Notes: a model not told the origin generated them from the letters alone. 64,000 nucleotides of DNA from Caulobacteraceae bacterium (GCA_036511515.1 DATCCB010000076.1:2482-66481), one strand, 5' to 3'. Positions 1 to 64,000 are shown, numbered from the stretch's first letter. Numbers and translations are program-made.

Positions 1-641
1 GAACCGGGGCGGCGCGAATCGTGGTTTGCCCGACCTACTATTCGGACGATCCCGGACTCGACCGGGCTTTCGGGGCCCGCCCGGACGGCTATCTCGAGCG
101 TTTCGGCGCCGCGCTCGACCCGGCCATCGACATCTTCTGGACCGGAGAGGAAGTCTGTTCGCGCGAGTACTCTCCCGGCCACCTGGAACGCGTCGCGCGC
201 CAGCTGCGCCGAAAACCGATGCTGTGGGACAACTACCCGGTGAACGACGGGCCGATCATGGGCCAGTCGCTGCACCTGCGCGCCTTCACCGGCCGTCCGG
301 CGGCTATCGGCGCCCACCTTTCCGGCCACGCGGTCAATCCGGCGCTGCAGCCGGTGTTGAGCCGCATCCCGGCCATCACACTGGCCGAAAGCTACGCCAT
401 GGCGGGCGAATACCAGTATGGAGCGGCCTTCGAGCGCGCGGCCATCGAGGTGCTGGGTCCGGACCTTGCCCGCACCGTGCGTCGCCATCTTTCCCTTCTT
501 CAGAACACCGGTCTGGACCGGCTGGGCGACGCGGCCGCGCGCCTGCGCCAACGCTACGCGGCCGTCGATCACGATGGCGCGCGCGAGATTGTCGCCTGGC
601 TTGACGGCGCCTACCAGATCGATCCCGCGGAAATGGAGTGA
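1..641 (+). CDS. GH84 beta-N-acetylglucosaminidase (O-GlcNAcase-like), 5'-truncated by window edge
   Basis: Motifs CPTYY, IFWTG..VCS and RKPMLWDNYPVND are typical of the C-terminal half of the GH84 barrel; the frame is open to the window start. Confidence 0.85.
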   Translation, partial: TGAARIVVCPTYYSDDPGLDRAFGARPDGYLERFGAALDPAIDIFWTGEEVCSREYSPGHLERVARQLRRKPMLWDNYPVNDGPIMGQSLHLRAFTGRPAAIGAHLSGHAVNPALQPVLSRIPAITLAESYAMAGEYQYGAAFERAAIEVLGPDLARTVRRHLSLLQNTGLDRLGDAAARLRQRYAAVDHDGAREIVAWLDGAYQIDPAEME

Positions 642-652
642 GGAGCCCCGCG

Positions 653-1855
653 ATGAAGCTGGATCCGCCTTGCGACCCTTCCGTCACGGCGCGACACGCG
701 CCGCGACACCTTCCCCGCTTCGCGGGGCAGGAGTTAGGACAATCCTCACCCGCGAAGCGGGGGAGGGGGACCGCCCGCGAAGCGGGGGGTGGAGGGGGCG
801 CGACGCTCCCCGCTTCCTTGTATTGCGATCCTGCGGTGTGGACGCTTGAGCGCACCTCGATCTTCGCGCGCAGCTGGCAGTTTTTCGGCCACGAGAGCGC
901 CCTGGCCGACCCGGGCTGCTGGGTCGCCCGCACCATCGCCGGCTATCGGTTGTTCGTGCTTCGCGATGATGAGGGAAGCTTGCGAGGGTTTCACGATGTC
1001 TGTCGCCACCGTGCCGGGCCACTGACCCTGGGCGAAAGCGGACGCTGCGAAGGGGACATCGTCTGCCGCTATCACGGCTGGCGCTACGCCTATGACGGGC
1101 GGCTCAAGGCGGCGCGGGATTTCGGTCCGGCGGCGGATTTCGATGTCAGGGAGTTTGGCCTGTTCCCTGTCGGCGTCGAGACATGGCGCGGCCTTGTGTT
1201 CGTGGCCATGGCCGGCGATCAGGGCCCGCTTGCGGCATGGACGGCGCCGCTCGAAGCGCGGCTCGCGGGCGCCGAGTGGAGCGATCTTGGCGTCGCCCTG
1301 ACGCGCAGCCACACTCTGGCCTGCAACTGGAAGACCTATGTCGAAAACTATCTCGAGGGCTATCACGTGCCGCTGGTCCACCCCGGCCTGGACGCCGAGA
1401 TCGACTCCAGCCGCTACGCCGTGCGCGTGGAAGGAAGGGTCGCGCTGCATGATGCGCCGCTGCGCAACGCCGGGGCCGTCTACGGTGGTCTTTGGGGCTG
1501 GCTCTGGCCCAATCTCGGCGTCAACGTCTATGGCCGCGGGCTGATGCTTGAATGCATTTCGCCGCAGGGCGCGGCTATGACGCGGCTGGACTACATCTAC
1601 CTGATGCCGCGAGACGAAACGGTCGATGCCGCGACCCTGGCGATGAGCGATCAGGTGACCGCCGAAGACATCGAGATCGTCGAGCGCGTCCAGGAAAATC
1701 TCGATGCGGGCATCTATCAGGCAGGACGACTGTCTCCCCGCCACGAGGGTGCGCTCGCCGCCTTTCAGGCCATGGTGCGAGACGCGCTCAGCCGTCAGTC
1801 CTCAGCAGACGTCGCACGCGAAGGGAAATTCGCTCAACCCCCCGATCGACGCTGA
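653..1855 (+). CDS. Rieske aromatic ring-hydroxylating oxygenase alpha subunit (choline monooxygenase-like)
   Basis: Rieske ligands CRH...CRYHGW; mononuclear Fe motif NWKTYVENYLEGYHVPLVH; GAGGAG RBS at 640-645 before ATG 653. Confidence 0.9.
   Translation: MKLDPPCDPSVTARHAPRHLPRFAGQELGQSSPAKRGRGTAREAGGGGGATLPASLYCDPAVWTLERTSIFARSWQFFGHESALADPGCWVARTIAGYRLFVLRDDEGSLRGFHDVCRHRAGPLTLGESGRCEGDIVCRYHGWRYAYDGRLKAARDFGPAADFDVREFGLFPVGVETWRGLVFVAMAGDQGPLAAWTAPLEARLAGAEWSDLGVALTRSHTLACNWKTYVENYLEGYHVPLVHPGLDAEIDSSRYAVRVEGRVALHDAPLRNAGAVYGGLWGWLWPNLGVNVYGRGLMLECISPQGAAMTRLDYIYLMPRDETVDAATLAMSDQVTAEDIEIVERVQENLDAGIYQAGRLSPRHEGALAAFQAMVRDALSRQSSADVAREGKFAQPPDRR
670..803. repeat. CIR-like palindromic repeat (family A, copy 1), inside the Rieske CDS
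   Basis: Closely similar to 15351-15490 and to the reverse copy at 50207-50313; terminal inverted ends (CCCTTCC...GGAGGGGG) and internal hairpins. Confidence 0.85.
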
Positions 1856-2222
1856 ACACGGCGTCGTCGAAGTCCGGTCCACGCACATGTAGCGGCGCAT
1901 TGTTGGAAAAGCCGATGGCCTCCTTGGGGATGCCGAATAGCCCCTGGTGAACGACGCCCCCACCCGTCTCGTCATGGAACGCCTGGGCTGCGTAGACGCC
2001 TGGAGGCACGCCGGCGATGGTGACGACGGTCGCGCCGGGCCTGGCGTCGGCGTCGCCATGATAGGGGCAGTCGCCCTTGAGAAAGGTCGCCTGGGTGCAA
2101 AGGTCGACATGCACGCGGCCGTTGGCGTTGCGCACGCCATTGACGGCGACCTCGACCACGGCGGCATTGGCGACGCCGGCCATCAGCGCGATCAGCAGGG
2201 CTGTCGAGACAAGGGTTCGCAT
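1788..2222 (-). CDS. DUF2141 family secreted protein
   Basis: Signal peptide (MRTLVSTALLIALMAGVANA); PGVYAAQAFHDE and GLFGIPKEAIGFSNNA motifs. Confidence 0.85.
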   Translation of the reverse strand: MRTLVSTALLIALMAGVANAAVVEVAVNGVRNANGRVHVDLCTQATFLKGDCPYHGDADARPGATVVTIAGVPPGVYAAQAFHDETGGGVVHQGLFGIPKEAIGFSNNAPLHVRGPDFDDAVFSVDRGVERISLRVRRLLRTDG

Positions 2223-2290
2223 GGCGGGCATTTCCGGCGCCGGCTATCGGCTCATCGCGGCGGTTTTACGGCTCGCGGCGGCCGGCTGGA

Positions 2291-5200
2291 TCAGTCGAGG
2301 CGCAGGGTGGCGATCTGAAACGGGTGCAAAGGCAATGCCAGAGCGCCGTTCTCGAGGGCCAGCGGCATGACCTTGTCTTCGAGTGTGTTGCTGAGCCACG
2401 CCGCCGTCACGGGGACGCCAAAAGAGATTTCGGCGGTGACGTGGCCGCCGCAGCTTTCGTAGAGGCGCACCAGCCAGCTATCGCCATCCTCGGCCGGCTT
2501 GATGGTGTCGATGACCACCCGGGCCGGACTGGCGACGGCCAGGGGCGTGCGCAGGATCGCCGCTGGCGGCCCCGGCGCCCATAAGAGCGGCCGGTTGAAG
2601 CGCGCCGCTTCGCCGACCGTGCCGGCGGTCCGCCAGTCGCCGGCGTGCGGGAAGAGGGCGTAGCTGAACCGATGTTCGCCGACATCCGCCAGGGGATCGG
2701 GCGAGGTCGTCCCGCGGACCAGGCTCAGGGCCATCTGGTTTCCGAAGGTCGAAAAGCCGTAGCGCGAATCGCTGAGCAGGGAGACGCCAAAGCCGTGTTC
2801 GGAGAGGTCCGCCCAGCGGTGGCCGGGGACCTCGAACTGGGCCAGATCGGCGTCGGTGTTGGCGTGCGTGGGTCGTGCGACGGCGCCGAACATGGTCTCG
2901 TACGTGGCCTTCGTCGAACTGCAGGCGATCGGAAACACCGCCTTGACCAGGGTGCGCCGCTCGCGCCAGTCGATCAGGGTCGAAAACTCGAGGCGGTCGG
3001 CGCCGGCGTCGAGGCGCACGGTCTGGACCATGCGGCTGGCGGTCCCGAGGCGGCGTTCGAAGCGGATCTCGGCCCGTAGGGGGCCGCTCGATACAACTTC
3101 GGTTGTATGGGCGCCGGGGGCATCGCGCGCGGTTTCCAGGGCGAAGGGATCGATGTCCCAGGCCTCGTATTCGGTTGGCCGGTCATCGAAGACGACGATG
3201 CGGTTGCCGTCGCCGGCCATGGCTTCCCGCCCCGTCGCCTGATGAACAAGGGAGCGCAGCGCGCCCCCGGCGGTGAACGTTGCACTGAGCCGCCCGTTGT
3301 CCAGGCCGTATCGACCTTCGGCGTCCGTTGAGAGCGTGACGCGCTCCCCCGACGTGGCGATTTCGCCGGCGCAGAATGGCTGGGCGATGACGAACTGGAG
3401 CTCTCCGGCCGGGTCCAGAGCGATCTCCGCGCGGGGAAAGCCCGTGGTGTTGACAGGATGCGCGCCGGCCGGCGCCTCAGACGCCGACAGGCCATCGAGC
3501 AGGTCCCGCGCAAGAGCCTGGGCGTCGTCGGCGAGTTCGCCCAGCTCGCGCTCGGTGCGCTCATAGACCTCGCGGATGCCGCTGCCGGGCAGGATGTCGT
3601 GGAACTGGTTGACCAGCAGCGTGCGCCACAGGGCTTCCACAGTCTCGCGGCTCGGCGCCGTTTGCCCGCAAAGCCCGCTGGCCGCCGAGAGAAAGTCGAG
3701 GTCTTGCAGACGCCCCTCGACCAGCCGGTTCAAACGCTTGACCCGCGCCTGGCTGGTGTAGGTGCCGCGGTGGTATTCGAAATAGAGTTCGCCCTCGATC
3801 GCGGCCAGGTCGGCTGCGTTTGCCTCAAGGCGTTCGAAAAAGGCGTCCGGCGTGCGGATGGCGCTGCGCGGGACGCCTTGCAGGTCGCCGGCGCGCGCCA
3901 GGGCTTCGATCATGCCGGCGTTGGCCCCCCCGCCGCCGTCGCCGTAGCCGAACAAATAATAGGCGTCGGCCGAGCGGTCGGCGTCCTTGTAGTTGGCCGC
4001 GTGGTAGCGAAGCTCGGCCATGCTGGCCATGCCATTGTAGGTGTCGGCTGGCGGGAAGTGGGTCAACACCGCGCTGCCGTCGATGCCGCGCCAGTGGAAG
4101 CTGTGGTGAGGCGGCGTGGTGAAGCGGTTCCACGACAGCTTCTGGGTCAGAAACCGGGTCATGCCGGCCTCGCGCATCAGCTGTGGCAGCTGGCCGGCGT
4201 AGCCGAACACGTCGGGGTTCCAGAACACGGTCGATCGGGCGCCGAACGCGCGCTCGAAATAGCGCTGGCCATAGAGGAACTGGCGGCAGATCGACTCGCC
4301 CGACGGCAGGTTGCAGTCCGGTTCGACCCAGCTGCCGCCGATGGGGATCCACTGGCCGGCGGCGACCTTGGCCTTGATCCGCGCGAAGAGGTCGGGGTCG
4401 GTCTCTTCGATCACCGCGTACTGATAGGCCTGCGAACAGGCGAACTTGAACGCCGGATAGTCGTCCATCAGCGCCACGGCGGTGGAAAAGCTGCGCTGGC
4501 ACTTTCGCCGCGTTTCCTCGATCGGCCATAGCCATGCGGTGTCGATGTGGGCGTGGCCGACCGCGGAAAGCTCGTGGGTCACCGTCGCATTGCACGAGCC
4601 GAGCAGGGTTTGCAGGATCGTCTTTCCGACCGGCCAGGTAGTGGGGTCTTCGGGTTCCAGGACATTGCACACGCGGTTGAGTTCGTGCAGCAGGCGCCCG
4701 GCCCAGGTCGTATCCAGGGCCGGGCGGACGATCTTCGGCGCCACCCCGCCGGCCGACATCGGCGTCTGCGGCGGCGCGCGGTCGGCCTCGAGCTGGCGCA
4801 GCGCCTCGAAGTCGTGGAAGAGGGCCCAGGCGGCCGGATCGAACCGGCGAAGTTCGCAGGCCGCCAGCCGGTAAGGCTGGGCCCTCGAGCCCGGCAAGGT
4901 CGGATCGTCGGACGAGCCGAATTCGCGGTTGCACGCCGCCTCGATGGTGAAGTTGAGGCTCTCGCCCCCGGCCGCCTCGGCGGTCAGCCGCGCGGTGTGC
5001 CGGCCGACGTTCAAGCCCTGCGCCGAGCGGCCGTCCAGCCACAGCATCGCCTCGGTCCGCGAGTCCCAGAAAAGATCGACGCGCGCGCCCCGCCAATCTT
5101 CGGGAACCGTTGCCGCCACTCTGAACCAAAAGGTCGCCCATTGCGGGCCAAGCCCCTGGCCGAGCGCGACGGGCTGGTAGTCGAGCGCCTCGGCCTCGGC

Positions 5201-5371
5201 CAAGGTGATTCGGTCGGTCGGCCCGGCTATCTCGATCCGCGAAACCGAAGTGCGCTCCGGATAGATCGCCTTGGCGAGGCGCCGGGCGAACTGGCGCAGC
5301 CGCTCGCGGGTATAGGTTGGATACCGCCCTCGAACCCGGGCGATGTCGGCGGCTGACTCACTCACGGTCAC
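2291..5371 (-). CDS. GH38 alpha-mannosidase (cytosolic/Man2C1-like)
   Basis: GHAHIDTAWLWP, GGSWVEPDCN, PDVFGY nucleophile, GELYFEYHRGTYTSQ, NQFHDILPGS. Confidence 0.93.
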   Translation of the reverse strand: MTVSESAADIARVRGRYPTYTRERLRQFARRLAKAIYPERTSVSRIEIAGPTDRITLAEAEALDYQPVALGQGLGPQWATFWFRVAATVPEDWRGARVDLFWDSRTEAMLWLDGRSAQGLNVGRHTARLTAEAAGGESLNFTIEAACNREFGSSDDPTLPGSRAQPYRLAACELRRFDPAAWALFHDFEALRQLEADRAPPQTPMSAGGVAPKIVRPALDTTWAGRLLHELNRVCNVLEPEDPTTWPVGKTILQTLLGSCNATVTHELSAVGHAHIDTAWLWPIEETRRKCQRSFSTAVALMDDYPAFKFACSQAYQYAVIEETDPDLFARIKAKVAAGQWIPIGGSWVEPDCNLPSGESICRQFLYGQRYFERAFGARSTVFWNPDVFGYAGQLPQLMREAGMTRFLTQKLSWNRFTTPPHHSFHWRGIDGSAVLTHFPPADTYNGMASMAELRYHAANYKDADRSADAYYLFGYGDGGGGANAGMIEALARAGDLQGVPRSAIRTPDAFFERLEANAADLAAIEGELYFEYHRGTYTSQARVKRLNRLVEGRLQDLDFLSAASGLCGQTAPSRETVEALWRTLLVNQFHDILPGSGIREVYERTERELGELADDAQALARDLLDGLSASEAPAGAHPVNTTGFPRAEIALDPAGELQFVIAQPFCAGEIATSGERVTLSTDAEGRYGLDNGRLSATFTAGGALRSLVHQATGREAMAGDGNRIVVFDDRPTEYEAWDIDPFALETARDAPGAHTTEVVSSGPLRAEIRFERRLGTASRMVQTVRLDAGADRLEFSTLIDWRERRTLVKAVFPIACSSTKATYETMFGAVARPTHANTDADLAQFEVPGHRWADLSEHGFGVSLLSDSRYGFSTFGNQMALSLVRGTTSPDPLADVGEHRFSYALFPHAGDWRTAGTVGEAARFNRPLLWAPGPPAAILRTPLAVASPARVVIDTIKPAEDGDSWLVRLYESCGGHVTAEISFGVPVTAAWLSNTLEDKVMPLALENGALALPLHPFQIATLRLD

Positions 5372-5396
5372 CTCAAGTGTTCATCTTTGTCCGCGG

Positions 5397-5499
5397 CCGG
5401 AGCGCGGGCTTCCAGCCCGCTTCTCTCGTGAAGAACTCCCATGGAGAGCCGCTTGCTATTCCTATCCGCGGCAAGGGCGGGCTGGAAGCCCGCGTTCCG
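5397..5499. repeat. Inverted pair of GGAG-type REP-like elements (family B, copy 1)
   Basis: GGAGCGCGGGCTTCCAGCCCGC ... GCGGGCTGGAAGCCCGCGTTCC; the same unit occurs at 55224-55287. Confidence 0.85.
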
Positions 5500-5758
5500 A
5501 ATGAGGGGTTAGAACGGCTCACGGAGCGGTCCAAATCCCCGCCTTCTCGGCGGCGACGTCAGCCTTCCAGCGCGCCAACAGATCGACCGGCGGCGCCACC
5601 GCGATGTCCGAGATAAGACTGTCGATGAACGCCACGAAGCCGCCAGCAAAGGCGCCGCGGCGCAGCCCACCGGTTTACGGGCCCAGGGCCCTGGGATAGC
5701 ATGTGCCCCTACGGCAAGGGGGACAACACGGCAAACACGTCCTCGCCAGGAGGAATCC

Positions 5759-6058
5759 ATGAAAAGGCTATCAATCCTGAAATTGGCGACGATTGCATGC
5801 GCGGCGCTGGGTCTGGGGGCGTCCTATGGCTCCGGCTCGGGCAGCGGCACGGGCAAGGTCGGCGCCCAGACGGCGCACATGTCGGGGACCACGGCCCCCG
5901 CTCCTTGCGCTAACGGCAACCATATTGTGGCGATGCGCAAAGCCGGGGGAGACCCGCAGTCGACGCACCGACAGGCTCAGGCAGGCCACGACTGCGCCTT
6001 CCACACCCTCACCCCTGGCGCGCACAAACTGAACCCGCAACCGCTTCCGCCAGGATAG
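5759..6058 (+). CDS. Small secreted hypothetical protein ending in LNPQPLPPG
   Basis: AGGAGG RBS, signal-peptide-like N-terminus (MKRLSILKLATIACAALGLGA), GS-rich linker. Confidence 0.7.
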   Translation: MKRLSILKLATIACAALGLGASYGSGSGSGTGKVGAQTAHMSGTTAPAPCANGNHIVAMRKAGGDPQSTHRQAQAGHDCAFHTLTPGAHKLNPQPLPPG

Positions 6059-6147
6059 GCCGCGGGCGGCGGCCGGGCCCATTGGGCCTTCCTGGCTGAC
6101 ACGACCGCCGATTGCCTTTGGGTGGACTGTCGGACCATCATCCGCCG

Positions 6148-7662
6148 ATGGCCGCGCCGCTCAATGTCCTGCTGATCACCGCCGACCAGTGGCGGGGCGA
6201 TTGCCTATCCGCGGTCGGCCACCCGATGGTCAGGACGCCGAACCTTGACGCCCTGGCGGCGGACGGGGTGCTCTTCACCCGCCACTTCGCCAATACGGCC
6301 CCGTGCGGGCCCAGTCGCGCCTCGCTGCATACCGGCCTCTATCAGCACAACCACCGGTCGGTGACCAACGGCGCGCCGCTCGATGCGCGCCACAGCAACT
6401 GGGCGCTGGAGGCGGCAAGGGTTGGCTACGATCCGGTGCTGTTCGGCTACACCGATACCAGCGCCGACCCGCGCGGGCTCGCGCCGGACGATCCGCGACT
6501 TTTTACTTACGAGGGTCCGCTGCCAGGGATCCGCGAAGTTTGCCCTCTGGATGGCCGGCCCAAGGCCTGGACCGACTGGCTGAACGCACAGGGCTACCAG
6601 ACCCCTGCCAACATCGCGCTTGCCTATGGCTACCGCGCCCCGGGCCCGGAATACGAGCAGGGCGCAGCCCATCCCAAGCCGTCGGCATGGCCCGTGGAGG
6701 TCGACGATACGGCGTTCCTCACCGGGCGCCTGATCGACTATCTGCGGGAGGCCAAGGGACCGTTCGTCGCCCACCTGTCGCTCCTGCGCCCGCACCCGCC
6801 GTGGGTGGCGCCGGAACCTTACAACGCCCTTTACGACCCGATGGGCGTGCCCGGATTCGCCCGTCGCGAGACGCCGGAAGTGGAAAGCGAGCAGCACCCC
6901 TGGCTGGCCATGCGGCTGGCGCGTCCGGGCATGCGCGCGCCGGCTGACGACAAGCGCCTGCGGCGACTCAAGGCGGTCTATTTTGGCCTGATCAGCCGTG
7001 TAGATGCGGAAATCGGCCGGCTGATGGACTTTCTGCGCCAAAGCGGACTGATCGACCGTACACTGATCATCTTCACATCCGACCACGGCGAGGAGCTGGG
7101 CGACCACTGGCTGCTCGGCAAGGGCGGATATTTCGACGGCTCCTATCACATCCCGCTGATCGTCCGCGATCCGCGTCGGGAGGCCTCCGGACGGCGTGGG
7201 ACCCGGGTTTCTCGTTTCACCGAGCACGTCGACATCGTGCCGACGCTGCTGGAGGCGATCGGCGCGAAGGTCCCCCGCCAATGCGACGGCGTGAGCCTGG
7301 CGCCGTTCATCACCGGCGAGGACGCGCCCTCTGTATGGCGCGACGCGGCGCACTGGGAATACGATTTTCGCGATGACGCAAGCTCATCGACGAGCGATGC
7401 CCAGGGTCCCGCCGCCGACCAATGCGCGATGACCATCCTGCGCGGCGGGCGGTTCAAATATGTGCACTTCGCCAACCTCGCGCCGCTGCTGTTCGATCTG
7501 GAGGCCGACCCCCACGAGATGACCGATCTGGCCGGCGACCCGGCGCACGCGACCACGGTTCTGGCCTGCGTCCAGGCCCTGCTTTCCTGGCGGATGACCC
7601 ACGAGGATCGCACGCTCTCCCACCTGGCGCTGACTTCAAAGGGTGTGGTTGAGCGGTCCTGA
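6148..7662 (+). CDS. Phosphonate monoester hydrolase / phosphodiesterase (sulfatase, alkaline-phosphatase superfamily; PehA-like)
   Basis: NVLLITADQWRGD; formylglycine motif CGPSRAS; GYDPVLFGYTDT; TSDHGEELGDH..LGK. Confidence 0.85.
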   Translation: MAAPLNVLLITADQWRGDCLSAVGHPMVRTPNLDALAADGVLFTRHFANTAPCGPSRASLHTGLYQHNHRSVTNGAPLDARHSNWALEAARVGYDPVLFGYTDTSADPRGLAPDDPRLFTYEGPLPGIREVCPLDGRPKAWTDWLNAQGYQTPANIALAYGYRAPGPEYEQGAAHPKPSAWPVEVDDTAFLTGRLIDYLREAKGPFVAHLSLLRPHPPWVAPEPYNALYDPMGVPGFARRETPEVESEQHPWLAMRLARPGMRAPADDKRLRRLKAVYFGLISRVDAEIGRLMDFLRQSGLIDRTLIIFTSDHGEELGDHWLLGKGGYFDGSYHIPLIVRDPRREASGRRGTRVSRFTEHVDIVPTLLEAIGAKVPRQCDGVSLAPFITGEDAPSVWRDAAHWEYDFRDDASSSTSDAQGPAADQCAMTILRGGRFKYVHFANLAPLLFDLEADPHEMTDLAGDPAHATTVLACVQALLSWRMTHEDRTLSHLALTSKGVVERS

Positions 7663-7696
7663 AAGATGCATCTTCTCCCGCGGGGGCGGGAAGAGT

Positions 7697-8674
7697 TCAA
7701 ACCCGCGTCAGCTTGCCGGTTTTCGCCGATTCGCCGGCGGCTTCAGCGAGGGCCAGCGCGGCAATGGCGTCGGCTATGCCCACCAGCGGCGTGGCGCCTG
7801 CGAGCACCTCGGCAAAGTGGTCGAGTTCGCGGCGGTAGGCGTCCCGATAGCGATCCAGGAAAAAGTTTTCGAGGGGCGCCGACCGCGCGCCGGCCTCATC
7901 CCAACGTTCGACGGTGGATTGGCAAACGTTGCCGGCGCGCAGCATGCCGCCTGAACCGAAGACTTCGATGCGCTGGTCATAGCCATAGCCGCTGCGGCGG
8001 CTGTTGCTGATCGTGCACAGGCGCCCCGACGGGGTGCGCATGAGCGTCCTTGCGGTATCGACATCCCCGGCCGCGCCGATGGCGGGCTCGATCAGGCACG
8101 ACGCGGACGCGAACACCTCGTGGGGCTCTTCGCCCAGCAGCCAGCGGGCCATGTCGAAATCGTGGATGGTCATATCCTTGAACAGGCCGCCGCTTCTGGC
8201 GATGTAGGCCGGCGGTGGCGGCGCGGGATCGTGGCTGACGATGTGGAGGCTCTCAAGGGCGCCGATATCGCCGGCTTTCAACGCCGTCTCGAGGGCCGCG
8301 AAATGGGGATCGAATCGCCGATTGAACCCCACTAGCAGCCGTGCGCCCGCCAGATCGGCGCCCGCCGCCCGCGCGCGGCTAAGGTCGAGATCGATAGGCT
8401 TTTCGCACAGCACCGCCTTGCCGGCTGCGGCGCACCGGCGGACATGCTCGAGGTGATCGCCGGTCGGGCTGGCGACAATCACGCCGGCGATAGAGGCGTC
8501 CGCGAGCACGGCCTCCAGGGCGCCCTGCCGAGCGTCCGTCTTCTGGGCCAAGGCGCCGGCCGCATGCGGATCGGGATCGACGATGATCGCGAGCTCCAGC
8601 CTTGCATTGGCGGCGGCGTTGAGGCCGTGAATGGCGCCGATGCGGCCGGCGCCCAAGAGGGCGATCTTGAACAT
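7697..8674 (-). CDS. iolG: myo-inositol 2-dehydrogenase
   Basis: GAGRIG, CEKP, GFNRRFDP, SGGLFKDMTIHDFD, YGYDQRIEVFGS; divergent from iolD. Confidence 0.9.
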   Translation of the reverse strand: MFKIALLGAGRIGAIHGLNAAANARLELAIIVDPDPHAAGALAQKTDARQGALEAVLADASIAGVIVASPTGDHLEHVRRCAAAGKAVLCEKPIDLDLSRARAAGADLAGARLLVGFNRRFDPHFAALETALKAGDIGALESLHIVSHDPAPPPPAYIARSGGLFKDMTIHDFDMARWLLGEEPHEVFASASCLIEPAIGAAGDVDTARTLMRTPSGRLCTISNSRRSGYGYDQRIEVFGSGGMLRAGNVCQSTVERWDEAGARSAPLENFFLDRYRDAYRRELDHFAEVLAGATPLVGIADAIAALALAEAAGESAKTGKLTRV

Positions 8675-8848
8675 ATAACAGCCTCTCGAAGGTCGGAGGA
8701 CCGTCGCCCCTTGGGGTAGAATGCGGCCCGACGGGCCGGCTGAGGGGTTGACGGGCGTTTCCGCGAAGGCGTTGCTATAGCATGGCAGGCGCCGCTCGAC
8801 CCCTCATCCGCCGGTGCGGCGTGGCCGCGGGCCAGTGCGCGGCCTGAC

Positions 8849-10663
8849 GTGATACTCACCGCCGCCCAGGCCTGCATCCGTTACCTGGCCAGCCAGTTCG
8901 TCGACGTGGACGGCGACAGGGTGCGTTTCTTCGCCGGCGCCTGGGCGATATTCGGCCATGGCAACGTGGCCGGACTTGGCGAGGCCCTCCATGCCTGCCG
9001 CGATCAGCTGCCGACTCTGCGGGCCCACAACGAGCAGGCCATGGGCCATGCGGCGATCGCCTACGCCAAGGCCCAGCGGCGGCGCCGGGCGATGATCTGC
9101 ACCAGTTCGGTCGGTCCTGGGGCGACCAACATGGTCACGCCGTGCGCCCTGGCTCACGTCAATCGCCTGCCGGTGCTGTTTCTGCCGGGGGACGTCTTCG
9201 CCGGCAGGGGTCCGGACCCGGTGCTGCAGCAGGTCGAGGATTTCGCCGACGGCACGGTGTCGGCCAACGACTGCTTTCGCCCGGTCTCCCGCTTCTTCGA
9301 CCGGATCGCGCGGCCGGAGCAGCTCATCGCGGCGCTGCCCAGGACCATGGCCATGCTCACCGATGCCGCGGCATGTGGGCCGGCGACGCTCGCCTTCTGC
9401 CAGGATGCGCAGACTGAGGCGTTCGATTATCCGCCGGCGTTCTTCGAACCACGCCTGTGGCGCACGCGCCGCCAGGACGCCGATCCGCGCGAGATCGCCG
9501 ATCTGGCTCGTTTGCTCAAGGCAGCGGTCGCCCCGCTGATCATCGCCGGGGGCGGCGTGATCTATGGCGGCGCGGAGACGGCGCTGGCCGAATTCGCCCT
9601 GACGACCGGCATTCCGGTGGCAGAGACGCAAGGGGGCAAGGGCGCGCTGATCTGGGATCATCCCTGTAATCTTGGCGCGATCGGGGTCACCGGGACCAGC
9701 GCCGCCAATGGCGCCGCCGGCGCGGCCGACCTGGTGATAGGGATCGGAACGCGGCTGACCGATTTCACCACCGGATCGCGCGGTTTGTTCGCTAATCGCG
9801 CCTGCCGGCTGGCCCAGATCAACGTCGGCGCCTTTGACGCCCACAAGCACGGGGCCCTGGCTGTGGTCGGCGATGCCGTCGCCGTACTGGCGGCGTTGGC
9901 GGTGGAAATCGGCGATTGGCAAGTCCCGGTCACGTGGCGGGAGACCTGTTCGGCCGGGCTCGCCGCCTGGAACCGCGATTGGCACGCGGCGACCGCTCCG
10001 ACCAAAGACGGTCAACTTGCCTCGGACGCGCAGGTGCTGGGGGCGGTCTGGCGAGCGGCGCCGGCGGACGCGGTCGTCGTCTGCGCCGCCGGCGGCGTGC
10101 CCGGAGAGCTGCACAAGCTTTGGCGCACGCGCGCGGCCGGCGGCTACCACGTCGAATACGGCTATTCGTGCATGGGCTACGAGATCGCCGGCGGCCTTGG
10201 CGTGAAGCTCGCCGACCCCAGCCGCGGGGTCATCGTCATGGTCGGCGACGGCAGCTATCTGATGCTCAATTCCGAGATCGCCACCTCGGTGAGCCTCGGC
10301 CAAAAACTGATCATCGTCGTGCTCGACAATGGCGGTTTCGGCTGCATCGACCGTCTGCAGCGAAGCCTTGGCTCCGCCCCCTTCAACAATCTCCTGCCAT
10401 CGGAGGCCCGCGTCGACTTTGCCGCTCATGCCGCCAGCCTCGGCGCCCTGGCCGACGTCGCCATCGACATCGCGGGTCTCGAGGCCGCCATGGCCCGCGC
10501 GCTCGCCGCCGACCGCACCAGCGTCATCGTCATCGCCACCGATCCGGCCGCGAGCACGGAGGTTGGCGGCGCGTGGTGGGACGTGCCGGTCAGCGAAGTC
10601 TCCGAACGTCCGGAAGTCGTCGCGGCCCGCGAATCTTACGAGGCGGCGCGCCATCGACGATGA
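8849..10663 (+). CDS. iolD: THcHDO acylhydrolase (ThDP-dependent)
   Basis: AIFGHGNVAGLGEAL, HNEQAM, HVEYGYSCMGYEIAG, GDGSYLMLNSE, GAWWDVPV. Confidence 0.95.
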   Translation: MILTAAQACIRYLASQFVDVDGDRVRFFAGAWAIFGHGNVAGLGEALHACRDQLPTLRAHNEQAMGHAAIAYAKAQRRRRAMICTSSVGPGATNMVTPCALAHVNRLPVLFLPGDVFAGRGPDPVLQQVEDFADGTVSANDCFRPVSRFFDRIARPEQLIAALPRTMAMLTDAAACGPATLAFCQDAQTEAFDYPPAFFEPRLWRTRRQDADPREIADLARLLKAAVAPLIIAGGGVIYGGAETALAEFALTTGIPVAETQGGKGALIWDHPCNLGAIGVTGTSAANGAAGAADLVIGIGTRLTDFTTGSRGLFANRACRLAQINVGAFDAHKHGALAVVGDAVAVLAALAVEIGDWQVPVTWRETCSAGLAAWNRDWHAATAPTKDGQLASDAQVLGAVWRAAPADAVVVCAAGGVPGELHKLWRTRAAGGYHVEYGYSCMGYEIAGGLGVKLADPSRGVIVMVGDGSYLMLNSEIATSVSLGQKLIIVVLDNGGFGCIDRLQRSLGSAPFNNLLPSEARVDFAAHAASLGALADVAIDIAGLEAAMARALAADRTSVIVIATDPAASTEVGGAWWDVPVSEVSERPEVVAARESYEAARHRR

Positions 10664-11397
10664 CCGACGCCGAGCTTCTTGCGATTCAGCGCCAGACGGA
10701 CCAGGTGTTTACGCCTGAAGGGCGGATCGAGCGGACGAACGATCCCGATCGTTCGCCGGGGGCCAGATTTTCCCTTCGTGGGTGCGCTGAGGGGAACCTG
10801 GCGGCCGTTGGCTGGGAAGTATCTGACGCTGTCGCCGCCCGGTTACTGGCCCTTGCCGCGGAAGAGCCGCCATTTGTGGTTCAGAGCGGCGGTCCAACGC
10901 ACCACAGTCGCTATGTGGCGCTGGTGTCGCAAGACGGCCTGGCCCCAGAAGCGAGGCTTGGCGTGACCTATGTTCTGCCCAACCCCTGTGGTTATGACGC
11001 CAAGGCGCGTCTGATCCACTCTCATACTCAGGAAGGGGAAGATCTTCTGGCTGGCCTGGCGGCCAACGGTCTGCCGCCCGCGATGTTGGATTTGGGTTTT
11101 CGCGACAATGTCTCCGAATTCTGGCCGCCTTGGTGCGTGGCGCTTGTCGATGGCCAGATCGCCTCAATCGCGTTCGCGGCGCGCCTCTCGGCGAGCGGCG
11201 CGGACGTGGGGGTCGCGACTGTGCGATCGCATCGCGGCCGAGGCTACGCCGCGGCGGCTACCGCGGGCTGGACCCGGTCGCCAATGCTGGAGGGTCGGGC
11301 GCTGTTCTATAGCGCGGCTCAGGCCAACGGGTCTTCAAGGGCGGTGGTCGCGCGCCTGGGTCTCCGGTTTCTGGGCGCCAGTCTGGAGATGTCGTGA
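10660..11397 (+). CDS. GNAT family acetyltransferase
   Basis: ATGA overlap with the iolD stop; C-terminal GNAT motif HRGRGYA and N..S..V..RLG. Confidence 0.75.
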   Translation: MTDAELLAIQRQTDQVFTPEGRIERTNDPDRSPGARFSLRGCAEGNLAAVGWEVSDAVAARLLALAAEEPPFVVQSGGPTHHSRYVALVSQDGLAPEARLGVTYVLPNPCGYDAKARLIHSHTQEGEDLLAGLAANGLPPAMLDLGFRDNVSEFWPPWCVALVDGQIASIAFAARLSASGADVGVATVRSHRGRGYAAAATAGWTRSPMLEGRALFYSAAQANGSSRAVVARLGLRFLGASLEMS

Positions 11398-11398
11398 A

Positions 11399-12310
11399 GT
11401 GAGCGTCCAGATTGGCGTCAGCCCGATCGCCTGGGTCAACGACGACATGCCCGAGCTGGGCGGCGGCACGAGGCTGGAAACCATTCTGCGCGACGCCGAC
11501 GAGATCGGCTTTACCGGCATCGAGCTTGGCGGGATTTTCCCGCGCGACGCGGCAACGCTGCGGCCGCTGCTGGGCGCGCACCACCTGGAACTGGCCGGGG
11601 GTTGGTTCGGGGGGCGGCTCCTCAGCCACGGCGTCGAGGCGGAGATCGCCCGCGCACGCGACCATCTGGCCCTGCTCGCGGCGATGGGCTGCACCGTGTT
11701 CATCTATGCCGAAGTCAGCAACGCCATCCACGGCGCGCGCGACATGGCGCGATCGGCCAGACCCCGACTTTCGAATGAGATTTGGAAGGTGTTCGGCGAA
11801 CGGCTGACCGAATTTGCCGAAACCATCGCCGCCGAGGGCTTTCGCCTCGCCTATCATCCGCACCTGGGCACCGTGGTCGAGGGTCCTGAGGATCTGGCGG
11901 CGTTCATCGCCCACACCGGCGAGGCCGCCGGCCTGACCCTGGATACCGGCCATGCAACGCTGGCGGGTATCGACCCGATCGCGGTGATTGGCGCGCATCC
12001 GGGCCGCATTGCTCACGTGCACTGCAAGGATGTCAGAGGCGCCGTGTTCGAGGCGGTCAGGGTGCGGGAGATGAGTTTCCTGGGCGGGGTCCTGGCCGGC
12101 ATGTTCACCGCGCCGGGCGACGGCGATCTAGATTGGCCGGCGGTGATGGGCGCGTTGGCGGCGATCGGCTATAGCGGCTGGATGGTCGTCGAAGCCGAGC
12201 AGGACCCGGCCATGGCCGATCCGAAAACTTTCAGCGCCATGGGCCTGGCGACATTGCGCTCGGCGGCGAGGGCCGCGGGGCTGGCCGTCGCAACGGGAAC
12301 GGGTCGATGA
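11399..12310 (+). CDS. iolE: myo-inosose-2 dehydratase
   Basis: IGVSPIAWVNDDMPELGG, YHPHLGT, DTGH, HVHCKD, GWMVVEAEQDP; GTG start 1 nt after the GNAT stop. Confidence 0.93.
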   Translation: MSVQIGVSPIAWVNDDMPELGGGTRLETILRDADEIGFTGIELGGIFPRDAATLRPLLGAHHLELAGGWFGGRLLSHGVEAEIARARDHLALLAAMGCTVFIYAEVSNAIHGARDMARSARPRLSNEIWKVFGERLTEFAETIAAEGFRLAYHPHLGTVVEGPEDLAAFIAHTGEAAGLTLDTGHATLAGIDPIAVIGAHPGRIAHVHCKDVRGAVFEAVRVREMSFLGGVLAGMFTAPGDGDLDWPAVMGALAAIGYSGWMVVEAEQDPAMADPKTFSAMGLATLRSAARAAGLAVATGTGR

Positions 12311-13110
12311 GCAAACTTCTCGTCCGACAGGCCGTGCCTGACGCATCCGGCTGTGTGCTGGATATTACGCCAGCCAGCGCCGGCTGGACCTATGTCGGGT
12401 TCAGGCTTCTGCGGATTCCCGCCGGGGAGCAGATTCGCGGCGGCGAGGCGGGCCGAGAAGCCTGCCTCGTCGTCCTATCGGGCTGCGCGGACATCACGAT
12501 CGGCGCGCGAACCTGGAATGAGCTTGGCGGGCGGGATAGCGTGTTCGCCGACGCACCGCCAGCGGCGGTCTATGCGCCGGCGGGAAGCGCCTACGCGCTG
12601 GTCGCCAGGACCGCTGTCGAACTGGCCGTGTGCACGGCGCCCGGCTCGCCCGGCCGCACGGCGCGGCTGATAGACCCCGCTTCGATGACCCGCGAGGTGC
12701 GCGGCGCCGGGACCAACCGGCGCTTCGTGCGCAACATCCTGTCCGAAGCCGAAGCCGCCGACAGCCTGCTGGTGGTCGAGGTGATCACGCCGGGTGGACA
12801 CTGGTCCAGCTGGCCGCCGCACAAGCATGACACGGCCGCCAAGGGCCAGGAAACCGCTCTCGAGGAGACCTACTATCACCGGCTTTCGCCGCCCCAAGGG
12901 TTCGCCTTCCAGCGCGTCTACACCGACGACGGCGCGATCGACGAGACCGTCTGCGTCCACGACGGCGATGTCGTGCTGGTGCCGCGCGGCTATCACCCTG
13001 TCGGGGCGCCCCATGGCTATGACCTCTATTATCTCAATGTGATGGCCGGCGCGGAACGCCGCTGGAAGTTCCGCAACGACCCCGTTCATGACTGGATCGC
13101 GCGCCGATAA
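12307..13110 (+). CDS. iolB: 5-deoxy-glucuronate isomerase
   Basis: ITPASAGWTYVGF, EVITPGGHWSSWPPHKHD, LEETYYHR, YYLNVMAG. Confidence 0.95.
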   Translation: MSKLLVRQAVPDASGCVLDITPASAGWTYVGFRLLRIPAGEQIRGGEAGREACLVVLSGCADITIGARTWNELGGRDSVFADAPPAAVYAPAGSAYALVARTAVELAVCTAPGSPGRTARLIDPASMTREVRGAGTNRRFVRNILSEAEAADSLLVVEVITPGGHWSSWPPHKHDTAAKGQETALEETYYHRLSPPQGFAFQRVYTDDGAIDETVCVHDGDVVLVPRGYHPVGAPHGYDLYYLNVMAGAERRWKFRNDPVHDWIARR

Positions 13111-13112
13111 TT

Positions 13113-13385
13113 CTACTGAGGCGGAGGCGGGGCCTGGCGAGCGGCGTGTTTGGCTTCGCGGCGGGCGGCCATGGCCGATTGGCAATCGGCCGAGACTTCG
13201 CTGGCGTGGGCCTTCATGCACTGCATGATCCGGCCGCCGCCGTGTTCCACGCCGGCGCAAAGCCGCTGGATGTCCGCGCGACAGGCGCCGTGCATGGGGT
13301 TTGGCGGTGGAACCTGCCCGCTGGCCGCGCCAACAGAGATCAGGGAAAAGGCTGCGGTGGCGAAGGCGATCGAACGGAGCGTCAT
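13113..13385 (-). CDS. Secreted cysteine-rich-repeat (GLG1-like) small protein
   Basis: Signal peptide; ACRADIQRLC...GGGRIMQCM...SADC four-Cys pattern. Confidence 0.8.
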   Translation of the reverse strand: MTLRSIAFATAAFSLISVGAASGQVPPPNPMHGACRADIQRLCAGVEHGGGRIMQCMKAHASEVSADCQSAMAARREAKHAARQAPPPPQ

Positions 13386-13513
13386 GAGATACCTCGGTTT
13401 TGGCGCACGCTGTCGTGCGTGAGCGCGTTTAGTCGGCTATTGAACGCCCGACGCTCGAAAATCCGTCGCGGTCCGCCTGGGCGCGCGGGCAAGAGAGAGA
13501 TCGGCAGGCGACA

Positions 13514-14386
13514 ATGGACTCGGCCAAAGGCGCTGATGAAGACGGTGGTGGGCCCGGCGTATGTCTGGTCATCGCCGACGTCGACGGCACGCTGGTCACC
13601 GAGGAAAAAGTGCTCACGCCAAGGGCCCGCGCGGCGGTGAAGGCTCTGGCCGAGACGGGCATAGCCTTCGCCATCACCAGCGGGCGACCGCCGCGCGGCA
13701 TGGCCATGCTGGTCGAGCCCCTTGGCGTGACCACGCCGATCGCGGGTTTCAATGGCGGCGTGTTCGTTCATCCGGACATGAGCGTCCTGGAGGAAAACAC
13801 CCTCAGCGGCGCAGTGGCGCGGGAGGCGGCCCAGCTGATCGGCGAGGGCGGCCTGGACGTTTGGGTCTATACGGCCAAGGATTGGCTGGTCCGCGACGCG
13901 GCCGCGCCGCACGTCGCCCGCGAACAGTGGACGGTGAAGTTTCCGCCAAAGGTCGTCGGTAACTTCGGCAAGGCGCTGGACGAGGCCGTCAAGATTGTCG
14001 GGGTCAGCGACGATCTGGAGCGTGTCGCACGCTGCGAGGCGACGGTGCAGAAGGCGCTGGGCGCCAGGGCCTCGGCCGCGCGCTCACAGCCCTATTACCT
14101 CGACGTCACCCATCCCAAGGCCAACAAGGGACAGGTGGTCGCCACGCTGTCCAGATTGCTGTCGGCCCCGCCCGATCGGATCGCCACCATCGGCGACATG
14201 CCCAATGACGTGCCGATGTTTCGCAAGGCCGGCTTGAGCATCGCCATGGGCAACGCCAGCCCCGAGGTTCAAAAGCAGGCCAGGTACGTGACTGCTTCGT
14301 ACAATGACGAGGGCTTCGCCAAGGCGATCGAGCGTTATGTGCTCGGCGATGCGCGAACTGCCAACCCAAAGGAGACGACTAGATGA
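13514..14386 (+). CDS. Cof-type HAD-IIB hydrolase
   Basis: DVDGTL motif I, TSGR, NKG, GDMPND, AMGNA. Confidence 0.9.
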   Translation: MDSAKGADEDGGGPGVCLVIADVDGTLVTEEKVLTPRARAAVKALAETGIAFAITSGRPPRGMAMLVEPLGVTTPIAGFNGGVFVHPDMSVLEENTLSGAVAREAAQLIGEGGLDVWVYTAKDWLVRDAAAPHVAREQWTVKFPPKVVGNFGKALDEAVKIVGVSDDLERVARCEATVQKALGARASAARSQPYYLDVTHPKANKGQVVATLSRLLSAPPDRIATIGDMPNDVPMFRKAGLSIAMGNASPEVQKQARYVTASYNDEGFAKAIERYVLGDARTANPKETTR

Positions 14387-15306
14387 GCGCCAGGACGAGC
14401 GAGATTCTCAGCTGGTATGGGGCCGACAACCCGGGCACCCTGACCAATCTGTCCCGGCTGCTGAATCACGGGCGCCTCGGCGGCACCGGCAAGCTGGTCA
14501 TCCTGCCCGTCGATCAGGGCTTCGAACATGGACCTGCGCGCTCGTTCGCGCCAAATCCCCCCGCCTATGATCCGCGCTACCACTTCGATCTGGCCATCGA
14601 GGCGGGCTGCAACGCCTTCGCCGCGCCGCTGGGCGTGCTCGAGGCCGGCGCGCGCGACTACGCCGGACAGATTCCGCTGATCCTCAAGGCCAATGACAAC
14701 GACGCCCTGCGCGACGACGCCGACCCGGGCCAGGCCCTGACCGCCAGCGTCGACGATGCCCTGCGTCTGGGGGCGAGCGCCATCGGCTTCACCATCTATC
14801 CGGCCTCGGCCCATCAGATCGAGATGTTCGGCCAGATCCGCGCCTATGCCGAAGAGGCCAAGCAGAAGGGCCTGGCGGTGGTCATCTGGTCCTACCCACG
14901 CGGTTCGAGCCTCAGCAAGCCGGGGGAGACGGCCATCGATGTCATCGGCTATGCGGTGCAGATCGCCGCCCAGCTCGGCGCCCACATCATCAAGGTCAAG
15001 CTGCCAACCGATCACATCGAGCAGGACGCCGCCCGCAAGGTCTATGAGGCGTGCAAGATACCCATAGCCACCCAAGCTGAGCGCGTGCGCCACGTCATCG
15101 ACTGCGGCTTCGCCGGCCGGCGGATCGTGATTTTTTCCGGTGGCGCCACCGTCGCCGACGACGGCGCACTGTTCGAAGAGATTCGCGCCATTCACCAGGG
15201 TGGCGGGTTCGGCTCGATCATCGGCCGCAACTCATTCCAGCGCACCAGGGCCGACGCCCTGAAGATGCTGGCGGGAGCGATGGAGATCTACGCCGGGCCG
15301 GCGTAA
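14383..15306 (+). CDS. fbaB: Class I fructose-bisphosphate aldolase (DhnA/FbaB type)
   Basis: ILPVDQGFEHGP, WSYPRG, GAHIIKVK Schiff-base Lys, GSIIGRNSFQR. Confidence 0.9.
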   Translation: MSARTSEILSWYGADNPGTLTNLSRLLNHGRLGGTGKLVILPVDQGFEHGPARSFAPNPPAYDPRYHFDLAIEAGCNAFAAPLGVLEAGARDYAGQIPLILKANDNDALRDDADPGQALTASVDDALRLGASAIGFTIYPASAHQIEMFGQIRAYAEEAKQKGLAVVIWSYPRGSSLSKPGETAIDVIGYAVQIAAQLGAHIIKVKLPTDHIEQDAARKVYEACKIPIATQAERVRHVIDCGFAGRRIVIFSGGATVADDGALFEEIRAIHQGGGFGSIIGRNSFQRTRADALKMLAGAMEIYAGPA

Positions 15307-15350
15307 CTATTGCGGCATGATGGGCTTTCACCTCTGACCTCGGATTGGCT

Positions 15351-15490
15351 TTGCGCCCCCTCCGTCACGGCGCTGATCGCGCCGCGCCACCTCCCCCGCA
15401 AAAGGGCAGGGGAGGAGTTTGTCTAAAATTCCTCACCCGCGCAGCGGGGGAGGGGGACCGCCCGCGACGCGGGTGGTGGAGGGGGCGCGA
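15351..15490. repeat. CIR-like palindromic repeat (family A, copy 2), between convergent fbaB and cysK
   Basis: GCGCCCCCTCC...GGAGGGGGCGC terminal inverted repeats with internal hairpins; matches 670-803. Confidence 0.9.
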
Positions 15491-15508
15491 GGCGGCCGGA
15501 TTCTCTAC

Positions 15509-16552
15509 CTACGGCTTGAAGAGAGGGGTCGAGGCGAGGATCTCTTTCTCCTCGTCAGTCATCTCAACCGGGACATCGGCGAACAGCGGGGTGCTCAGAT
15601 AGCGCTCGCCAGTGTCGGGAAGCATGCACAAAATCACCGAGCCTTCAGGCGCGTTGGCGGCGGTGCGCAGGGCCCCAGCGAAGGTTGCGCCCGAGGAGAT
15701 GCCGACGAAAATACCCTCCTTGAGGGCCAGTTCGCGGCTCCAGTGAATGGCGTCGGCCCCGCTGATCGGCAGGACCTCATCGACAAGGGCCATGTCGACC
15801 GCGTCCCCCGTCAGCTTGGGAATGAAGTCGGGTGTCCACCCCTGCACGGGGTGGGGTTTCCACGCCGGGTGGCCCTCGGCCGCCGAGCCGTCCGCCTTGC
15901 GAGCCTGGGGAACACCGCTGGCCAGCAGCGGAGCGTCCTGCGGCTCGCAGACGATGATCTTGGTTTCCGGACGCTCTTTGTCGAGCACCCGGCCCACCCC
16001 TTTGAGCGTGCCGCCGGTGCCATAGCCGGTGACCCAGTAGTCGAGCCGCTCGCCCGCGAAATCGTCCAGGATTTCCCGGGCGGTGGTGCGGGAGTGCATG
16101 TCCGCGTTGGCTTCGTTCTCGAACTGGTGGGTCTGGAACCACCCGTGGGTCGTGGCCAGTTCGACGGCCTTGGCGACCATGCCGACGCTGCGCCCGGCGG
16201 CCGGGGTCAGCACCACCTTGGCCCCGAGGAATCGCATCAACCTGCGGCGCTCGAGGCTGAAGGTTTCGGGCATGGTGACGACAAGCGGATACCCCTTCTG
16301 AGCGCAGACCATGGCCAGGCCGATGCCGGTGTTGCCGCTGGTGGCTTCGATGACGGTCTGACCCGGCTTCAGCTGGCCCGATGCCTCCGCCGCTTCGATG
16401 ACCCCCAGCGCCAGGCGGTCCTTGACCGAGCCCATCGGGTTGAACGCCTCGATCTTGACCCACAGGGTGACGTTGCGCGGCGCTAGGCGATTGATCCTGA
16501 CCACCGGCGTTCCGCCGACCGTCTCCAGGATGTTCTGATATTTGCGGGCCAT
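15509..16552 (-). CDS. cysK: Cysteine synthase (PLP-dependent)
   Basis: NPMGSVKDR, EATSGNTG, GYGTGGT, GISSGA, PDTGERYLST. Confidence 0.92.
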   Translation of the reverse strand: MARKYQNILETVGGTPVVRINRLAPRNVTLWVKIEAFNPMGSVKDRLALGVIEAAEASGQLKPGQTVIEATSGNTGIGLAMVCAQKGYPLVVTMPETFSLERRRLMRFLGAKVVLTPAAGRSVGMVAKAVELATTHGWFQTHQFENEANADMHSRTTAREILDDFAGERLDYWVTGYGTGGTLKGVGRVLDKERPETKIIVCEPQDAPLLASGVPQARKADGSAAEGHPAWKPHPVQGWTPDFIPKLTGDAVDMALVDEVLPISGADAIHWSRELALKEGIFVGISSGATFAGALRTAANAPEGSVILCMLPDTGERYLSTPLFADVPVEMTDEEKEILASTPLFKP

Positions 16553-16605
16553 GCGAAGTCCTTCCTAAACCGGAACCCTGTGCTGTTCCTCGGCGGGCAC
16601 CCCTG

Positions 16606-17226
16606 TCAAGGCGCCAGGCGCTTGGCGAACCACAGCACCTGCGGCGGAACGCCCGAGGGGCGCAGTTCGGTCAGCCCATGGTGGCGATAAAAGCCGATGG
16701 CCCGCTGATTGGCGACGCCGACCCCCAGGTGCGCGCCGTAAGCGCCGGCCCGGCGCATGGCGTTCAGCCATCGGTCGATCAGGGCGCCTCCGAGGCCCTG
16801 GCCCTGAAGGCGGGGCAAAAGGTTGATGTGAAGGTGGGCGGGAAATTCTTCCACGACACGGGTCGGGGCGTGGGGCGGATGGTAAATCAGATAGCTCAGC
16901 CGCTGGTCATGATCCCAGCCCTCGTGCGGCGTGGGATGCGGATCGCCATAAGTCGGCTTCAGGGTTGGCCACCATTCCGCTTCCAGCCGCGCCTCGAAGG
17001 CGCGGGTGTCCTTGCATCCGACAATATAGCCCCCGACCCCTGCCTCATCCTCGACCACAAAGGCGCTTTCCGGCTCTAGGCTGGCGTAAGGAGCGGCATA
17101 GACGTGGCCGACCAGCCTTGGATCGCGGTAGAGCCCTGTGGCGTCGGTTCCGCTCGCGCCGGTCTGGAGGGCGATGTCATAGAGCGCGTCCAGATCGGCG
17201 CCGCGATAGCCGCGAATCTCAACCAT
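16606..17226 (-). CDS. GNAT family acetyltransferase
   Basis: PAHLHINLLPRLQGQGLG; N.RAIGFY motifs. Confidence 0.88.
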   Translation of the reverse strand: MVEIRGYRGADLDALYDIALQTGASGTDATGLYRDPRLVGHVYAAPYASLEPESAFVVEDEAGVGGYIVGCKDTRAFEARLEAEWWPTLKPTYGDPHPTPHEGWDHDQRLSYLIYHPPHAPTRVVEEFPAHLHINLLPRLQGQGLGGALIDRWLNAMRRAGAYGAHLGVGVANQRAIGFYRHHGLTELRPSGVPPQVLWFAKRLAP

Positions 17227-17379
17227 GGCCCGCTCTTGAAGAGGTCAGCCCGAGGATAGCCGATCTACCCGCGCACCTTGCCGCGAAACAGTCGGTAGGG
17301 CCAGCCGGGCGCCGCGGAGCCGCCTTCTACGCCAGGCGTGATGCGCGAAAGGCGCTCGGGGTTCCCTGTGACCGCGGGA

Positions 17380-17580
17380 TCAAACGCCGGGAGTCGCGGA
17401 CGATGTCAGTGTCTCCACCAGGCGGTCGCCTTCCCAGATCTCCGCGCCTTGGTAATGGGTGGATGAGGCAAGGCGCGCGCGCGCCAGTTCACTCGCCCGC
17501 GCGTCGCTGCTCACCGTAAGGGTATCCAGGGTCGGCACCGAATAGCGTCGATCGTGAATATACAAAATATAGGTCTTCAA
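17380..17580 (-). CDS. Small hypothetical protein
   Basis: 66-aa ORF with natural composition (Y.LYIHD.RYSVPTL...ARARL...EIWEGDR); TTG start. Confidence 0.6.
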   Translation of the reverse strand: MKTYILYIHDRRYSVPTLDTLTVSSDARASELARARLASSTHYQGAEIWEGDRLVETLTSSATPGV

Positions 17581-17741
17581 GTAGCCCCCGCGCTCACCTT
17601 ATAAAACGCTGCGGTGCGACCAATATTCCAAGCGCCCCTGTGGAAAGTGTCGGGTGGGCGACAGACGCGACAATAAATTCTCGCCTTCAAACTTGCGGCG
17701 CACGCCATCAATCCGACAGCGAGTTCCTCAAAATTGTCGAT

Positions 17742-17954
17742 CTATTCAAGCGGAGAGGGGGATTCTGCGGCTCTTACGGCGGTCATCAGCCTGTCAGCCG
17801 TCAGCCGAGCGGCTTCGACCGTAAGAACGAACTCAATCGGAGCCTGGTCCGATTCAACGAGGATCTCGCCATCGACGACACGAACCTGGAAAGGGGTGTC
17901 GAAAGCGCCGCGGCGCGCGATAAGGGTCATCGGACGCTCCTCAAGGCATGACAA
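17742..17954 (-). CDS. Small hypothetical protein
   Basis: Plausible 62-70 aa ORF (AFDTPFQVRVVDGEI...LT.EAAR.TA.RL); GAGGAG precedes the internal ATG. Confidence 0.55.
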   Translation of the reverse strand: MSCLEERPMTLIARRGAFDTPFQVRVVDGEILVESDQAPIEFVLTVEAARLTADRLMTAVRAAESPSPLE

Positions 17955-18014
17955 CGGGCTGCCGGCCAGCGTTGTTCCACCGCTCTTGGGTCCGGGCGTC
18001 GGCAGGGGGTGGGC

Positions 18015-18716
18015 ATGATCAACCGCAATCTGGTGCTCGCTGCGCTGGCCGATGCCGATCGCGCGGCCCTGAAGGGCGACATGCAGGAGGTCTCGCTGAT
18101 TTCAGGCGATGTTCTTTACGAGCCGGACTACCGCGTCGAATGGGTCTATTTCCCCAACACGGCCGTGGTCTCGGTGGTCACGGTAATGTCCGACGGCCGA
18201 ACGGTGGAGAGCGACACGGTCGGTTACGAGAGCGTGGTGGGCGTATTGGCGGCGCTCGGCGCTTCGGTGGCCATCAGCCGCACTTTCACCCAGATTCCGG
18301 GTTCGGCGACGCGGCTCTCGGCTGCGCGGTTGAGGCGCCAGGTCGACGAAAGCAGCGTGCTGCGCAGGCTGCTGGTGCGTCACTCGCAAGCCAATCTTGC
18401 TCAGGCGCATCAGTCGGTGGCTTGCAACGCCCTGCATTCGGTTAACCAGAGACTGTGTCGCTGGCTGCTGATGTCGCAGGATCGCACCGCTTCGGAAACC
18501 GTGCAGCTTACCCAGCAGTTTCTTGCGGCAATGGTCGGGGTTCAGCGGACGACGATCACCCAGGCCCTGAGCGACCTGGCCGGAGCCGGGCTGATCCGGC
18601 GCGGCCGCGGCCGCATCTTCATTCTCGATCGGGCCGGACTGGAGGCGCGCGCCTGCGAATGCTACCGCGCCGTTCGCGCCAACCTGGAGCGTCTGATCGG
18701 GCAGGCGCCATCGTGA
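18015..18716 (+). CDS. Crp/Fnr family transcriptional regulator
   Basis: NLVLAAL, VYFP, VGYES cNMP-like domain; ACNALHS..QRLCRWLL; LTQQFLA.MVGVQRTT HTH. Confidence 0.92.
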   Translation: MINRNLVLAALADADRAALKGDMQEVSLISGDVLYEPDYRVEWVYFPNTAVVSVVTVMSDGRTVESDTVGYESVVGVLAALGASVAISRTFTQIPGSATRLSAARLRRQVDESSVLRRLLVRHSQANLAQAHQSVACNALHSVNQRLCRWLLMSQDRTASETVQLTQQFLAAMVGVQRTTITQALSDLAGAGLIRRGRGRIFILDRAGLEARACECYRAVRANLERLIGQAPS

Positions 18717-18775
18717 TCTGGTCAAGCCCGCAAAACCTCGGCTTGTGCCGAAGGGTGCGCCGTCCATAGCCACCT

Positions 18776-19402
18776 TTAGTCAGGGATCGGTAACACGCGC
18801 AGGCTTCGGTTCAGCGTCTGGACGAAACGGGCATGGGTGGCGCCATCGTCGACGTCTTCGAGCGTGCGCAGCATCGCGACGCGCCGGCCGCGCAGGTTTG
18901 CGACGGTATCGGCAAGAGTAAGCGCGCTCGACCACCGCACACCGGCGAAGGCGCGCCTAGCCAAAGAGGCGCCTCTCAGCCCTATCAGCCAATAGCCGCC
19001 GTCCGCCGCCGGTCCGATGACCGCGTCGGCTGCGCCCAGGCAGTGGAAAGCCGCGGCGATATCCCTCGCCCGCACGCCTGGCGCATCGCCGCCGATAACC
19101 ACTACCGGGCCTTTCGGCAAACCGACGATCACCCTGGTGAGGCGGACGCCCAGCTCGCCCCGCCCCTGAGGCCTGCCGACCGCGCCCCTCAGCCAATCGC
19201 TGTGACCGGTTGGCGATGTCGCCACCCAGGTGCGCCAACGCCGGTCACGGTCGAGACGACGCAGAATTTCCTGAATGGCCAAACGCTGGAAACGGAGCGC
19301 GGCGAGATCCCCAAGCTCAGCGGCCAGCCGCCTTTTGCCCACTCCCCACGCTGGCCGACGGGTGAAGACCACCAGATGGCGGGCGCCTAGCGGTTGCTGC
19401 AA
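18776..19402 (-). CDS. DUF2064 / TIGR04282-type glycosyltransferase-like protein (rSAM/selenodomain-associated)
   Basis: P..G.GKRRLA, QGRGELG.RL, VIGGDAP, GPAADGGYWLIG, VRWS, LEDVDD; start uncertain (TTG 19402). Confidence 0.85.
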   Translation of the reverse strand: MQQPLGARHLVVFTRRPAWGVGKRRLAAELGDLAALRFQRLAIQEILRRLDRDRRWRTWVATSPTGHSDWLRGAVGRPQGRGELGVRLTRVIVGLPKGPVVVIGGDAPGVRARDIAAAFHCLGAADAVIGPAADGGYWLIGLRGASLARRAFAGVRWSSALTLADTVANLRGRRVAMLRTLEDVDDGATHARFVQTLNRSLRVLPIPD

Positions 19403-20421
19403 CTGGCCCCGCCAAGAACGCAGAAACGCGCACAATGAGGATGGTTGAGCGCAACTTCACCCATCGATTCGGAGAGCGGCCCGCCCATTTCGAACCCAGA
19501 ATCATACGGCGTCAGGGTGCAGGCGATGACCGCCGGACGCGCCGCCCCCTTTCGTTTCACCACCATGCGGCTCGTGGCGCACATCATCGATCGCGGCGAG
19601 ATACCCAGGATGTCCCAACAGGCCTGCGAAATCTCGACAACGTCGGCGCGCGCGTCCATTTCCGGAAACAGCACCAGGCGCGCCGGATCGTTTACGTCCA
19701 GGACGATGTTCAGATCGTCTAGCAGCGCGGCGTAGCCGCCGCGGGCGAACGCCTGCGTTTCCCCGGCGAGCTGGCGACCGGCGATGGCGATCGAAAACCC
19801 GTTGTCCGACAGCCACTGGAGGCCATTGATGGCGGCGCGCCAGGCGCCCGCCCCGCGCTCGGCGTCGTGGATCGCTGCAGTATAATGATCAAGGCTGACG
19901 CGAAGAGTGAGGGCAGCCCCATGCCTCGCATTCAGGGCCAGCAAGTCAGCCTCGAACCGGCGCATCGGTCTCATGGCGTTGGTCAGCACGAGCACCTGGC
20001 GACCGCCCTCCAAAGCCGCATTCAGCATGGCGACGATCTCGGGGTTCATGAACGGCTCGCCGCCGGTAAAACCGATCTGCCAGGTCGCAAGGCCGAGCGA
20101 GGCGATCTCGCCCAGATAGTCGCCAACCTCGTCCGCGGTCAGGTAGACCAGGGCGTCATTGCGTGGCGAGCTTTCGATGTAGCAACCCACGCAGGTGATG
20201 TTGCACAGCGTTCCGGTGTTGAACCACAGGGTCTCCAGGCCCTCCATGGCGACGCGGGCGCGAGCCGCGCCGGTGAGCGTAAACTCACGATCGCTGAACT
20301 TGCCCGCCTGTAGCGGAAGGAAGTCCTGCGGCTGGAAAGGCGAGACGGCCAAAAGGCTTCTCGGTGGCAAATCGCATGGGAACCGGCCCGCTGGCATAAC
20401 GCCAGCTTGCCGGGTCTCCAA
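19387..20421 (-). CDS. Radical SAM protein
   Basis: CxxxCxxC (CNITCVGC), FTGGEP, LTNA, C-terminal Cys cluster (CARFCVLGGASCS); start uncertain. Confidence 0.9.
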   Translation of the reverse strand: METRQAGVMPAGRFPCDLPPRSLLAVSPFQPQDFLPLQAGKFSDREFTLTGAARARVAMEGLETLWFNTGTLCNITCVGCYIESSPRNDALVYLTADEVGDYLGEIASLGLATWQIGFTGGEPFMNPEIVAMLNAALEGGRQVLVLTNAMRPMRRFEADLLALNARHGAALTLRVSLDHYTAAIHDAERGAGAWRAAINGLQWLSDNGFSIAIAGRQLAGETQAFARGGYAALLDDLNIVLDVNDPARLVLFPEMDARADVVEISQACWDILGISPRSMMCATSRMVVKRKGAARPAVIACTLTPYDSGFEMGGPLSESMGEVALNHPHCARFCVLGGASCSNR

Positions 20422-20464
20422 GCGACGGCGGCCGTTCAGCTCAACCGGCTGTCGGGCGTCCGCC

Positions 20465-20761
20465 CTAGTCTGCGGTCAGTCGCCCGACGAACAGCCCAAC
20501 CACGATGCCAATGGCGAAGGCGCTGGCGGCGGAGATGCCGATGACCAGCGCCGGCTCATCGTTGACCGCGGCCTTGATCTTGTCGCTACGCTCGGCCGCC
20601 CAGTCGCGGGCGCTGCCGGCGGCGTCGCCGGCCCAGTCGCGAGCGGCCGCTACCTTGTCCTTGATCGCGTCCGCCGGTTTCTGGCGGGGGGGTTCGGGGG
20701 CCGCATAGGCGCCCCCCGTCGGACTCTTGGAGGCTCCGGGCGGTGGGACGGTTCCAGTCAT
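20465..20761 (-). CDS. Small tail-anchored membrane protein (ElaB/YqjD/DUF883-like)
   Basis: ARDWA repeat helix, then P + hydrophobic C-terminal TM ending GLFVGR; GAGGAG RBS. Confidence 0.65.
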   Translation of the reverse strand: MTGTVPPPGASKSPTGGAYAAPEPPRQKPADAIKDKVAAARDWAGDAAGSARDWAAERSDKIKAAVNDEPALVIGISAASAFAIGIVVGLFVGRLTAD

Positions 20762-20833
20762 AGGGGCATCTCCTCAATTAGACTTGTAACAACACTCACG
20801 CGCGCGCTCGGTTGCACCGCTGCGGCGAACGCC

Positions 20834-21700
20834 TCAAGGCTGGGGTCCGGTGACCACCAGCCGACGACCGCGCAGATGATCCAGAACCCCGCCGGCGAGA
20901 GTAAGGGTGACGAGATCGAACACCGCGACGCTGTGTCCCGGATGGGCAAGAGCCAGGGCGATCGCGTGGCTCTCCTCGTCGACATTGCGCTCGGACATCA
21001 CCTTGATCATCGGAAACGCGGCTAGGCATGCCTGGTCCACAGGGTTCACCGCCGTCGCCTTGACGACGCCTCTGGACCACGCTTGGGCCGTTGCGCGCAT
21101 GGACCCCGCGCCGGCTTCCACGCTTTGCAGTTGGCTGGCGAGGCAGGCGCTCTGACCGGCGGGGCCGAGCGCGCCGGCCGCGGCGATCATCGGGCCGGAG
21201 TCATAGGCCCCGGCCGGCGCCTCCCGCACGCCCGCGTCGTGCGCCAGCTTACGGACGCTTGCCTCTATCTCGCCGACCTTCAGGTCGTTGGCCTTGAGAA
21301 AGTCACCCTGAAGCAACGCGCCGGCGACGGTGGGTTTCCAGCCCGCATAGTGACCGGCGTCCTTGCCCAGGCTCATGCGGATGGTGACCAAGCGGCGGCG
21401 AAGGGGGGCCGCCAGACCGTCCTCCATCGGTGTCGGCGAGCGGAGCGCTCCGGCCGTCCCGATCAGGCCGCCGAGGGCGCGGAGACCGCCGCGAGCCCGC
21501 GGCGCGACGATAAGTTCGTTCGCGCCGTGCAGGCGCTGGCGGACGACCTGCTGATCCCAGACCATGCCGCGCGGCGTCACCGCCGGTACGCCCAGGATCC
21601 ACACTTCCGACCGATCCTGCGCGACCCGCCACCAGGACGGCGCCGCGGCGGCCGTCGTCGCGACCAGGACAAGCAGGGCCCCCAGGGCCGGCGCCCTCAC
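20834..21700 (-). CDS. TraB/GumN (Tiki-like) family secreted protein
   Basis: Signal peptide; P.WWRV...SEVWILG; C-terminal G.SVAV...L....GVLDHLR.R...V.GP; GTGA overlap with the PrsW stop. Confidence 0.75.
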   Translation of the reverse strand: MRAPALGALLVLVATTAAAAPSWWRVAQDRSEVWILGVPAVTPRGMVWDQQVVRQRLHGANELIVAPRARGGLRALGGLIGTAGALRSPTPMEDGLAAPLRRRLVTIRMSLGKDAGHYAGWKPTVAGALLQGDFLKANDLKVGEIEASVRKLAHDAGVREAPAGAYDSGPMIAAAGALGPAGQSACLASQLQSVEAGAGSMRATAQAWSRGVVKATAVNPVDQACLAAFPMIKVMSERNVDEESHAIALALAHPGHSVAVFDLVTLTLAGGVLDHLRGRRLVVTGPQP

Positions 21701-22722
21701 GCGGCGCGGGCCTGGCTCTCCAGGCGGTAGAGCTCCCAAAGTTCCTTGCGGCTGAATTGCAGATGGGGCCAGAGGGTGAGCAGGGCCGTGCGACCCATTT
21801 CCTTTTCAAGGGCGTGCAGCCGATGGAGCTTTTCGCGATCCCCCGCCACCGCCAGGATGATCTCGCCGCCCTCGCGCGCCAGCAGCATCTGTTCGGCGCG
21901 AATGACCAGCTCGGTGTGCAGCTGGAGATAGGCGAACATATCGTTGACCACCGCGGCGTCGAACCGCTTGGCGAGATCGGCGATGAACCGGCCAGCCTCC
22001 GTCTGGGCGAAGGTGCCGTTACGCATCTCCTCAAGAACGTGTTCGTGCGATTTGAAGTCGGAAAGCAGCCACTTGTCCGCCGAATGTTCGGATTTGGCGA
22101 AGATCAGCAGCAGGGTGAGCGGCACGACCAGCAGCGTCACCATCATGGTCATGACCGGCGCCCCGGGAAAATGGTTGAACGCCGCGTGCAGGACGATGGC
22201 CGCCGCCAGGCCGGGCAGATAGAGACTGGGATTGAGCTTGGCGTGGCGCTCGGTCAGCGATTGGGCAAGGACCCCGAAGATCGCCGTCGCGCCGCCGTGC
22301 ATAACCGCGGTGCCAAAACCGCGGACAAGCCACACGCCGATGTTCGCCTGCGGAAACAGGTGCAGGTAATAGACGTTTTCCAAAAGGGCAAACCCGGCGC
22401 CGATCGAAAATCCGACGATGGCGGCATCGACCATGAACCCCAGGCGGTTGCGGCTGAACAGATAGATCATCAACGAGGCTTTCAGCACCTCCTCGACAAT
22501 GGGAGCGACGTATCGGCTGTAGTCGGTGAAGCCGATCGGCAGTCCGTCGAGCACGTGGCCGTTGATCACATAGCTTGCCGCCGCCAGCGCAGCCCCAGCG
22601 CCGAGCGCAATCAGGACCATGGAAAAGCTGACCAGCTTGAACGCATCGAGCCGGTGGAACACGACCAGGAAAACCAGCACGGGCGCCAAGGCGACCGGGG
22701 CCTTGAGGAAAAAGTCCGTCAC
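21697..22722 (-). CDS. PrsW family glutamic-type intramembrane protease
   Basis: Multi-TM; APIVEEVLK, GFALLEN..Y, H (VMHGG), LHAAFN; extra soluble C-terminal domain. Confidence 0.9.
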   Translation of the reverse strand: MTDFFLKAPVALAPVLVFLVVFHRLDAFKLVSFSMVLIALGAGAALAAASYVINGHVLDGLPIGFTDYSRYVAPIVEEVLKASLMIYLFSRNRLGFMVDAAIVGFSIGAGFALLENVYYLHLFPQANIGVWLVRGFGTAVMHGGATAIFGVLAQSLTERHAKLNPSLYLPGLAAAIVLHAAFNHFPGAPVMTMMVTLLVVPLTLLLIFAKSEHSADKWLLSDFKSHEHVLEEMRNGTFAQTEAGRFIADLAKRFDAAVVNDMFAYLQLHTELVIRAEQMLLAREGGEIILAVAGDREKLHRLHALEKEMGRTALLTLWPHLQFSRKELWELYRLESQARAA

Positions 22723-22750
22723 CTTGGGCTGCCTGAGTTGGTCGGACGCA

Positions 22751-25700
22751 TCATAGGATTTTCAGCGACAACAGGAATTCGCCGCTTCGCCGCCGATCCT
22801 GACCAAATCCCTCGGCGTAGCCAACGGAAAAGGTCATCGGCAGCCGCAGGGCGACGGTGAAGTTCCAGTCGAGTTGCCCGCCGGCCGTTCCCAGCACATG
22901 CGCGCCGCCGGCGACCGGATCGACAGCCAGCAAACCCGCGAACAGGGCTGGCCGCGCCGAACTGAGGAACAGGCTGGGGACACCGACCTCGCTGAACCGG
23001 ACCGGCGGCAGGTTGAGTTCCAGCAGCGACTTGAAAAACCGCCTGGCGCTGATCGCGTCGATGCCAAACCCGGGAAAGCTGTCCCATTCGCGATAGTGTT
23101 TAACCTCGCCGTCATCGACATAGTTGTTTTCGAACGAGCCGAGATAGAACTGGCTCAGGGGATCGGTGGAATCTCCCCCGGCGATGCCGACGGCGTTGTA
23201 GAGCCAGACCGACGAGTGCGGCCATGGAAGTCCGACGCCATAGTCGAATCCGGCGTGAGCCTGCGGAAAGTTTTCGCCGTGGGAATAGTCGTCGGTGACC
23301 ACGACATTCCATCGCATGCCCCGCTCGTAGTCGACCGAGCCCAGGGACCGGTCAGTGTTGGAGTAGCGGAGCGCCGCGTTTACTTCTGTGATCGTGCCGT
23401 CCTCGCTGGCCAATATGTTCTGCGCTCCCGGCAAGGTGTCCAGGCCCGTGTAGAAGGCCGCGCTCGACGTGAAATCGAGCTGCCGTGGCGGATCGTAGAT
23501 AAAGGAATTCTTGTATCCGACGATGAAGGCGTCGCCCTTGCGGCTTCGATCGATCGGACCGAACAGGTCGTAGAAATTGGCGTCGTTGTGCCAGTAGCGA
23601 TAGCTCCAGTGCAGGTCGTGAAACTCGAGATCGGCATGCAACCGCTCGCCAGACGGCAGCGTGGAGCCCGGCGTGTAGCTCAAGGTGGCTAGAAACTGGT
23701 TGAACTGCATGGGATCTTCGAAGATCGCGTGCACCCCAACCGCCGGATGGGTCTTGTAGCCTTCGACGACTGGATAGATGGCGGCCAGTTTGATTTCGTC
23801 GAGCGGGACGTAGTGATCACGTCGGGTAATCATAGAATCCAGCGGCACGCCGGCCGGCGAACCAACCGCCCAGGTCTTGACGATCGGATGCTGCTCGGCG
23901 ACCTGCGCGCCCAGGAACTTGATTGCGCCCAGATCATCGAGCGGCTTGGGGTCGATCAGTTCGGGCACGAAGCCCTGACCGGTGTACTCGAAGACGATCA
24001 GCGAGCCGTCGGCGCGCGGGATGGGTCTAAAGAAGCCCGTGGATGCGTTGGTCAGCGCCTCGATCTTGTTTGTGGCGATCTCGAACCGGTAGATATTTGA
24101 AACGCCCGTGTAATAGGAACTGCCGTAGAGGTAGCGCCCGTCTGGCGAAAATACGAAACCCTCCGGCATGGCCGAGCCTTGCCTGAACTGGGCGACCGGC
24201 GTGGGTTCCTCATCATTGGAAAGTTCGGCGGTCCTGAACACGCGCAGCCACTGATCGCCATTGATCTCTCCCACCGACGCCGAAAGCAGCTGTCCGTCGG
24301 GCGAAACGTCGAGATCGAAGGGAATCTCGCCATAGGGAAACGTATGGACCTGAGACCAGGAGGTATAGGGCGGCGGGATGTGGACCAGGGTTACGAGGCC
24401 ATTGAGATGGCGCAGGCCCCACAAGGACTTGTCCTGCCGATCATAGACAATATCGCCGATGCGGCCGCCCTTGATCAATTCTCGGGTTTTGCCCGTTACT
24501 GGATTGATCTCCATCAGATTCCGATAGGCGTAGTTGTTGGTCGTGTACCAGGCGCGATTGTCATCGGGATCGTAGGCCAGTGAGGTCACACGATAGAGCA
24601 TCGCTCCCTTGATGTCGGCCAGCTTGCGATCGATGCCGGTTCGCAGCGAAAGCACGCCGACATGGGCGATGATCCCGGTTGGCCTGAAGGCGCCGATGAG
24701 ACTATCGGTTTTCGGATCGTAGAAGGCGCGCGACACCGAGCCTAGCGCCTGGGGAGCAAGGCGGTGACCGGGAGTCAGGGGAGAGCTGGCCACCGACTTG
24801 AGATTGTCATGCTGGAAGCCGTGTTCCCAGACGATCCAGTCAGCCCAGACCGAGTCAAGTGACTTGCCGAACACCCGCTTGAACTGCACCGAATAGTAGC
24901 CGGCGCTGCCTTCGTCCCGGCGCAGCCACGCGATGACCTTTTCCGGCGAATAGGTGAGCGCCAGATAGCTGAAGAAACGGGTGCCATAGAGGTATTCGTT
25001 GACGCCAACCTGGAAATCGATCGAGGTGCCTTCCGACTCGAGGCCAAGAGGCGAAAAGAAGCGGGCATTGTCCCGAACCATCGCCCGGAAGACCATCTCG
25101 TCGTAGCCGCCCTGGGCGCGCCCGAAACCGCCGGCCATCCATGTTTCCATGAACACCGCGCTGCCTTCCAGGTACCAGCGCGGCACGTTGACACGCGGAG
25201 TCGCCAGATAGTTGTAGAGGATCGACTCGGGGTGGTCTTCCAACGGCATAGGCTTGCCATGAAAGATTCGCCGCCAGAGCGCGTCGTTCTTATTCCACAC
25301 ATCCATCGTCGCTACGTGGACGAGTTCGTGATTCATCAGGGCGTAAAACCGATCGCCGGCGCTGAATGTTTCAAACGTCTGGCTGAGCGGTCCGATATCG
25401 ATGAGCAAGGCGTTGTTGGGCGACGCTCTCGCGGCGGCATTTCCGTAGTCGCCGAAATCCTTGAGCAGGACCGTCGTCTTGTCCCAGGGCTTCCAGCCGA
25501 ACGTGCGCTTCTGAAAGGCGAAGGAGTTCTCGAAACTGCGCGCTATGTGGGGCGTGAGATAGGTTTCGGCCGGATCGAAGTAGAGCAGCTGGAGATCGTT
25601 CGTCTCCAGGCGGCTGAGGTCGATGGCGGGCGGAGCATGGGCTGGCCTGGTGGAGCCGGTCGAGGGTCCGTTGGGTGGTTGGGTCGGCTCCCCTCTCTGG

Positions 25701-25804
25701 GTCGGCGCGGGCGGCAGCGTCTGGGTCGGCGCCTCGATCTGAGCCACGGCATGCCCGGCGATAAGCGTCAGGCAAATCGTCAGGCATGCAAACCCTGTGC
25801 GCAT
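22751..25804 (-). CDS. Secreted/outer-membrane protein: HEXXH metallopeptidase-like domain + TolB-like propeller + predicted C-terminal beta-barrel
   Basis: Signal peptide, Pro-rich linker, HELVH...PRWYLEGSAV (gluzincin), SPDG repeats, alternating aromatic/hydrophobic strands at the C-terminus. Confidence 0.75.
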   Translation of the reverse strand: MRTGFACLTICLTLIAGHAVAQIEAPTQTLPPAPTQRGEPTQPPNGPSTGSTRPAHAPPAIDLSRLETNDLQLLYFDPAETYLTPHIARSFENSFAFQKRTFGWKPWDKTTVLLKDFGDYGNAAARASPNNALLIDIGPLSQTFETFSAGDRFYALMNHELVHVATMDVWNKNDALWRRIFHGKPMPLEDHPESILYNYLATPRVNVPRWYLEGSAVFMETWMAGGFGRAQGGYDEMVFRAMVRDNARFFSPLGLESEGTSIDFQVGVNEYLYGTRFFSYLALTYSPEKVIAWLRRDEGSAGYYSVQFKRVFGKSLDSVWADWIVWEHGFQHDNLKSVASSPLTPGHRLAPQALGSVSRAFYDPKTDSLIGAFRPTGIIAHVGVLSLRTGIDRKLADIKGAMLYRVTSLAYDPDDNRAWYTTNNYAYRNLMEINPVTGKTRELIKGGRIGDIVYDRQDKSLWGLRHLNGLVTLVHIPPPYTSWSQVHTFPYGEIPFDLDVSPDGQLLSASVGEINGDQWLRVFRTAELSNDEEPTPVAQFRQGSAMPEGFVFSPDGRYLYGSSYYTGVSNIYRFEIATNKIEALTNASTGFFRPIPRADGSLIVFEYTGQGFVPELIDPKPLDDLGAIKFLGAQVAEQHPIVKTWAVGSPAGVPLDSMITRRDHYVPLDEIKLAAIYPVVEGYKTHPAVGVHAIFEDPMQFNQFLATLSYTPGSTLPSGERLHADLEFHDLHWSYRYWHNDANFYDLFGPIDRSRKGDAFIVGYKNSFIYDPPRQLDFTSSAAFYTGLDTLPGAQNILASEDGTITEVNAALRYSNTDRSLGSVDYERGMRWNVVVTDDYSHGENFPQAHAGFDYGVGLPWPHSSVWLYNAVGIAGGDSTDPLSQFYLGSFENNYVDDGEVKHYREWDSFPGFGIDAISARRFFKSLLELNLPPVRFSEVGVPSLFLSSARPALFAGLLAVDPVAGGAHVLGTAGGQLDWNFTVALRLPMTFSVGYAEGFGQDRRRSGEFLLSLKIL

Positions 25805-25919
25805 GGCCGCCCCCCCAAACTACGCGGGCCCCCTAGGCCGGCTCGCCTGCCCGCGACGCTCTCAAACGCCGATCGCGCGGCCAAGGTGCCGCGCGATCAT
25901 GCCGCATGACAAGGGCTAA

Positions 25920-27746
25920 TTACTCAGAGCGCATGGCCTTGGCGAATCCGGCGCTGCTCATCATCGCTCCGAATGACGGGCTGGAGGCCAGGGCCATGAA
26001 CGCCGGTTGATTGGCGAGAGCCGCGAAGGCCTGCGAGTTGCGGGCCATTGCGGCAAAAGCCTGGGGATTGCTGGCCATGGCCGCGAAGGCTTGTGGCTGT
26101 TGCGCCATCGCCGCGAAGGCCTGTGGGTACTGGGCCATGGCGGCGAAAGCCTGGGAATTCATCCCCTGGCTAGCCATTCCCTGACTGGCCATGCTGGCCG
26201 CCGCAGCCTGGGCCTGGAAGGCCTCCGCGCTGCGAGCCATGGACGCGAACGCCTGGGAGTTGCGCGCCATCGCCGCAAAGGCTTGCGAATTGGCCGCCAT
26301 GGCTTGGAACGCCTGGGCGTTGGACGCCATGGCCGCGAAAGCCTGGGCATTGCTGGCCAAGGCCTGGAAGGCTTTGGCGTTGCTGGCCATGGCGGCGAAA
26401 GCCTGCGGATCGCGGGCCAAGGCCGACATGGCGGCCGAGTCGCGCGCCATCGCCGCAAAGGCCTGAGGATGGCTGGCCATGGCCGAAAAAGCCTGGGGCG
26501 TCTGGGCCGCGACCGAAAATGCTTTCGCGTCGCTGGCGAAGGCGCCGAAGGCCTGCGGATTGGCGGCCATGGCGGCGAAGGCCTGAGGATACCGGGCCAT
26601 GGCCGCGAACGCCTGGGGATGACTGGCCATCGCCGCGAAGGCCTGCGGTTGCTGGGCCATGGCCGCGAAAGCCTGAGAGTTGGCCGCCATCGCCGCAAAC
26701 GCCTGCGAGTCGAAATGAGACCCCATGCCTTCGCCTCTGGCCTGAGCGTCGAACGCCTGGGAATTCATCCGCGAGCCAAGGCCTTCGCCCCTTGCCTGGG
26801 CGTCGAAGGCCTCTGCGCTTCTGGCCATGGAAGCGAATGCCTGGGGTTCGCGCGCCATGGCCGCGAAGGCCTGGGAGTTGGCCGCCATGGCGGCGAAAGC
26901 CTGGGAGTTGGCGGCCATCGCCGCGAAAGCCTGAGAATCTCTCGCCAAGGCGGCGAAGGCCTGGGCGTTGTTGGCCATCGCCGCGAACGCCTGGGGATCA
27001 CTGGCCAAGGCGGACATGGCCTTGGAGTCGCTCGCCATGGCCGCGAAAGCCTGCGAGTTCGAATGCATCGCGGCGAACGACTGCGGGTTCGCGGCCGCGG
27101 CGGCGAAGGCCTTGGCGTTGTTGGCGAATGCGCCGAACGCCTGGGGATTTGCGGCCATGGCTGCGAATGCCTGAGGGTGGCTGGCCATGGCTGCGAAGGC
27201 CTGCGGATGACTGGCCATGGCGGCGAAAGCCTGTGGCTGGCTGGCCATGGCCGCGAACGCCTTGGAGTTCGAAGCCATGGCGGCGAACGCCTTGGCGTTC
27301 ATGCCTTCCGCGGCGCTCGACATCGAACGGAAGTTCTGAGCGCTGTGAGCCATCGCCGCGAACGCCTGCGGATTACTGGCTAGGGCCGAAAAGGCCTGGG
27401 GCGCCTGGGCCATGGCGGCCAGGGCCTGGGGGTTCTGAGCCAGAGCCATGAACCCGGGATCCGAAGCCATGGCCCGGAAGGATGGGTTCTTGATCATCAT
27501 TTCAAAGGCGTCGGTCTGCATCAGCATCGGCACGGTGTTGTCGGCGAGAACGACGTCCGAATTCGAGATCTGGCTGGCCCGGTAGCGGTCGGCGGCGACG
27601 ATGGTGCCTGCCGTGTGGGCGCCGTTGGGCGGGTTCATCTGGCCGACGAAGAATACGGCGCCGGCAATCACGACCAGGCTGGCGCCGGCAATCCAGAACT
27701 TGCCGTTGCTGGAAATTCTCGATGACATTTTCCGCTCCAATTCCAT
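25920..27746 (-). CDS. Membrane-anchored Ala/Met-rich decapeptide tandem-repeat protein
   Basis: N-terminal TM (KFWIAGASLVVIAGAVFFVG); ~45 copies of [P/S/A]QAFAAMA[S/A/R][N/H/D]; synonymous codon variation between copies. Confidence 0.85.
   Translation of the reverse strand: MELERKMSSRISSNGKFWIAGASLVVIAGAVFFVGQMNPPNGAHTAGTIVAADRYRASQISNSDVVLADNTVPMLMQTDAFEMMIKNPSFRAMASDPGFMALAQNPQALAAMAQAPQAFSALASNPQAFAAMAHSAQNFRSMSSAAEGMNAKAFAAMASNSKAFAAMASQPQAFAAMASHPQAFAAMASHPQAFAAMAANPQAFGAFANNAKAFAAAAANPQSFAAMHSNSQAFAAMASDSKAMSALASDPQAFAAMANNAQAFAALARDSQAFAAMAANSQAFAAMAANSQAFAAMAREPQAFASMARSAEAFDAQARGEGLGSRMNSQAFDAQARGEGMGSHFDSQAFAAMAANSQAFAAMAQQPQAFAAMASHPQAFAAMARYPQAFAAMAANPQAFGAFASDAKAFSVAAQTPQAFSAMASHPQAFAAMARDSAAMSALARDPQAFAAMASNAKAFQALASNAQAFAAMASNAQAFQAMAANSQAFAAMARNSQAFASMARSAEAFQAQAAAASMASQGMASQGMNSQAFAAMAQYPQAFAAMAQQPQAFAAMASNPQAFAAMARNSQAFAALANQPAFMALASSPSFGAMMSSAGFAKAMRSE
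25990..27440. repeat. ~30-bp imperfect coding tandem repeat array
   Basis: Recurrent GCCATGGCCGCGAAGGCCTG-type units at 30-nt spacing. Confidence 0.9.
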
Positions 27747-27916
27747 GAGGTGCGCCTAGATGTGGCCATGATCGCCGCAAAGTCAACACAATCTGCCGAT
27801 TATCCCGAAAACCTAGATCACGCCTCGCGAACGCAGCGCTTCGAGGTGATTTGCTGGACGCCATTTACCGTCAGGCATGTTAGCAAAGCCAGCGGGCGAA
27901 CGTCTGCTGCGATTTC

Positions 27917-29632
27917 TTGGGGGCGCGTGGGGTGGCAAGTTCAGCGATCGCGTTGATGGTGAGCCTGCTCGCCGCTGGCCCCCCCGCGGCGGGCGATGCG
28001 CCATTGTCAAATGTCGATCCAACGGCGGTGTTGAGGCCTTCGCCGACCGAATCGGCCCCTATCGAGATCCCGCAGCTCACGGCCAAGCCGCCGACCGAAG
28101 ACCTGACGCCCCGCTTTACCTTGAACTCCGTCGCGTTCGATGACGCTCACGCGGTTTCCGAGGCCGCCCTCGAACCGGCGTGGGCGTCTTACCGAAACAG
28201 GGCCGTGAGCCTGGCCGACCTCAGCGTCATCGCCATGCGAGCGGAAGCGATCTATGCCAAACACGGATTTCCATTCGTCGCGGTGGTGGTCAATCCTCAG
28301 CAGGTGCGGGGCGGCGATGTCCGCTTCAAAGTCATCGAGGGACGAATCGCCGATCTGACCGTGCTGGGAACCGACCCTGTCGGTCGGCGCCAGGCGACCG
28401 CGGCGTTCGAGCCGCTCGTGGGCCGCATGCCGCTGAGCGCCGGCGATGTCGAGGGCGCATACGAGCACGCCAAGGCCATCCCCGGCCTCGCGGTCGCCGG
28501 CGCTCTGCGCCGCGGCGATGTCCGCGGCGGCATCGACCTGGTTGTTCAGGCCAAACGCGAAGAGTGGCGCACCTACGCCAACGTCAACAATCTCTATCCG
28601 GACGCCCTGGGCCCCTGGGGCGCTTTGGTCGGCGTCGATCATTTCGGCGGCTCGGCCTATGGCGATCAGACCTCCGCGCAGTTCTACCACTCGCTGGCCG
28701 GCGGTCCGCAGACCGTCGTTCGGCTGAGCCACGCACAAGGTCTCGATCCCGAGGGCACGACCCTCTCGGTGATGGCTCTGGGCGCCTGGGCCGAGCCGGG
28801 CCGCGCGGTCGCGCCGCTGCAGCTGGCCACCAATGTCTTCGACGCCAGGGTGGCGCTCTCCCAGCCGATCCTCGAACGCCTAGCTTATTCACTCAGCGCC
28901 GCGGCGGCGTTCGAGATCGACAACCAGAAGACCGAGGTGTTCTCCCGGATCGGTCTGACCGACGACAAGCTGCGCATCGTCAGTCTTTCGGCGGCGGGCG
29001 AGCGACGATTCGCCGACGGCGCCCGCGTGGCCTTCACCGCCGAGATTCGCCAGGGTCTTGGAATCCTCGGCGCCAGCCATCGGGGCGACCCTCTGCTCTC
29101 AAGGCTGGGCGCCAATCCCGACGCGACGGTCGGCAGATTCAGCCTGGAAGGTCAGAGCCCCGCCTATCATAAGGTCACCGTCGCCCTGCGCACCGAAGCC
29201 CAGGTCGCCAGCGCGCCTCTGACCACGCCTGAACAATACGCCGTCGGCAACCTATCCATCGGCCGCGGCTATCAGCCGGGAGCAAATTTCGGCGACGACG
29301 TGGTGGCCGCCAGCGGCGAGGTGCGACTTGGCCCCTATCGCGTGCTACAGAAGCTGCTGCTGTCGCCCTTCGCATTCTATGACAGTGTCCATCTTTGGAC
29401 GCACACGCCGGGCGCGGCGATGAACAGGACTCTTTCGTCGACCGGAGTTGGCGTGCGAATCGATACCCCAAACCAGGCGCACATCGACCTGACATACGCG
29501 GCGCCGCTCGACCCGCCGCTTGGCCTGGGTGAACACACGCCCCACGGAGTGTTGCTGGTCAATGTGACATTCGGATTGAACGGGGTGCTCAGCGCCATCA
29601 ATCACCGCCTCCCCGGGGGAGGTTTCAAATGA
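27917..29632 (+). CDS. ShlB/FhaC/HecB family two-partner secretion transporter (TpsB)
   Basis: POTRA motif Y.KHGFPFV...PQ...G.VRF.VIEG; barrel loop motif IGRGY; AFYD; start uncertain. Confidence 0.9.
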   Translation: MGARGVASSAIALMVSLLAAGPPAAGDAPLSNVDPTAVLRPSPTESAPIEIPQLTAKPPTEDLTPRFTLNSVAFDDAHAVSEAALEPAWASYRNRAVSLADLSVIAMRAEAIYAKHGFPFVAVVVNPQQVRGGDVRFKVIEGRIADLTVLGTDPVGRRQATAAFEPLVGRMPLSAGDVEGAYEHAKAIPGLAVAGALRRGDVRGGIDLVVQAKREEWRTYANVNNLYPDALGPWGALVGVDHFGGSAYGDQTSAQFYHSLAGGPQTVVRLSHAQGLDPEGTTLSVMALGAWAEPGRAVAPLQLATNVFDARVALSQPILERLAYSLSAAAAFEIDNQKTEVFSRIGLTDDKLRIVSLSAAGERRFADGARVAFTAEIRQGLGILGASHRGDPLLSRLGANPDATVGRFSLEGQSPAYHKVTVALRTEAQVASAPLTTPEQYAVGNLSIGRGYQPGANFGDDVVAASGEVRLGPYRVLQKLLLSPFAFYDSVHLWTHTPGAAMNRTLSSTGVGVRIDTPNQAHIDLTYAAPLDPPLGLGEHTPHGVLLVNVTFGLNGVLSAINHRLPGGGFK

Positions 29633-32600
29633 TCCGTGGCGCCCGCCCGTGGCGACAGATGTTTCTCGGCGCTGGGTTGTCGGTCGCGGCGCTCGTCGCT
29701 CCATTGGCGGGCGTGGCGGCCCCGGCCCTTCCCCAGGGGCCGACGATCGCCGGCTCGACGGGCGCGCCGGGGGCCACGTTCGACACCAGCGTCGCCAACA
29801 CCCTGAACGTCAATCAAAGCACTTCGCGGGTGGTCATCGATTGGCGATCGTTCGACATCGGCGCCGGCGACACGGTCAATTTCCATCAGGCTGCCCAATC
29901 CTGGGTCGCCTTCAATCGCGTGACTGCCGATCCGACGACCGGGCTAAGCCCGCTGTCGACGATCGCCGGTACTGTGAACGCCCAGGGCGGCGTATGGCTG
30001 TTTTCCACGGGGGGGATACTTTTCGGGCCCACGGCCGTGGTCAATGTCGGCTCCTTCGTGGGCATTACCGGGCCCCTTGGAAACAACAACGATGTCAGTC
30101 AGCTGCTCAATCCAGACACCAATGGTGTGACAACGGTGGCGATCGAGCCCGCGGTCGCCGCGGGAATCGAAAATATTACCGTGCAGAGCGGCGCCCAGAT
30201 CAATGCGGCCAGCGGGTTCGTCGCGCTGCAGGCTGAGACGCTGGTTCAGGACGGCGCTGTCACCGCTTTCGACGGGGTCGAATACCTGGTTTCGCAAGCC
30301 GGACAGCTCCAGTTCACCACCGACGTGGCGGGCCAGCAGCTGCTTCCCGCCTCGGTAACGCCGGTCGTGGGGGTCGATCGGCCCAGCTTCACCCAAGCGG
30401 GGAGTTCGTCCGGCGCGTGGGTAGGCATCGATGCGCCTGGAGGCGCCTTGCAGGCCGGCTATCACACGCTGATCAACGTCGGCGGGGAAATCCAGGCCAG
30501 CGGCATCAAGCCCGGCACGACCGATGAAGGCATCGTCTTTCTGGTCGGAGGCGCCCAGGGACCGGCGACCCCGGGCGCCACCGACTCGAGCATCGGCGTC
30601 GATGCATCCAGCGCGACTCTCACCGCGACGAACGGGCTCCTGATATTGACCGACAGCGCCAGATTGGGATCGACGATCCTCGGCGGGCCGCTGGATGTAG
30701 AGACCTATGGCGATATCGCCATCGTCGCGCCGGTCACGGTCGGCGCGGGCGCACAGCTCAACAGCGCCCGCGGAGCGGTGGCCATCGACGCCAACCTGAC
30801 TGCAAATCAGGATATTGGCGCGGCAGGGCAGACCATAAGCGTGGGGCCAAACGTGACGGTGCGGTCGGACTCGCTGGGCGCGGGCAACGGCGGGATCGTT
30901 CTGGGCGCCGTGGGGGATGTGGTCGCAGATCCGACCTCCCTCTTGATTGCCGGCATCCTCGCCGCGTCGCCGACGGACAACGTCACCGTCAATGCCGGCC
31001 TTGGCCCCCAGGGCGGGAACCTGAGCGTCGGATCGGTCTCCGGCGTCAACCTGTTCATTCACGCCCAGTCCAGAGCGGTCCCAGGAGAAGGCGCGCTGAC
31101 GCTGGCGGGAACGATCGTTGGAACCGCCTCGATCCTGGCCTACGTCGATGACGTCACCGATGCGAACAATCCAACCGGGCCCCTGCAGATCCTGGGCGCC
31201 GTCTCGAGCAGCGGCTTCATCGACATCGAGAATCTCGGGACGGGCGCCATGGTCGTCGGTCCCGGCGCATCGGTGCAGAGTTCTGGCGATCAGGTCTTCC
31301 TCACCGACGGGGGCGACACCACTTTCGAGAGCGGCGCGCGGCTGACCGGCGTGTCATTCTTCGACCACACGGCCGGGGCCCTGACCATCGCCGCCGGCGC
31401 CAGCGTGACGACGACCGGGACCTCCCGCGCGCCCAGCGCGCCCTTGATCCCTTTCGGCGGCGAATTCCAGCGGTCGTCCGGCCTCAATCTGGCAGCCGGG
31501 ACCCTGAACATCGCCGGGTCGGTGACCGCAGGAACGCCGGCCGCGCCGGACGACATCTACATCGAGGTTCTTGGCGCCGGGCCGGCGACCATTGGCGGAT
31601 CGGGGGGCGGGGCCGGGTTTGACCTGACCAATGCCAGTTTCAGCCACCTCAGCGCCCGCGACGTGATCGTCATGGGTGGCCCCGGCGAGGCGGAAGGCCC
31701 AGGCGCGGACCTGACGGTCGATGATCTGAGTCTCGATTCCGGCAAAATCTCGGCTCTTTGGCTTGGAACCGCCAGCGCCAATTCGATCACCGTCTCCGGC
31801 GCGGTCACCCAGACTGGGAGCGGCCCCGTCGATGTCCAGATCGGATTCGCCCGCCAAGGGGCGGGCGCCGCTGGCGGCCTGGATGGGTTCATTCCCGGAC
31901 AGATCGACATCACCGGCGCCCTGGGGTCATCGTCCGCCCCTCTGGGCGGGGTCGATCTGATCGCTCGCGGCGATATTCTGGTCGGCGTCCCGACTTTCGT
32001 CGCCGCCGCACAGGCGGACGCCAATTTCGATGCGGTCAAGCAATCGAGCGCCTTTGCCGCGAGCCAGGGCCAGGTGTTCCTGGCCGCTGGAGCACTGCAG
32101 CTGAGCGCCCAGGGCCGGATCATCCAACAGAACACCGCGCCCTCCCTGCTCTCCTTCGCGGGCCTCGACATCGGCGCGCCGACGTCGGGCCGTCCACTGA
32201 TCGCGGTCCCCGCCGCATTGGAAGGCCAATTGATCGGCGGCGTCTGGACGGCCGATTTCTCCGCTGGGCCGAGCCGTATCGACCTTTTCGGCGCATTGAC
32301 CACAGCGGGAGGCCGCATCGTCGACGATCTCTCCGCCGCCCAACTGCCCGATCTGCTCGCCCCCCCGATTGCGACGCAGGTCGCCTATCGCATCAACACC
32401 TGCGAGTTCGGCCAGGTCTGCTCGCCGCCGACAACGGCGATCCAGTTCGAGCCCCCACCCGATTCGGAGGCGGCCGCCCAGGCGGCGGCCCAGAGCGGAT
32501 TCATCTTCGGCGGCGTGCGGCCGACCAATGTGTTTTCGGCCTTGACCCAGGCGTCGACGCAACAGGACGACGATCGCCTCGGCGACGCCAATCCGTTGAC

Positions 32601-32682
32601 GGAGGCCGGCAATGGCGATCTGGCCGCGGGCGGAAGCGCCGGTTGCACGCCGCGCATCGATCCAGACAGGAAATGCCAGTGA
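29629..32682 (+). CDS. Filamentous-haemagglutinin-like TpsA passenger
   Basis: Signal peptide; LPQG, Q.TSRVVIDWRSFDIGAG..VNF.Q, NRV, I.G.VNA.G.VWL TPS domain; G/A/T/S-rich beta-helix. Confidence 0.88.
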   Translation: MIRGARPWRQMFLGAGLSVAALVAPLAGVAAPALPQGPTIAGSTGAPGATFDTSVANTLNVNQSTSRVVIDWRSFDIGAGDTVNFHQAAQSWVAFNRVTADPTTGLSPLSTIAGTVNAQGGVWLFSTGGILFGPTAVVNVGSFVGITGPLGNNNDVSQLLNPDTNGVTTVAIEPAVAAGIENITVQSGAQINAASGFVALQAETLVQDGAVTAFDGVEYLVSQAGQLQFTTDVAGQQLLPASVTPVVGVDRPSFTQAGSSSGAWVGIDAPGGALQAGYHTLINVGGEIQASGIKPGTTDEGIVFLVGGAQGPATPGATDSSIGVDASSATLTATNGLLILTDSARLGSTILGGPLDVETYGDIAIVAPVTVGAGAQLNSARGAVAIDANLTANQDIGAAGQTISVGPNVTVRSDSLGAGNGGIVLGAVGDVVADPTSLLIAGILAASPTDNVTVNAGLGPQGGNLSVGSVSGVNLFIHAQSRAVPGEGALTLAGTIVGTASILAYVDDVTDANNPTGPLQILGAVSSSGFIDIENLGTGAMVVGPGASVQSSGDQVFLTDGGDTTFESGARLTGVSFFDHTAGALTIAAGASVTTTGTSRAPSAPLIPFGGEFQRSSGLNLAAGTLNIAGSVTAGTPAAPDDIYIEVLGAGPATIGGSGGGAGFDLTNASFSHLSARDVIVMGGPGEAEGPGADLTVDDLSLDSGKISALWLGTASANSITVSGAVTQTGSGPVDVQIGFARQGAGAAGGLDGFIPGQIDITGALGSSSAPLGGVDLIARGDILVGVPTFVAAAQADANFDAVKQSSAFAASQGQVFLAAGALQLSAQGRIIQQNTAPSLLSFAGLDIGAPTSGRPLIAVPAALEGQLIGGVWTADFSAGPSRIDLFGALTTAGGRIVDDLSAAQLPDLLAPPIATQVAYRINTCEFGQVCSPPTTAIQFEPPPDSEAAAQAAAQSGFIFGGVRPTNVFSALTQASTQQDDDRLGDANPLTEAGNGDLAAGGSAGCTPRIDPDRKCQ

Positions 32683-35600
32683 GCCTGCGCCCGTTTTGGC
32701 CCCCTCTGGCGTCGTTGGTGGCGATGCTAGGCATCGTCGCCGCGCCGCAAGCTTCCCTCGCGGCCCAAAGCGGAGACTTCGGCCTCGGGTCGAACGCGGA
32801 AAAGCAGGCCTGTCGCGCGACCGAACGGTTCGATGCACCCAGGGGCGCGCGCGCCGTCGACATCTATTGCGGACAGTGGGAGCGGCCATCTGGCCATCTG
32901 ACCCTGGCCCCGGCAAGCCGCCAGCAGAGCGCGATGGCCGCTCTGGCTGAAGGCTGCCAGGGTGACCAGACCGCTCTGCCTTCAAAGGAGTTCACCTCGC
33001 TTCGCCAGGTCGCCTGCGCGTCCAACGTGGAAGGCGCGCCGCCTGGCCCACGGCGTTTTGGCCTGATCGCCATGCGCGGCAGCGTGATTCTCACCGGATC
33101 GGCCTACCCGGCCGACTGGGCTCCGCTGGTCGAGGCGGCGCGGGTGCTGAGCGGCGCCACGGCCCGGGTCGCCGCGGCGGAAACCGACACAGCTTCGACC
33201 CCCGGACTGCGCGAAATCGACGCCGTCTACCCCGAGGGGGCCCCCGGTCAGGGGGCTGAGGTCAACTACGAACTGCTGCGGCGGCGCGCTTTCGAACACA
33301 ATGTGATCTGGAGCTTCGCCAGTTCCGAACAGGACTTTGAGGCGTTATTGCGCGCGCACGACGCGATCAGTCCCGAAGACGTTCAGGGCCGCGCCGAAAT
33401 CCTGGCCGAGATCGGCTTGAACCTTTCCGATGCCGGGCGTTTCAGCGAGGCTGCCGACTCCCTCGATCGCGCGGAGGCGGAGGCGAAGTCGGAGAAAGGC
33501 GTCTTGCTGGCCAGCAAGATCGAAAACTACCGCGCGCTGGACCAGCTCAACCAGAGACGGTACGCGCGCGCCCTGGCTTTGGCCCTCGCGGCGAACCAGC
33601 TGCGCGCGACCAGTGGCGGCGAGGGCGCCGGGGCGGCCGTCTCGGCTACCGACTCCCGCGCCATCGATCGGGCGACGCCGGCGGCTCAGCGCAATCTTCT
33701 CATTCAGTTCGACGAGGCGACGCCGCAGGAAAAGCTGGCGGTGTTATCCGCCCAGGGCTTTTACATTGCCGGGGTCGCCGCGCGCGCGCTGGGCGACCCG
33801 CAAGCTGCGCACTACCTCGATCAGGCGTCCGGGGAATTGTCCCAGGCGCAGTCGCCGCCGGCGTGGCTGTCGAGCGCCATCGCCAACGAGGAGGCCGAGA
33901 TTCGGCTCGCCAACGGCGACTATGCCGGCGCCGCGGCGCGGGCCCGCGCAGGGTTGATCCAGGTCCGGCTGATCGCCCCCCAGACGCGCAGTGAGGCCCA
34001 CCTGCTGCTCACCTTTTCGCGCGCGCAAGCGGGCTTGGGCCGGACAGACGAGGCGTTGGCCAGCGGGCGCGAAGCGATCCGAATCTTCGCCCACCAGCTC
34101 GAAGAACCTGGCTTGCCCGCGGACGTGGCTAGCGGCCAGCTCGACCTGTTGCTCAGCCAATGGGCTCGCGCGGCTGATCCGAAACTCGCGGCAGAGTATT
34201 TCGAGACGCTGGCGCTGGTGTGGGACGGGGCCGCGGCCCGATCAGCCTCTCAGCTGGCGGCCCGGCTCGCCCTGCAGGGGGTCGGCGCCCAGGCCCGAGC
34301 CTATCAGGACGCCGAGCGCGCCTACCGCGCCGCGCTCGCAACCCGCCAGAGACTGGCGGTCGATCCCAACGCCACCCCCGCTTCGATCGACCAGGCCGAG
34401 GCCCAGATCAAGGACACCGTCCAGCGCTATGCGACGGCGGAGAGCAACCTTCGCGCCGCGGCGCCCGGCTATCTGGAACTTCTCAATCCCACTGCCTCTA
34501 CCTCCGACCTCCAGGGAGTGCTTGCGGAAAAGGAGGGCTACCTGCGCATAGTCATCGCCGAAGGCGGCGGCTACGGAGCCCTGGTCACACGCGCGGGCGT
34601 GCACCCGTTTCGCATCGCCATGACCGCGCGGCAGATAGAAGAGGCCGCCGGCAAGCTCCGCGCGAGCACCGCCTTCCATGGTCGGACACTGCCCAGTTAC
34701 GACATCGCCGACGCGGCCACGCTCTATGCTGGCCTGATCGGGCCGATCGCGGCGGATATCAATGGACTCGACACCATCGACATCGATGTTTCTGGGGCCT
34801 TGGCCTCCGTGCCCTTCGCCGCCCTGGTGGAAAGCGCGCCCCAAGGCGAGGCGGCGCGCAAGGTCGCAGAGGACGAGGATTACAGCGACGTCGACTGGCT
34901 GGCGCGCAGGGTGGCCGTGACAAACGCCCTGGGACCCGCCTCCCTGGTGCGCTTCCGCAAGAGCCAGGCGACGCGCGCCCCGGCCGCCCATGAACTGGCC
35001 GCCTTTGGCGATTTCCGGCCCGATCCGGACGCCGCCGCCGCCCGGATCGCCGCCGATCACGGACTTTCAGCGGGTTGCCAGAAAGCAATCGCCCACGCAC
35101 TGGCCACGCTCGGCGCACTGCCGGACACCGCCGACGAGGCCAGCGATGTCGCCAAGGCGTTCGACGGCAAGAGCCGGGTGCGTCTTGGCGCTGAGTTCAC
35201 CGACGTCGATTTTCTGCAGGATCCCTGGGTCGGCCAGGCCGATGTGATCCTGCTGGCCACTCACGGGGTGCTTGGCCTGTCATCCTGCTTCGCCGAACCG
35301 GCGCTGCTCACCTCGCTTGGCTCGACCGGCGATGGCTTGATCGAGGCCTCGCGCGTTCTCGACCGCAAGCTCAACGCGCGGCTGGTGATTCTCTCGGCGT
35401 GTGACACGGCCGGTGGCGGTGTCGCCGACGGCGGGGAGGCCCTGAGCGGACTGGCGCGGGGCTTTCTCTACGCTGGCGCCGCAGCGGTGCTGGCCACCGA
35501 GTGGAAGGTCGATTCGGCCACATCGGCGGCCGAGGTCGGCGCCTTCCTGGCAGCCGCCGAAAAACCCGATCAGTCTTTGTCCCTGGCCTTCGCCGCCGCC

Positions 35601-35753
35601 CAGCGCAGCGTCTTCGCCTCGGCGGAGACCGGCCATCCCTTCTACTGGGCGGCCTTCATTCTGGTCGGCAACGGCCAAGCCTCGATCAGTCCGGCAAAGA
35701 CCACCGTCGCCGCCGGTGCGCCGCCGGCCTTGTCGATGGCTCAGGCGCCGTAG
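32679..35753 (+). CDS. Secreted TPR-CHAT (caspase-like) protease
   Basis: Signal peptide after a GTG/ATG overlapping the TpsA stop; helical TPR region; catalytic LATHG and LSACDT; GEALSGLARGF..AGA; HPFYWAAF. Confidence 0.9.
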   Translation: MSLRPFWPPLASLVAMLGIVAAPQASLAAQSGDFGLGSNAEKQACRATERFDAPRGARAVDIYCGQWERPSGHLTLAPASRQQSAMAALAEGCQGDQTALPSKEFTSLRQVACASNVEGAPPGPRRFGLIAMRGSVILTGSAYPADWAPLVEAARVLSGATARVAAAETDTASTPGLREIDAVYPEGAPGQGAEVNYELLRRRAFEHNVIWSFASSEQDFEALLRAHDAISPEDVQGRAEILAEIGLNLSDAGRFSEAADSLDRAEAEAKSEKGVLLASKIENYRALDQLNQRRYARALALALAANQLRATSGGEGAGAAVSATDSRAIDRATPAAQRNLLIQFDEATPQEKLAVLSAQGFYIAGVAARALGDPQAAHYLDQASGELSQAQSPPAWLSSAIANEEAEIRLANGDYAGAAARARAGLIQVRLIAPQTRSEAHLLLTFSRAQAGLGRTDEALASGREAIRIFAHQLEEPGLPADVASGQLDLLLSQWARAADPKLAAEYFETLALVWDGAAARSASQLAARLALQGVGAQARAYQDAERAYRAALATRQRLAVDPNATPASIDQAEAQIKDTVQRYATAESNLRAAAPGYLELLNPTASTSDLQGVLAEKEGYLRIVIAEGGGYGALVTRAGVHPFRIAMTARQIEEAAGKLRASTAFHGRTLPSYDIADAATLYAGLIGPIAADINGLDTIDIDVSGALASVPFAALVESAPQGEAARKVAEDEDYSDVDWLARRVAVTNALGPASLVRFRKSQATRAPAAHELAAFGDFRPDPDAAAARIAADHGLSAGCQKAIAHALATLGALPDTADEASDVAKAFDGKSRVRLGAEFTDVDFLQDPWVGQADVILLATHGVLGLSSCFAEPALLTSLGSTGDGLIEASRVLDRKLNARLVILSACDTAGGGVADGGEALSGLARGFLYAGAAAVLATEWKVDSATSAAEVGAFLAAAEKPDQSLSLAFAAAQRSVFASAETGHPFYWAAFILVGNGQASISPAKTTVAAGAPPALSMAQAP

Positions 35754-36613
35754 CTCTCGATCAGCTTAAAGACGCTTTCGCGATCCAGGCCAGTGGTGGG
35801 CGCATCGTTGAGCACCTGCTCGGCCTGGAGCGACCAGGTGTCCGAGTTGTTTCGCGCCAGATCGGCGGCGCGGGCGGCCGCCTGGACCTCACGATCGGCA
35901 ATACCGTCGTAGTCCGGCGACAGCGGCGGCCTGTCGGCCACCACGGTCACCTTGGCTTCCACCTTGGCGCCGCTACTGTCGGCGGCCTCGAGCACATAGA
36001 CGCCCGGGGCCAGATTCAGCCTGGTGAGGACGATGTCGTTGCCGGCCCCGGCGGCCTGGCTGAGCACCGATCCGGCCCCATCGAGAAGCTGCACCTTGTA
36101 GGCGCCGACGCCGCCGTCGATGCGCACCAGAAGATTCTGAGATCCGGCGGCAAGGTTCTGATGGCCCGACGCCAGGCTGGTCAGGGCGAAGCCGAGCGCC
36201 GGGCCGGGGCCCCTCAGCCTCACGTCCCACGGCTGGCGTTTCATGTCCGGCAGCAGGTGATCGCTGACGTTACGATAGGCGTTGCCTGCCAGGGTCGGTG
36301 GGCCCTTCCTGGCGACAACGGTGTAGGACTCACCGGCCTGGACCTTTACCGTCGCCGCGCCATCGATCGACAACGTCGCCGCGGCGCCATTCTGTGCGTG
36401 GATGGTGTCGGATTCGCAGAGTACCTCGAGCACCCGCGGCCGCGCGACCGGCGCGCGCTGGCCGGCCGAGCCCACGCGAAGGATGACGATATCCTGAGGC
36501 TTGCCGACAATACGCGTGATCACGCCCGCGCCTGCGCAGGCCGAGGCGGTTCCAGCCATGGCCGCAAGGGCCAGGCTCACGACCCCGGCCGTGCCCCACT
36601 TGTTGATGCTCAT
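35741..36613 (-). CDS. Secreted hypothetical protein (possible FecR-like N-terminus / Ig-like middle)
   Basis: Signal peptide (MSINKWGTAGVVSLALAAMAGTASA); coherent codon usage; overlaps the CHAT 3' end by 13 nt. Confidence 0.7.
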   Translation of the reverse strand: MSINKWGTAGVVSLALAAMAGTASACAGAGVITRIVGKPQDIVILRVGSAGQRAPVARPRVLEVLCESDTIHAQNGAAATLSIDGAATVKVQAGESYTVVARKGPPTLAGNAYRNVSDHLLPDMKRQPWDVRLRGPGPALGFALTSLASGHQNLAAGSQNLLVRIDGGVGAYKVQLLDGAGSVLSQAAGAGNDIVLTRLNLAPGVYVLEAADSSGAKVEAKVTVVADRPPLSPDYDGIADREVQAAARAADLARNNSDTWSLQAEQVLNDAPTTGLDRESVFKLIESYGA

Positions 36614-36743
36614 CGGTGCATGTCCTTGAAAACCCGCCGGCCCAGGACCGGACTTTCCTGCCGCAATCGTAACACAGTTCGTCGGCCACACCTAAAAACG
36701 TTGCGCGCGCCTGACCGCGGGCGGAGCTCTCACCTCAACCCAG

Positions 36744-37592
36744 TCAGCCAGATCGCGCGGCGGAGCGTTCCGGAGCAGTCGGGGGTTGATCTTGATTTTT
36801 TCCCAGCAAGTTCTCGTCGTCCCCATGCAGGGCGAAGTGATAGACGTTGTGCATCAGCCACTTCTCCAGGTTCGACGGATGGGTGACGGCGCTCTCTCCC
36901 TTGGGCGAAAAGGCCTCCAGCGCCACCTCGACGCCGCGCGCCGCGAAATGATCGTTCATCCACGCCGCCACCTGACGCTCGCAGTCCTTGTCCTCGACCA
37001 CGAAGCGCCAGCCGACACCGCCCAGCGCGCCATGGGAGCCCAGGAACGGTTCGGCGGGCTGATGATCGCCGTCGCCGCGCCAGGTCAGTCCGGTGTTGCC
37101 GAACATCGGCCGGATGGGATTTTCGAAGCCGCCCACCAGACCGCCGCGCGCCAGCGTGCCCTCGTATTTTTCGACGAATGAAGCGGCATGACAGCGGCGG
37201 GCGTGGCGGCTGAAACGAACATTGGCGGGGATCACCGTGCCGCCAGCGAACTCGTGGCGGGCGACCGCGTCGAAGAGAAACAGCGAGTCGACGGCGATGT
37301 TGTCGCGCTCGAGCATCTCGCAGGCCATGATCGCCGCCGATCCGCCGCGGCTATAGCCGGCCACCATCAGCCGGATGGTCGGGTCCTGTTCATTGGCGGC
37401 TTTCAGCCAGCGATAGACCGCCCGCGCCTCGTCCTTCACCTCCTGGCCGAGCAGCCTTGGGCCCCGCCGATAAAAGCTCCGCGTGTTCAGCTTCTGGGTG
37501 AGCTGATGGCAGAACGAAGCCTGCATGACCTCGTCATAGATAGCGCCGGCGGGACCGGTGCCATTGACCATTGCCAGTCGGATTTCAGCCAT
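36744..37592 (-). CDS. Alpha/beta hydrolase, DUF2235/Tle1-like lipase
   Basis: GYSRGG nucleophile elbow, LFDAV, GSHGALGG. Confidence 0.7.
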   Translation of the reverse strand: MAEIRLAMVNGTGPAGAIYDEVMQASFCHQLTQKLNTRSFYRRGPRLLGQEVKDEARAVYRWLKAANEQDPTIRLMVAGYSRGGSAAIMACEMLERDNIAVDSLFLFDAVARHEFAGGTVIPANVRFSRHARRCHAASFVEKYEGTLARGGLVGGFENPIRPMFGNTGLTWRGDGDHQPAEPFLGSHGALGGVGWRFVVEDKDCERQVAAWMNDHFAARGVEVALEAFSPKGESAVTHPSNLEKWLMHNVYHFALHGDDENLLGKNQDQPPTAPERSAARSG

Positions 37593-37637
37593 TGACGATC
37601 ATGGTCTTTTAATTAGCGGCGGAGAATCGTTTTGCAA

Positions 37638-37820
37638 TCAGTCGCCGTCGGCGATGTCGGCGATCAGGCCGGAGATGCGTTCTCCGCCGGCGCCGGTGAC
37701 ATCGTGGCCCCGATCCTTGACGCCGGGCTTGGCGACGTGAGGCTGATCGGCGGGATCGGTCTTGGCGGTTTCGGGGGGGGGGGCTGGGGTTTCGTCCTTG
37801 CCAACGTCCGGATTGGCCAT
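37638..37820 (-). CDS. Small acidic/Pro-rich hypothetical protein
   Basis: AGGAG RBS before ATG; 60 aa. Confidence 0.55.
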   Translation of the reverse strand: MANPDVGKDETPAPPPETAKTDPADQPHVAKPGVKDRGHDVTGAGGERISGLIADIADGD

Positions 37821-37939
37821 CTTGGTTAGCTCCTGTTCCTACTGCGTCGGAGGACGAAGGCCCAAGGGGCGAGCCATCCTCGTCAGCCTAGTGTGGCACG
37901 AGCGCGCGCGCCTGTCAGCCTCACAACCACGCGCGATTT

Positions 37940-38893
37940 CTAGAAGGCCAGCCGGTTCTTGAAGGCTTCGGTCGCGGCCAGCTTGGCGGCGCGGATTCCG
38001 GGTTCGCGTTCCAGGTGCCCCGCCTCCGGCACGATGACATAGCGCGCCTGAGGCCAGGCGCGCGCCAGTTCATCGGCGGTGACAATGGGGCAGACTATAT
38101 CATAGCGTCCCTGGATGATCGTCGCCGGGATGTCGCGGATAGCGTCGATGCCGCCCAGCAGCGGGTGGGCCTCGAAGTAGGTTTCATTGACGAAATAGTG
38201 AGCTTCGATCCTGCCCATGCCCAGTGCAACCGCGTCGTCCCGGAACACCGCCAGCGCCTCGGTATCCGGACGCAGAGTGGCGCAGGAGCCTTCGTAGAGA
38301 CTCCAGGCTCGCGCGGCGGGACCGTGGACGGCCGGATCGGCATCGCTCAGCCGGCGTTGGTAGGCGCCCAACAAGTCGTGGCGTTGGTCGACGGGGATGT
38401 GGGCGGCAAAGGCGCGCCAGGCCTCGGGAAAGATCGTTCCCATGCCGCGCATGAACCAGTCGATTTCTTGGGGCCTGGCCAGAAAGATGCCGCGAAGAAT
38501 CAGGCCAAGGCAGCGGCTGGGATGCGCCTGCGCATAGGCCAGCGCCAGCGTCGAGCCCCACGAACCGCCGAGCAGCAGCCACCGATCGATGCGGAGGTGC
38601 TCGCGCAGGCGCTCGATGTCGTCGATCAAGAGGGCGGCGGTGTTACGCCGGGTCTCGCCGTGGGGCGTCGAGCGGCCCGCGCCGCGCTGGTCGTAGACAA
38701 CGATGCGATAGGCCCCGGGATCGAACAGCCGCCGGTGGTCGGGATGGCTGCCCGAGCCTGGCCCGCCATGCAGGAACAGCGCCGGGGTCCCGTCGGCGTT
38801 TCCCGACTGCTCGAAGTACATCGTGTGCAGATCGTCGAGCCGAAGATGACCGCTGTCGAACGGCTCGATTTGTGGAAAGAGTTCACGTCTCAT
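37940..38893 (-). CDS. pip: Proline iminopeptidase
   Basis: HGGPG, DQRGAGRSTP, GGSWGS, LILRGIFL, QGRYDIVCP, AGH. Confidence 0.95.
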   Translation of the reverse strand: MRRELFPQIEPFDSGHLRLDDLHTMYFEQSGNADGTPALFLHGGPGSGSHPDHRRLFDPGAYRIVVYDQRGAGRSTPHGETRRNTAALLIDDIERLREHLRIDRWLLLGGSWGSTLALAYAQAHPSRCLGLILRGIFLARPQEIDWFMRGMGTIFPEAWRAFAAHIPVDQRHDLLGAYQRRLSDADPAVHGPAARAWSLYEGSCATLRPDTEALAVFRDDAVALGMGRIEAHYFVNETYFEAHPLLGGIDAIRDIPATIIQGRYDIVCPIVTADELARAWPQARYVIVPEAGHLEREPGIRAAKLAATEAFKNRLAF

Positions 38894-38940
38894 CGAGGCG
38901 CCTCGCCGTCGCGCGCCATTCTATCTGCGGGAACTCGGCC

Positions 38941-40098
38941 ATGTCATCGTCCGCCGATGTCATCGTTGTCGGCCTGGGCGCCGCCGGGGCGGCCACTCTC
39001 TTTCAGCTGAGCAAGCGCGGCGTGCGGGTTCTGGGTATCGATCGCCACACACCGCCGCACGATCTGGGCTCCAGTCATGGCCAGTCGCGCATCACCCGCC
39101 AGGCGATCGGCGAGGGGGCCGACTACGCGCCGCTGGCTCTGCGCGCGCACCAGCTGTGGCGCGAAATGGAGGCCCAGACGGGCGAAAATCTGATGCTGAC
39201 GACGGGCTGCCTGGTCATCGGCCCATTGGATATCGGCGAGGCGCCCCTGGGAAAGCCGAAATTCGTCCGCCGCACGATCGAGGTCGCCGAACGTTTCGCC
39301 ATTCCCCACGAAGTGCTTGACGCGGGCGAAATCCGTCGACGTTTCCCACAGTTTTCGCCCCGCGAGTCGGAGGTGGCCTGCTTTGAGCCCGGCGGGGGGC
39401 TGGTCCATCCCGAACGCTGCATCGCCGCCCAGCTCGCCCTGGCCGCCCGTTACGGGGCCGCCATCCGCATGGGCGAGCGGGTGACTTCGATCTCGCAGGT
39501 CGGCGATGTGATGGAAGTTACCACCGAGGGCGCAACGCATCGGGCGGCCCAGGTGATCGTATGCGCCGGGCCGTGGACGCCCGGCCTCCTGGGGGGCCGC
39601 TATGCGGCGGACCTTGGTCTCTACCGCCAGACGATGCACTGGTTCGAGCCCCGCAGGGCGGTGGAGTTCGCGCCGGAACGGATGCCGGTATTCATCTGGA
39701 TGCATGGCGGCGAGGGCGGTTGGTTCTACGGTTTCCCTGCTGTCGATGGCGAAGCGGGGGTCAAGGTCGCCAGCGAACAGTTCTCAGCCAGTCTCACTGC
39801 TCCCGAAGCCGCGCAGCGGAAAGTAGACGCCGCGGAGGCCGCCGCCATGCACGCGCTGCATGTGGCGGGGCGCCTGCGCGGATTGAGCGCCAAGCGCCTG
39901 CGATCGGCCAGCTGTATCTACACCATGGCCCCGGACCAGCGCTTCATTGTCGCCCGCGACCCCGACCGGGATCGGATGACCGTGGTTTCAGCCTGCTCGG
40001 GACACGGTTTCAAACATTCGCCCGCCATTGGCGAGGCGGTGGCGCAATGGCTGACCGGATCTGGGCCGCCGGCAATGCTGGCGCCGTTCGCCGGATGA
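38941..40098 (+). CDS. solA: N-methyl-L-tryptophan oxidase / monomeric sarcosine oxidase family
   Basis: GLGAAG, PPHDLGSSHGQSRITR, CIYT, CSGHGFK. Confidence 0.85.
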   Translation: MSSSADVIVVGLGAAGAATLFQLSKRGVRVLGIDRHTPPHDLGSSHGQSRITRQAIGEGADYAPLALRAHQLWREMEAQTGENLMLTTGCLVIGPLDIGEAPLGKPKFVRRTIEVAERFAIPHEVLDAGEIRRRFPQFSPRESEVACFEPGGGLVHPERCIAAQLALAARYGAAIRMGERVTSISQVGDVMEVTTEGATHRAAQVIVCAGPWTPGLLGGRYAADLGLYRQTMHWFEPRRAVEFAPERMPVFIWMHGGEGGWFYGFPAVDGEAGVKVASEQFSASLTAPEAAQRKVDAAEAAAMHALHVAGRLRGLSAKRLRSASCIYTMAPDQRFIVARDPDRDRMTVVSACSGHGFKHSPAIGEAVAQWLTGSGPPAMLAPFAG

Positions 40099-40115
40099 CC
40101 CCGCATCTGCGGCAA

Positions 40116-43100
40116 CTAGGTCAGGATGTGCCAGTCGGACGCCAGCGAATGCAGGCTGGGCGCGCCGAACAGGTGGCCGGAGGCCATGGACGAGGCGAAG
40201 GGATCGGCAAAGCCGTGCAAGCCCAGACCCGACCCGGCGCCGGCAATATCGGCATAGGCGGGGCTTACGGTCGCCAGCGGGCTCGCCAAGTCAAGCAATG
40301 GCGCTGCGGCGACATGGCCGAGGGCGGTGTTCGCAAAGGCCAGGCTGCCACCATCAGCGAGCTGGAAGCTGGTTGCGGCGCCGTGCGCGGGCGCCGCCGA
40401 GAGCGCGGTCGCCGAGAAAGCGGAATGGGCGGCGCCGCCCGCTGTTGCAAGGCCGCTCGAGGGGGCGGTGGTGATGTGGATCGTGACGGTGGTCGGCGCG
40501 CTGGAAGCGTGCCCGTCGGTAGCGATGTAGGTGAAGGTGTCGGTTCCCGTGAAGCCGCCGTGTCCCGTCCTGGCGATGTAGGTGAATGAGCCATCGGTGT
40601 TGAGGGTCAAGGTCCCGTGGGTGGGGCCACCGTGCGCGGCCAGCTGAGCGGTCAGCGGAAGGCCATTGGGATCGGTATCGTTGGCCAGCACGCCGTTCTT
40701 GGCGCTGACCGTGAGCAGCTGGTTGTCGACCGCGTTGTAGCTGTCTGGCTGGGCGGTTGGCGCGCCCGCGGCGACGTTCAGCGTCACCAGCGTTGGCTGC
40801 CCCGACGCGCTTCCGTCGCTGGCGACATAGGTAAAGCTGTCCTTGCCGACGAAGCCGCTCGTGGGTGTGTAGCTGAAAGAGCCGTCGGTGTTCAGGGTCA
40901 CGGCGCCATGCGCTGGCCCGCCGGCCAGCGCAGCGGTGAGCGCCAGGCCATTGGGGTCGGTGTCGTTGGCCAGCACGCCGGCGGCCGCCGTGACCACCAG
41001 GGTTTGGCCTGCCGTATCCAGGTAAGTGTCCGGATTGGAGACCGGGGGGCCGGCGGCGGTGATGTTGAGGCTGACGGTGGTCGGCGCGCCCGAGGCCAGG
41101 CTGTCACTGGCGACGTAGGAAAAACTGTCCTTGCCGACAAAACCGGCCGCCGGGGTATAGGCGAACGAGCCGTCGGCGCTGAGGCTCACGGTCCCGTGCG
41201 CGGGGGCGGCGGAGAGGCCCGCGGTCAGCGGCAGGCCGTTGTTGTCTGCATCGTTGGCCAGGACGCCGCTACCGGCGGTGACGGTCAGCACATGGCCTGC
41301 CGGGCCGTTATAGCTGTCGGGGACCGAGGTCGGCGCCGTGGCGCTGACCGTCAGGCTGACCGTGGTCACCGCGCTCGAGGCGGCGCCGTCGCTGGCCTGA
41401 TAGGTGAAGCTGTCCTTGCCCGCGAAACCGAGCGTCGGGGTATAGCTGAACGAGCCATCGGCATTGAGCGTCACCGCGCCGTGCGCCGGCGCCGCTACAA
41501 GAGCCGCGGTCAGCGCCAGGCCGTTGGGGTCGGTGTCGTTGGCCAGGACGCCGCTGGCGGCGTTGACGCTGAGGGTGTGGCCGGCGCCGTCGCCGTAGGC
41601 ATCGGCGTTGACGGTTGGCGCGCCGCTGGTCACCGCCACCGTCACCGTGGTTGGCGCGCCCGAGGAGAGGCTGTCGCTGGCGACATAGGTAAAGCTGTCC
41701 TTGCCGACGAAACCGGCCGCCGGGGCGTAGCTGAACGAGCCGTCGGGATTGACGGTGACCGAGCCGTGGGCCGGGCCGGTCGCCACCGCCGCGGTGAGGG
41801 CCAAGCCGTTGTTGTCGACATCGTTGGCCAGCAGGCCCGAGCCGGCGGGGACGGTCAAGGTATGGCCGACGCCATCGCTGTAGCTGTCCGGATTGGACGT
41901 CGGAGCCGTGGCGTTGACCGTCAGGGTGACGGTGGTCGGCGGAGCGGACGCCGCGCCGTCGCTGGCCACATAGGTGAAGCTGTCCTGGCCGGCGAAACCC
42001 AGGGCGGGCGTATAGCTGAACGAGCCGTCCTTGTTCAGGGTCAAGGCGCCGTGCGCCGGACCGGTGGCCTCGGACGCGGTAAGGGTGAGGCCGTTGGGGT
42101 CGGTATCGTTGGCCAGCACGCCGTTGGCGGCGGTGGTGGTCAGAGTATGGCCGGCGCCATCGGCGTAGCTGTCAGGATTGGAGTGAGGCGCCCCGGCGGA
42201 GACGGTGATCGTCACCAGGGTCGGCGCGCCCGGCCCGTTCTTGTCGCTGGCGATGTAGGTGAAGGTGTCTGCGCCGACAAAGCCGGCGGTGGGCACATAG
42301 CGGAAGGCGCCGACGGCGTTCAGCGTCACCGTGCCGTGGGTGGGACCGCCGCCGGGGGCCAGGGCCGCGCGCAAGGCCAAGTGGTTGGTGTCGGTGTCGT
42401 TGGCCAGGACGCCCTTGTTGGCCAGGACCACCAAGGCCTGGCCCGGCGTGTCGGTATAGAAGTCGGGATTGGACATCGGCCCGACGCCGATGGCGGTGAC
42501 CGTAAGGTTGACGGTGGTGGCGACGCCGGTCGAGAGGCTGTCGGCGGGGATGTAGGTGAAGCTGTCCTTGCCGGTGAAGCCGGTCGTCGGGGTATAGCTG
42601 AACGAGCCGTCCGCGTTGAGGCTCACCGCGCCATGGGCCGGGCCCGTGGCCAGGGCGGCTGTCAGGGTCAGGCCGTTGTTGTCGGTGTCGTTGGCCAGAA
42701 CCCCGCCGGCGGCGGGGGCGGTCAGGGTGGTGTTTTCAGGATCGCTGTAGCTGTCGGCTACCGAGGTCGGCGCGGAAGCGGTGACGGTGAGGCTGACCGT
42801 GGTCGGCGCGCCGGTCGAAAGGCTGTCGCTGGCGATATAGGTGAAGCTGTCGGCGCCGGCGTAGCCGAGGGTTGGCGTGTAGCTGAACGAGCCGTCCGGG
42901 TTGACGGTCACCGCGCCGTGGGCGGGCCCTGTGGCCACCGCCGCGGTGAGGGTGAGGCCGTTGTTGTCGGTGTCGTTGGCCAGGACGCCGTTGGCGGCGG
43001 TGGTGGTCAGGGTGTGGCCGGCGCCGTCGCCATAACTATCGGCCGCGGACGTCGGCGCGGTCGCGGCGACGTTGATGGTGACCAGGGTCGAGGCGCCGGA

Positions 43101-46100
43101 CGCCTTCCCGTCGCTGGCGATATAGGTGAACGTGTCCGTGCCCGCGAAACCGAGCGTCGGGGTGTAGTTGAATGAGCCGTCCTTGTTCAGCGTCACCGTA
43201 CCGTCGGCCGGTCCGGTGTTCAGCGTCGCGGTGAGCGGCAGGCTATTGGGGTCGGTGTCGTTGGCCAGGACGCCGTTGGCGGCGGTGGTGGTCAGGGTAT
43301 GGCCGGCGCCGTCGCCGTAGGTGTCCGGGTTGGAAACGGGGGCCCCCGCGCCGCCCGTTACGTTGACCGTGACGGTAGTCGGGACGCCGGCGGAAAGGCT
43401 GTCGACGGCGATGTATTTGAAGCTGTCGGCGCCGCTGAAGCTCGCGGCAGGCGTGTAGTTGAACGAGCCGTCCGGGTTGAACGTCACCGACCCGTGGGCC
43501 GGACCGGTCGACAGCGCCGCGGTGAGGGTCAGTCCATTGTTGTCGGTGTCGTTGCTGAGCACGCCGCTCGCGGCGGCCACGGTCAGGGTGGTGTTGGCCG
43601 GATCGGTGTAACTGTCGGCCACCGATGTTGGCGACGCAGCGATGACATCGACGGTGACCGTAGTCGGCGCGCCCGTCGAAAGGCTGTCGCTGGCCTTGTA
43701 GGTGAAGGTGTCGACACCGGCGAAACCCACCGTCGGCGTGTAGTTGAACGACCCATCGGCGTTGACCGTCACCGCGCCGTGCGTCGGGGCGGTGGCGACG
43801 GCCGCGGTCAGTGCCAGGCCGTTATTGTCGGTGTCATTGGCCAGCAGGCCACTGGCGACGTTCACCGCCAGGGCGTGGCCGGCGCCGTCGGCATAGCCGT
43901 CGGCCATGGAGGTCGGCGGACTGGCGGTGATGTTGAGGGTGACCGTCGTCGGCGCCCCCGAGGAGATGCCGTCGCTGGCGACATACTTGAAGCTGTCGGT
44001 CCCGGCGAACCCGGGGGTCGAGACGTAGACGAACGATCCGTTGGAATTCAGCGTCAGCGTGCCATGGGTCGGGGCCCCGGCGAGCGCGGCCGTGAGCGGC
44101 AGGCCGTTGTTGTCCGTATCGTTGGCCAGGACGCCGTTGGCCGCGGTTACCGTCAGGGTCTTGGCGGCGCCATCGGCATAGGCATCCGCGATCGAGGTCG
44201 GCGCGTTGGCGGCGACGTTGACCGTGACCGTGGTCGGCGCTCCGCTCGAAAGGCTGTCGCTGGCGATGTATTTGAACGTGTCCGCGCCGGCGAAGCCGAG
44301 GGTGGGCGTGTAGTCGAACGAACCGTCGCTGTTGATCGAGACGACGCCGTGGGACGGGGCCGTGGAAACGGCGGCGGTCAGCGCCAGACCGTTGTTGTCG
44401 GTGTCGTTGGCCAGCACGCCGCCGGCGGTGTTGACGATCAGCGTGTGGCCGGCGCTCGCGCCATAGACGTCAGCCGTCGAGGTTGGCGGGCTGGCGGTGA
44501 CATTGAGGCTGACCTTGGTCGGCGGCGCGGACGCCAGACTGTCGCTGGCGATGTAGGTGAAGCTGTCCGTGCCGGCGAAACCCTTGTTCGGCGTATAGGC
44601 GAAAGACCCATCGGCGTTGACGGTCAGCACGCCGTCGGCCGGGCCGCTGGCCACCGCGGCCTTGAGGGGCAGGCCGTTGTTGTCGGCGTCGTTGCTGAGC
44701 ACACCGCTGGCGGCCACGTTCAGGGTATGCCCGGCGGTGTCGTTGTAGCTATCGGCCACGGTTGTCGGGGCGCTGGCGGTGACGTTGACGGTGACGGTCG
44801 TCGGCGCGCCGGGCGATGAGCTGTCGCTGGCGATGTAGCTGAAGGTGTCGGCGCCGGCGAACCCCAGAGTGGGAACGTAGGTGAACGAGCCGTCGGCGTT
44901 CAGGGTCACCGTGCCGTGGCTGGCTGGGCTATTGAGCGTGGCGGTGAGTGGCAGGCCGTTGTTGTCGGTGTCATTGGCCAGGACGCCGGGCGCTGTGACG
45001 GTCAGAGTCTTGCCGGCGCCATCCGCATAGCTGTCCGGGAGCGAGGTCGGCGGCCCGCTGACGTTGATCGTCACCGTGGTCGGCGCCGACGAGCCGAAGT
45101 TGTCCGTGGCGACATAGGTGAAGCTGTCGACGCCCGCGAACCCGGGGTTGGGGGTGTAGGTGAACGAGCCGTCTGAACCGAGGCCCGGGCCCAGTGAGCC
45201 GTTCGAAGGGCCGGTATTGAGCGTGGCGGTGATGGGTAGGTTGTTGGGATCGCTGTCGTTGGCCAGGACGCCGGGCGCTGCGACGGTCAGCGGCTGGTTT
45301 TCGGTGATGGTGTAGGAGTCGGGACTGGTGAGCGGCGGCGGCCCGCTGATGATCACCAGCGTGCCGGGCGTCCCCATGTTGTCGCTCGAGGTGCTGAACG
45401 TGACGTTGGTGTAGTCGGCGCCGGTGAGGTTGAGGTTGGCGGTGTGCGTGCCGTCGGTGACGGTGAGGACCCCGCCGCCCGAAGACCCGGAGAACGAGGC
45501 GTAGGCAGTGGCCGGGTTGATGTCCCTCAGATCAAGGGTGTCGGTATTGGAGCCGCCGTCGGAGGCGAAGCCGTTGATCGTTCCGGTGGTGTAGCCGTGG
45601 GAATTGGCCAGTTCGAGGGTTTCGGAACCATACTGGTAAAGAAAGTCGACGTTCTGGTTGAACGTCGGGGTGGTGAAATCGACCGTGCCGTTGGAGATAT
45701 CGACCGTGCCGGCCCCGCTGACGGCGCTGTTCACCTGCAGTGTGCCGCCGCTGGTCGCCTCGAGGATGCCGTCGTTGACGATTGTGTTCGCGCCGGTGTC
45801 GATGACCAGCGGGTTGATGCCGACCGCGTCGATGGTCCCGCCCAACTGATTGTCCAGCGTCAGGTTGGCGTCGCCCAGTTGGCCCGCGCCGGAGATGGTG
45901 TCGTTGACGTTGGTGAGCGTCACCGCGCCGCCGCCGCCGGTGTCGATATGATTCCCGGTATTGTCACCGAGCGTCACGAGGCTGCCGCCATCGAGCGTCG
46001 CGCCGGCGGGCCCGATGATCAGCTCGGCGACCCCGGTGTTGGCGTTGAGGCTGATCTGGCCGTAGTTGTCGATCGTCCCCGTGATCGTCAGGCTGCTGCT

Positions 46101-48119
46101 GTCGGCGACGTTGATCTGGCTGTGACTGTCGACCGAGCCGTTGGTCGCGCCGTCGATGGTCGCGGTGCTTCCACTCAGGGTGGTGATGGAGACACTGGAT
46201 GAATTGAGGTTGCCGCCGACGATGTCGGCGCCGTCCAGGGTAACGGTTGCGGAATTGGCGTAGATATTGCCGCCGGCGTTGTCCACCGTCGTGCCGTGGA
46301 TCGTCAGGCCGCCCGCACCGGTGGCCTCAATCAGGCCGGTGTTGATCACCGCGTTGGCGCCGGTGTCGATGATCAGCGGGTTATTGAAGCCGCTGGCGTC
46401 AATGACGCCGCTGGCCTCGTTGTCCAGCGTCAGGTTGGCGTCGCCCAGGTGGCCCGCGCCGGAGATGGTGTTGTTGACGTTGGTGAGGGTGACCGCGCCC
46501 GTGCCGCTGGCCTCGATCTGATTGCCGGCGTTGTCGGTCAGCGTCACTTGGCCGTAGCCGTTCAGCGTAGCGCCGACGGGGGCGATAATCAGCGTCGAGC
46601 CGCCGCTTGATGCATTAAGGCTGATCTGGCTGTCGTTGTAGATCGTGCCGCCGATCGTCAGGCTGCTGTTGTCGCTGACATAGATAACGCTGTTGTTGGT
46701 GACCGTGCTGCTGCTGCCATCAAGGGTAGAGGCGGGGCCGTAGGGGACGAAAAAGTCGCCACCGTTGTTGTTGAGCGCCCCGCCGATGATGTCCGCGCCG
46801 GATAGGAAGATCGTCGAGTTTTGGGCGTACAGCGTGCCGCCGCCGGAGTTGTCGACGGTGCTGTTGAGGATCGTCAGGCTACTGCCGGAGCTGGCTTCGA
46901 TCACGCCGTAGTTGATCACCTCGCCGGCGCCGGTGCTGATCGTCAGGCCATACGACAAGGTGGCGTCGATCGTCCCGCTGGCGTCGTTGACCAGGTTCAG
47001 CTGTCCGTCACCCAGCAAACCGCCGCCGTTGATGGTGTTGTCGACGTTGGTTAGGGTGTTGGTCCCGCCCTGGCCCACGATGATGTTGTGGGCGTTGTCG
47101 CCGGCCAGGGTCACCGTGCCGCCGCCTTTGAGCGAGACGGCGCCGGTGGGGCCGGCGGCGCCGATGTAGAGATGGGTGTCGGCGTTGACGCCGCCGACGA
47201 CGATCTGGCCGCTGTTGGTCAGCGGGCCCAGCAGGGTCAGGTTGCTGCCGTTGACGACGTTCACCAGACCGTCGTTGTTGATCGCCAGGGTGGTCGAATC
47301 GAGGGTCGCGGTGTTGCCAAAAACGGTGTTGATGGCCCCGCCATTGGGTGTCATCAGCGTCCCGCCGCTGATCGTCGCGCCGATCAGGTCGACGTGGGTC
47401 CCAGCCCCATTGGCCTCGATCACGCCCGTGGCGCTGTTGGTGACGGTGGTGTCGACGATCTGTAAACCGCCAACCGAGCCCAGGGCGCCGGGGTTGGTGG
47501 ACTCGAGTAGGTGCGCGTTCGTGACCGCGACGCCGGTAGTGTCGATGACGAGCGCGTGGACGCCGATCGCGTCGATGACGCCGCCCGATTGATTGACCAG
47601 GGTCAGGCTGCCGGCGCCGATCTGCCCGGCCCCGGAAATGGTGTTATCGACGTTGGTCAGGCTGTCGGTGGAGGAATTGCCAAAAATCTGATTGTTGGCG
47701 CTGTCGCTCAAGGTGACCGCACCGCCGCCGTCCAGCGTAGTGGCGCCGCTGACCACCAGGTCGGCGGAGAAATTGGCCGCCTTGAGGTCGATCAGTCCAG
47801 TGTTGTCGAAAGTCCCGCCAAAGTCGAAGGCGGCGTGGTTTTCGACGATGATCGTGCCGGCGCTCGCGCCGCCACCCGTGCCGCTCGAGGCGGTGAAGGT
47901 CACCCCAGCGCCGACGATGTCCAAGGTTGCGTTGGCGGCGGTGACCAGGCTGTTTACGTTCGTATTGACCGAGACCGTGACCGTGTAGTTCACGCCGGCG
48001 ACGTCCAGGTACGCCGTGTCGGCAGCGCCCGGAACGACGCCCGTGCTCCAGTCGCCGACGGTCGCAAAATCGCCGGGTGCCGGCAGGCGCCAGTGGTAGG
48101 GTGATGGTCCAGATGGCAT
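40116..48119 (-). CDS. Giant surface adhesin: N-terminal beta-helix-like repeats + 17 Ig-like (Big_9/tandem-95) repeats
   Basis: 17 counted repeats of P....D.Y...GVLANDTD......HG...N.DGSF.YTP..GF.G.DSFTY.ASD; four LTNV.[N/D]TI.G.G.[L/I]G blocks; Ala-rich tail ending DWHILT. Confidence 0.9.
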   Translation of the reverse strand: MPSGPSPYHWRLPAPGDFATVGDWSTGVVPGAADTAYLDVAGVNYTVTVSVNTNVNSLVTAANATLDIVGAGVTFTASSGTGGGASAGTIIVENHAAFDFGGTFDNTGLIDLKAANFSADLVVSGATTLDGGGAVTLSDSANNQIFGNSSTDSLTNVDNTISGAGQIGAGSLTLVNQSGGVIDAIGVHALVIDTTGVAVTNAHLLESTNPGALGSVGGLQIVDTTVTNSATGVIEANGAGTHVDLIGATISGGTLMTPNGGAINTVFGNTATLDSTTLAINNDGLVNVVNGSNLTLLGPLTNSGQIVVGGVNADTHLYIGAAGPTGAVSLKGGGTVTLAGDNAHNIIVGQGGTNTLTNVDNTINGGGLLGDGQLNLVNDASGTIDATLSYGLTISTGAGEVINYGVIEASSGSSLTILNSTVDNSGGGTLYAQNSTIFLSGADIIGGALNNNGGDFFVPYGPASTLDGSSSTVTNNSVIYVSDNSSLTIGGTIYNDSQISLNASSGGSTLIIAPVGATLNGYGQVTLTDNAGNQIEASGTGAVTLTNVNNTISGAGHLGDANLTLDNEASGVIDASGFNNPLIIDTGANAVINTGLIEATGAGGLTIHGTTVDNAGGNIYANSATVTLDGADIVGGNLNSSSVSITTLSGSTATIDGATNGSVDSHSQINVADSSSLTITGTIDNYGQISLNANTGVAELIIGPAGATLDGGSLVTLGDNTGNHIDTGGGGAVTLTNVNDTISGAGQLGDANLTLDNQLGGTIDAVGINPLVIDTGANTIVNDGILEATSGGTLQVNSAVSGAGTVDISNGTVDFTTPTFNQNVDFLYQYGSETLELANSHGYTTGTINGFASDGGSNTDTLDLRDINPATAYASFSGSSGGGVLTVTDGTHTANLNLTGADYTNVTFSTSSDNMGTPGTLVIISGPPPLTSPDSYTITENQPLTVAAPGVLANDSDPNNLPITATLNTGPSNGSLGPGLGSDGSFTYTPNPGFAGVDSFTYVATDNFGSSAPTTVTINVSGPPTSLPDSYADGAGKTLTVTAPGVLANDTDNNGLPLTATLNSPASHGTVTLNADGSFTYVPTLGFAGADTFSYIASDSSSPGAPTTVTVNVTASAPTTVADSYNDTAGHTLNVAASGVLSNDADNNGLPLKAAVASGPADGVLTVNADGSFAYTPNKGFAGTDSFTYIASDSLASAPPTKVSLNVTASPPTSTADVYGASAGHTLIVNTAGGVLANDTDNNGLALTAAVSTAPSHGVVSINSDGSFDYTPTLGFAGADTFKYIASDSLSSGAPTTVTVNVAANAPTSIADAYADGAAKTLTVTAANGVLANDTDNNGLPLTAALAGAPTHGTLTLNSNGSFVYVSTPGFAGTDSFKYVASDGISSGAPTTVTLNITASPPTSMADGYADGAGHALAVNVASGLLANDTDNNGLALTAAVATAPTHGAVTVNADGSFNYTPTVGFAGVDTFTYKASDSLSTGAPTTVTVDVIAASPTSVADSYTDPANTTLTVAAASGVLSNDTDNNGLTLTAALSTGPAHGSVTFNPDGSFNYTPAASFSGADSFKYIAVDSLSAGVPTTVTVNVTGGAGAPVSNPDTYGDGAGHTLTTTAANGVLANDTDPNSLPLTATLNTGPADGTVTLNKDGSFNYTPTLGFAGTDTFTYIASDGKASGASTLVTINVAATAPTSAADSYGDGAGHTLTTTAANGVLANDTDNNGLTLTAAVATGPAHGAVTVNPDGSFSYTPTLGYAGADSFTYIASDSLSTGAPTTVSLTVTASAPTSVADSYSDPENTTLTAPAAGGVLANDTDNNGLTLTAALATGPAHGAVSLNADGSFSYTPTTGFTGKDSFTYIPADSLSTGVATTVNLTVTAIGVGPMSNPDFYTDTPGQALVVLANKGVLANDTDTNHLALRAALAPGGGPTHGTVTLNAVGAFRYVPTAGFVGADTFTYIASDKNGPGAPTLVTITVSAGAPHSNPDSYADGAGHTLTTTAANGVLANDTDPNGLTLTASEATGPAHGALTLNKDGSFSYTPALGFAGQDSFTYVASDGAASAPPTTVTLTVNATAPTSNPDSYSDGVGHTLTVPAGSGLLANDVDNNGLALTAAVATGPAHGSVTVNPDGSFSYAPAAGFVGKDSFTYVASDSLSSGAPTTVTVAVTSGAPTVNADAYGDGAGHTLSVNAASGVLANDTDPNGLALTAALVAAPAHGAVTLNADGSFSYTPTLGFAGKDSFTYQASDGAASSAVTTVSLTVSATAPTSVPDSYNGPAGHVLTVTAGSGVLANDADNNGLPLTAGLSAAPAHGTVSLSADGSFAYTPAAGFVGKDSFSYVASDSLASGAPTTVSLNITAAGPPVSNPDTYLDTAGQTLVVTAAAGVLANDTDPNGLALTAALAGGPAHGAVTLNTDGSFSYTPTSGFVGKDSFTYVASDGSASGQPTLVTLNVAAGAPTAQPDSYNAVDNQLLTVSAKNGVLANDTDPNGLPLTAQLAAHGGPTHGTLTLNTDGSFTYIARTGHGGFTGTDTFTYIATDGHASSAPTTVTIHITTAPSSGLATAGGAAHSAFSATALSAAPAHGAATSFQLADGGSLAFANTALGHVAAAPLLDLASPLATVSPAYADIAGAGSGLGLHGFADPFASSMASGHLFGAPSLHSLASDWHILT

Positions 48120-48397
48120 TGTCGCGCGCTCTCACTCTGATTGAGGCTGTGCGGCCGCGCCCCCGCGCTGTGCCGATGCCGATGGCTAACAAGCTTTGCC
48201 GCCGATCAAGGCGCGCCGGGTTCAACATAGCGAAGAGTTGGCTGGTTTCCTATTGTTGGTCGTAAGTGTCGCACCTTCAGGCGGTTTCCATCGACGCCAC
48301 GCGGCGCGCAGCCGGCGGCGCGGCGCGACTTGTCCACCACCCGCGAGCGTGAAAGTGTCGGCTGGCCGCCCAAGAGCCGGAGTTTCGCAATCGTCCC

Positions 48398-49207
48398 ATG
48401 ACCGCAGCGGCCTCCATCGGCGACGGACCGGTCAGCGTCCTCATCGAGGGCGCCATTGCCACGGTCACGCTCGAGCGCGGCGATCGGCTGAACGCGCTCT
48501 CGATCGAAGCCATGCAGGCCCTCCGACAGTCGGCCCTTCGCCTGCGCGAAGACACATCGACCATCGCCGTTGTGCTTACCGGCCGGCCGGTGTTTTCAGC
48601 CGGCGCCGACCTGGCTGACCCGGCGCTCGCCGCCCGCGCAGGCGCTTCCTTGGTCGAACGGCGCGAGATGTTGCGCCTCGGCCCGGATCTCTGCGCCGCA
48701 TGGGAAGCGCTGGACCAGGTGACCATCGCCGCGGTGGAGGGCTTCTGCCTGGGTGGGGCGCTGGCCCTCGCCGTCGCCTGCGATTTTCGCGTCGCCGGGA
48801 AGGGCGCGCACTTTCGGCTGCCGGAAATTCCCCTTGGCATGAACATGAGCTGGCACACCCAGCCAAGGCTGGTCGGCCTGATCGGTCCGGCCAGAACCAA
48901 GCAGCTGGTGATCCTCGGCGAACGTGTCGGCGCGCCCCAGGCCCTGGCCTGGGGCCTGATCGACGAGGTGTGTGAAGACGGGGCTGCCCTGTGCGCCGCC
49001 CGCGCCTGGGCGGCCAAGATAGCCGCGCTGCCGCCGCTCTCGGTGCGCATGGCCAAGCGCGCCATCACCCAGACGGCGACGGCCCTCAACCGCCTGGGCG
49101 CCTTCATGGACGGCGATCAATATGCCCTGGCCGCGCTCAGCGAAGATCACCGCGAGGCGGTGGCCGCCTTCTTTGAAAAACGCCCGCCAAGATTCACCGG
49201 GCGCTAG
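48398..49207 (+). CDS. Enoyl-CoA hydratase/isomerase
   Basis: LNAL, FSAGADL, IAAVEGFCLGG, LPEIPLG, AFFEKRPP.F.GR. Confidence 0.92.
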   Translation: MTAAASIGDGPVSVLIEGAIATVTLERGDRLNALSIEAMQALRQSALRLREDTSTIAVVLTGRPVFSAGADLADPALAARAGASLVERREMLRLGPDLCAAWEALDQVTIAAVEGFCLGGALALAVACDFRVAGKGAHFRLPEIPLGMNMSWHTQPRLVGLIGPARTKQLVILGERVGAPQALAWGLIDEVCEDGAALCAARAWAAKIAALPPLSVRMAKRAITQTATALNRLGAFMDGDQYALAALSEDHREAVAAFFEKRPPRFTGR

Positions 49208-49321
49208 GGCTGCGGCCTGGTCACGCCCGCCAAGTGCGCGTTCCGCGTTGTGGAAGGTTGCCAAGCCTGGGTTTCGAACGCGACGAGGCGACCCTGGCCG
49301 AGGCGCGGATTTCGGGCGCGA

Positions 49322-49651
49322 TCAGTTCGCCAGGCCGAGAAACACCAACACAGCCCGATTCAGCCGCATCATGTCTTCGTCGTCGAGGCGCCCCACGCGC
49401 GAGCCCAATTTCGAGCGCGGCACGGAGGCGATCTTGTCCACCATCAGACGGGATGGCGCGCGCAGGCCGTTCCTGTCGCTGGGGGCTACTTCTAGTCGGA
49501 AGATCGGCGCCTGGGTCGGATCGGTGGTGAACGCGCACACGGTCACCGAGGCGGTGGCGTCGAAACGGTCGTCTTGAACGACCAGGACAGGTCTTGGTTT
49601 GCCGTTATAGTCCTGACCCCCAGACATCGTCCAGATTTCGCCGCGGAACAC
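49322..49651 (-). CDS. mazF: Type II TA toxin, PemK/MazF family
   Basis: RGEIW...GKPRPVLVVQDD.F; NGL..PS.LMVDKI. Confidence 0.92.
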   Translation of the reverse strand: MFRGEIWTMSGGQDYNGKPRPVLVVQDDRFDATASVTVCAFTTDPTQAPIFRLEVAPSDRNGLRAPSRLMVDKIASVPRSKLGSRVGRLDDEDMMRLNRAVLVFLGLAN

Positions 49652-49870
49652 TCAGAGTCCTCTATCGGCGACCTGGTCAATGAAAGCCTGATCCTCGCGT
49701 TCATGAGGGCTGGCGGCCACGGCTAGGGATTGGCGACGCGCCTCCGCGGCGAAGCCGGCTGACCGCACATCCGGCGCCCAGATCTGGATCGGCCGCAGTC
49801 CTTGACTCCGCAAGCGCTCTCGGTGCGCTTTCACCTTTTCCCTGGAGGGTTTGGGGGATTGGGATGACAT
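49652..49870 (-). CDS. DUF3018 MazE-like antitoxin
   Basis: REKV.AHRERLR.QGLRPIQIW.PDVR...F..EARRQS; abuts the toxin; AAGGAG RBS. Confidence 0.9.
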   Translation of the reverse strand: MSSQSPKPSREKVKAHRERLRSQGLRPIQIWAPDVRSAGFAAEARRQSLAVAASPHEREDQAFIDQVADRGL

Positions 49871-49880
49871 CACGAACTCC

Positions 49881-49910
49881 TTCGACGGTTACATGTAACC
49901 CACCGTCGAA
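49881..49910. promoter_or_regulatory. Palindromic operator upstream of the TA operon
   Basis: Perfect 14-bp palindrome GGTTACATGTAACC (49887-49900) overlapping TTCGACGGT/ACCGTCGAA inverted arms. Confidence 0.65.
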
Positions 49911-49926
49911 TTGTTGACCACCACGA

Positions 49927-50178
49927 TCATTCCCCCTGCGGCGTCGTGCGGAAATAAGGTTCCACCTCGCCGCTGAGCTTGATGGTCATCGGGTCGCCCC
50001 GTCGATCGCGCGTCGCGCCGACCGCCAGCCGCACCCAGTTTTCGCTGACGCAGTATTCCTCGACGTTGGTCTTTTCGACGCCCTTGAAGCGGACCCCGAC
50101 ACCCCGCGCCAGCACCGCCTCGTCGTAATGCGGGCTGCTTGGATTGGTGGATAGCCGGTCGGGCGGCGTGTCGGTCAA
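49927..50178 (-). CDS. DUF3297 family protein
   Basis: TDTPPDRLS.NP.SP.Y, GVRFKG.EKTNVEEYCVSE.WVR, G.VEPYF; TTG start. Confidence 0.85.
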   Translation of the reverse strand: MTDTPPDRLSTNPSSPHYDEAVLARGVGVRFKGVEKTNVEEYCVSENWVRLAVGATRDRRGDPMTIKLSGEVEPYFRTTPQGE

Positions 50179-50206
50179 GAAGCTCTGCCTTTCGTCACTG
50201 CGGCCC

Positions 50207-50313
50207 CGCGCCCCCTCCACCACCCGCTTGCGCGGGAGGATTTCTTAGACTTCTGCCCCGCAACGCGGGGAACGCAGCGGGGCGCGATTAGCGCCGTGAC
50301 GGAAGGGGCGCAA
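50207..50313. repeat. CIR-like palindromic repeat (family A, copy 3; reversed, internally deleted)
   Basis: Ends CGCGCCCCCTCC and GTGACGGAAGGGGCGCAA match the reverse complement of copies 1 and 2. Confidence 0.8.
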
Positions 50314-50345
50314 GGCAAATCCAATTGCGTTGGGCCGCGCTGGAG

Positions 50346-51413
50346 TCACACCGTCCCGACGGAGGCCGCGACCAAGCTGGCGATCTCGTCGGCGGCGGCT
50401 TCCTGGGCGGCGTCCGACAGCGCGGGCATATCGATCACGCCGATGCGCAGGCGGCTGTCGGTGCGGCTCGAGCGGCGGTAGGCGGGATCGTAGTGATGCT
50501 CGATCAGCTCGGCGGCGAGGGCCTCATAGGCGCCGGCGTCGGCCAAGTCCCGCCAGGATTTTACGCGCGCGGCGCCATGACGGCCAGGGAGTCTGGCCAG
50601 GATGGCCGCCAGGGCCTCGCGATCCTGGACGACATCGCCGTAGGCCGAGACGAGGTAGCCGGCGCGGGCCGGCGCGCTGGCCCGGATTTCGATGCGTGGC
50701 GCGGTCAGCATCGCCTTCCACAGGGTAGGCGGATTCATCCTCTGGCCGATCTTGCTCGACTCCGCCTCGACGACGACCGGGCGGGCCGGATCGAGGGCCT
50801 CGAGCCCGGCGAGCAGACGCGATTCGAACATCTTCTGGCTGGGCTGCGGACGCCCCGCCATGGCCCCGAACACCGAGCCGCGATGCTCCGCCAGACCTTC
50901 GAGGTCGAGGGTCTGCACGCCCCGCGCCGCCAGCCGGCCCAGGATCTCGGTCTTGGCGCAGCCGGTGTCGCCGTCCAGCAGGATCACCCGCGGCGGTGGC
51001 AATCCGTCATAGAGACGGGCGGTGACCTGGCGGCGGTAGGTCTTATAGCCGCCCGCCAGGACGCTGACCCGCCAGCCGACCTGCGAGAGCACCGTGGCCA
51101 TGGCGTTGGAACGCTGGCCTCCCCGCCAGCAATAGACCAGCGGCGCGTAGGCGCCATCGCGGTCGGCAAGCGGGCCCTGCAGGTGGCCGGCGATGTTGCG
51201 GGCGACGTAGGCGGCGCCGATGCGCCGGGCGCGCAGCCGCGAATCCTGGACATAGATGGTTCCGACCTCGGCGCGCTCCTCATTGCCGAGCACCGGCAGG
51301 TTGATGGCGCCCGGGATGTGGTCCTCGGCGAATTCCGCCGGGCTGCGCACGTCGAGGATCTCAGCGAACCGCGACAGGCTCGAGCGGTCGGCTTTTTCGA
51401 TCACGTCAATCAC
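50346..51413 (-). CDS. mnmH: tRNA 2-selenouridine synthase
   Basis: Rhodanese DVRSPAEF.EDHIPGA, YCWRGGQRS; P-loop G.TGCAKT; DLEGLAEHRGS.FG; EAES.KIG. Confidence 0.95.
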   Translation of the reverse strand: MIDVIEKADRSSLSRFAEILDVRSPAEFAEDHIPGAINLPVLGNEERAEVGTIYVQDSRLRARRIGAAYVARNIAGHLQGPLADRDGAYAPLVYCWRGGQRSNAMATVLSQVGWRVSVLAGGYKTYRRQVTARLYDGLPPPRVILLDGDTGCAKTEILGRLAARGVQTLDLEGLAEHRGSVFGAMAGRPQPSQKMFESRLLAGLEALDPARPVVVEAESSKIGQRMNPPTLWKAMLTAPRIEIRASAPARAGYLVSAYGDVVQDREALAAILARLPGRHGAARVKSWRDLADAGAYEALAAELIEHHYDPAYRRSSRTDSRLRIGVIDMPALSDAAQEAAADEIASLVAASVGTV

Positions 51414-53613
51414 CGGGCGCCTCGCGCCGCACCGTCACCCGAGCCTCGCCCCCATCGTCAGCCAGGAGTTCGCCGACCACCCATGCGTCCTGACCGGCGG
51501 CCCTGAAGGCGTCGACCACTGCCGCCGCGGCGGCGCGCGGCAAGGCGGCCAGAAGGCCGCCGGCTGTCTGAGGATCGAACAGCAGGGTGAAGCGGGGGTC
51601 GCCGCGTATCTGCTCGCATGCAGCAACCGGAAGGCGCGCATTTTGCGGATAGAGCGAGCTGCTGACCCCGGCCGCGGCGAGGTCGACCGCGCCATCGGCC
51701 CACGGCACCGCGTCCAGCCACAGCTCGGCCCTGACCCTCGAAGCCTGCGCCATGGCGTGCAGATGGCCGGCCATGCCAAAGCCGGTGACATCGGTCATGG
51801 CGGTCGCGGAGTCACGCAGCCGCGCCGCCGCCGCGCCGCTCGACGCGGTCATCTGGCGAAGAGCGGCCGCCACCCATTCGCCCCTGGCCAGCCCGCGCAT
51901 CTCGGCGGCGAGAACCGTTCCAACTCCGATCGGCTTGGTCAGGATCAGCAGATCGCCGGCGCGGGCGCCATCGAGGCCGATCGGCGGCCGCTCATCGGTC
52001 AGTCCGGTGACCGTCAGTCCAAGGATCAGCTCGGCCCCGGCGCTGGTGTGTCCGCCGACCAGATCGGCCCCGGCCGCGCGCAGGGCCGTCTGCATCGCAG
52101 CGAGGACTTCGGCCAGAGTATCGCCCTGCTTGGCGTCGCTCATCGGCGGCAGAACGATCGAGGCCAGGGCCGCCTGCGGCGCCGCGCCCATGGCCCAGAC
52201 GTCGCCCATCGCGTGTTCGGTGACGATCTGGGCGAAGACGTAGGGATCCTCGGTAAAGGCGCGGAAATGGTCGCTGGTGATCACCTGCGCGCCGCCCGCG
52301 CCCCGGGGCCCCCAGGCGAGCACGGCGGCGTCGTCGCCGGCGCCGCGCAGGACGTCTGCCCGCCCCGGCGGGGAAAGCCGCGCCAGGGCGGCGTGGAGCG
52401 TCGCCGCCCCGACCTTGGATCCGCAACCGCCGCAGAGCGGGTCCTTCGCCTCCAGTTCCACCAATCCCAGCGCGGCGGGACCGGACCGGGGCGACGGCGG
52501 CGCCATCGCCGGCAAGGCGGCGAACCTGGCCATGAACCGTCGGTCGATCAGCCTCTTCCAAGCCCAGAGGGGGCGACCCTGCAGCGCAAGACCCCACTTC
52601 TCCGCCACCGCATCCGCGCCTCCGAGGCCGATCAGCTTCAGATGGTCGCGCTGTGGACGAAAGGGCTGAAGCCGGCCGCCGGTCAGCGCCGCCCGCAGGT
52701 TGAAGTCGAGCGCCGGACCCTGGCGCACGGCGTAGACACCGGCCTTGGCGCGCGGCGCGCCGTCGATGGCCCCGATATCGCCGACGGCGAAGATGTTGGC
52801 ATGGCTGACGCTGCGCAGGCAGGCGTCGGTGCGCACGAACCCGTCGGCCAGGGCCACGCCGGTCGACGCGAGCCACGGCGCCGGCCGGGCGCCGGCCGCC
52901 TCGGCGACGAAGCCGGCGTCGTGTCGCCAGTCCTCACCTCGCTCTGCGGTGATCACCCGAACGCCCGCTCGCTCGAGGCTGGCCGACAGCAGTGCGCGCA
53001 CGGCGGCGCTGGCGGAGAGCGCTATGCGAGGCTCCCGCTCGACGAGGGTGACGCTGACCGCGCGCCGTTCGGGCGACTCGACCAGGAGCCGTTGGGCCAT
53101 GGCCAAGGACAGTTCGATGCCGCCGATCCCGGCGCCGATCACCGTCGCGTGCGGCGGACGCCGACCGGCGCGCACGTCCGCGATGAAGCTTTCCCAGGCC
53201 AAAGCGAAGGCCGCCATCGGCTTGGCCGGCGTCCCGACGGGGTCCGCGCCTGGCATGCCCATCTGAGATGTGACGCCGATGTCGAGGGAGGCGACGTCGA
53301 AGGCGATGGGCGGGCGACCGGCCAGCGTGGCCATTCCGGCCGCCAGGTCGAGCCCGGTGACGGTGTCCAGGACCAGCCGCGCGCCGGCGAAACGCGCCAG
53401 CTTGACCAGGTCGATGGCCAGGTCGTCGCGGGCATAGCAGCCGGCCACATGGCCCGGAAGCATGCCGGTGTAGAGGACGCTCGGCTCGGGATTGACCAGG
53501 CTCACACGCACCCCGGCGAGCGGGGCCATCCCCCACCGGCGCAGCGCGATCGCATGGGCATGGCCGCCGCCGATGAGCAGGAGATCGCGGGTGACCGCGG
53601 CCGGCGGCCCCAT
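51406..53613 (-). CDS. selD: Selenide,water dikinase fused to an N-terminal FAD-dependent oxidoreductase domain
   Basis: GGGHAH and YTGMLPG N-domain; KAGVYAVRQG; CGGCGSKV, GDDAA, GGHT, LTKPIG.G, TDVTGFG.AGHL, DPQTAGGLL. Confidence 0.93.
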   Translation of the reverse strand: MGPPAAVTRDLLLIGGGHAHAIALRRWGMAPLAGVRVSLVNPEPSVLYTGMLPGHVAGCYARDDLAIDLVKLARFAGARLVLDTVTGLDLAAGMATLAGRPPIAFDVASLDIGVTSQMGMPGADPVGTPAKPMAAFALAWESFIADVRAGRRPPHATVIGAGIGGIELSLAMAQRLLVESPERRAVSVTLVEREPRIALSASAAVRALLSASLERAGVRVITAERGEDWRHDAGFVAEAAGARPAPWLASTGVALADGFVRTDACLRSVSHANIFAVGDIGAIDGAPRAKAGVYAVRQGPALDFNLRAALTGGRLQPFRPQRDHLKLIGLGGADAVAEKWGLALQGRPLWAWKRLIDRRFMARFAALPAMAPPSPRSGPAALGLVELEAKDPLCGGCGSKVGAATLHAALARLSPPGRADVLRGAGDDAAVLAWGPRGAGGAQVITSDHFRAFTEDPYVFAQIVTEHAMGDVWAMGAAPQAALASIVLPPMSDAKQGDTLAEVLAAMQTALRAAGADLVGGHTSAGAELILGLTVTGLTDERPPIGLDGARAGDLLILTKPIGVGTVLAAEMRGLARGEWVAAALRQMTASSGAAAARLRDSATAMTDVTGFGMAGHLHAMAQASRVRAELWLDAVPWADGAVDLAAAGVSSSLYPQNARLPVAACEQIRGDPRFTLLFDPQTAGGLLAALPRAAAAAVVDAFRAAGQDAWVVGELLADDGGEARVTVRREAPGD

Positions 53614-53623
53614 CGACGCGGCC

Positions 53624-54424
53624 CTAGCCAAATCGCACGGACGCCCCGCCATCCACCGCCAGCACCACGCCGGTGATGAACTTCGCCTCGTCGCTGGCCA
53701 GGAACAGGGCCGCGTTGGCGACATCCCAGGCCGTGCCCATCTTGCCGCCCAGGGGCACGCGGGCGTTGCGGGCGGCGCGGACACTCTCGACGCTTTCCCC
53801 CCGCGCCTTGGCGATGTTTTCGATGGCCATCGGCGTGTCCATCAGGCCGGGCATGATCGCGTTGCAGCGAATGCCGTGGCGGGCGTTCAGGGCCGCGGTC
53901 GATGTGGTCAGCTTGTTGACCCCGGCCTTGGATATTTCATAGGCGATGATGTTCGCCGGCGCGATCGCCGCCAGCGACGATATGTTGACGATCGCCCCGC
54001 CGCCGGCAGCGCGCATCACCGGCAGGGCGTGCTTGATGGTCAGCCACATGCCCTTGAGATTGACGGCGATGATCGTCTCCCACGCCGCCTCTTCCAGACG
54101 CTGGACCGAGCCGTCGCCCGAACCGATGCCGACGTTGTTGTGCAGGATGTCGAACCTTCCCAGCCGCGCGCCGCCCTCGGCGACCAGGGCCCGGCAGTCG
54201 GCCTCGCGGGTAATGTCGGCCTTGAAGGCATGGGCCTCGCCGCAGTCGGCCGCGATCATGGCCACGGTTTCGCGCGCCGAGGCCAGGTCCCTGTCGACAC
54301 AGAGCACGCGCGCGCCCTCGCGGGCGAAGAGGATCGCCGTCGCACGGCCGTTGCCGATGGTCGAGCCCGGCGTCTGACCGGCGCCAACGACCACCGCGGC
54401 CTTGCCCGCGAGCCTGCCGGTCAT
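53624..54424 (-). CDS. SDR family oxidoreductase
   Basis: GAG...IGNG, NNVGI, NISS, YEISK, PGLMDT. Confidence 0.92.
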   Translation of the reverse strand: MTGRLAGKAAVVVGAGQTPGSTIGNGRATAILFAREGARVLCVDRDLASARETVAMIAADCGEAHAFKADITREADCRALVAEGGARLGRFDILHNNVGIGSGDGSVQRLEEAAWETIIAVNLKGMWLTIKHALPVMRAAGGGAIVNISSLAAIAPANIIAYEISKAGVNKLTTSTAALNARHGIRCNAIMPGLMDTPMAIENIAKARGESVESVRAARNARVPLGGKMGTAWDVANAALFLASDEAKFITGVVLAVDGGASVRFG

Positions 54425-54426
54425 GC

Positions 54427-55206
54427 TCAGCCGTCCTCGCGATCCAGATGGGCCGTGTGCAGAAAGTCGAGCACCGCGGCGTTGAAGTCCGCCGGCTGGT
54501 CGATGTTGGAGGCGTGACCCGCGCCGTAGATGACCACTTTCTTGGCTCCGGGGATCTTGGCGGTCATGTAGGCGCTGGCGCCAAGGAACGGCGCATCGTC
54601 GGCGCCGACCACCACCAGGGAAGGCACGGCGATGGTCGGCAGGCTGGCCATCACCCGCGCGTCCTTCTGGGTCAGCATGCCGCGCGCCGCCCGCGCCAGT
54701 CCCTCGGCGGAACGGTGGGTGCTGGCGCGCACCTCGGGGCTGCCCGCCGCCACCCGGCCGAGACCGTCGCGCTGATAGCGTTCGGCCGTACGCAGGGCGT
54801 TGCGGTTCCACCCCTCCCGCGCCTCGTCGTTGCGATAGCCGGGGCCGGTGTCGATGATCAGCAGCGCCCGCACGCGATCGGGGTGGGCCAGATGAAAGGC
54901 CAGGCTCATGTAGCCGCCCAGCGACAGCCCGCCGACGATCGCCCTTTTCACGCCGACCGCATCGAGCAGGGCCGCCATGTCGGCCACCGTCGCCGCTTCG
55001 CTGTAGGCGTCATCGTCGGTCGGATAGTCAGAGCGGCCATGGCCGCGCATGTCCCAGACGATGACCGTGAAGTCCCTGGATAGCGGCTCGATCTGCCCCC
55101 CCCACATCTGCGAGGTCGCCGAATAGCCGTGGCTGAGCAGCAGCGGCGGCCCCGCGCCATGCACCTCGCAATAGATCTTGACCCCGTCGCGATTGACCGT
55201 GGGCAT
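54427..55206 (-). CDS. Alpha/beta hydrolase
   Basis: HG, WDMRGHGRS, GLSLGG, AGH. Confidence 0.9.
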   Translation of the reverse strand: MPTVNRDGVKIYCEVHGAGPPLLLSHGYSATSQMWGGQIEPLSRDFTVIVWDMRGHGRSDYPTDDDAYSEAATVADMAALLDAVGVKRAIVGGLSLGGYMSLAFHLAHPDRVRALLIIDTGPGYRNDEAREGWNRNALRTAERYQRDGLGRVAAGSPEVRASTHRSAEGLARAARGMLTQKDARVMASLPTIAVPSLVVVGADDAPFLGASAYMTAKIPGAKKVVIYGAGHASNIDQPADFNAAVLDFLHTAHLDREDG

Positions 55207-55223
55207 TTGCGTTGTCCTTTCTT

Positions 55224-55287
55224 CGGAGCGCGGGCTTCCAGCCCGCCGTTCCTCGCTTGCAAGAGCGGGCTGGAAGCCCGCGCTCCG
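55224..55287. repeat. Inverted pair of GGAG-type REP-like elements (family B, copy 2)
   Basis: CGGAGCGCGGGCTTCCAGCCCGC / GCGGGCTGGAAGCCCGCGCTCCG perfect inverted pair. Confidence 0.88.
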
Positions 55288-55291
55288 GATT

Positions 55292-56071
55292 CTAGCTCCC
55301 CGTGAAAACCCCCGCGCGGCGTTCGTTGACCGCGCGGACGCCCTCGGCGAAGTCGGCGGTCTTGCGCAGGCGAGTCTGCTGGACCAGCTCGTGGTCGGTC
55401 TGGGCTTTGACCGCGGCGGCGAGGCCGGCGCGCATCGTCGCGCGAGTGGCCTGGACGGCCAACGGCGCGTTCTCGGCGATCTCGCGCGCCAGGTCCAACG
55501 CCGCGCCGCGCAGCTCATCGAGCGGCACGAGCTGATCGACCAGGCCCCAGGCGAGCGCCTCCTCACCCTTGATCCGCCGGCCGGTCAGGCACATCAGCTG
55601 CGCGCGCTGCAGCCCGATCACCCGCGGCAGGGTATGGGTGACGCCGAACCCTGGATGGAAACCCAGCTTGACGAAGTTCGAAGTGAAGCGCGCTTGCGGC
55701 GCGGCGACGCGGAAGTCGGCGACCAGCGCCAGGCCAAGGCCCGCGCCGACCGCCGCACCCTGCACCGCCGCCACGATCGGTTTTTTGGCCGAAAACAGCC
55801 GCACCGCCTGCACATAGAGCGGATTGATCCCCTCCATGCCGGATCCCGCCACGCCGGTGGGGGAGGCGAGGTCCGCGCCGGCGCAAAAGCTCTTGCCGGC
55901 GCTCATCAGCACGCTGGCGCGCAGGTCGCGTTCGGCGTCGATGTCTTCAAGCGCGTCGGCCAGCCTGGCCATCAGTTCGACGCTGACGAAGTTGTGCGGA
56001 GGCCGGTCGATGGTCAGCATCGCCACCGCCCCGTCGCGCCGAAGCGAGATGTCCCCGTACTGGTCTTTCAT
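55292..56071 (-). CDS. Enoyl-CoA hydratase/isomerase
   Basis: FCAGADL, KPIVAAVQGAAVGAG, LGFHPGFG; ATGA overlap with pyrE. Confidence 0.92.
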   Translation of the reverse strand: MKDQYGDISLRRDGAVAMLTIDRPPHNFVSVELMARLADALEDIDAERDLRASVLMSAGKSFCAGADLASPTGVAGSGMEGINPLYVQAVRLFSAKKPIVAAVQGAAVGAGLGLALVADFRVAAPQARFTSNFVKLGFHPGFGVTHTLPRVIGLQRAQLMCLTGRRIKGEEALAWGLVDQLVPLDELRGAALDLAREIAENAPLAVQATRATMRAGLAAAVKAQTDHELVQQTRLRKTADFAEGVRAVNERRAGVFTGS

Positions 56072-56598
56072 GGGCGGGTCAGCTCCGATTGCAGAAAAGC
56101 CGCGTGGACCGGTATGTCCGGCAACACGGCTATGGCCGGATCGCCCGCCCCGCGCCAGACCGCGCAGACCACGGCGCCGATGATCCCGCCCTCCTCGCGC
56201 ATCAGCACGGCGGCATCCCCGATCGCCCCGCCGGTGGAAATCACGTCCTCGATGACCGCCAGGGTCTTGCCGTCGATCCGCGCTCCCTCGACCGCGCGGC
56301 AGGTCCCGTAGGTCTTGCGCGCCTTGCGTACGAACACCGCCGGCAGGCCGCATTCCAGCGACATCGCCGTGGCGATCGGCACGCCGCCGAGCTCGAGCCC
56401 CGCCAGGATCTGCGTCGCCGGCGGCAGCAGGTCGATCATCCGCCGTGCGATCCGCCGCAAGAGTTTGGGGTCGGATTCGAAGCGAAACTTGTCGAAATAC
56501 TCTCCCGAGATCGCTCCGCTGCGCAGCACGAAGCGGCCGGTGAGGTGCGCGGCGGCGACCAAATCGGCGGCCAGGGCCGGATCGGCCGGCGGCCTCAT
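56068..56598 (-). CDS. pyrE: Orotate phosphoribosyltransferase-like PRTase
   Basis: G.FVLRSG..S..YFDK, GLELGGVP, VRK..K.YGT, IEDVISTGG PRPP loop. Confidence 0.85.
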   Translation of the reverse strand: MRPPADPALAADLVAAAHLTGRFVLRSGAISGEYFDKFRFESDPKLLRRIARRMIDLLPPATQILAGLELGGVPIATAMSLECGLPAVFVRKARKTYGTCRAVEGARIDGKTLAVIEDVISTGGAIGDAAVLMREEGGIIGAVVCAVWRGAGDPAIAVLPDIPVHAAFLQSELTRP

Positions 56599-57776
56599 CG
56601 CTTGGAGCCCAGCAGATTTCGGGCCACCACCCATTTGTGCACCTCGGTCGGCCCGTCATAGATGCGCATGGTGCGAAGCTTCGCCGCCATCAGCTGCAGC
56701 GGCATCTCCTTGGTCATGCCCATGGCCCCGAAGGTCTGCATGGCGTGGTCGACCACCTCGAAGGCCATCTCGGTGGCGAAGGCCTTGATCATCGAAACCT
56801 CGAGGCGCGCCTCGCGGCCCTGGTCGAGCTTCCACGCGCAGTCGTAGGTCATCAGCCGCGCGGCGTGGATCTTGGTCGCGGCGTCCGCCACCCACCATTG
56901 GATCGCCTGCCGCTCCGATAGCGGCTGGCCGAAGGTCACCCGTTGCGGCGCATATTCGCAGATCATCTCCAGGGCCCGCTGGGCCATGCCGATCGACCAG
57001 GCCGCCATTTCCAGGCGACGGGTGCCGAGGCGAATCTGCATCGGCGCGAACCCCTGACCCTCGACGCCCAGGAGCTTCCAGCCCTCGACGCGGCAGTCCT
57101 CCAGCGCCACTTCATAGGTCACGGCCCCGCCGACCATGGGGATGGCGCGCAGGACGTTGAAGCCGGGCGTCCCCTTGTCGACGAGGAAGGCCGAGATGCC
57201 GCCCCTTGCGCGTTTTTCCTTGTCGGTCACCGCCATCAGGATGGTGAAATCGGCGTCCTTGGCCCGCGAGATCCAGATCTTGCGGCCATTGATCACCCAG
57301 TCGTCGCCCCCATCCTTGCCTGGGACCCGCACCGCGCGGGTGATCATCCCGGCCGGATCGCCGCCGGCCCCCGGCTCGGAGATGCCGATCGCCGACGTCG
57401 TCTCGCCGCGCACGTAGGGGGCCAGATAGGTTTCGCGCTGGCGGTCGTTGACCGTGGCCATCAGCATCCGCAGGTTCGGCGAATCCGGCGGCAGGGTGTA
57501 GGGCGTCACCGTCCCGCCCAGATGCTCGTTGACCGCGACCAGGGCGACCAGCGGCAGATCGGCGCCGCCGACGTCGCCGGGCGCATCCAGGCCCCAGAGA
57601 CCCAGGGTCTTCGAGACCTCGTCCAGACGACGATGTTCGACAGCGCCCAGCCCCAGGCCCTGGCCCACGGCCTCGCGCGCCAGCACGCCGGCCTCGAGCG
57701 GCATCAGCTCGTCCTTGACGAACCGCCCGACGAGATCGGCCAGCATCCGATGCTCTTCACAAAGCTCGAAGTCCAA
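56595..57776 (-). CDS. Acyl-CoA dehydrogenase
   Basis: ISEPGAGGD, INGRKIWIS, R.TFGQPLSERQAIQW, FGAMG, RIYDGPTEVHK; TTG start at LDFEL. Confidence 0.93.
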   Translation of the reverse strand: MDFELCEEHRMLADLVGRFVKDELMPLEAGVLAREAVGQGLGLGAVEHRRLDEVSKTLGLWGLDAPGDVGGADLPLVALVAVNEHLGGTVTPYTLPPDSPNLRMLMATVNDRQRETYLAPYVRGETTSAIGISEPGAGGDPAGMITRAVRVPGKDGGDDWVINGRKIWISRAKDADFTILMAVTDKEKRARGGISAFLVDKGTPGFNVLRAIPMVGGAVTYEVALEDCRVEGWKLLGVEGQGFAPMQIRLGTRRLEMAAWSIGMAQRALEMICEYAPQRVTFGQPLSERQAIQWWVADAATKIHAARLMTYDCAWKLDQGREARLEVSMIKAFATEMAFEVVDHAMQTFGAMGMTKEMPLQLMAAKLRTMRIYDGPTEVHKWVVARNLLGSKR

Positions 57777-57869
57777 TCGCGGCGCCCTTCCCCATGTTCG
57801 TCGTTCACCTGAACCCTGGGCGCGGCTTAAGGCAAGTCTCGCCAAGGAACACGTGGCGCTGGGCGGTAG

Positions 57870-57918
57870 ACCCCCTTCCCCTGCTTCGCGGGTACTCCCC
57901 CCAAAGAGGGGGGAAGAG
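57870..57918. repeat. Half CIR-like hairpin element
   Basis: CCCCTTCCCCTGCTTCGCGGGTACTCCCCCCAAAGAGGGGGGAAGA resembles one arm of the other palindromic repeats. Confidence 0.55.
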
Positions 57919-57941
57919 AGAATTGAGCGCCGCGCCGCTGT

Positions 57942-58634
57942 TCATTGCAGATTGTACCGATAAGGTTCGCAGCCCGGCGCCCAGCACGATTGCCATTGCT
58001 TGCGCGGGCCTGGGCCGGGGTCCGGCCAGCCATCGCCCGTCCAGCGGCTCCAGTCGGGATGCAGGCCAAGGTCGTCGCAGATCGCGGCTACCGCCTCCCT
58101 CAAAGGACGATGAACGAAAGCGTCGTAGCGCTCCCCCTCGGTGAGGCGCTCGTAGAGGACGTCGAGCATGTCCATGGCCGGATCGATGTCGTCGATCTCC
58201 CGGTTGACGACATCGAAGACCGCATCGCGAACCTTGTTGCGGTAGGCCGACGGGTAATCGCGCGGGAATAGCCGCCGGCGGCGGTCGTCCTCGTCCTCCT
58301 CATCGTCGGCGCTTTGCGCAGCGCGGCTCATGGCCGCGGTGACGAAGGCGCCCAGATCCTCTTCGACCTTGGCCTCGAGGGCCAGGGTCAGGCGAACGGC
58401 GCGCGACAGGCGGGCAAAGGCGTCAGCGGGATCCTGGCGCGGTCTGGGAGCGGGATTGGGGTTGGCAGCCTGCGCCTCTGGGTCCCGCGGCGTCTCCAGT
58501 GCGCGGCGGGTCAGCTCCCGCGTCAACGCCATGCCGAGCTCGGCCAGTTCCCGCAGCATGGCCAGGCGCTCCTCGGCCCGGGCGACGCGCGGATCGAGGG
58601 CTACGCTGGCGGCAGTCTCGGCGTGTTCCAACAT
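57942..58634 (-). CDS. Hypothetical helical protein
   Basis: LRELAELGM.L.R, FARLSRAVRLTLALE, acidic linker, ICDDLGLHPDW; coherent codon usage. Confidence 0.75.
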   Translation of the reverse strand: MLEHAETAASVALDPRVARAEERLAMLRELAELGMALTRELTRRALETPRDPEAQAANPNPAPRPRQDPADAFARLSRAVRLTLALEAKVEEDLGAFVTAAMSRAAQSADDEEDEDDRRRRLFPRDYPSAYRNKVRDAVFDVVNREIDDIDPAMDMLDVLYERLTEGERYDAFVHRPLREAVAAICDDLGLHPDWSRWTGDGWPDPGPGPRKQWQSCWAPGCEPYRYNLQ

Positions 58635-58742
58635 CAGCAGCAATATTGCATATTGCAATCTCCGTGTCAATCCCGAAGCGCCCTGATTCTTCCCCCTCTA
58701 CCTGCTAGGGATGCACACATCTCGAAGATCGGCCTCAAAACA

Positions 58743-58878
58743 CCTCTCCCATTGGGAGAGGGAGGGGCCCGCGCCCGCCAGGGCGTGGGACGGTGAGGGG
58801 TTACGCGGTCTGCAGTCTAACCCCTCATCTTCCCACCGCCTGCGGCGGCGGGCCCCTCCTTCTCCCTATGGGAGAAGG
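58743..58878. repeat. CIR-like long palindromic element (family C)
   Basis: CCTCTCCCATTGGGAGAGG...GGTGAGGGGTTA / TAACCCCTCA...CCTTCTCCCTATGGGAGAAGG symmetric arms. Confidence 0.85.
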
Positions 58879-58920
58879 TTTCTTGGGGCGCCCCGTGTCG
58901 ATATGTGAATCGGCTAGCCT

Positions 58921-59961
58921 CTACCTGGGGGAAGTGGCTCGGCGCGGCTTCGCGCCGGCGGCGGCGGTGTCGAAACATTCCGCCCCCCTGACCTCGACGG
59001 TCAGGTGCGACAGGGCGGAGAAGGCGGCCAGCTTTTCGCGATAGAAATCGACGTCGCGAGGGCCGCGAGAAATCACCGAGACGATGGCGCCCAGGTGTCC
59101 GGGCCCCAGGCGCCACAGGTGCAGGTCCGACAGTTCATCGCCCTCGGCCTCCACCGCGCCGCGCAACTCCGCCGCCAGCTTATTGTCCGGCGTCATGTCC
59201 AGGAGGATGGCGCCGGTATCGCGGATCAGGCCAAAGGACCAGCTGGCGATGACGCAGGCGCCGACGATGCCGGCCAGCGGATCCATCCACAGCCAGCCGA
59301 AGACCCGCGCCAGGGTCAGCCCGACGATAACCAGCACCGAAACCGCCGCATCGGCCATCACATGGATCACCGCGGCGCGCATGTTGTTGTCACGGTGGTG
59401 CGCCACGCCGTGCTGGTGATCATCGTCGTCGTGATCGTGGTCTTCGTGGGCATGGTCGTGGTGATGGCTGTGGCCGTGGCCGTGGTGATGCCCGTGGTCG
59501 CCGCCGCTGAGCAGCCAGGCGCTGGCGACATTGACCGCCAGGCCGACGCAGGCGATCGGGATCGCTTGGGCGAAATGGATCGGAACGGGCGCCATCAGCC
59601 GGCGAACCGCCTCATAGCCGATCAGGAGCGCGATCATCGCCAGGATGATGGCGCTGGTGAACCCGGCCAGGTCGCCGAGCTTGCCGGTGCCGAAAGAAAA
59701 GCGCGGGTCGGCGGCGTAGCGGCTGGCGAAGCTGTAGGCCAGGGCCGCGAGCAGCAAGGCCCCGGCGTGCGTCGACATGTGCAGCCCGTCGGCGATGAGC
59801 GCGATGGAGCCGAACAGCAGGCCGCCGGCGATCTCGGCGACCATCATCGCCCCGCACAGGGCGATGACGATCCACGCCCGCCGCGCATTGGCCGCGTGTG
59901 CGTCGCCCAGGAACACGTGGCTGTGGCCCTGTCTCAACGGAAACGAGGCGCTGGCGACCAT
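58921..59961 (-). CDS. dmeF: CDF family Co(II)/Ni(II) efflux transporter
   Basis: H.H.FLG..H, ALIADGLHMSTHAGA, FSFGTGK, His-rich loop, DNNMRAAVIHVMADA, DLHLWRLGPGH. Confidence 0.92.
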   Translation of the reverse strand: MVASASFPLRQGHSHVFLGDAHAANARRAWIVIALCGAMMVAEIAGGLLFGSIALIADGLHMSTHAGALLLAALAYSFASRYAADPRFSFGTGKLGDLAGFTSAIILAMIALLIGYEAVRRLMAPVPIHFAQAIPIACVGLAVNVASAWLLSGGDHGHHHGHGHSHHHDHAHEDHDHDDDDHQHGVAHHRDNNMRAAVIHVMADAAVSVLVIVGLTLARVFGWLWMDPLAGIVGACVIASWSFGLIRDTGAILLDMTPDNKLAAELRGAVEAEGDELSDLHLWRLGPGHLGAIVSVISRGPRDVDFYREKLAAFSALSHLTVEVRGAECFDTAAAGAKPRRATSPR

Positions 59962-60063
59962 GGGCGGTTTCCTATGCCTCACGATGGACGCGTGATTTTT
60001 AGACCCGCGGCCAGGTGAAAGTCGAACCGGGCACGGACTCCAGGCGCCGGGTTCATTTTTGAA

Positions 60064-60221
60064 AACGTCATGGCCGGGCTCTTGGAGTCCCGGCCATCCA
60101 TCAGCGTTATGGTTGCCGAAGGAGACGCCACCGTCCAAGGCGCTCGTTCTCCCGTGTTCGCGGAACTGTTCGAGGCGACCGATGATGGATGGCCGGGACC
60201 AAAGAGCCCGGCCAGGACGTT
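60064..60221. repeat. Inverted pair of CGTC-type REP-like elements (family D)
   Basis: CGTCATGGCCGGGCTCTTGGAGTCCCGGCCATCCA ... TGGATGGCCGGGACCAAAGAGCCCGGCCAGGACG. Confidence 0.85.
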
Positions 60222-60238
60222 CCGGGATGGCTGCGCCC

Positions 60239-61000
60239 TCAGAACCACGCCCTTACGCCGCCTGTCAGCCGCACGTCGCTGGACCGTTCGCCGGCGGCCT
60301 GGACGAAGTCGGCGGTGCGGCCGAATTTCTGTTGCCAGGTCACCCCGATGTACGGCGCGAACTTGCGGGCGATCTCGTAGCGCAGGCGTAGGCCGGCATC
60401 GAGGTCGGAGACGCCCGAGCCGATTTGCCGCTCGGGATCGTCCCGGCTGTAGATGTTAAGTTCGGCCTCGGGTTCGAGGACCAGGCGATTGGTCAGCAGC
60501 TGGTCGTAGGCGACCATCAGCTTGGCGGCCAGACGCCCTCCGCCGCCGACATATCCCGTGGCCGAGACCTTGACGAAATAGGGGGCGAGCCCCTCGATCC
60601 CGAAGGCCGCCCAGCCGCGGCCTGGACCGGAATCGAGATCGTAGCGGGCGCCCCCCTGCAGGTCGAAATAGGCGGTGATCGGGCGGTCGTAGAAGATTTC
60701 CTGCTGGCCGTCGCTTACCGTCCCGTGGCCATCGACCTCGCCTTCGCTCTTGATCCACAGCCGGTTCTGGTCGCTCCCGACCCAGGCCTCGCCTTCCCAG
60801 CGAAAGCCGTTGTCGGCGCCGCCGCCCAGACGTCCTTCAAGTTGGTCCAACGCGCCGTGCACATAGACCCGCTGATCACCGACCGGCGAGCCGAACGGGG
60901 CTGCAAGGTTGGCGCCCGCAGCCTCCTGAGCGTGGGCCCCGCACGGCACACACAGGCCAAGCAGGGCCATGGCCACGCAGCTGCCGCCGCCTGCGCTCAC
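60239..61000 (-). CDS. copB: Copper resistance outer-membrane protein B
   Basis: DQLE, W.G.D.NRLWIKSEGE, GLAPY, GLRLRYEI.RKFAPYIGV.W, GVRAWF. Confidence 0.93.
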   Translation of the reverse strand: MSAGGGSCVAMALLGLCVPCGAHAQEAAGANLAAPFGSPVGDQRVYVHGALDQLEGRLGGGADNGFRWEGEAWVGSDQNRLWIKSEGEVDGHGTVSDGQQEIFYDRPITAYFDLQGGARYDLDSGPGRGWAAFGIEGLAPYFVKVSATGYVGGGGRLAAKLMVAYDQLLTNRLVLEPEAELNIYSRDDPERQIGSGVSDLDAGLRLRYEIARKFAPYIGVTWQQKFGRTADFVQAAGERSSDVRLTGGVRAWF

Positions 61001-62787
61001 GCCACCAGCACCGTGCGGAACATGCCGGTCTCCATGTGATAGAGCAGATGGCAGTGGAAGGCCCAGCGTCCCGGCGTGTCGGCGATGAAGACGATGCCGA
61101 CCCGTTCGCCCGGCTTGACGTTGACGGTGTGCTTCAGCGGCAACTTGCCGGTGTTGCCGTTCTCGAGCGAGAACAGGAAGCCGTGCAGATGGATCGGGTG
61201 CTCCATCATCGTGTCGTTGATCAGCACGAACCGGACCGTCTCGCCCAGCCGCACGTCGATCGGCCCCGCCTGCGAGAACTTCTTTCCGTCAAAGCCCCAG
61301 GTCCAGCGCTGCATGTTGCCGGTCAGGTGGAACTCGATGTCGCGGTCGGCGGGGGGCGCTTCCTGGCCGGGCTTCAGCGCCTTGAGGTCGGCATAGACGA
61401 GCGTCCTGCGGTCCTCCGCCGCCAGTCCGGCGCCGGGCTCGTCCTGCCGATCCTGCGTTTCCATGGCGACATTGTCGACATTCACCCGGCCCGTCAGGCT
61501 TTTCGGATCGACGCGATCGGCGTTCGCCGCCGGGACCTTCGCGGCCGTCCCGCCGCCCATGTCCATGCCGGCCATGCTGTCCGCCGGCTTTTGCGCGTCC
61601 CCCATGTCCATGCCCGTCCTGTCCGATCCGGACATCTTCATTCCGCCCATGGCCATCCCGGCCATGCCCATATCGGCCATCGTCCGCAGAGGTCGGGGAT
61701 CCATGTGCGGGACGGGGGCCGACATTCCCGCGCGGGTGGCCAGGGTGGCGCGGGCGTAACCGGTCCGGTCCTCGGCCTGGGCGAAGATCGTGTAGGCCTG
61801 GTCCGCGCTGGGCGTGACGATGACGTCGTAGGTCTCCGCCACCCCGATCCGGAACTGATCGACCGCGACGGGCTCGACCTCGCTTCCATCGGCCGCGACG
61901 ATGGTCAAGGGCAGGCCCGGTATCCGCACATCGAAGGTCGACATGGCGGCGCTGTTGATGAACCGCAGCAGCACGCGCTCGCCGGGCGCGAACAGGGCAG
62001 TCCAGTTTGCCGCCGGCGGGCGGCCGTTGACCAGGAAGGTGTAGGTCGCCCCGGTGACGTCCATGATGTCGGTGGGGCTCATCCGCATCCTGCCCCACAT
62101 GGACCAGTCGGCCAGCGTCGCCTCGAAACCCTTGCGATGCGTGTCCGCGACGAAGGTTCCCAGGGTGCGCTGGTGAAAATTATAGTAGTCGCCCTGCTGT
62201 TTCAGGTTGGCGACTACGGCCATCGGGTCCTCGTCGGTCCAGTCCGAAAGCACGATGACGTATTCGCGGTCGAAGGCGTAGGGCGCCGCTTCCTTCGGCT
62301 CCAGGATGACGGGACCGTAAAGGCCGGTCTGCTCCTGCATGCCCGAATGGCTGTGGTACCAATAGGTCCCGCTCTGCACGATCGGAAAGCGGTAGGTGAA
62401 GGTCTCGCCGGGCATGATGCCTTTGAAAGTCAGGCCCGGCACGCCGTCCATGGCGTTGGGCAGGCGAAAGCCGTGCCAGTGAATGGACGTCGGCTCCGAT
62501 AGCGCGTTGGTGACGTCGATGGATACGTTATCCCCTGCGCGCAGGCGCAGCGTCGGTCCGGGAATCAGGCCGTTGACCGCCGTGGCCATGCGCCGCGTTC
62601 CGGTGATGTTGATCGGGACTTCGCCGATGGTCAGGGCGATATGCTCGCCGCTCAGCACGGCGGGTCCCGGCGCCAGGCCCTGCGCGCGAGTCCAGACCGG
62701 CGCGCCGAGGGCCGCCGCACCGCCCGCGAGCGCCAGACCTTGTACGAAGCGCCGGCGTGATGATCGCGACGATGCGCAAGCCGTCAT
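60997..62787 (-). CDS. copA: Copper resistance multicopper oxidase (Tat-exported)
   Basis: SRRRFV Tat signal; HWHG, WYHSH, HPIHLHG, HCHLLYHM; Met-rich insert. Confidence 0.96.
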   Translation of the reverse strand: MTACASSRSSRRRFVQGLALAGGAAALGAPVWTRAQGLAPGPAVLSGEHIALTIGEVPINITGTRRMATAVNGLIPGPTLRLRAGDNVSIDVTNALSEPTSIHWHGFRLPNAMDGVPGLTFKGIMPGETFTYRFPIVQSGTYWYHSHSGMQEQTGLYGPVILEPKEAAPYAFDREYVIVLSDWTDEDPMAVVANLKQQGDYYNFHQRTLGTFVADTHRKGFEATLADWSMWGRMRMSPTDIMDVTGATYTFLVNGRPPAANWTALFAPGERVLLRFINSAAMSTFDVRIPGLPLTIVAADGSEVEPVAVDQFRIGVAETYDVIVTPSADQAYTIFAQAEDRTGYARATLATRAGMSAPVPHMDPRPLRTMADMGMAGMAMGGMKMSGSDRTGMDMGDAQKPADSMAGMDMGGGTAAKVPAANADRVDPKSLTGRVNVDNVAMETQDRQDEPGAGLAAEDRRTLVYADLKALKPGQEAPPADRDIEFHLTGNMQRWTWGFDGKKFSQAGPIDVRLGETVRFVLINDTMMEHPIHLHGFLFSLENGNTGKLPLKHTVNVKPGERVGIVFIADTPGRWAFHCHLLYHMETGMFRTVLVA

Positions 62788-62859
62788 TTTTGCTGTTTCC
62801 TTGCGGCGGCGCCTTTGGAGGCCTCTATCATCTTGGTCCGCCGACTCATCCGATAGCCT

Positions 62860-63516
62860 ATGCGACCGGTCGCTTCAGCGCCACGGAGGCAAGCATTGAT
62901 CGATCTTCGCCGCCACCTGCCAAGCACCGCGTTTATCGCCATCGCCGCCGTGGTGTTCGCCGGTTTCGCGGGGATTTTCATCTACGCCGGCGTCTATGAC
63001 ATCGGCGCCGACGCTCCGCACATGGCCCCGACCTACTGGATCATCGAACATCTGCGCGATCGCTCGATCGCGGTTCGCGCCCGGGGCATCGCCGTCCCCG
63101 CCGATCTGAACGATCCAAAGCGCATCGCCGCCGGCGCCGGACTCTATGGCGACATGTGCAGCGGCTGCCATCTGGCGCCGGGCATGGAGAAAACCGAGAT
63201 CAGCCAGGGCCTCTATCCGCAAGCCCCCGAACTGGCCCGAGGGACCGACCTCTCGCCGGGCGAGGAATTCTGGATCATCAAGCATGGCGTCAAGCTGACC
63301 GGCATGGCCGCCTGGGGAAAGACGCATAACGATACGCTGATCTGGGACATGGTCGCCTTCCTGCGCGCCTTCCCCGCGCTTAACGCCGCGCAATACCAGG
63401 CGGCGGTGAAGAGCGCGCCGGCCGATCACGACGCGATGATGCATGACATGACGGGCAGCGGCGCCCCCATGCAACAGGCCATGCCCGCGGCGACGCGCGC
63501 GCGTCACAGCCGTTGA
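62860..63516 (+). CDS. Membrane-anchored c-type cytochrome (Cu-cluster associated)
   Basis: TM, GVYDIGAD.PH, CSGCH, GLYPQAPEL, IKHGVKLTGM.AWG; start may be TTG 62896. Confidence 0.88.
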   Translation: MRPVASAPRRQALIDLRRHLPSTAFIAIAAVVFAGFAGIFIYAGVYDIGADAPHMAPTYWIIEHLRDRSIAVRARGIAVPADLNDPKRIAAGAGLYGDMCSGCHLAPGMEKTEISQGLYPQAPELARGTDLSPGEEFWIIKHGVKLTGMAAWGKTHNDTLIWDMVAFLRAFPALNAAQYQAAVKSAPADHDAMMHDMTGSGAPMQQAMPAATRARHSR

Positions 63517-63538
63517 GCGACCCGCGGCGCCGCGCACT

Positions 63539-64000
63539 TCACAGCTTGACCGCTCGCAGCCGCAGCGCATTGCCGATTACGCTCACCGACGAGAGCGCCA
63601 TGGCCGCCGCGGCGATGGCCGGCGAGAGCAGCAGCCCGAACGCAGGGTAGAGCGCGCCCGCGGCGATCGGCACCCCGGCCACGTTGTAGATGAACGCGAA
63701 GGCGAGGTTCTGGCGGATGTTGGCCATCACCGCCCGCGAGAGGGTGCGCGCCCGCACCAGGCCCTCGAGGTCTCCCTTCAACAGGGTTATCCCGGCGCTC
63801 TCGATGGCCACATCCGCGCCCGCGCCCATGGCCACGCCGACATCGGCCGCCGCCAGCGCCGGGGCGTCGTTGACGCCATCGCCCGCCATGGCCACCACCC
63901 GGCCCTGCGCGCGCAGCTTTTCAACCACCGCCGCCTTGTCCTGGGGCAGGACGTCGGCCTCGATCTCATCCAGCCCCAGCCGTTTGGCCACCGCCTGAGC
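63539..64000 (-). CDS. Cu(I)-translocating P1B-type ATPase, C-terminal part (5' end outside window)
   Basis: [44 protein letters not shown]. Confidence 0.93.

Follow-up and report, generated by a model that had tools for sequence, protein, structure and literature searches.

Judged from sequence and gene order, the envelope system encoded in the Caulobacteraceae DNA studied here (GCA_036511515.1 DATCCB010000076.1:2482-66481; 64,000 nt, the window) is made up of three genes, not four: those for a repeat protein (REP), an exported peptidase-propeller-barrel protein (PEPBAR) and a PrsW-family intramembrane protease. REP is probably the product of the system, and the route by which it would be released and exported is apparently undescribed. 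Four ORFs were read on the minus strand between 20834 and 27746, so that the genes are co-directional as the original prediction had it (Table 1). REP and PEPBAR are separated by 115 nt. PEPBAR and PrsW lie 28 nt apart, and PrsW shares the GTGA at 21700-21697 with an overlapping TraB/GumN gene, both as predicted. The Pfam family scan around the locus covered 11 genes.

Table 1 Positions in the window of the genes, domains, motifs and predicted promoter
Feature	Position	Strand	Description or basis
Predicted housekeeping RpoD-type promoter of REP	27759..27786	-	TTGACT 27786-27781, GCCACATC 27766-27759
REP	25920..27728	-	602 aa from likelier start; 608 aa from upstream ATG 27746
REP hydrophobic segment, signal anchor or long signal peptide	27642..27698	-	Residues 11-29, hydropathy
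REP conserved tag GT[IV]xPAxRY...Q...DVxLxD...Q	27501..27608	-	Residues 41-76, alignment of 30
REP repeat region	25923..27515	-	Decads [NDHQ][PSA]QAFAA[ML]A[SAR], four modules
PEPBAR	22751..25804	-	1017 aa; signal peptide, MA-clan zinc peptidase, beta-propeller, 16-stranded Omp85-like barrel
PEPBAR peptidase domain	24785..25627	-	About residues 60-340
PEPBAR HELVH	25330-25316	-	Residues 159-163
PEPBAR WYLEG, downstream of HELVH	25177-25163	-	Sequence
PEPBAR TolB/WD40-like beta-propeller	23930..24787	-	About residues 340-625; Pfam PD40
PEPBAR outer-membrane beta-barrel	22754..23797	-	About residues 670-1017; 16 long strands in model
PrsW-family intramembrane protease	21697..22722	-	341 aa; Pfam PrsW E 5e-17, intact motifs
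PrsW C-terminal soluble (cytoplasmic) domain	21739..22059	-	Residues 222-328, alignment
TraB/GumN-family gene	20834..21700	-	288-aa product; Pfam TraB/PrgY/GumN E 1e-18

PEPBAR homologues were gathered by profile search, and metagenome loci were retrieved with anti-sigma-bearing queries and the tag pattern; these loci are kin. PrsW comes after PEPBAR in all 46 loci having at least 300 nt downstream, which bears out the co-occurrence across genomes that the original prediction had set as its test; in one locus (P0069) a single ORF holds both proteins. PEPBAR adjoins REP in 16/16 genome loci and in 59 of the 80 metagenome loci, where proportions and tag invariance are biased because the queries were anti-sigma-bearing and tag-patterned. 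The remaining 21 metagenome loci end inside REP or within about 150 nt of its end. One homologue turned up in a sample of 400 class genomes. The 400 phylum genomes sampled had ten distant homologues, with no REP, PrsW or ECF match within 1.5 kb, and none that was close. A plasmid search returned one weak partial match, and a look-up for RNA holders listed none. We found no published description of the three-gene system, which subscription papers or supplements might contain, and look-ups in the accessible part of the ECF reclassification supplement (PMC7826278) showed no ECF group with this context. The prediction of a conserved, apparently undescribed envelope system with REP as its likely substrate stands, without the TraB/GumN gene as a member (0/39).

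That gene had been counted among three dedicated proteases. It is absent after PrsW in 39/39 loci, including the locus of a 93%-identical relative (L001), and it is catalytically degenerate: compared with the canonical paralogue of the same genome, both conserved histidines are lost (GSVH to GVPA and GMGH to DLVT), which we take to be the catalytic ones. An active TIKI/TraB protease needs a 2His/2Glu catalytic set (PMC6254334), which the gene lacks as judged against the paralogue. The synteny and the loss of both histidines rule it out as the third protease of the system.

REP consists of a short basic N-terminus, one hydrophobic segment, the conserved tag and 10-residue helical repeats. Its start is more likely at 27728 than at 27746, as the former has a GGAG ribosome site and is shared by L001. 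The Kyte-Doolittle profile peaks at 2.2 in a single segment and has no value above 1.0 beyond residue 40, and 22 exact QAFAAMA copies were counted, in agreement with the predicted single N-terminal transmembrane segment and QAFAAMA repeats of a 608-aa protein. The repeat period is 10 residues (identity 0.52 at lag 10), and two of the four modules, of 17 decads each, derive from an internal duplication of 196 aa. The alanine content is 37% and helices are predicted throughout; the structural model is a chain of short helices (47 listed) with pLDDT above 90 in the module cores. It matched no solved or viral structure in fold searches (best Z 5.6), which also returned no STI1 structure; this negative does not make the fold a new one. 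Weak STI1/XPC-binding/UBQLN1 Pfam matches, mostly below cut-offs, were seen in REP and its homologues, and STI1-type weak matches in 10-33% of the members of look-alike Atlas clusters. An STI1 domain is marked by short Met-rich helices around a hydrophobic groove.

The tag sits at a fixed spacing of 9-13 residues beyond the membrane segment and is likely unfolded (pLDDT 42-61 in the model of REP alone). Its conservation between clades is 0.54, and REP length ranges from 258 to 602 aa. Across loci the repeat region is free to differ in length and even in sequence; in L011 and L164 the tag is followed by Phe-free tails that lack the Phe repeat. The tag is a candidate cleavage and recognition site.

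In PEPBAR, HELVH and WYLEG were both found, and the Pfam PD40 match, the AlphaFold model and the fold search agree with the predicted exported 1017-aa protein with gluzincin motif, propeller and barrel. HEXXH with a downstream Glu ligand is the pattern of clan MA gluzincins, and the H, E, H and third ligand E are conserved in 72, 74, 73 and 75 of 76 homologues, respectively. Peptidase_MA_2-like clusters were recovered at a score of 0.95, sub-threshold Pfam peptidase matches were found in 2/18 homologues, and pLDDT falls below 50 in the modelled peptidase. The propeller gave weak TolB matches and fold matches of Z 13-15, and Foldseek with the whole model returned propellers only. In the model, the C-terminal barrel is built of 16 strands, and the loop that joins strands 11 and 12 has 46 residues (manual count), in keeping with the 16-stranded barrel and long loop 6 of Omp85 proteins. 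Its best fold match is BamA (8xnb; Z 15.3, rmsd 5.5, 266 aligned), with CdiB, Sam50 and TamA close behind and AlgE and OccD tying with the Omp85 matches within about 1 Z unit. PEPBAR has no Pfam Omp85 (PF01103) match, and its profile gave no significant match to the single BamA and TamA sequences of the same genome. The modelled barrel is Omp85-like and a candidate member of the Omp85 superfamily. The peptidase-propeller Omp85 group comprises 777 clusters at E 1e-30. The Pfam scan found no POTRA or TPS domain on PEPBAR or REP; the same scan found such domains on neighbouring genes at 27917 and 29629.

The predicted PrsW-family gene downstream of PEPBAR scored 62.6 bits against Pfam PF13367 (cut-off 23.5) and lies below the NCBIfam equivalog cut-off (25.6 vs 225). 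The residues of the family motifs EExxK, FxxxE, H and HxxxD/N (E77, E78, K81, F111, E115, H142, H179 and N183) are invariant in 31/31 sequences. We found no solved structure related to this PrsW, and no Pfam family matched residues 222-328. Identity in this C-terminal domain is 0.75 within the regulated clade vs 0.40 within the sigma-less clade; by this comparison, its conservation is relaxed in loci that lack the sigma and STAS/PP2C genes, and it is a candidate regulatory docking site.

A different clade has REP fused in frame to an anti-sigma domain, with an ECF sigma gene upstream (Sigma70_r2/r4 matches). The ECF gene and the anti-sigma domain are together in 57 of 88 loci, both missing in 31, and never found one alone. 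The domain, with zf-HC2 and DUF4880 matches below cut-off only, is in frame with REP in 56/57 loci through many linker lengths, and PP2C, kinase and STAS genes are also present in related loci. Sigma-less loci carrying STAS nest within the sigma-bearing clade in a tree whose root is arbitrary. All core genes are kept in the 31 sigma-less loci, with intact active sites and a sigma70-type site of their own. On this pattern, the sigma layer appears to have been lost as one unit, with the core genes remaining. The core persists without sigma control, and REP is therefore probably the product.

The Caulobacteraceae locus is of this bare type, with an in-frame stop directly upstream of REP. Searched with profiles built from related loci, the genome (86.65% complete) gave neither a cognate sigma nor an anti-sigma domain, a STAS or a PP2C match, and its ECFs are distant from the operon ECF (best 68 bits); its six Sigma70_r2 matches are all on other contigs, consistent with the prediction of no ECF sigma in the window. 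In five 99-100% complete core-bearing genomes, the best match to the operon ECF was 33% identical, vs 58-87% among operon ECFs, and no anti-sigma-domain match or full GAF-PP2C-kinase match was found.

The predicted REP promoter has identical letters in L001 and resembles the Caulobacter RpoD consensus TTGaCgS / GCtANAWC (PMC8144410). KTGAC occurs upstream of REP in 14/15 loci lacking sigma and STAS genes; a scan with the E. coli-type consensus found no promoter. A housekeeping promoter is predicted to drive the bare three-gene version at the Caulobacteraceae locus. Counted in the same loci from which it was derived, the pattern MAAC-N16-YRTA lies inside the anti-sigma gene in 31/33 de-duplicated loci, and in 0/11 and 0/15 without sigma. 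A copy immediately precedes the ECF gene in 27/28 loci with upstream sequence. This second, putative ECF-type promoter and a ribosome site inside the anti-sigma gene would also yield the short REP, the form present in the Caulobacteraceae locus.

We hold the chances to be about even that PrsW frees REP near the membrane-proximal tag and that PEPBAR captures, trims and exports it. PrsW would cut REP off the inner membrane at the conserved tag, PEPBAR in the outer membrane would capture the freed protein and trim it with its zinc peptidase, and REP would leave the cell through the PEPBAR barrel to serve perhaps as a surface coat, filament or decoy. The anti-sigma-bearing form would be a reporter copy and REP the product, and the cargo-releasing cut would therefore also switch the genes on. 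As a weaker inference, the STAS/PP2C module may act on the cytoplasmic domain of PrsW. As a counterpoint to export, REP might just be degraded by the protease at the barrel if that is active. More tentatively, the locus may represent a new Gram-negative secretion pathway, a proposal we lean against, in which PrsW is a private signal peptidase, the peptidase-propeller replaces POTRA as the Omp85 cargo receptor, and a helical repeat protein is exported to form a structure on the surface. The anti-sigma factor of one clade would then be a longer in-frame cargo isoform that nested promoters produce from a single gene, with a STAS/PP2C partner switch controlling the protease rather than sigma.

It is unlikely that REP is released yet stays periplasmic, for instance to bind hydrophobic peptides or lipids in an STI1-like manner, with the barrel merely anchoring a peptidase that turns over REP or its clients. 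The weak STI1-type matches in REP, homologues and Atlas clusters, the Phe/Met face of the short amphipathic helices and the periplasmic quality-control roles that Heinz and Lithgow suggested for protease-bearing Omp85 proteins (PMC4104836) speak for such a role, whereas the matches are mostly sub-cut-off with no STI1 structure in fold searches, L011 and L164 retain the tag without the Phe repeat, and the constant coupling to a translocase-type barrel is left unexplained. We regard as quite unlikely that the system only signals across the envelope, with PEPBAR sensing or cutting first, PrsW next and sigma then freed, the sigma-less copies being relics or serving another output. In 57 loci the ECF, anti-sigma domain, membrane segment, PrsW and autoregulatory promoter do fit the SigW/RsiW/PrsW plan, with the PP2C, kinase and STAS genes as a further layer of signalling; however, the 31 loci that keep an intact core without sigma and anti-sigma, the lack of a partner in trans in the five near-complete genomes, the roughly ten cytoplasmic residues of short REP, and the separate promoter and ribosome site for short REP even in sigma-bearing loci all argue against it. 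The periplasm-spanning sensor of the original prediction is likewise disfavoured for the Caulobacteraceae genome, because conservation adjoins the inner membrane and not the far end, and neither an anti-sigma domain nor a cognate sigma was found.

The tag pattern [VLTA]-x-G|T also suits signal peptidase I, which could release REP after the invariant Gly and leave PrsW to handle the stub or another substrate. The residue two before the Gly is small or aliphatic in 29/30 aligned rows (V13, T6, A5, L4, G1, S1), prolines directly follow the hydrophobic stretch, and the spacing is fixed. However, the cut position holds Gly in 30/30 rows and never Ala, which is unlike ordinary signal peptides. The strong conservation of residues beyond the site and the constant presence of PrsW (46/46) in a unit that encodes no other substrate also make this reading very unlikely, despite the precedent of RsiV and RsiP, which are cut at site 1 by signal peptidases (PMC10202637), RsiV by signal peptidase I. 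It is barely credible that the repeats are precursors which PEPBAR chops into short peptides released as signals or antimicrobials: many near-identical decads do accompany a peptidase with a conserved motif at a pore, but the decads form a confidently modelled folded array, position-specific variants recur in register across the duplication, no conserved spacer motif separates the decads, and the unit includes no gene for a modifying enzyme.

Release of REP by PrsW and export through PEPBAR, if true, would give the first function to the peptidase-propeller Omp85 proteins, catalogued but unstudied, and the first dedicated Gram-negative envelope role to a PrsW beyond anti-sigma cleavage. Two features of the regulation would be unusual in design: a protein regulated by an anti-sigma factor that is its own isoform, and a partner switch that acts on a protease. 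In the sigma-less form, which occurs in Caulobacteraceae and Sphingomonas, the product of the system and its regulation come apart as in a natural experiment.

The Fap amyloid export system (FapC/FapD/FapF) encodes a repeat protein, a C39 peptidase and an outer-membrane barrel in one operon, and the REP locus likewise encodes a repeat protein, a peptidase and a barrel together. It differs in its helical decads, 16-stranded barrel, HEXXH rather than C39 peptidase, and PrsW. The Fap analogy drawn in the original prediction is weak because the REP repeats are predicted to be short alpha-helices and the barrel 16-stranded and Omp85-like; the beta-forming Gln/Asn-rich repeats of Fap and curli are not seen in the REP model, and later beta conversion is possible. 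In Bacillus subtilis, PrsW cleaves the anti-sigma factor RsiW at site 1, and the SigW-RsiW-PrsW-RasP system (PMC4602095, PMC10202637) shares with ours a PrsW with intact motifs. Related loci also share with it an ECF sigma, an autoregulatory AAC-N16-YGTA motif and a single-pass protein whose N-terminal domain is anti-sigma-like. In contrast to the B. subtilis system, the Caulobacteraceae genome is without the anti-sigma domain and cognate ECF, the REP substrate has a 260-600-residue repeat body and a short form of its own, the outer-membrane peptidase-barrel is obligate, and PrsW has an extra C-terminal domain and HxxxN instead of HxxxD.

PrsW was also proposed as a releasing and processing peptidase in polymorphic toxin export (Zhang et al. 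2012, PMC3482391), a likeness to the export route considered here; in that work PrsW is fused to a toxin domain, mainly in Gram-positives, whereas at the REP locus PrsW has a gene of its own, and neither a toxin domain nor an immunity gene was seen. The WD40-like Omp85 subfamily (Heinz and Lithgow 2014, PMC4104836) resembles PEPBAR, compared by description only, in that a TolB-like propeller replaces POTRA before an Omp85-like barrel. The accessible text of that paper mentions no HEXXH peptidase, partner genes or function for this subfamily, and its 'Metallo' group carries PF00149. Two-partner secretion (TpsB/TpsA, type Vb) and PlpD (type Vd) likewise place a dedicated Omp85-like barrel next to a protein whose N-terminal segment is conserved and whose repeat body varies. 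The REP system differs from both in that POTRA and TPS domains are absent, the repeats are helical instead of beta-helical, the barrel bears a peptidase and a propeller, and there is a dedicated inner-membrane protease, PrsW.

The original prediction had placed four co-directional genes at 20834-27746, and an ORF check found all four minus-strand reading frames there. Three of them, encoding a repeat protein (REP), a zinc-peptidase/propeller/barrel protein (PEPBAR) and PrsW, make up what we call the core. REP carries 22 exact copies of QAFAAMA with a period of 10 residues and an internal duplication of 196 aa; translation more likely begins at the ATG at 27728, which lies behind a GGAG ribosome site and would give a protein of 602 aa.

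Features of the window and of related loci (L numbers)
Feature	Location	Strand	Details
REP (gene 1)		-	Hydrophobic segment at residues 11-29, the only one by hydropathy
PEPBAR (gene 2)		-	1017 aa; HELVH at 159-163, WYLEG at 210-214; PD40 match
PrsW (gene 3)		-	E 5e-17; 28 nt downstream of PEPBAR
TraB/GumN (gene 4)	20834-21700	-	E 1e-18; GTGA overlap with PrsW
Radical SAM gene and DUF2064/TIGR04282-like glycosyltransferase	18776-20421		Likened to arsenosugar biosynthesis genes, below family cut-offs
Two-partner-secretion-like cluster	27917-36691		Divergent; ShlB/POTRA barrel, TPS-domain protein, CHAT protease, 316-aa gene
Predicted surface protein	40116-48119		2667 aa; Gly/Asn-rich region before many roughly 95-residue repeats with GVLANDTD
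Promoter-like motif before ECF gene	L043:4452-4479		Separated from the ECF coding region downstream by just a few bases, as at 26 similar loci
Anti-sigma domain and REP in different frames	L108:348-1079 and 1185-2945		Sole such locus
REP with altered tail	L011:2908-3717; L164:11210-12589		Membrane segment and tag kept; tail Ala/Ser/Asn/His-rich, no Phe decads

Clusters paralogous to the secretion-like cluster occur on contigs C52 and C75 of the same genome, with a further CHAT gene on C26. Among related loci, only a CHAT remnant of this cluster adjoins REP in L001, a CHAT gene adjoins REP in L041, and similar-looking genes lie near the core in L164.

We searched GTDB genomes with PEPBAR and recovered 11 loci, on records labelled Caulobacteraceae, Sphingomonadales, Micropepsaceae and Marinicaulis as well as one 2.2-kb contig labelled Acidimicrobiales. 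Strong matches were present in 13/200 genomes sampled from the family, 1/400 from the class and 0/400 from the phylum, so the system is patchy. A metagenome set comprised the best 80 of 348 REP relatives found with an alignment of REP homologues, and profiles were run over 105 genome and metagenome loci. The predicted co-occurrence of the PEPBAR and PrsW genes held, with PrsW next after PEPBAR in all 46 loci whose sequence extends 300 nt or more downstream; REP and PEPBAR stood together in 16/16 genome loci and 59/80 metagenome loci, the other 21 contigs stopping within REP or at most about 150 nt past it. The loci are related to one another and some duplicate others, so the counts cannot be treated as independent trials. 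In the distant homologue P0069, a single reading frame spans PrsW and PEPBAR, either as a fusion or through a lost stop. The three-gene core is a real, conserved envelope system, and taken as a whole it matches no known family.

The TraB/GumN gene, originally taken as a dedicated third protease, does not belong to this core: it followed PrsW in none of the 39 loci that reach 500 nt or more downstream. In L001, whose core is 93-94% identical, the next small gene comes straight after PrsW; neither PrsW nor PEPBAR lies within 1.5 kb of any of 16 close homologues of TraB from the genus, and in genome G079 TraB and the core sit on separate contigs. Compared with the canonical paralogue of its genome, the window protein has lost both conserved histidines, which we take to be the catalytic His pair of TIKI enzymes. 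These enzymes require a 2His/2Glu set (PMC6254334). The window gene and L134-L149 represent a subfamily without the histidines and with signal peptides that is common in the genus (some match in 30/60 genomes, 16 at E below 1e-30). This subfamily therefore likely has a conserved non-catalytic role.

Of 76 PEPBAR homologues, 72-75 retained each zinc ligand and the catalytic Glu; the PrsW motifs were intact in 31/31. The model of PEPBAR, with a mean pLDDT of 56.8 and values below 50 in the peptidase part, contained a propeller and a barrel with 16 long strands by manual count; its best fold match was BamA (Z 15.3, rmsd 5.5, 266 aligned), with AlgE, OccD2, CdiB and Sam50 no more than about 1 Z behind, and no sequence homology to Omp85 was found with Pfam or with profiles against the genome's BamA and TamA. 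The variants P0078 and P0083 carry N-terminal extensions of 260-275 residues, that of P0083 weakly matching AMIN. Distant peptidase-propeller-barrel proteins with open frames of about 950-990 aa occurred in ten genomes of one family in the phylum (L123-L132), and profiles detected no REP, PrsW or ECF match within 1.5 kb of them. In its model (pLDDT 72.4, pTM 0.44) REP forms a row of 47 helices, most decads contributing one each, for which fold searches returned no structural match. A conserved stretch at residues 41-76, the tag, lies 9-13 residues past the membrane segment and was low-confidence when modelled alone. Between clades the tag is as conserved as the peptidase (0.54 vs 0.58), while REP length ranges from 258 to 602 aa. 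The invariance of the tag across the metagenome loci is partly built into the pattern used to find them, a bias from which 15 rows found via PEPBAR are free. In L011 and L164 the tag is kept and the tail differs, being Ala-rich and Phe-free.

The core occurs in three configurations. In A, it is accompanied by a GAF-PP2C-kinase, a STAS protein, an ECF sigma factor and an N-terminal anti-sigma-like domain on REP; B lacks the sigma and that domain but is otherwise the same; C, which is the core alone, includes the window and all alphaproteobacterial genome loci. Among the 88 loci that reach 400 nt or more upstream of REP, sigma and anti-sigma domain were both present in 57, both absent in 31 and never found singly; because type A queries were used to collect the metagenome set, its A/B/C proportions mean little. 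The anti-sigma domain, whose Pfam matches to zf-HC2 and DUF4880 fall below cut-off, was in frame with REP in 56/57 loci, with many linker lengths. The exception, L108, is either a genuinely split gene or an error in the sequence. In a FastTree PEPBAR tree rooted on P0069, A and B formed one clade (support 1.0) beside C. Type B was nested in A and did not form one group, which points to more than one loss of the sigma layer. Five C genomes of 99-100% completeness have no close relative of the operon ECF, the best reaching 33% identity where operon ECFs share 58-87% with one another; nothing in them matched the anti-sigma domain, and their PP2C matches were weak and partial. Profiles from related loci likewise detected no operon-like ECF, anti-sigma domain, STAS or PP2C in the window's genome, which is 86.65% complete.

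A loci carry the motif MAAC-N16-YRTA in the linker that joins the anti-sigma domain to an internal Met, and in most of them a purine-rich ribosome site comes next. The motif was present in 31/33 de-duplicated A loci, where shuffled sequence would give about 0.35, and in 0/11 B and 0/15 C; the pattern was derived from the very loci counted, and independent support comes from a second copy that precedes the ECF gene by about 27-36 nt in 27/28 loci with upstream sequence. Because this copy ends so close to the ECF coding region in L043-like loci, their sigma transcript may be leaderless. Upstream of the same REP start, KTGAC was found in 17/17 B, 14/15 C and 4/56 A loci (not de-duplicated); the window has TTGACT...GCCACATC, which closely resembles the Caulobacter RpoD consensus (PMC8144410). 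Since A has the internal motif and B and C have KTGAC, a promoter-like site belonging to the short REP is present in all three configurations, and the long form is an optional extension.

Within A/B the C-terminal domain of PrsW was better conserved (0.75) than its membrane part (0.64), and within C it was less well conserved (0.40 vs 0.53); at a matched membrane-part identity of 0.6 it reached 0.74 in A/B vs 0.45 in C, in a comparison of 15 rows per group. With only 2/15 A/B rows of type B, this count does not tell sigma effects from STAS effects. As B keeps PP2C and STAS without the sigma, this domain would be their obvious remaining cytoplasmic target.

How might the core act? The fixed distance of the tag from the membrane, the varying REP body and the obligate protease and barrel are best accommodated by release of REP from the inner membrane followed by capture and export, a reading to which we give an even chance. 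The membrane protease PrsW would free REP near the tag, and the outer-membrane barrel PEPBAR would capture and export it; the same step would cut the long, anti-sigma isoform, making that isoform a reporter of release. REP might instead stay in the periplasm, which we consider unlikely given the obligate barrel. A pure signalling cascade would suit the sigma layer of A, but the core is intact without any sigma factor, so freeing one is unlikely to be its sole purpose, which leaves this alternative somewhat more doubtful. Release by signal peptidase I is improbable, and a role of the repeats as peptide precursors very improbable.

Literature searches turned up no account of the three-gene unit, and the system is apparently unpublished; the parts of the ECF reclassification supplement examined (PMC7826278) contain no group matching the A-type operon. 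Heinz and Lithgow described a WD40-like Omp85 subfamily, with no function given in the sections consulted (PMC4104836). In known anti-sigma systems, the site-1 cut is made by PrsW for RsiW of B. subtilis and by signal peptidases for RsiV (PMC4602095, PMC10202637), and PrsW-dependent export of fused toxins has been proposed by Zhang et al. (PMC3482391).
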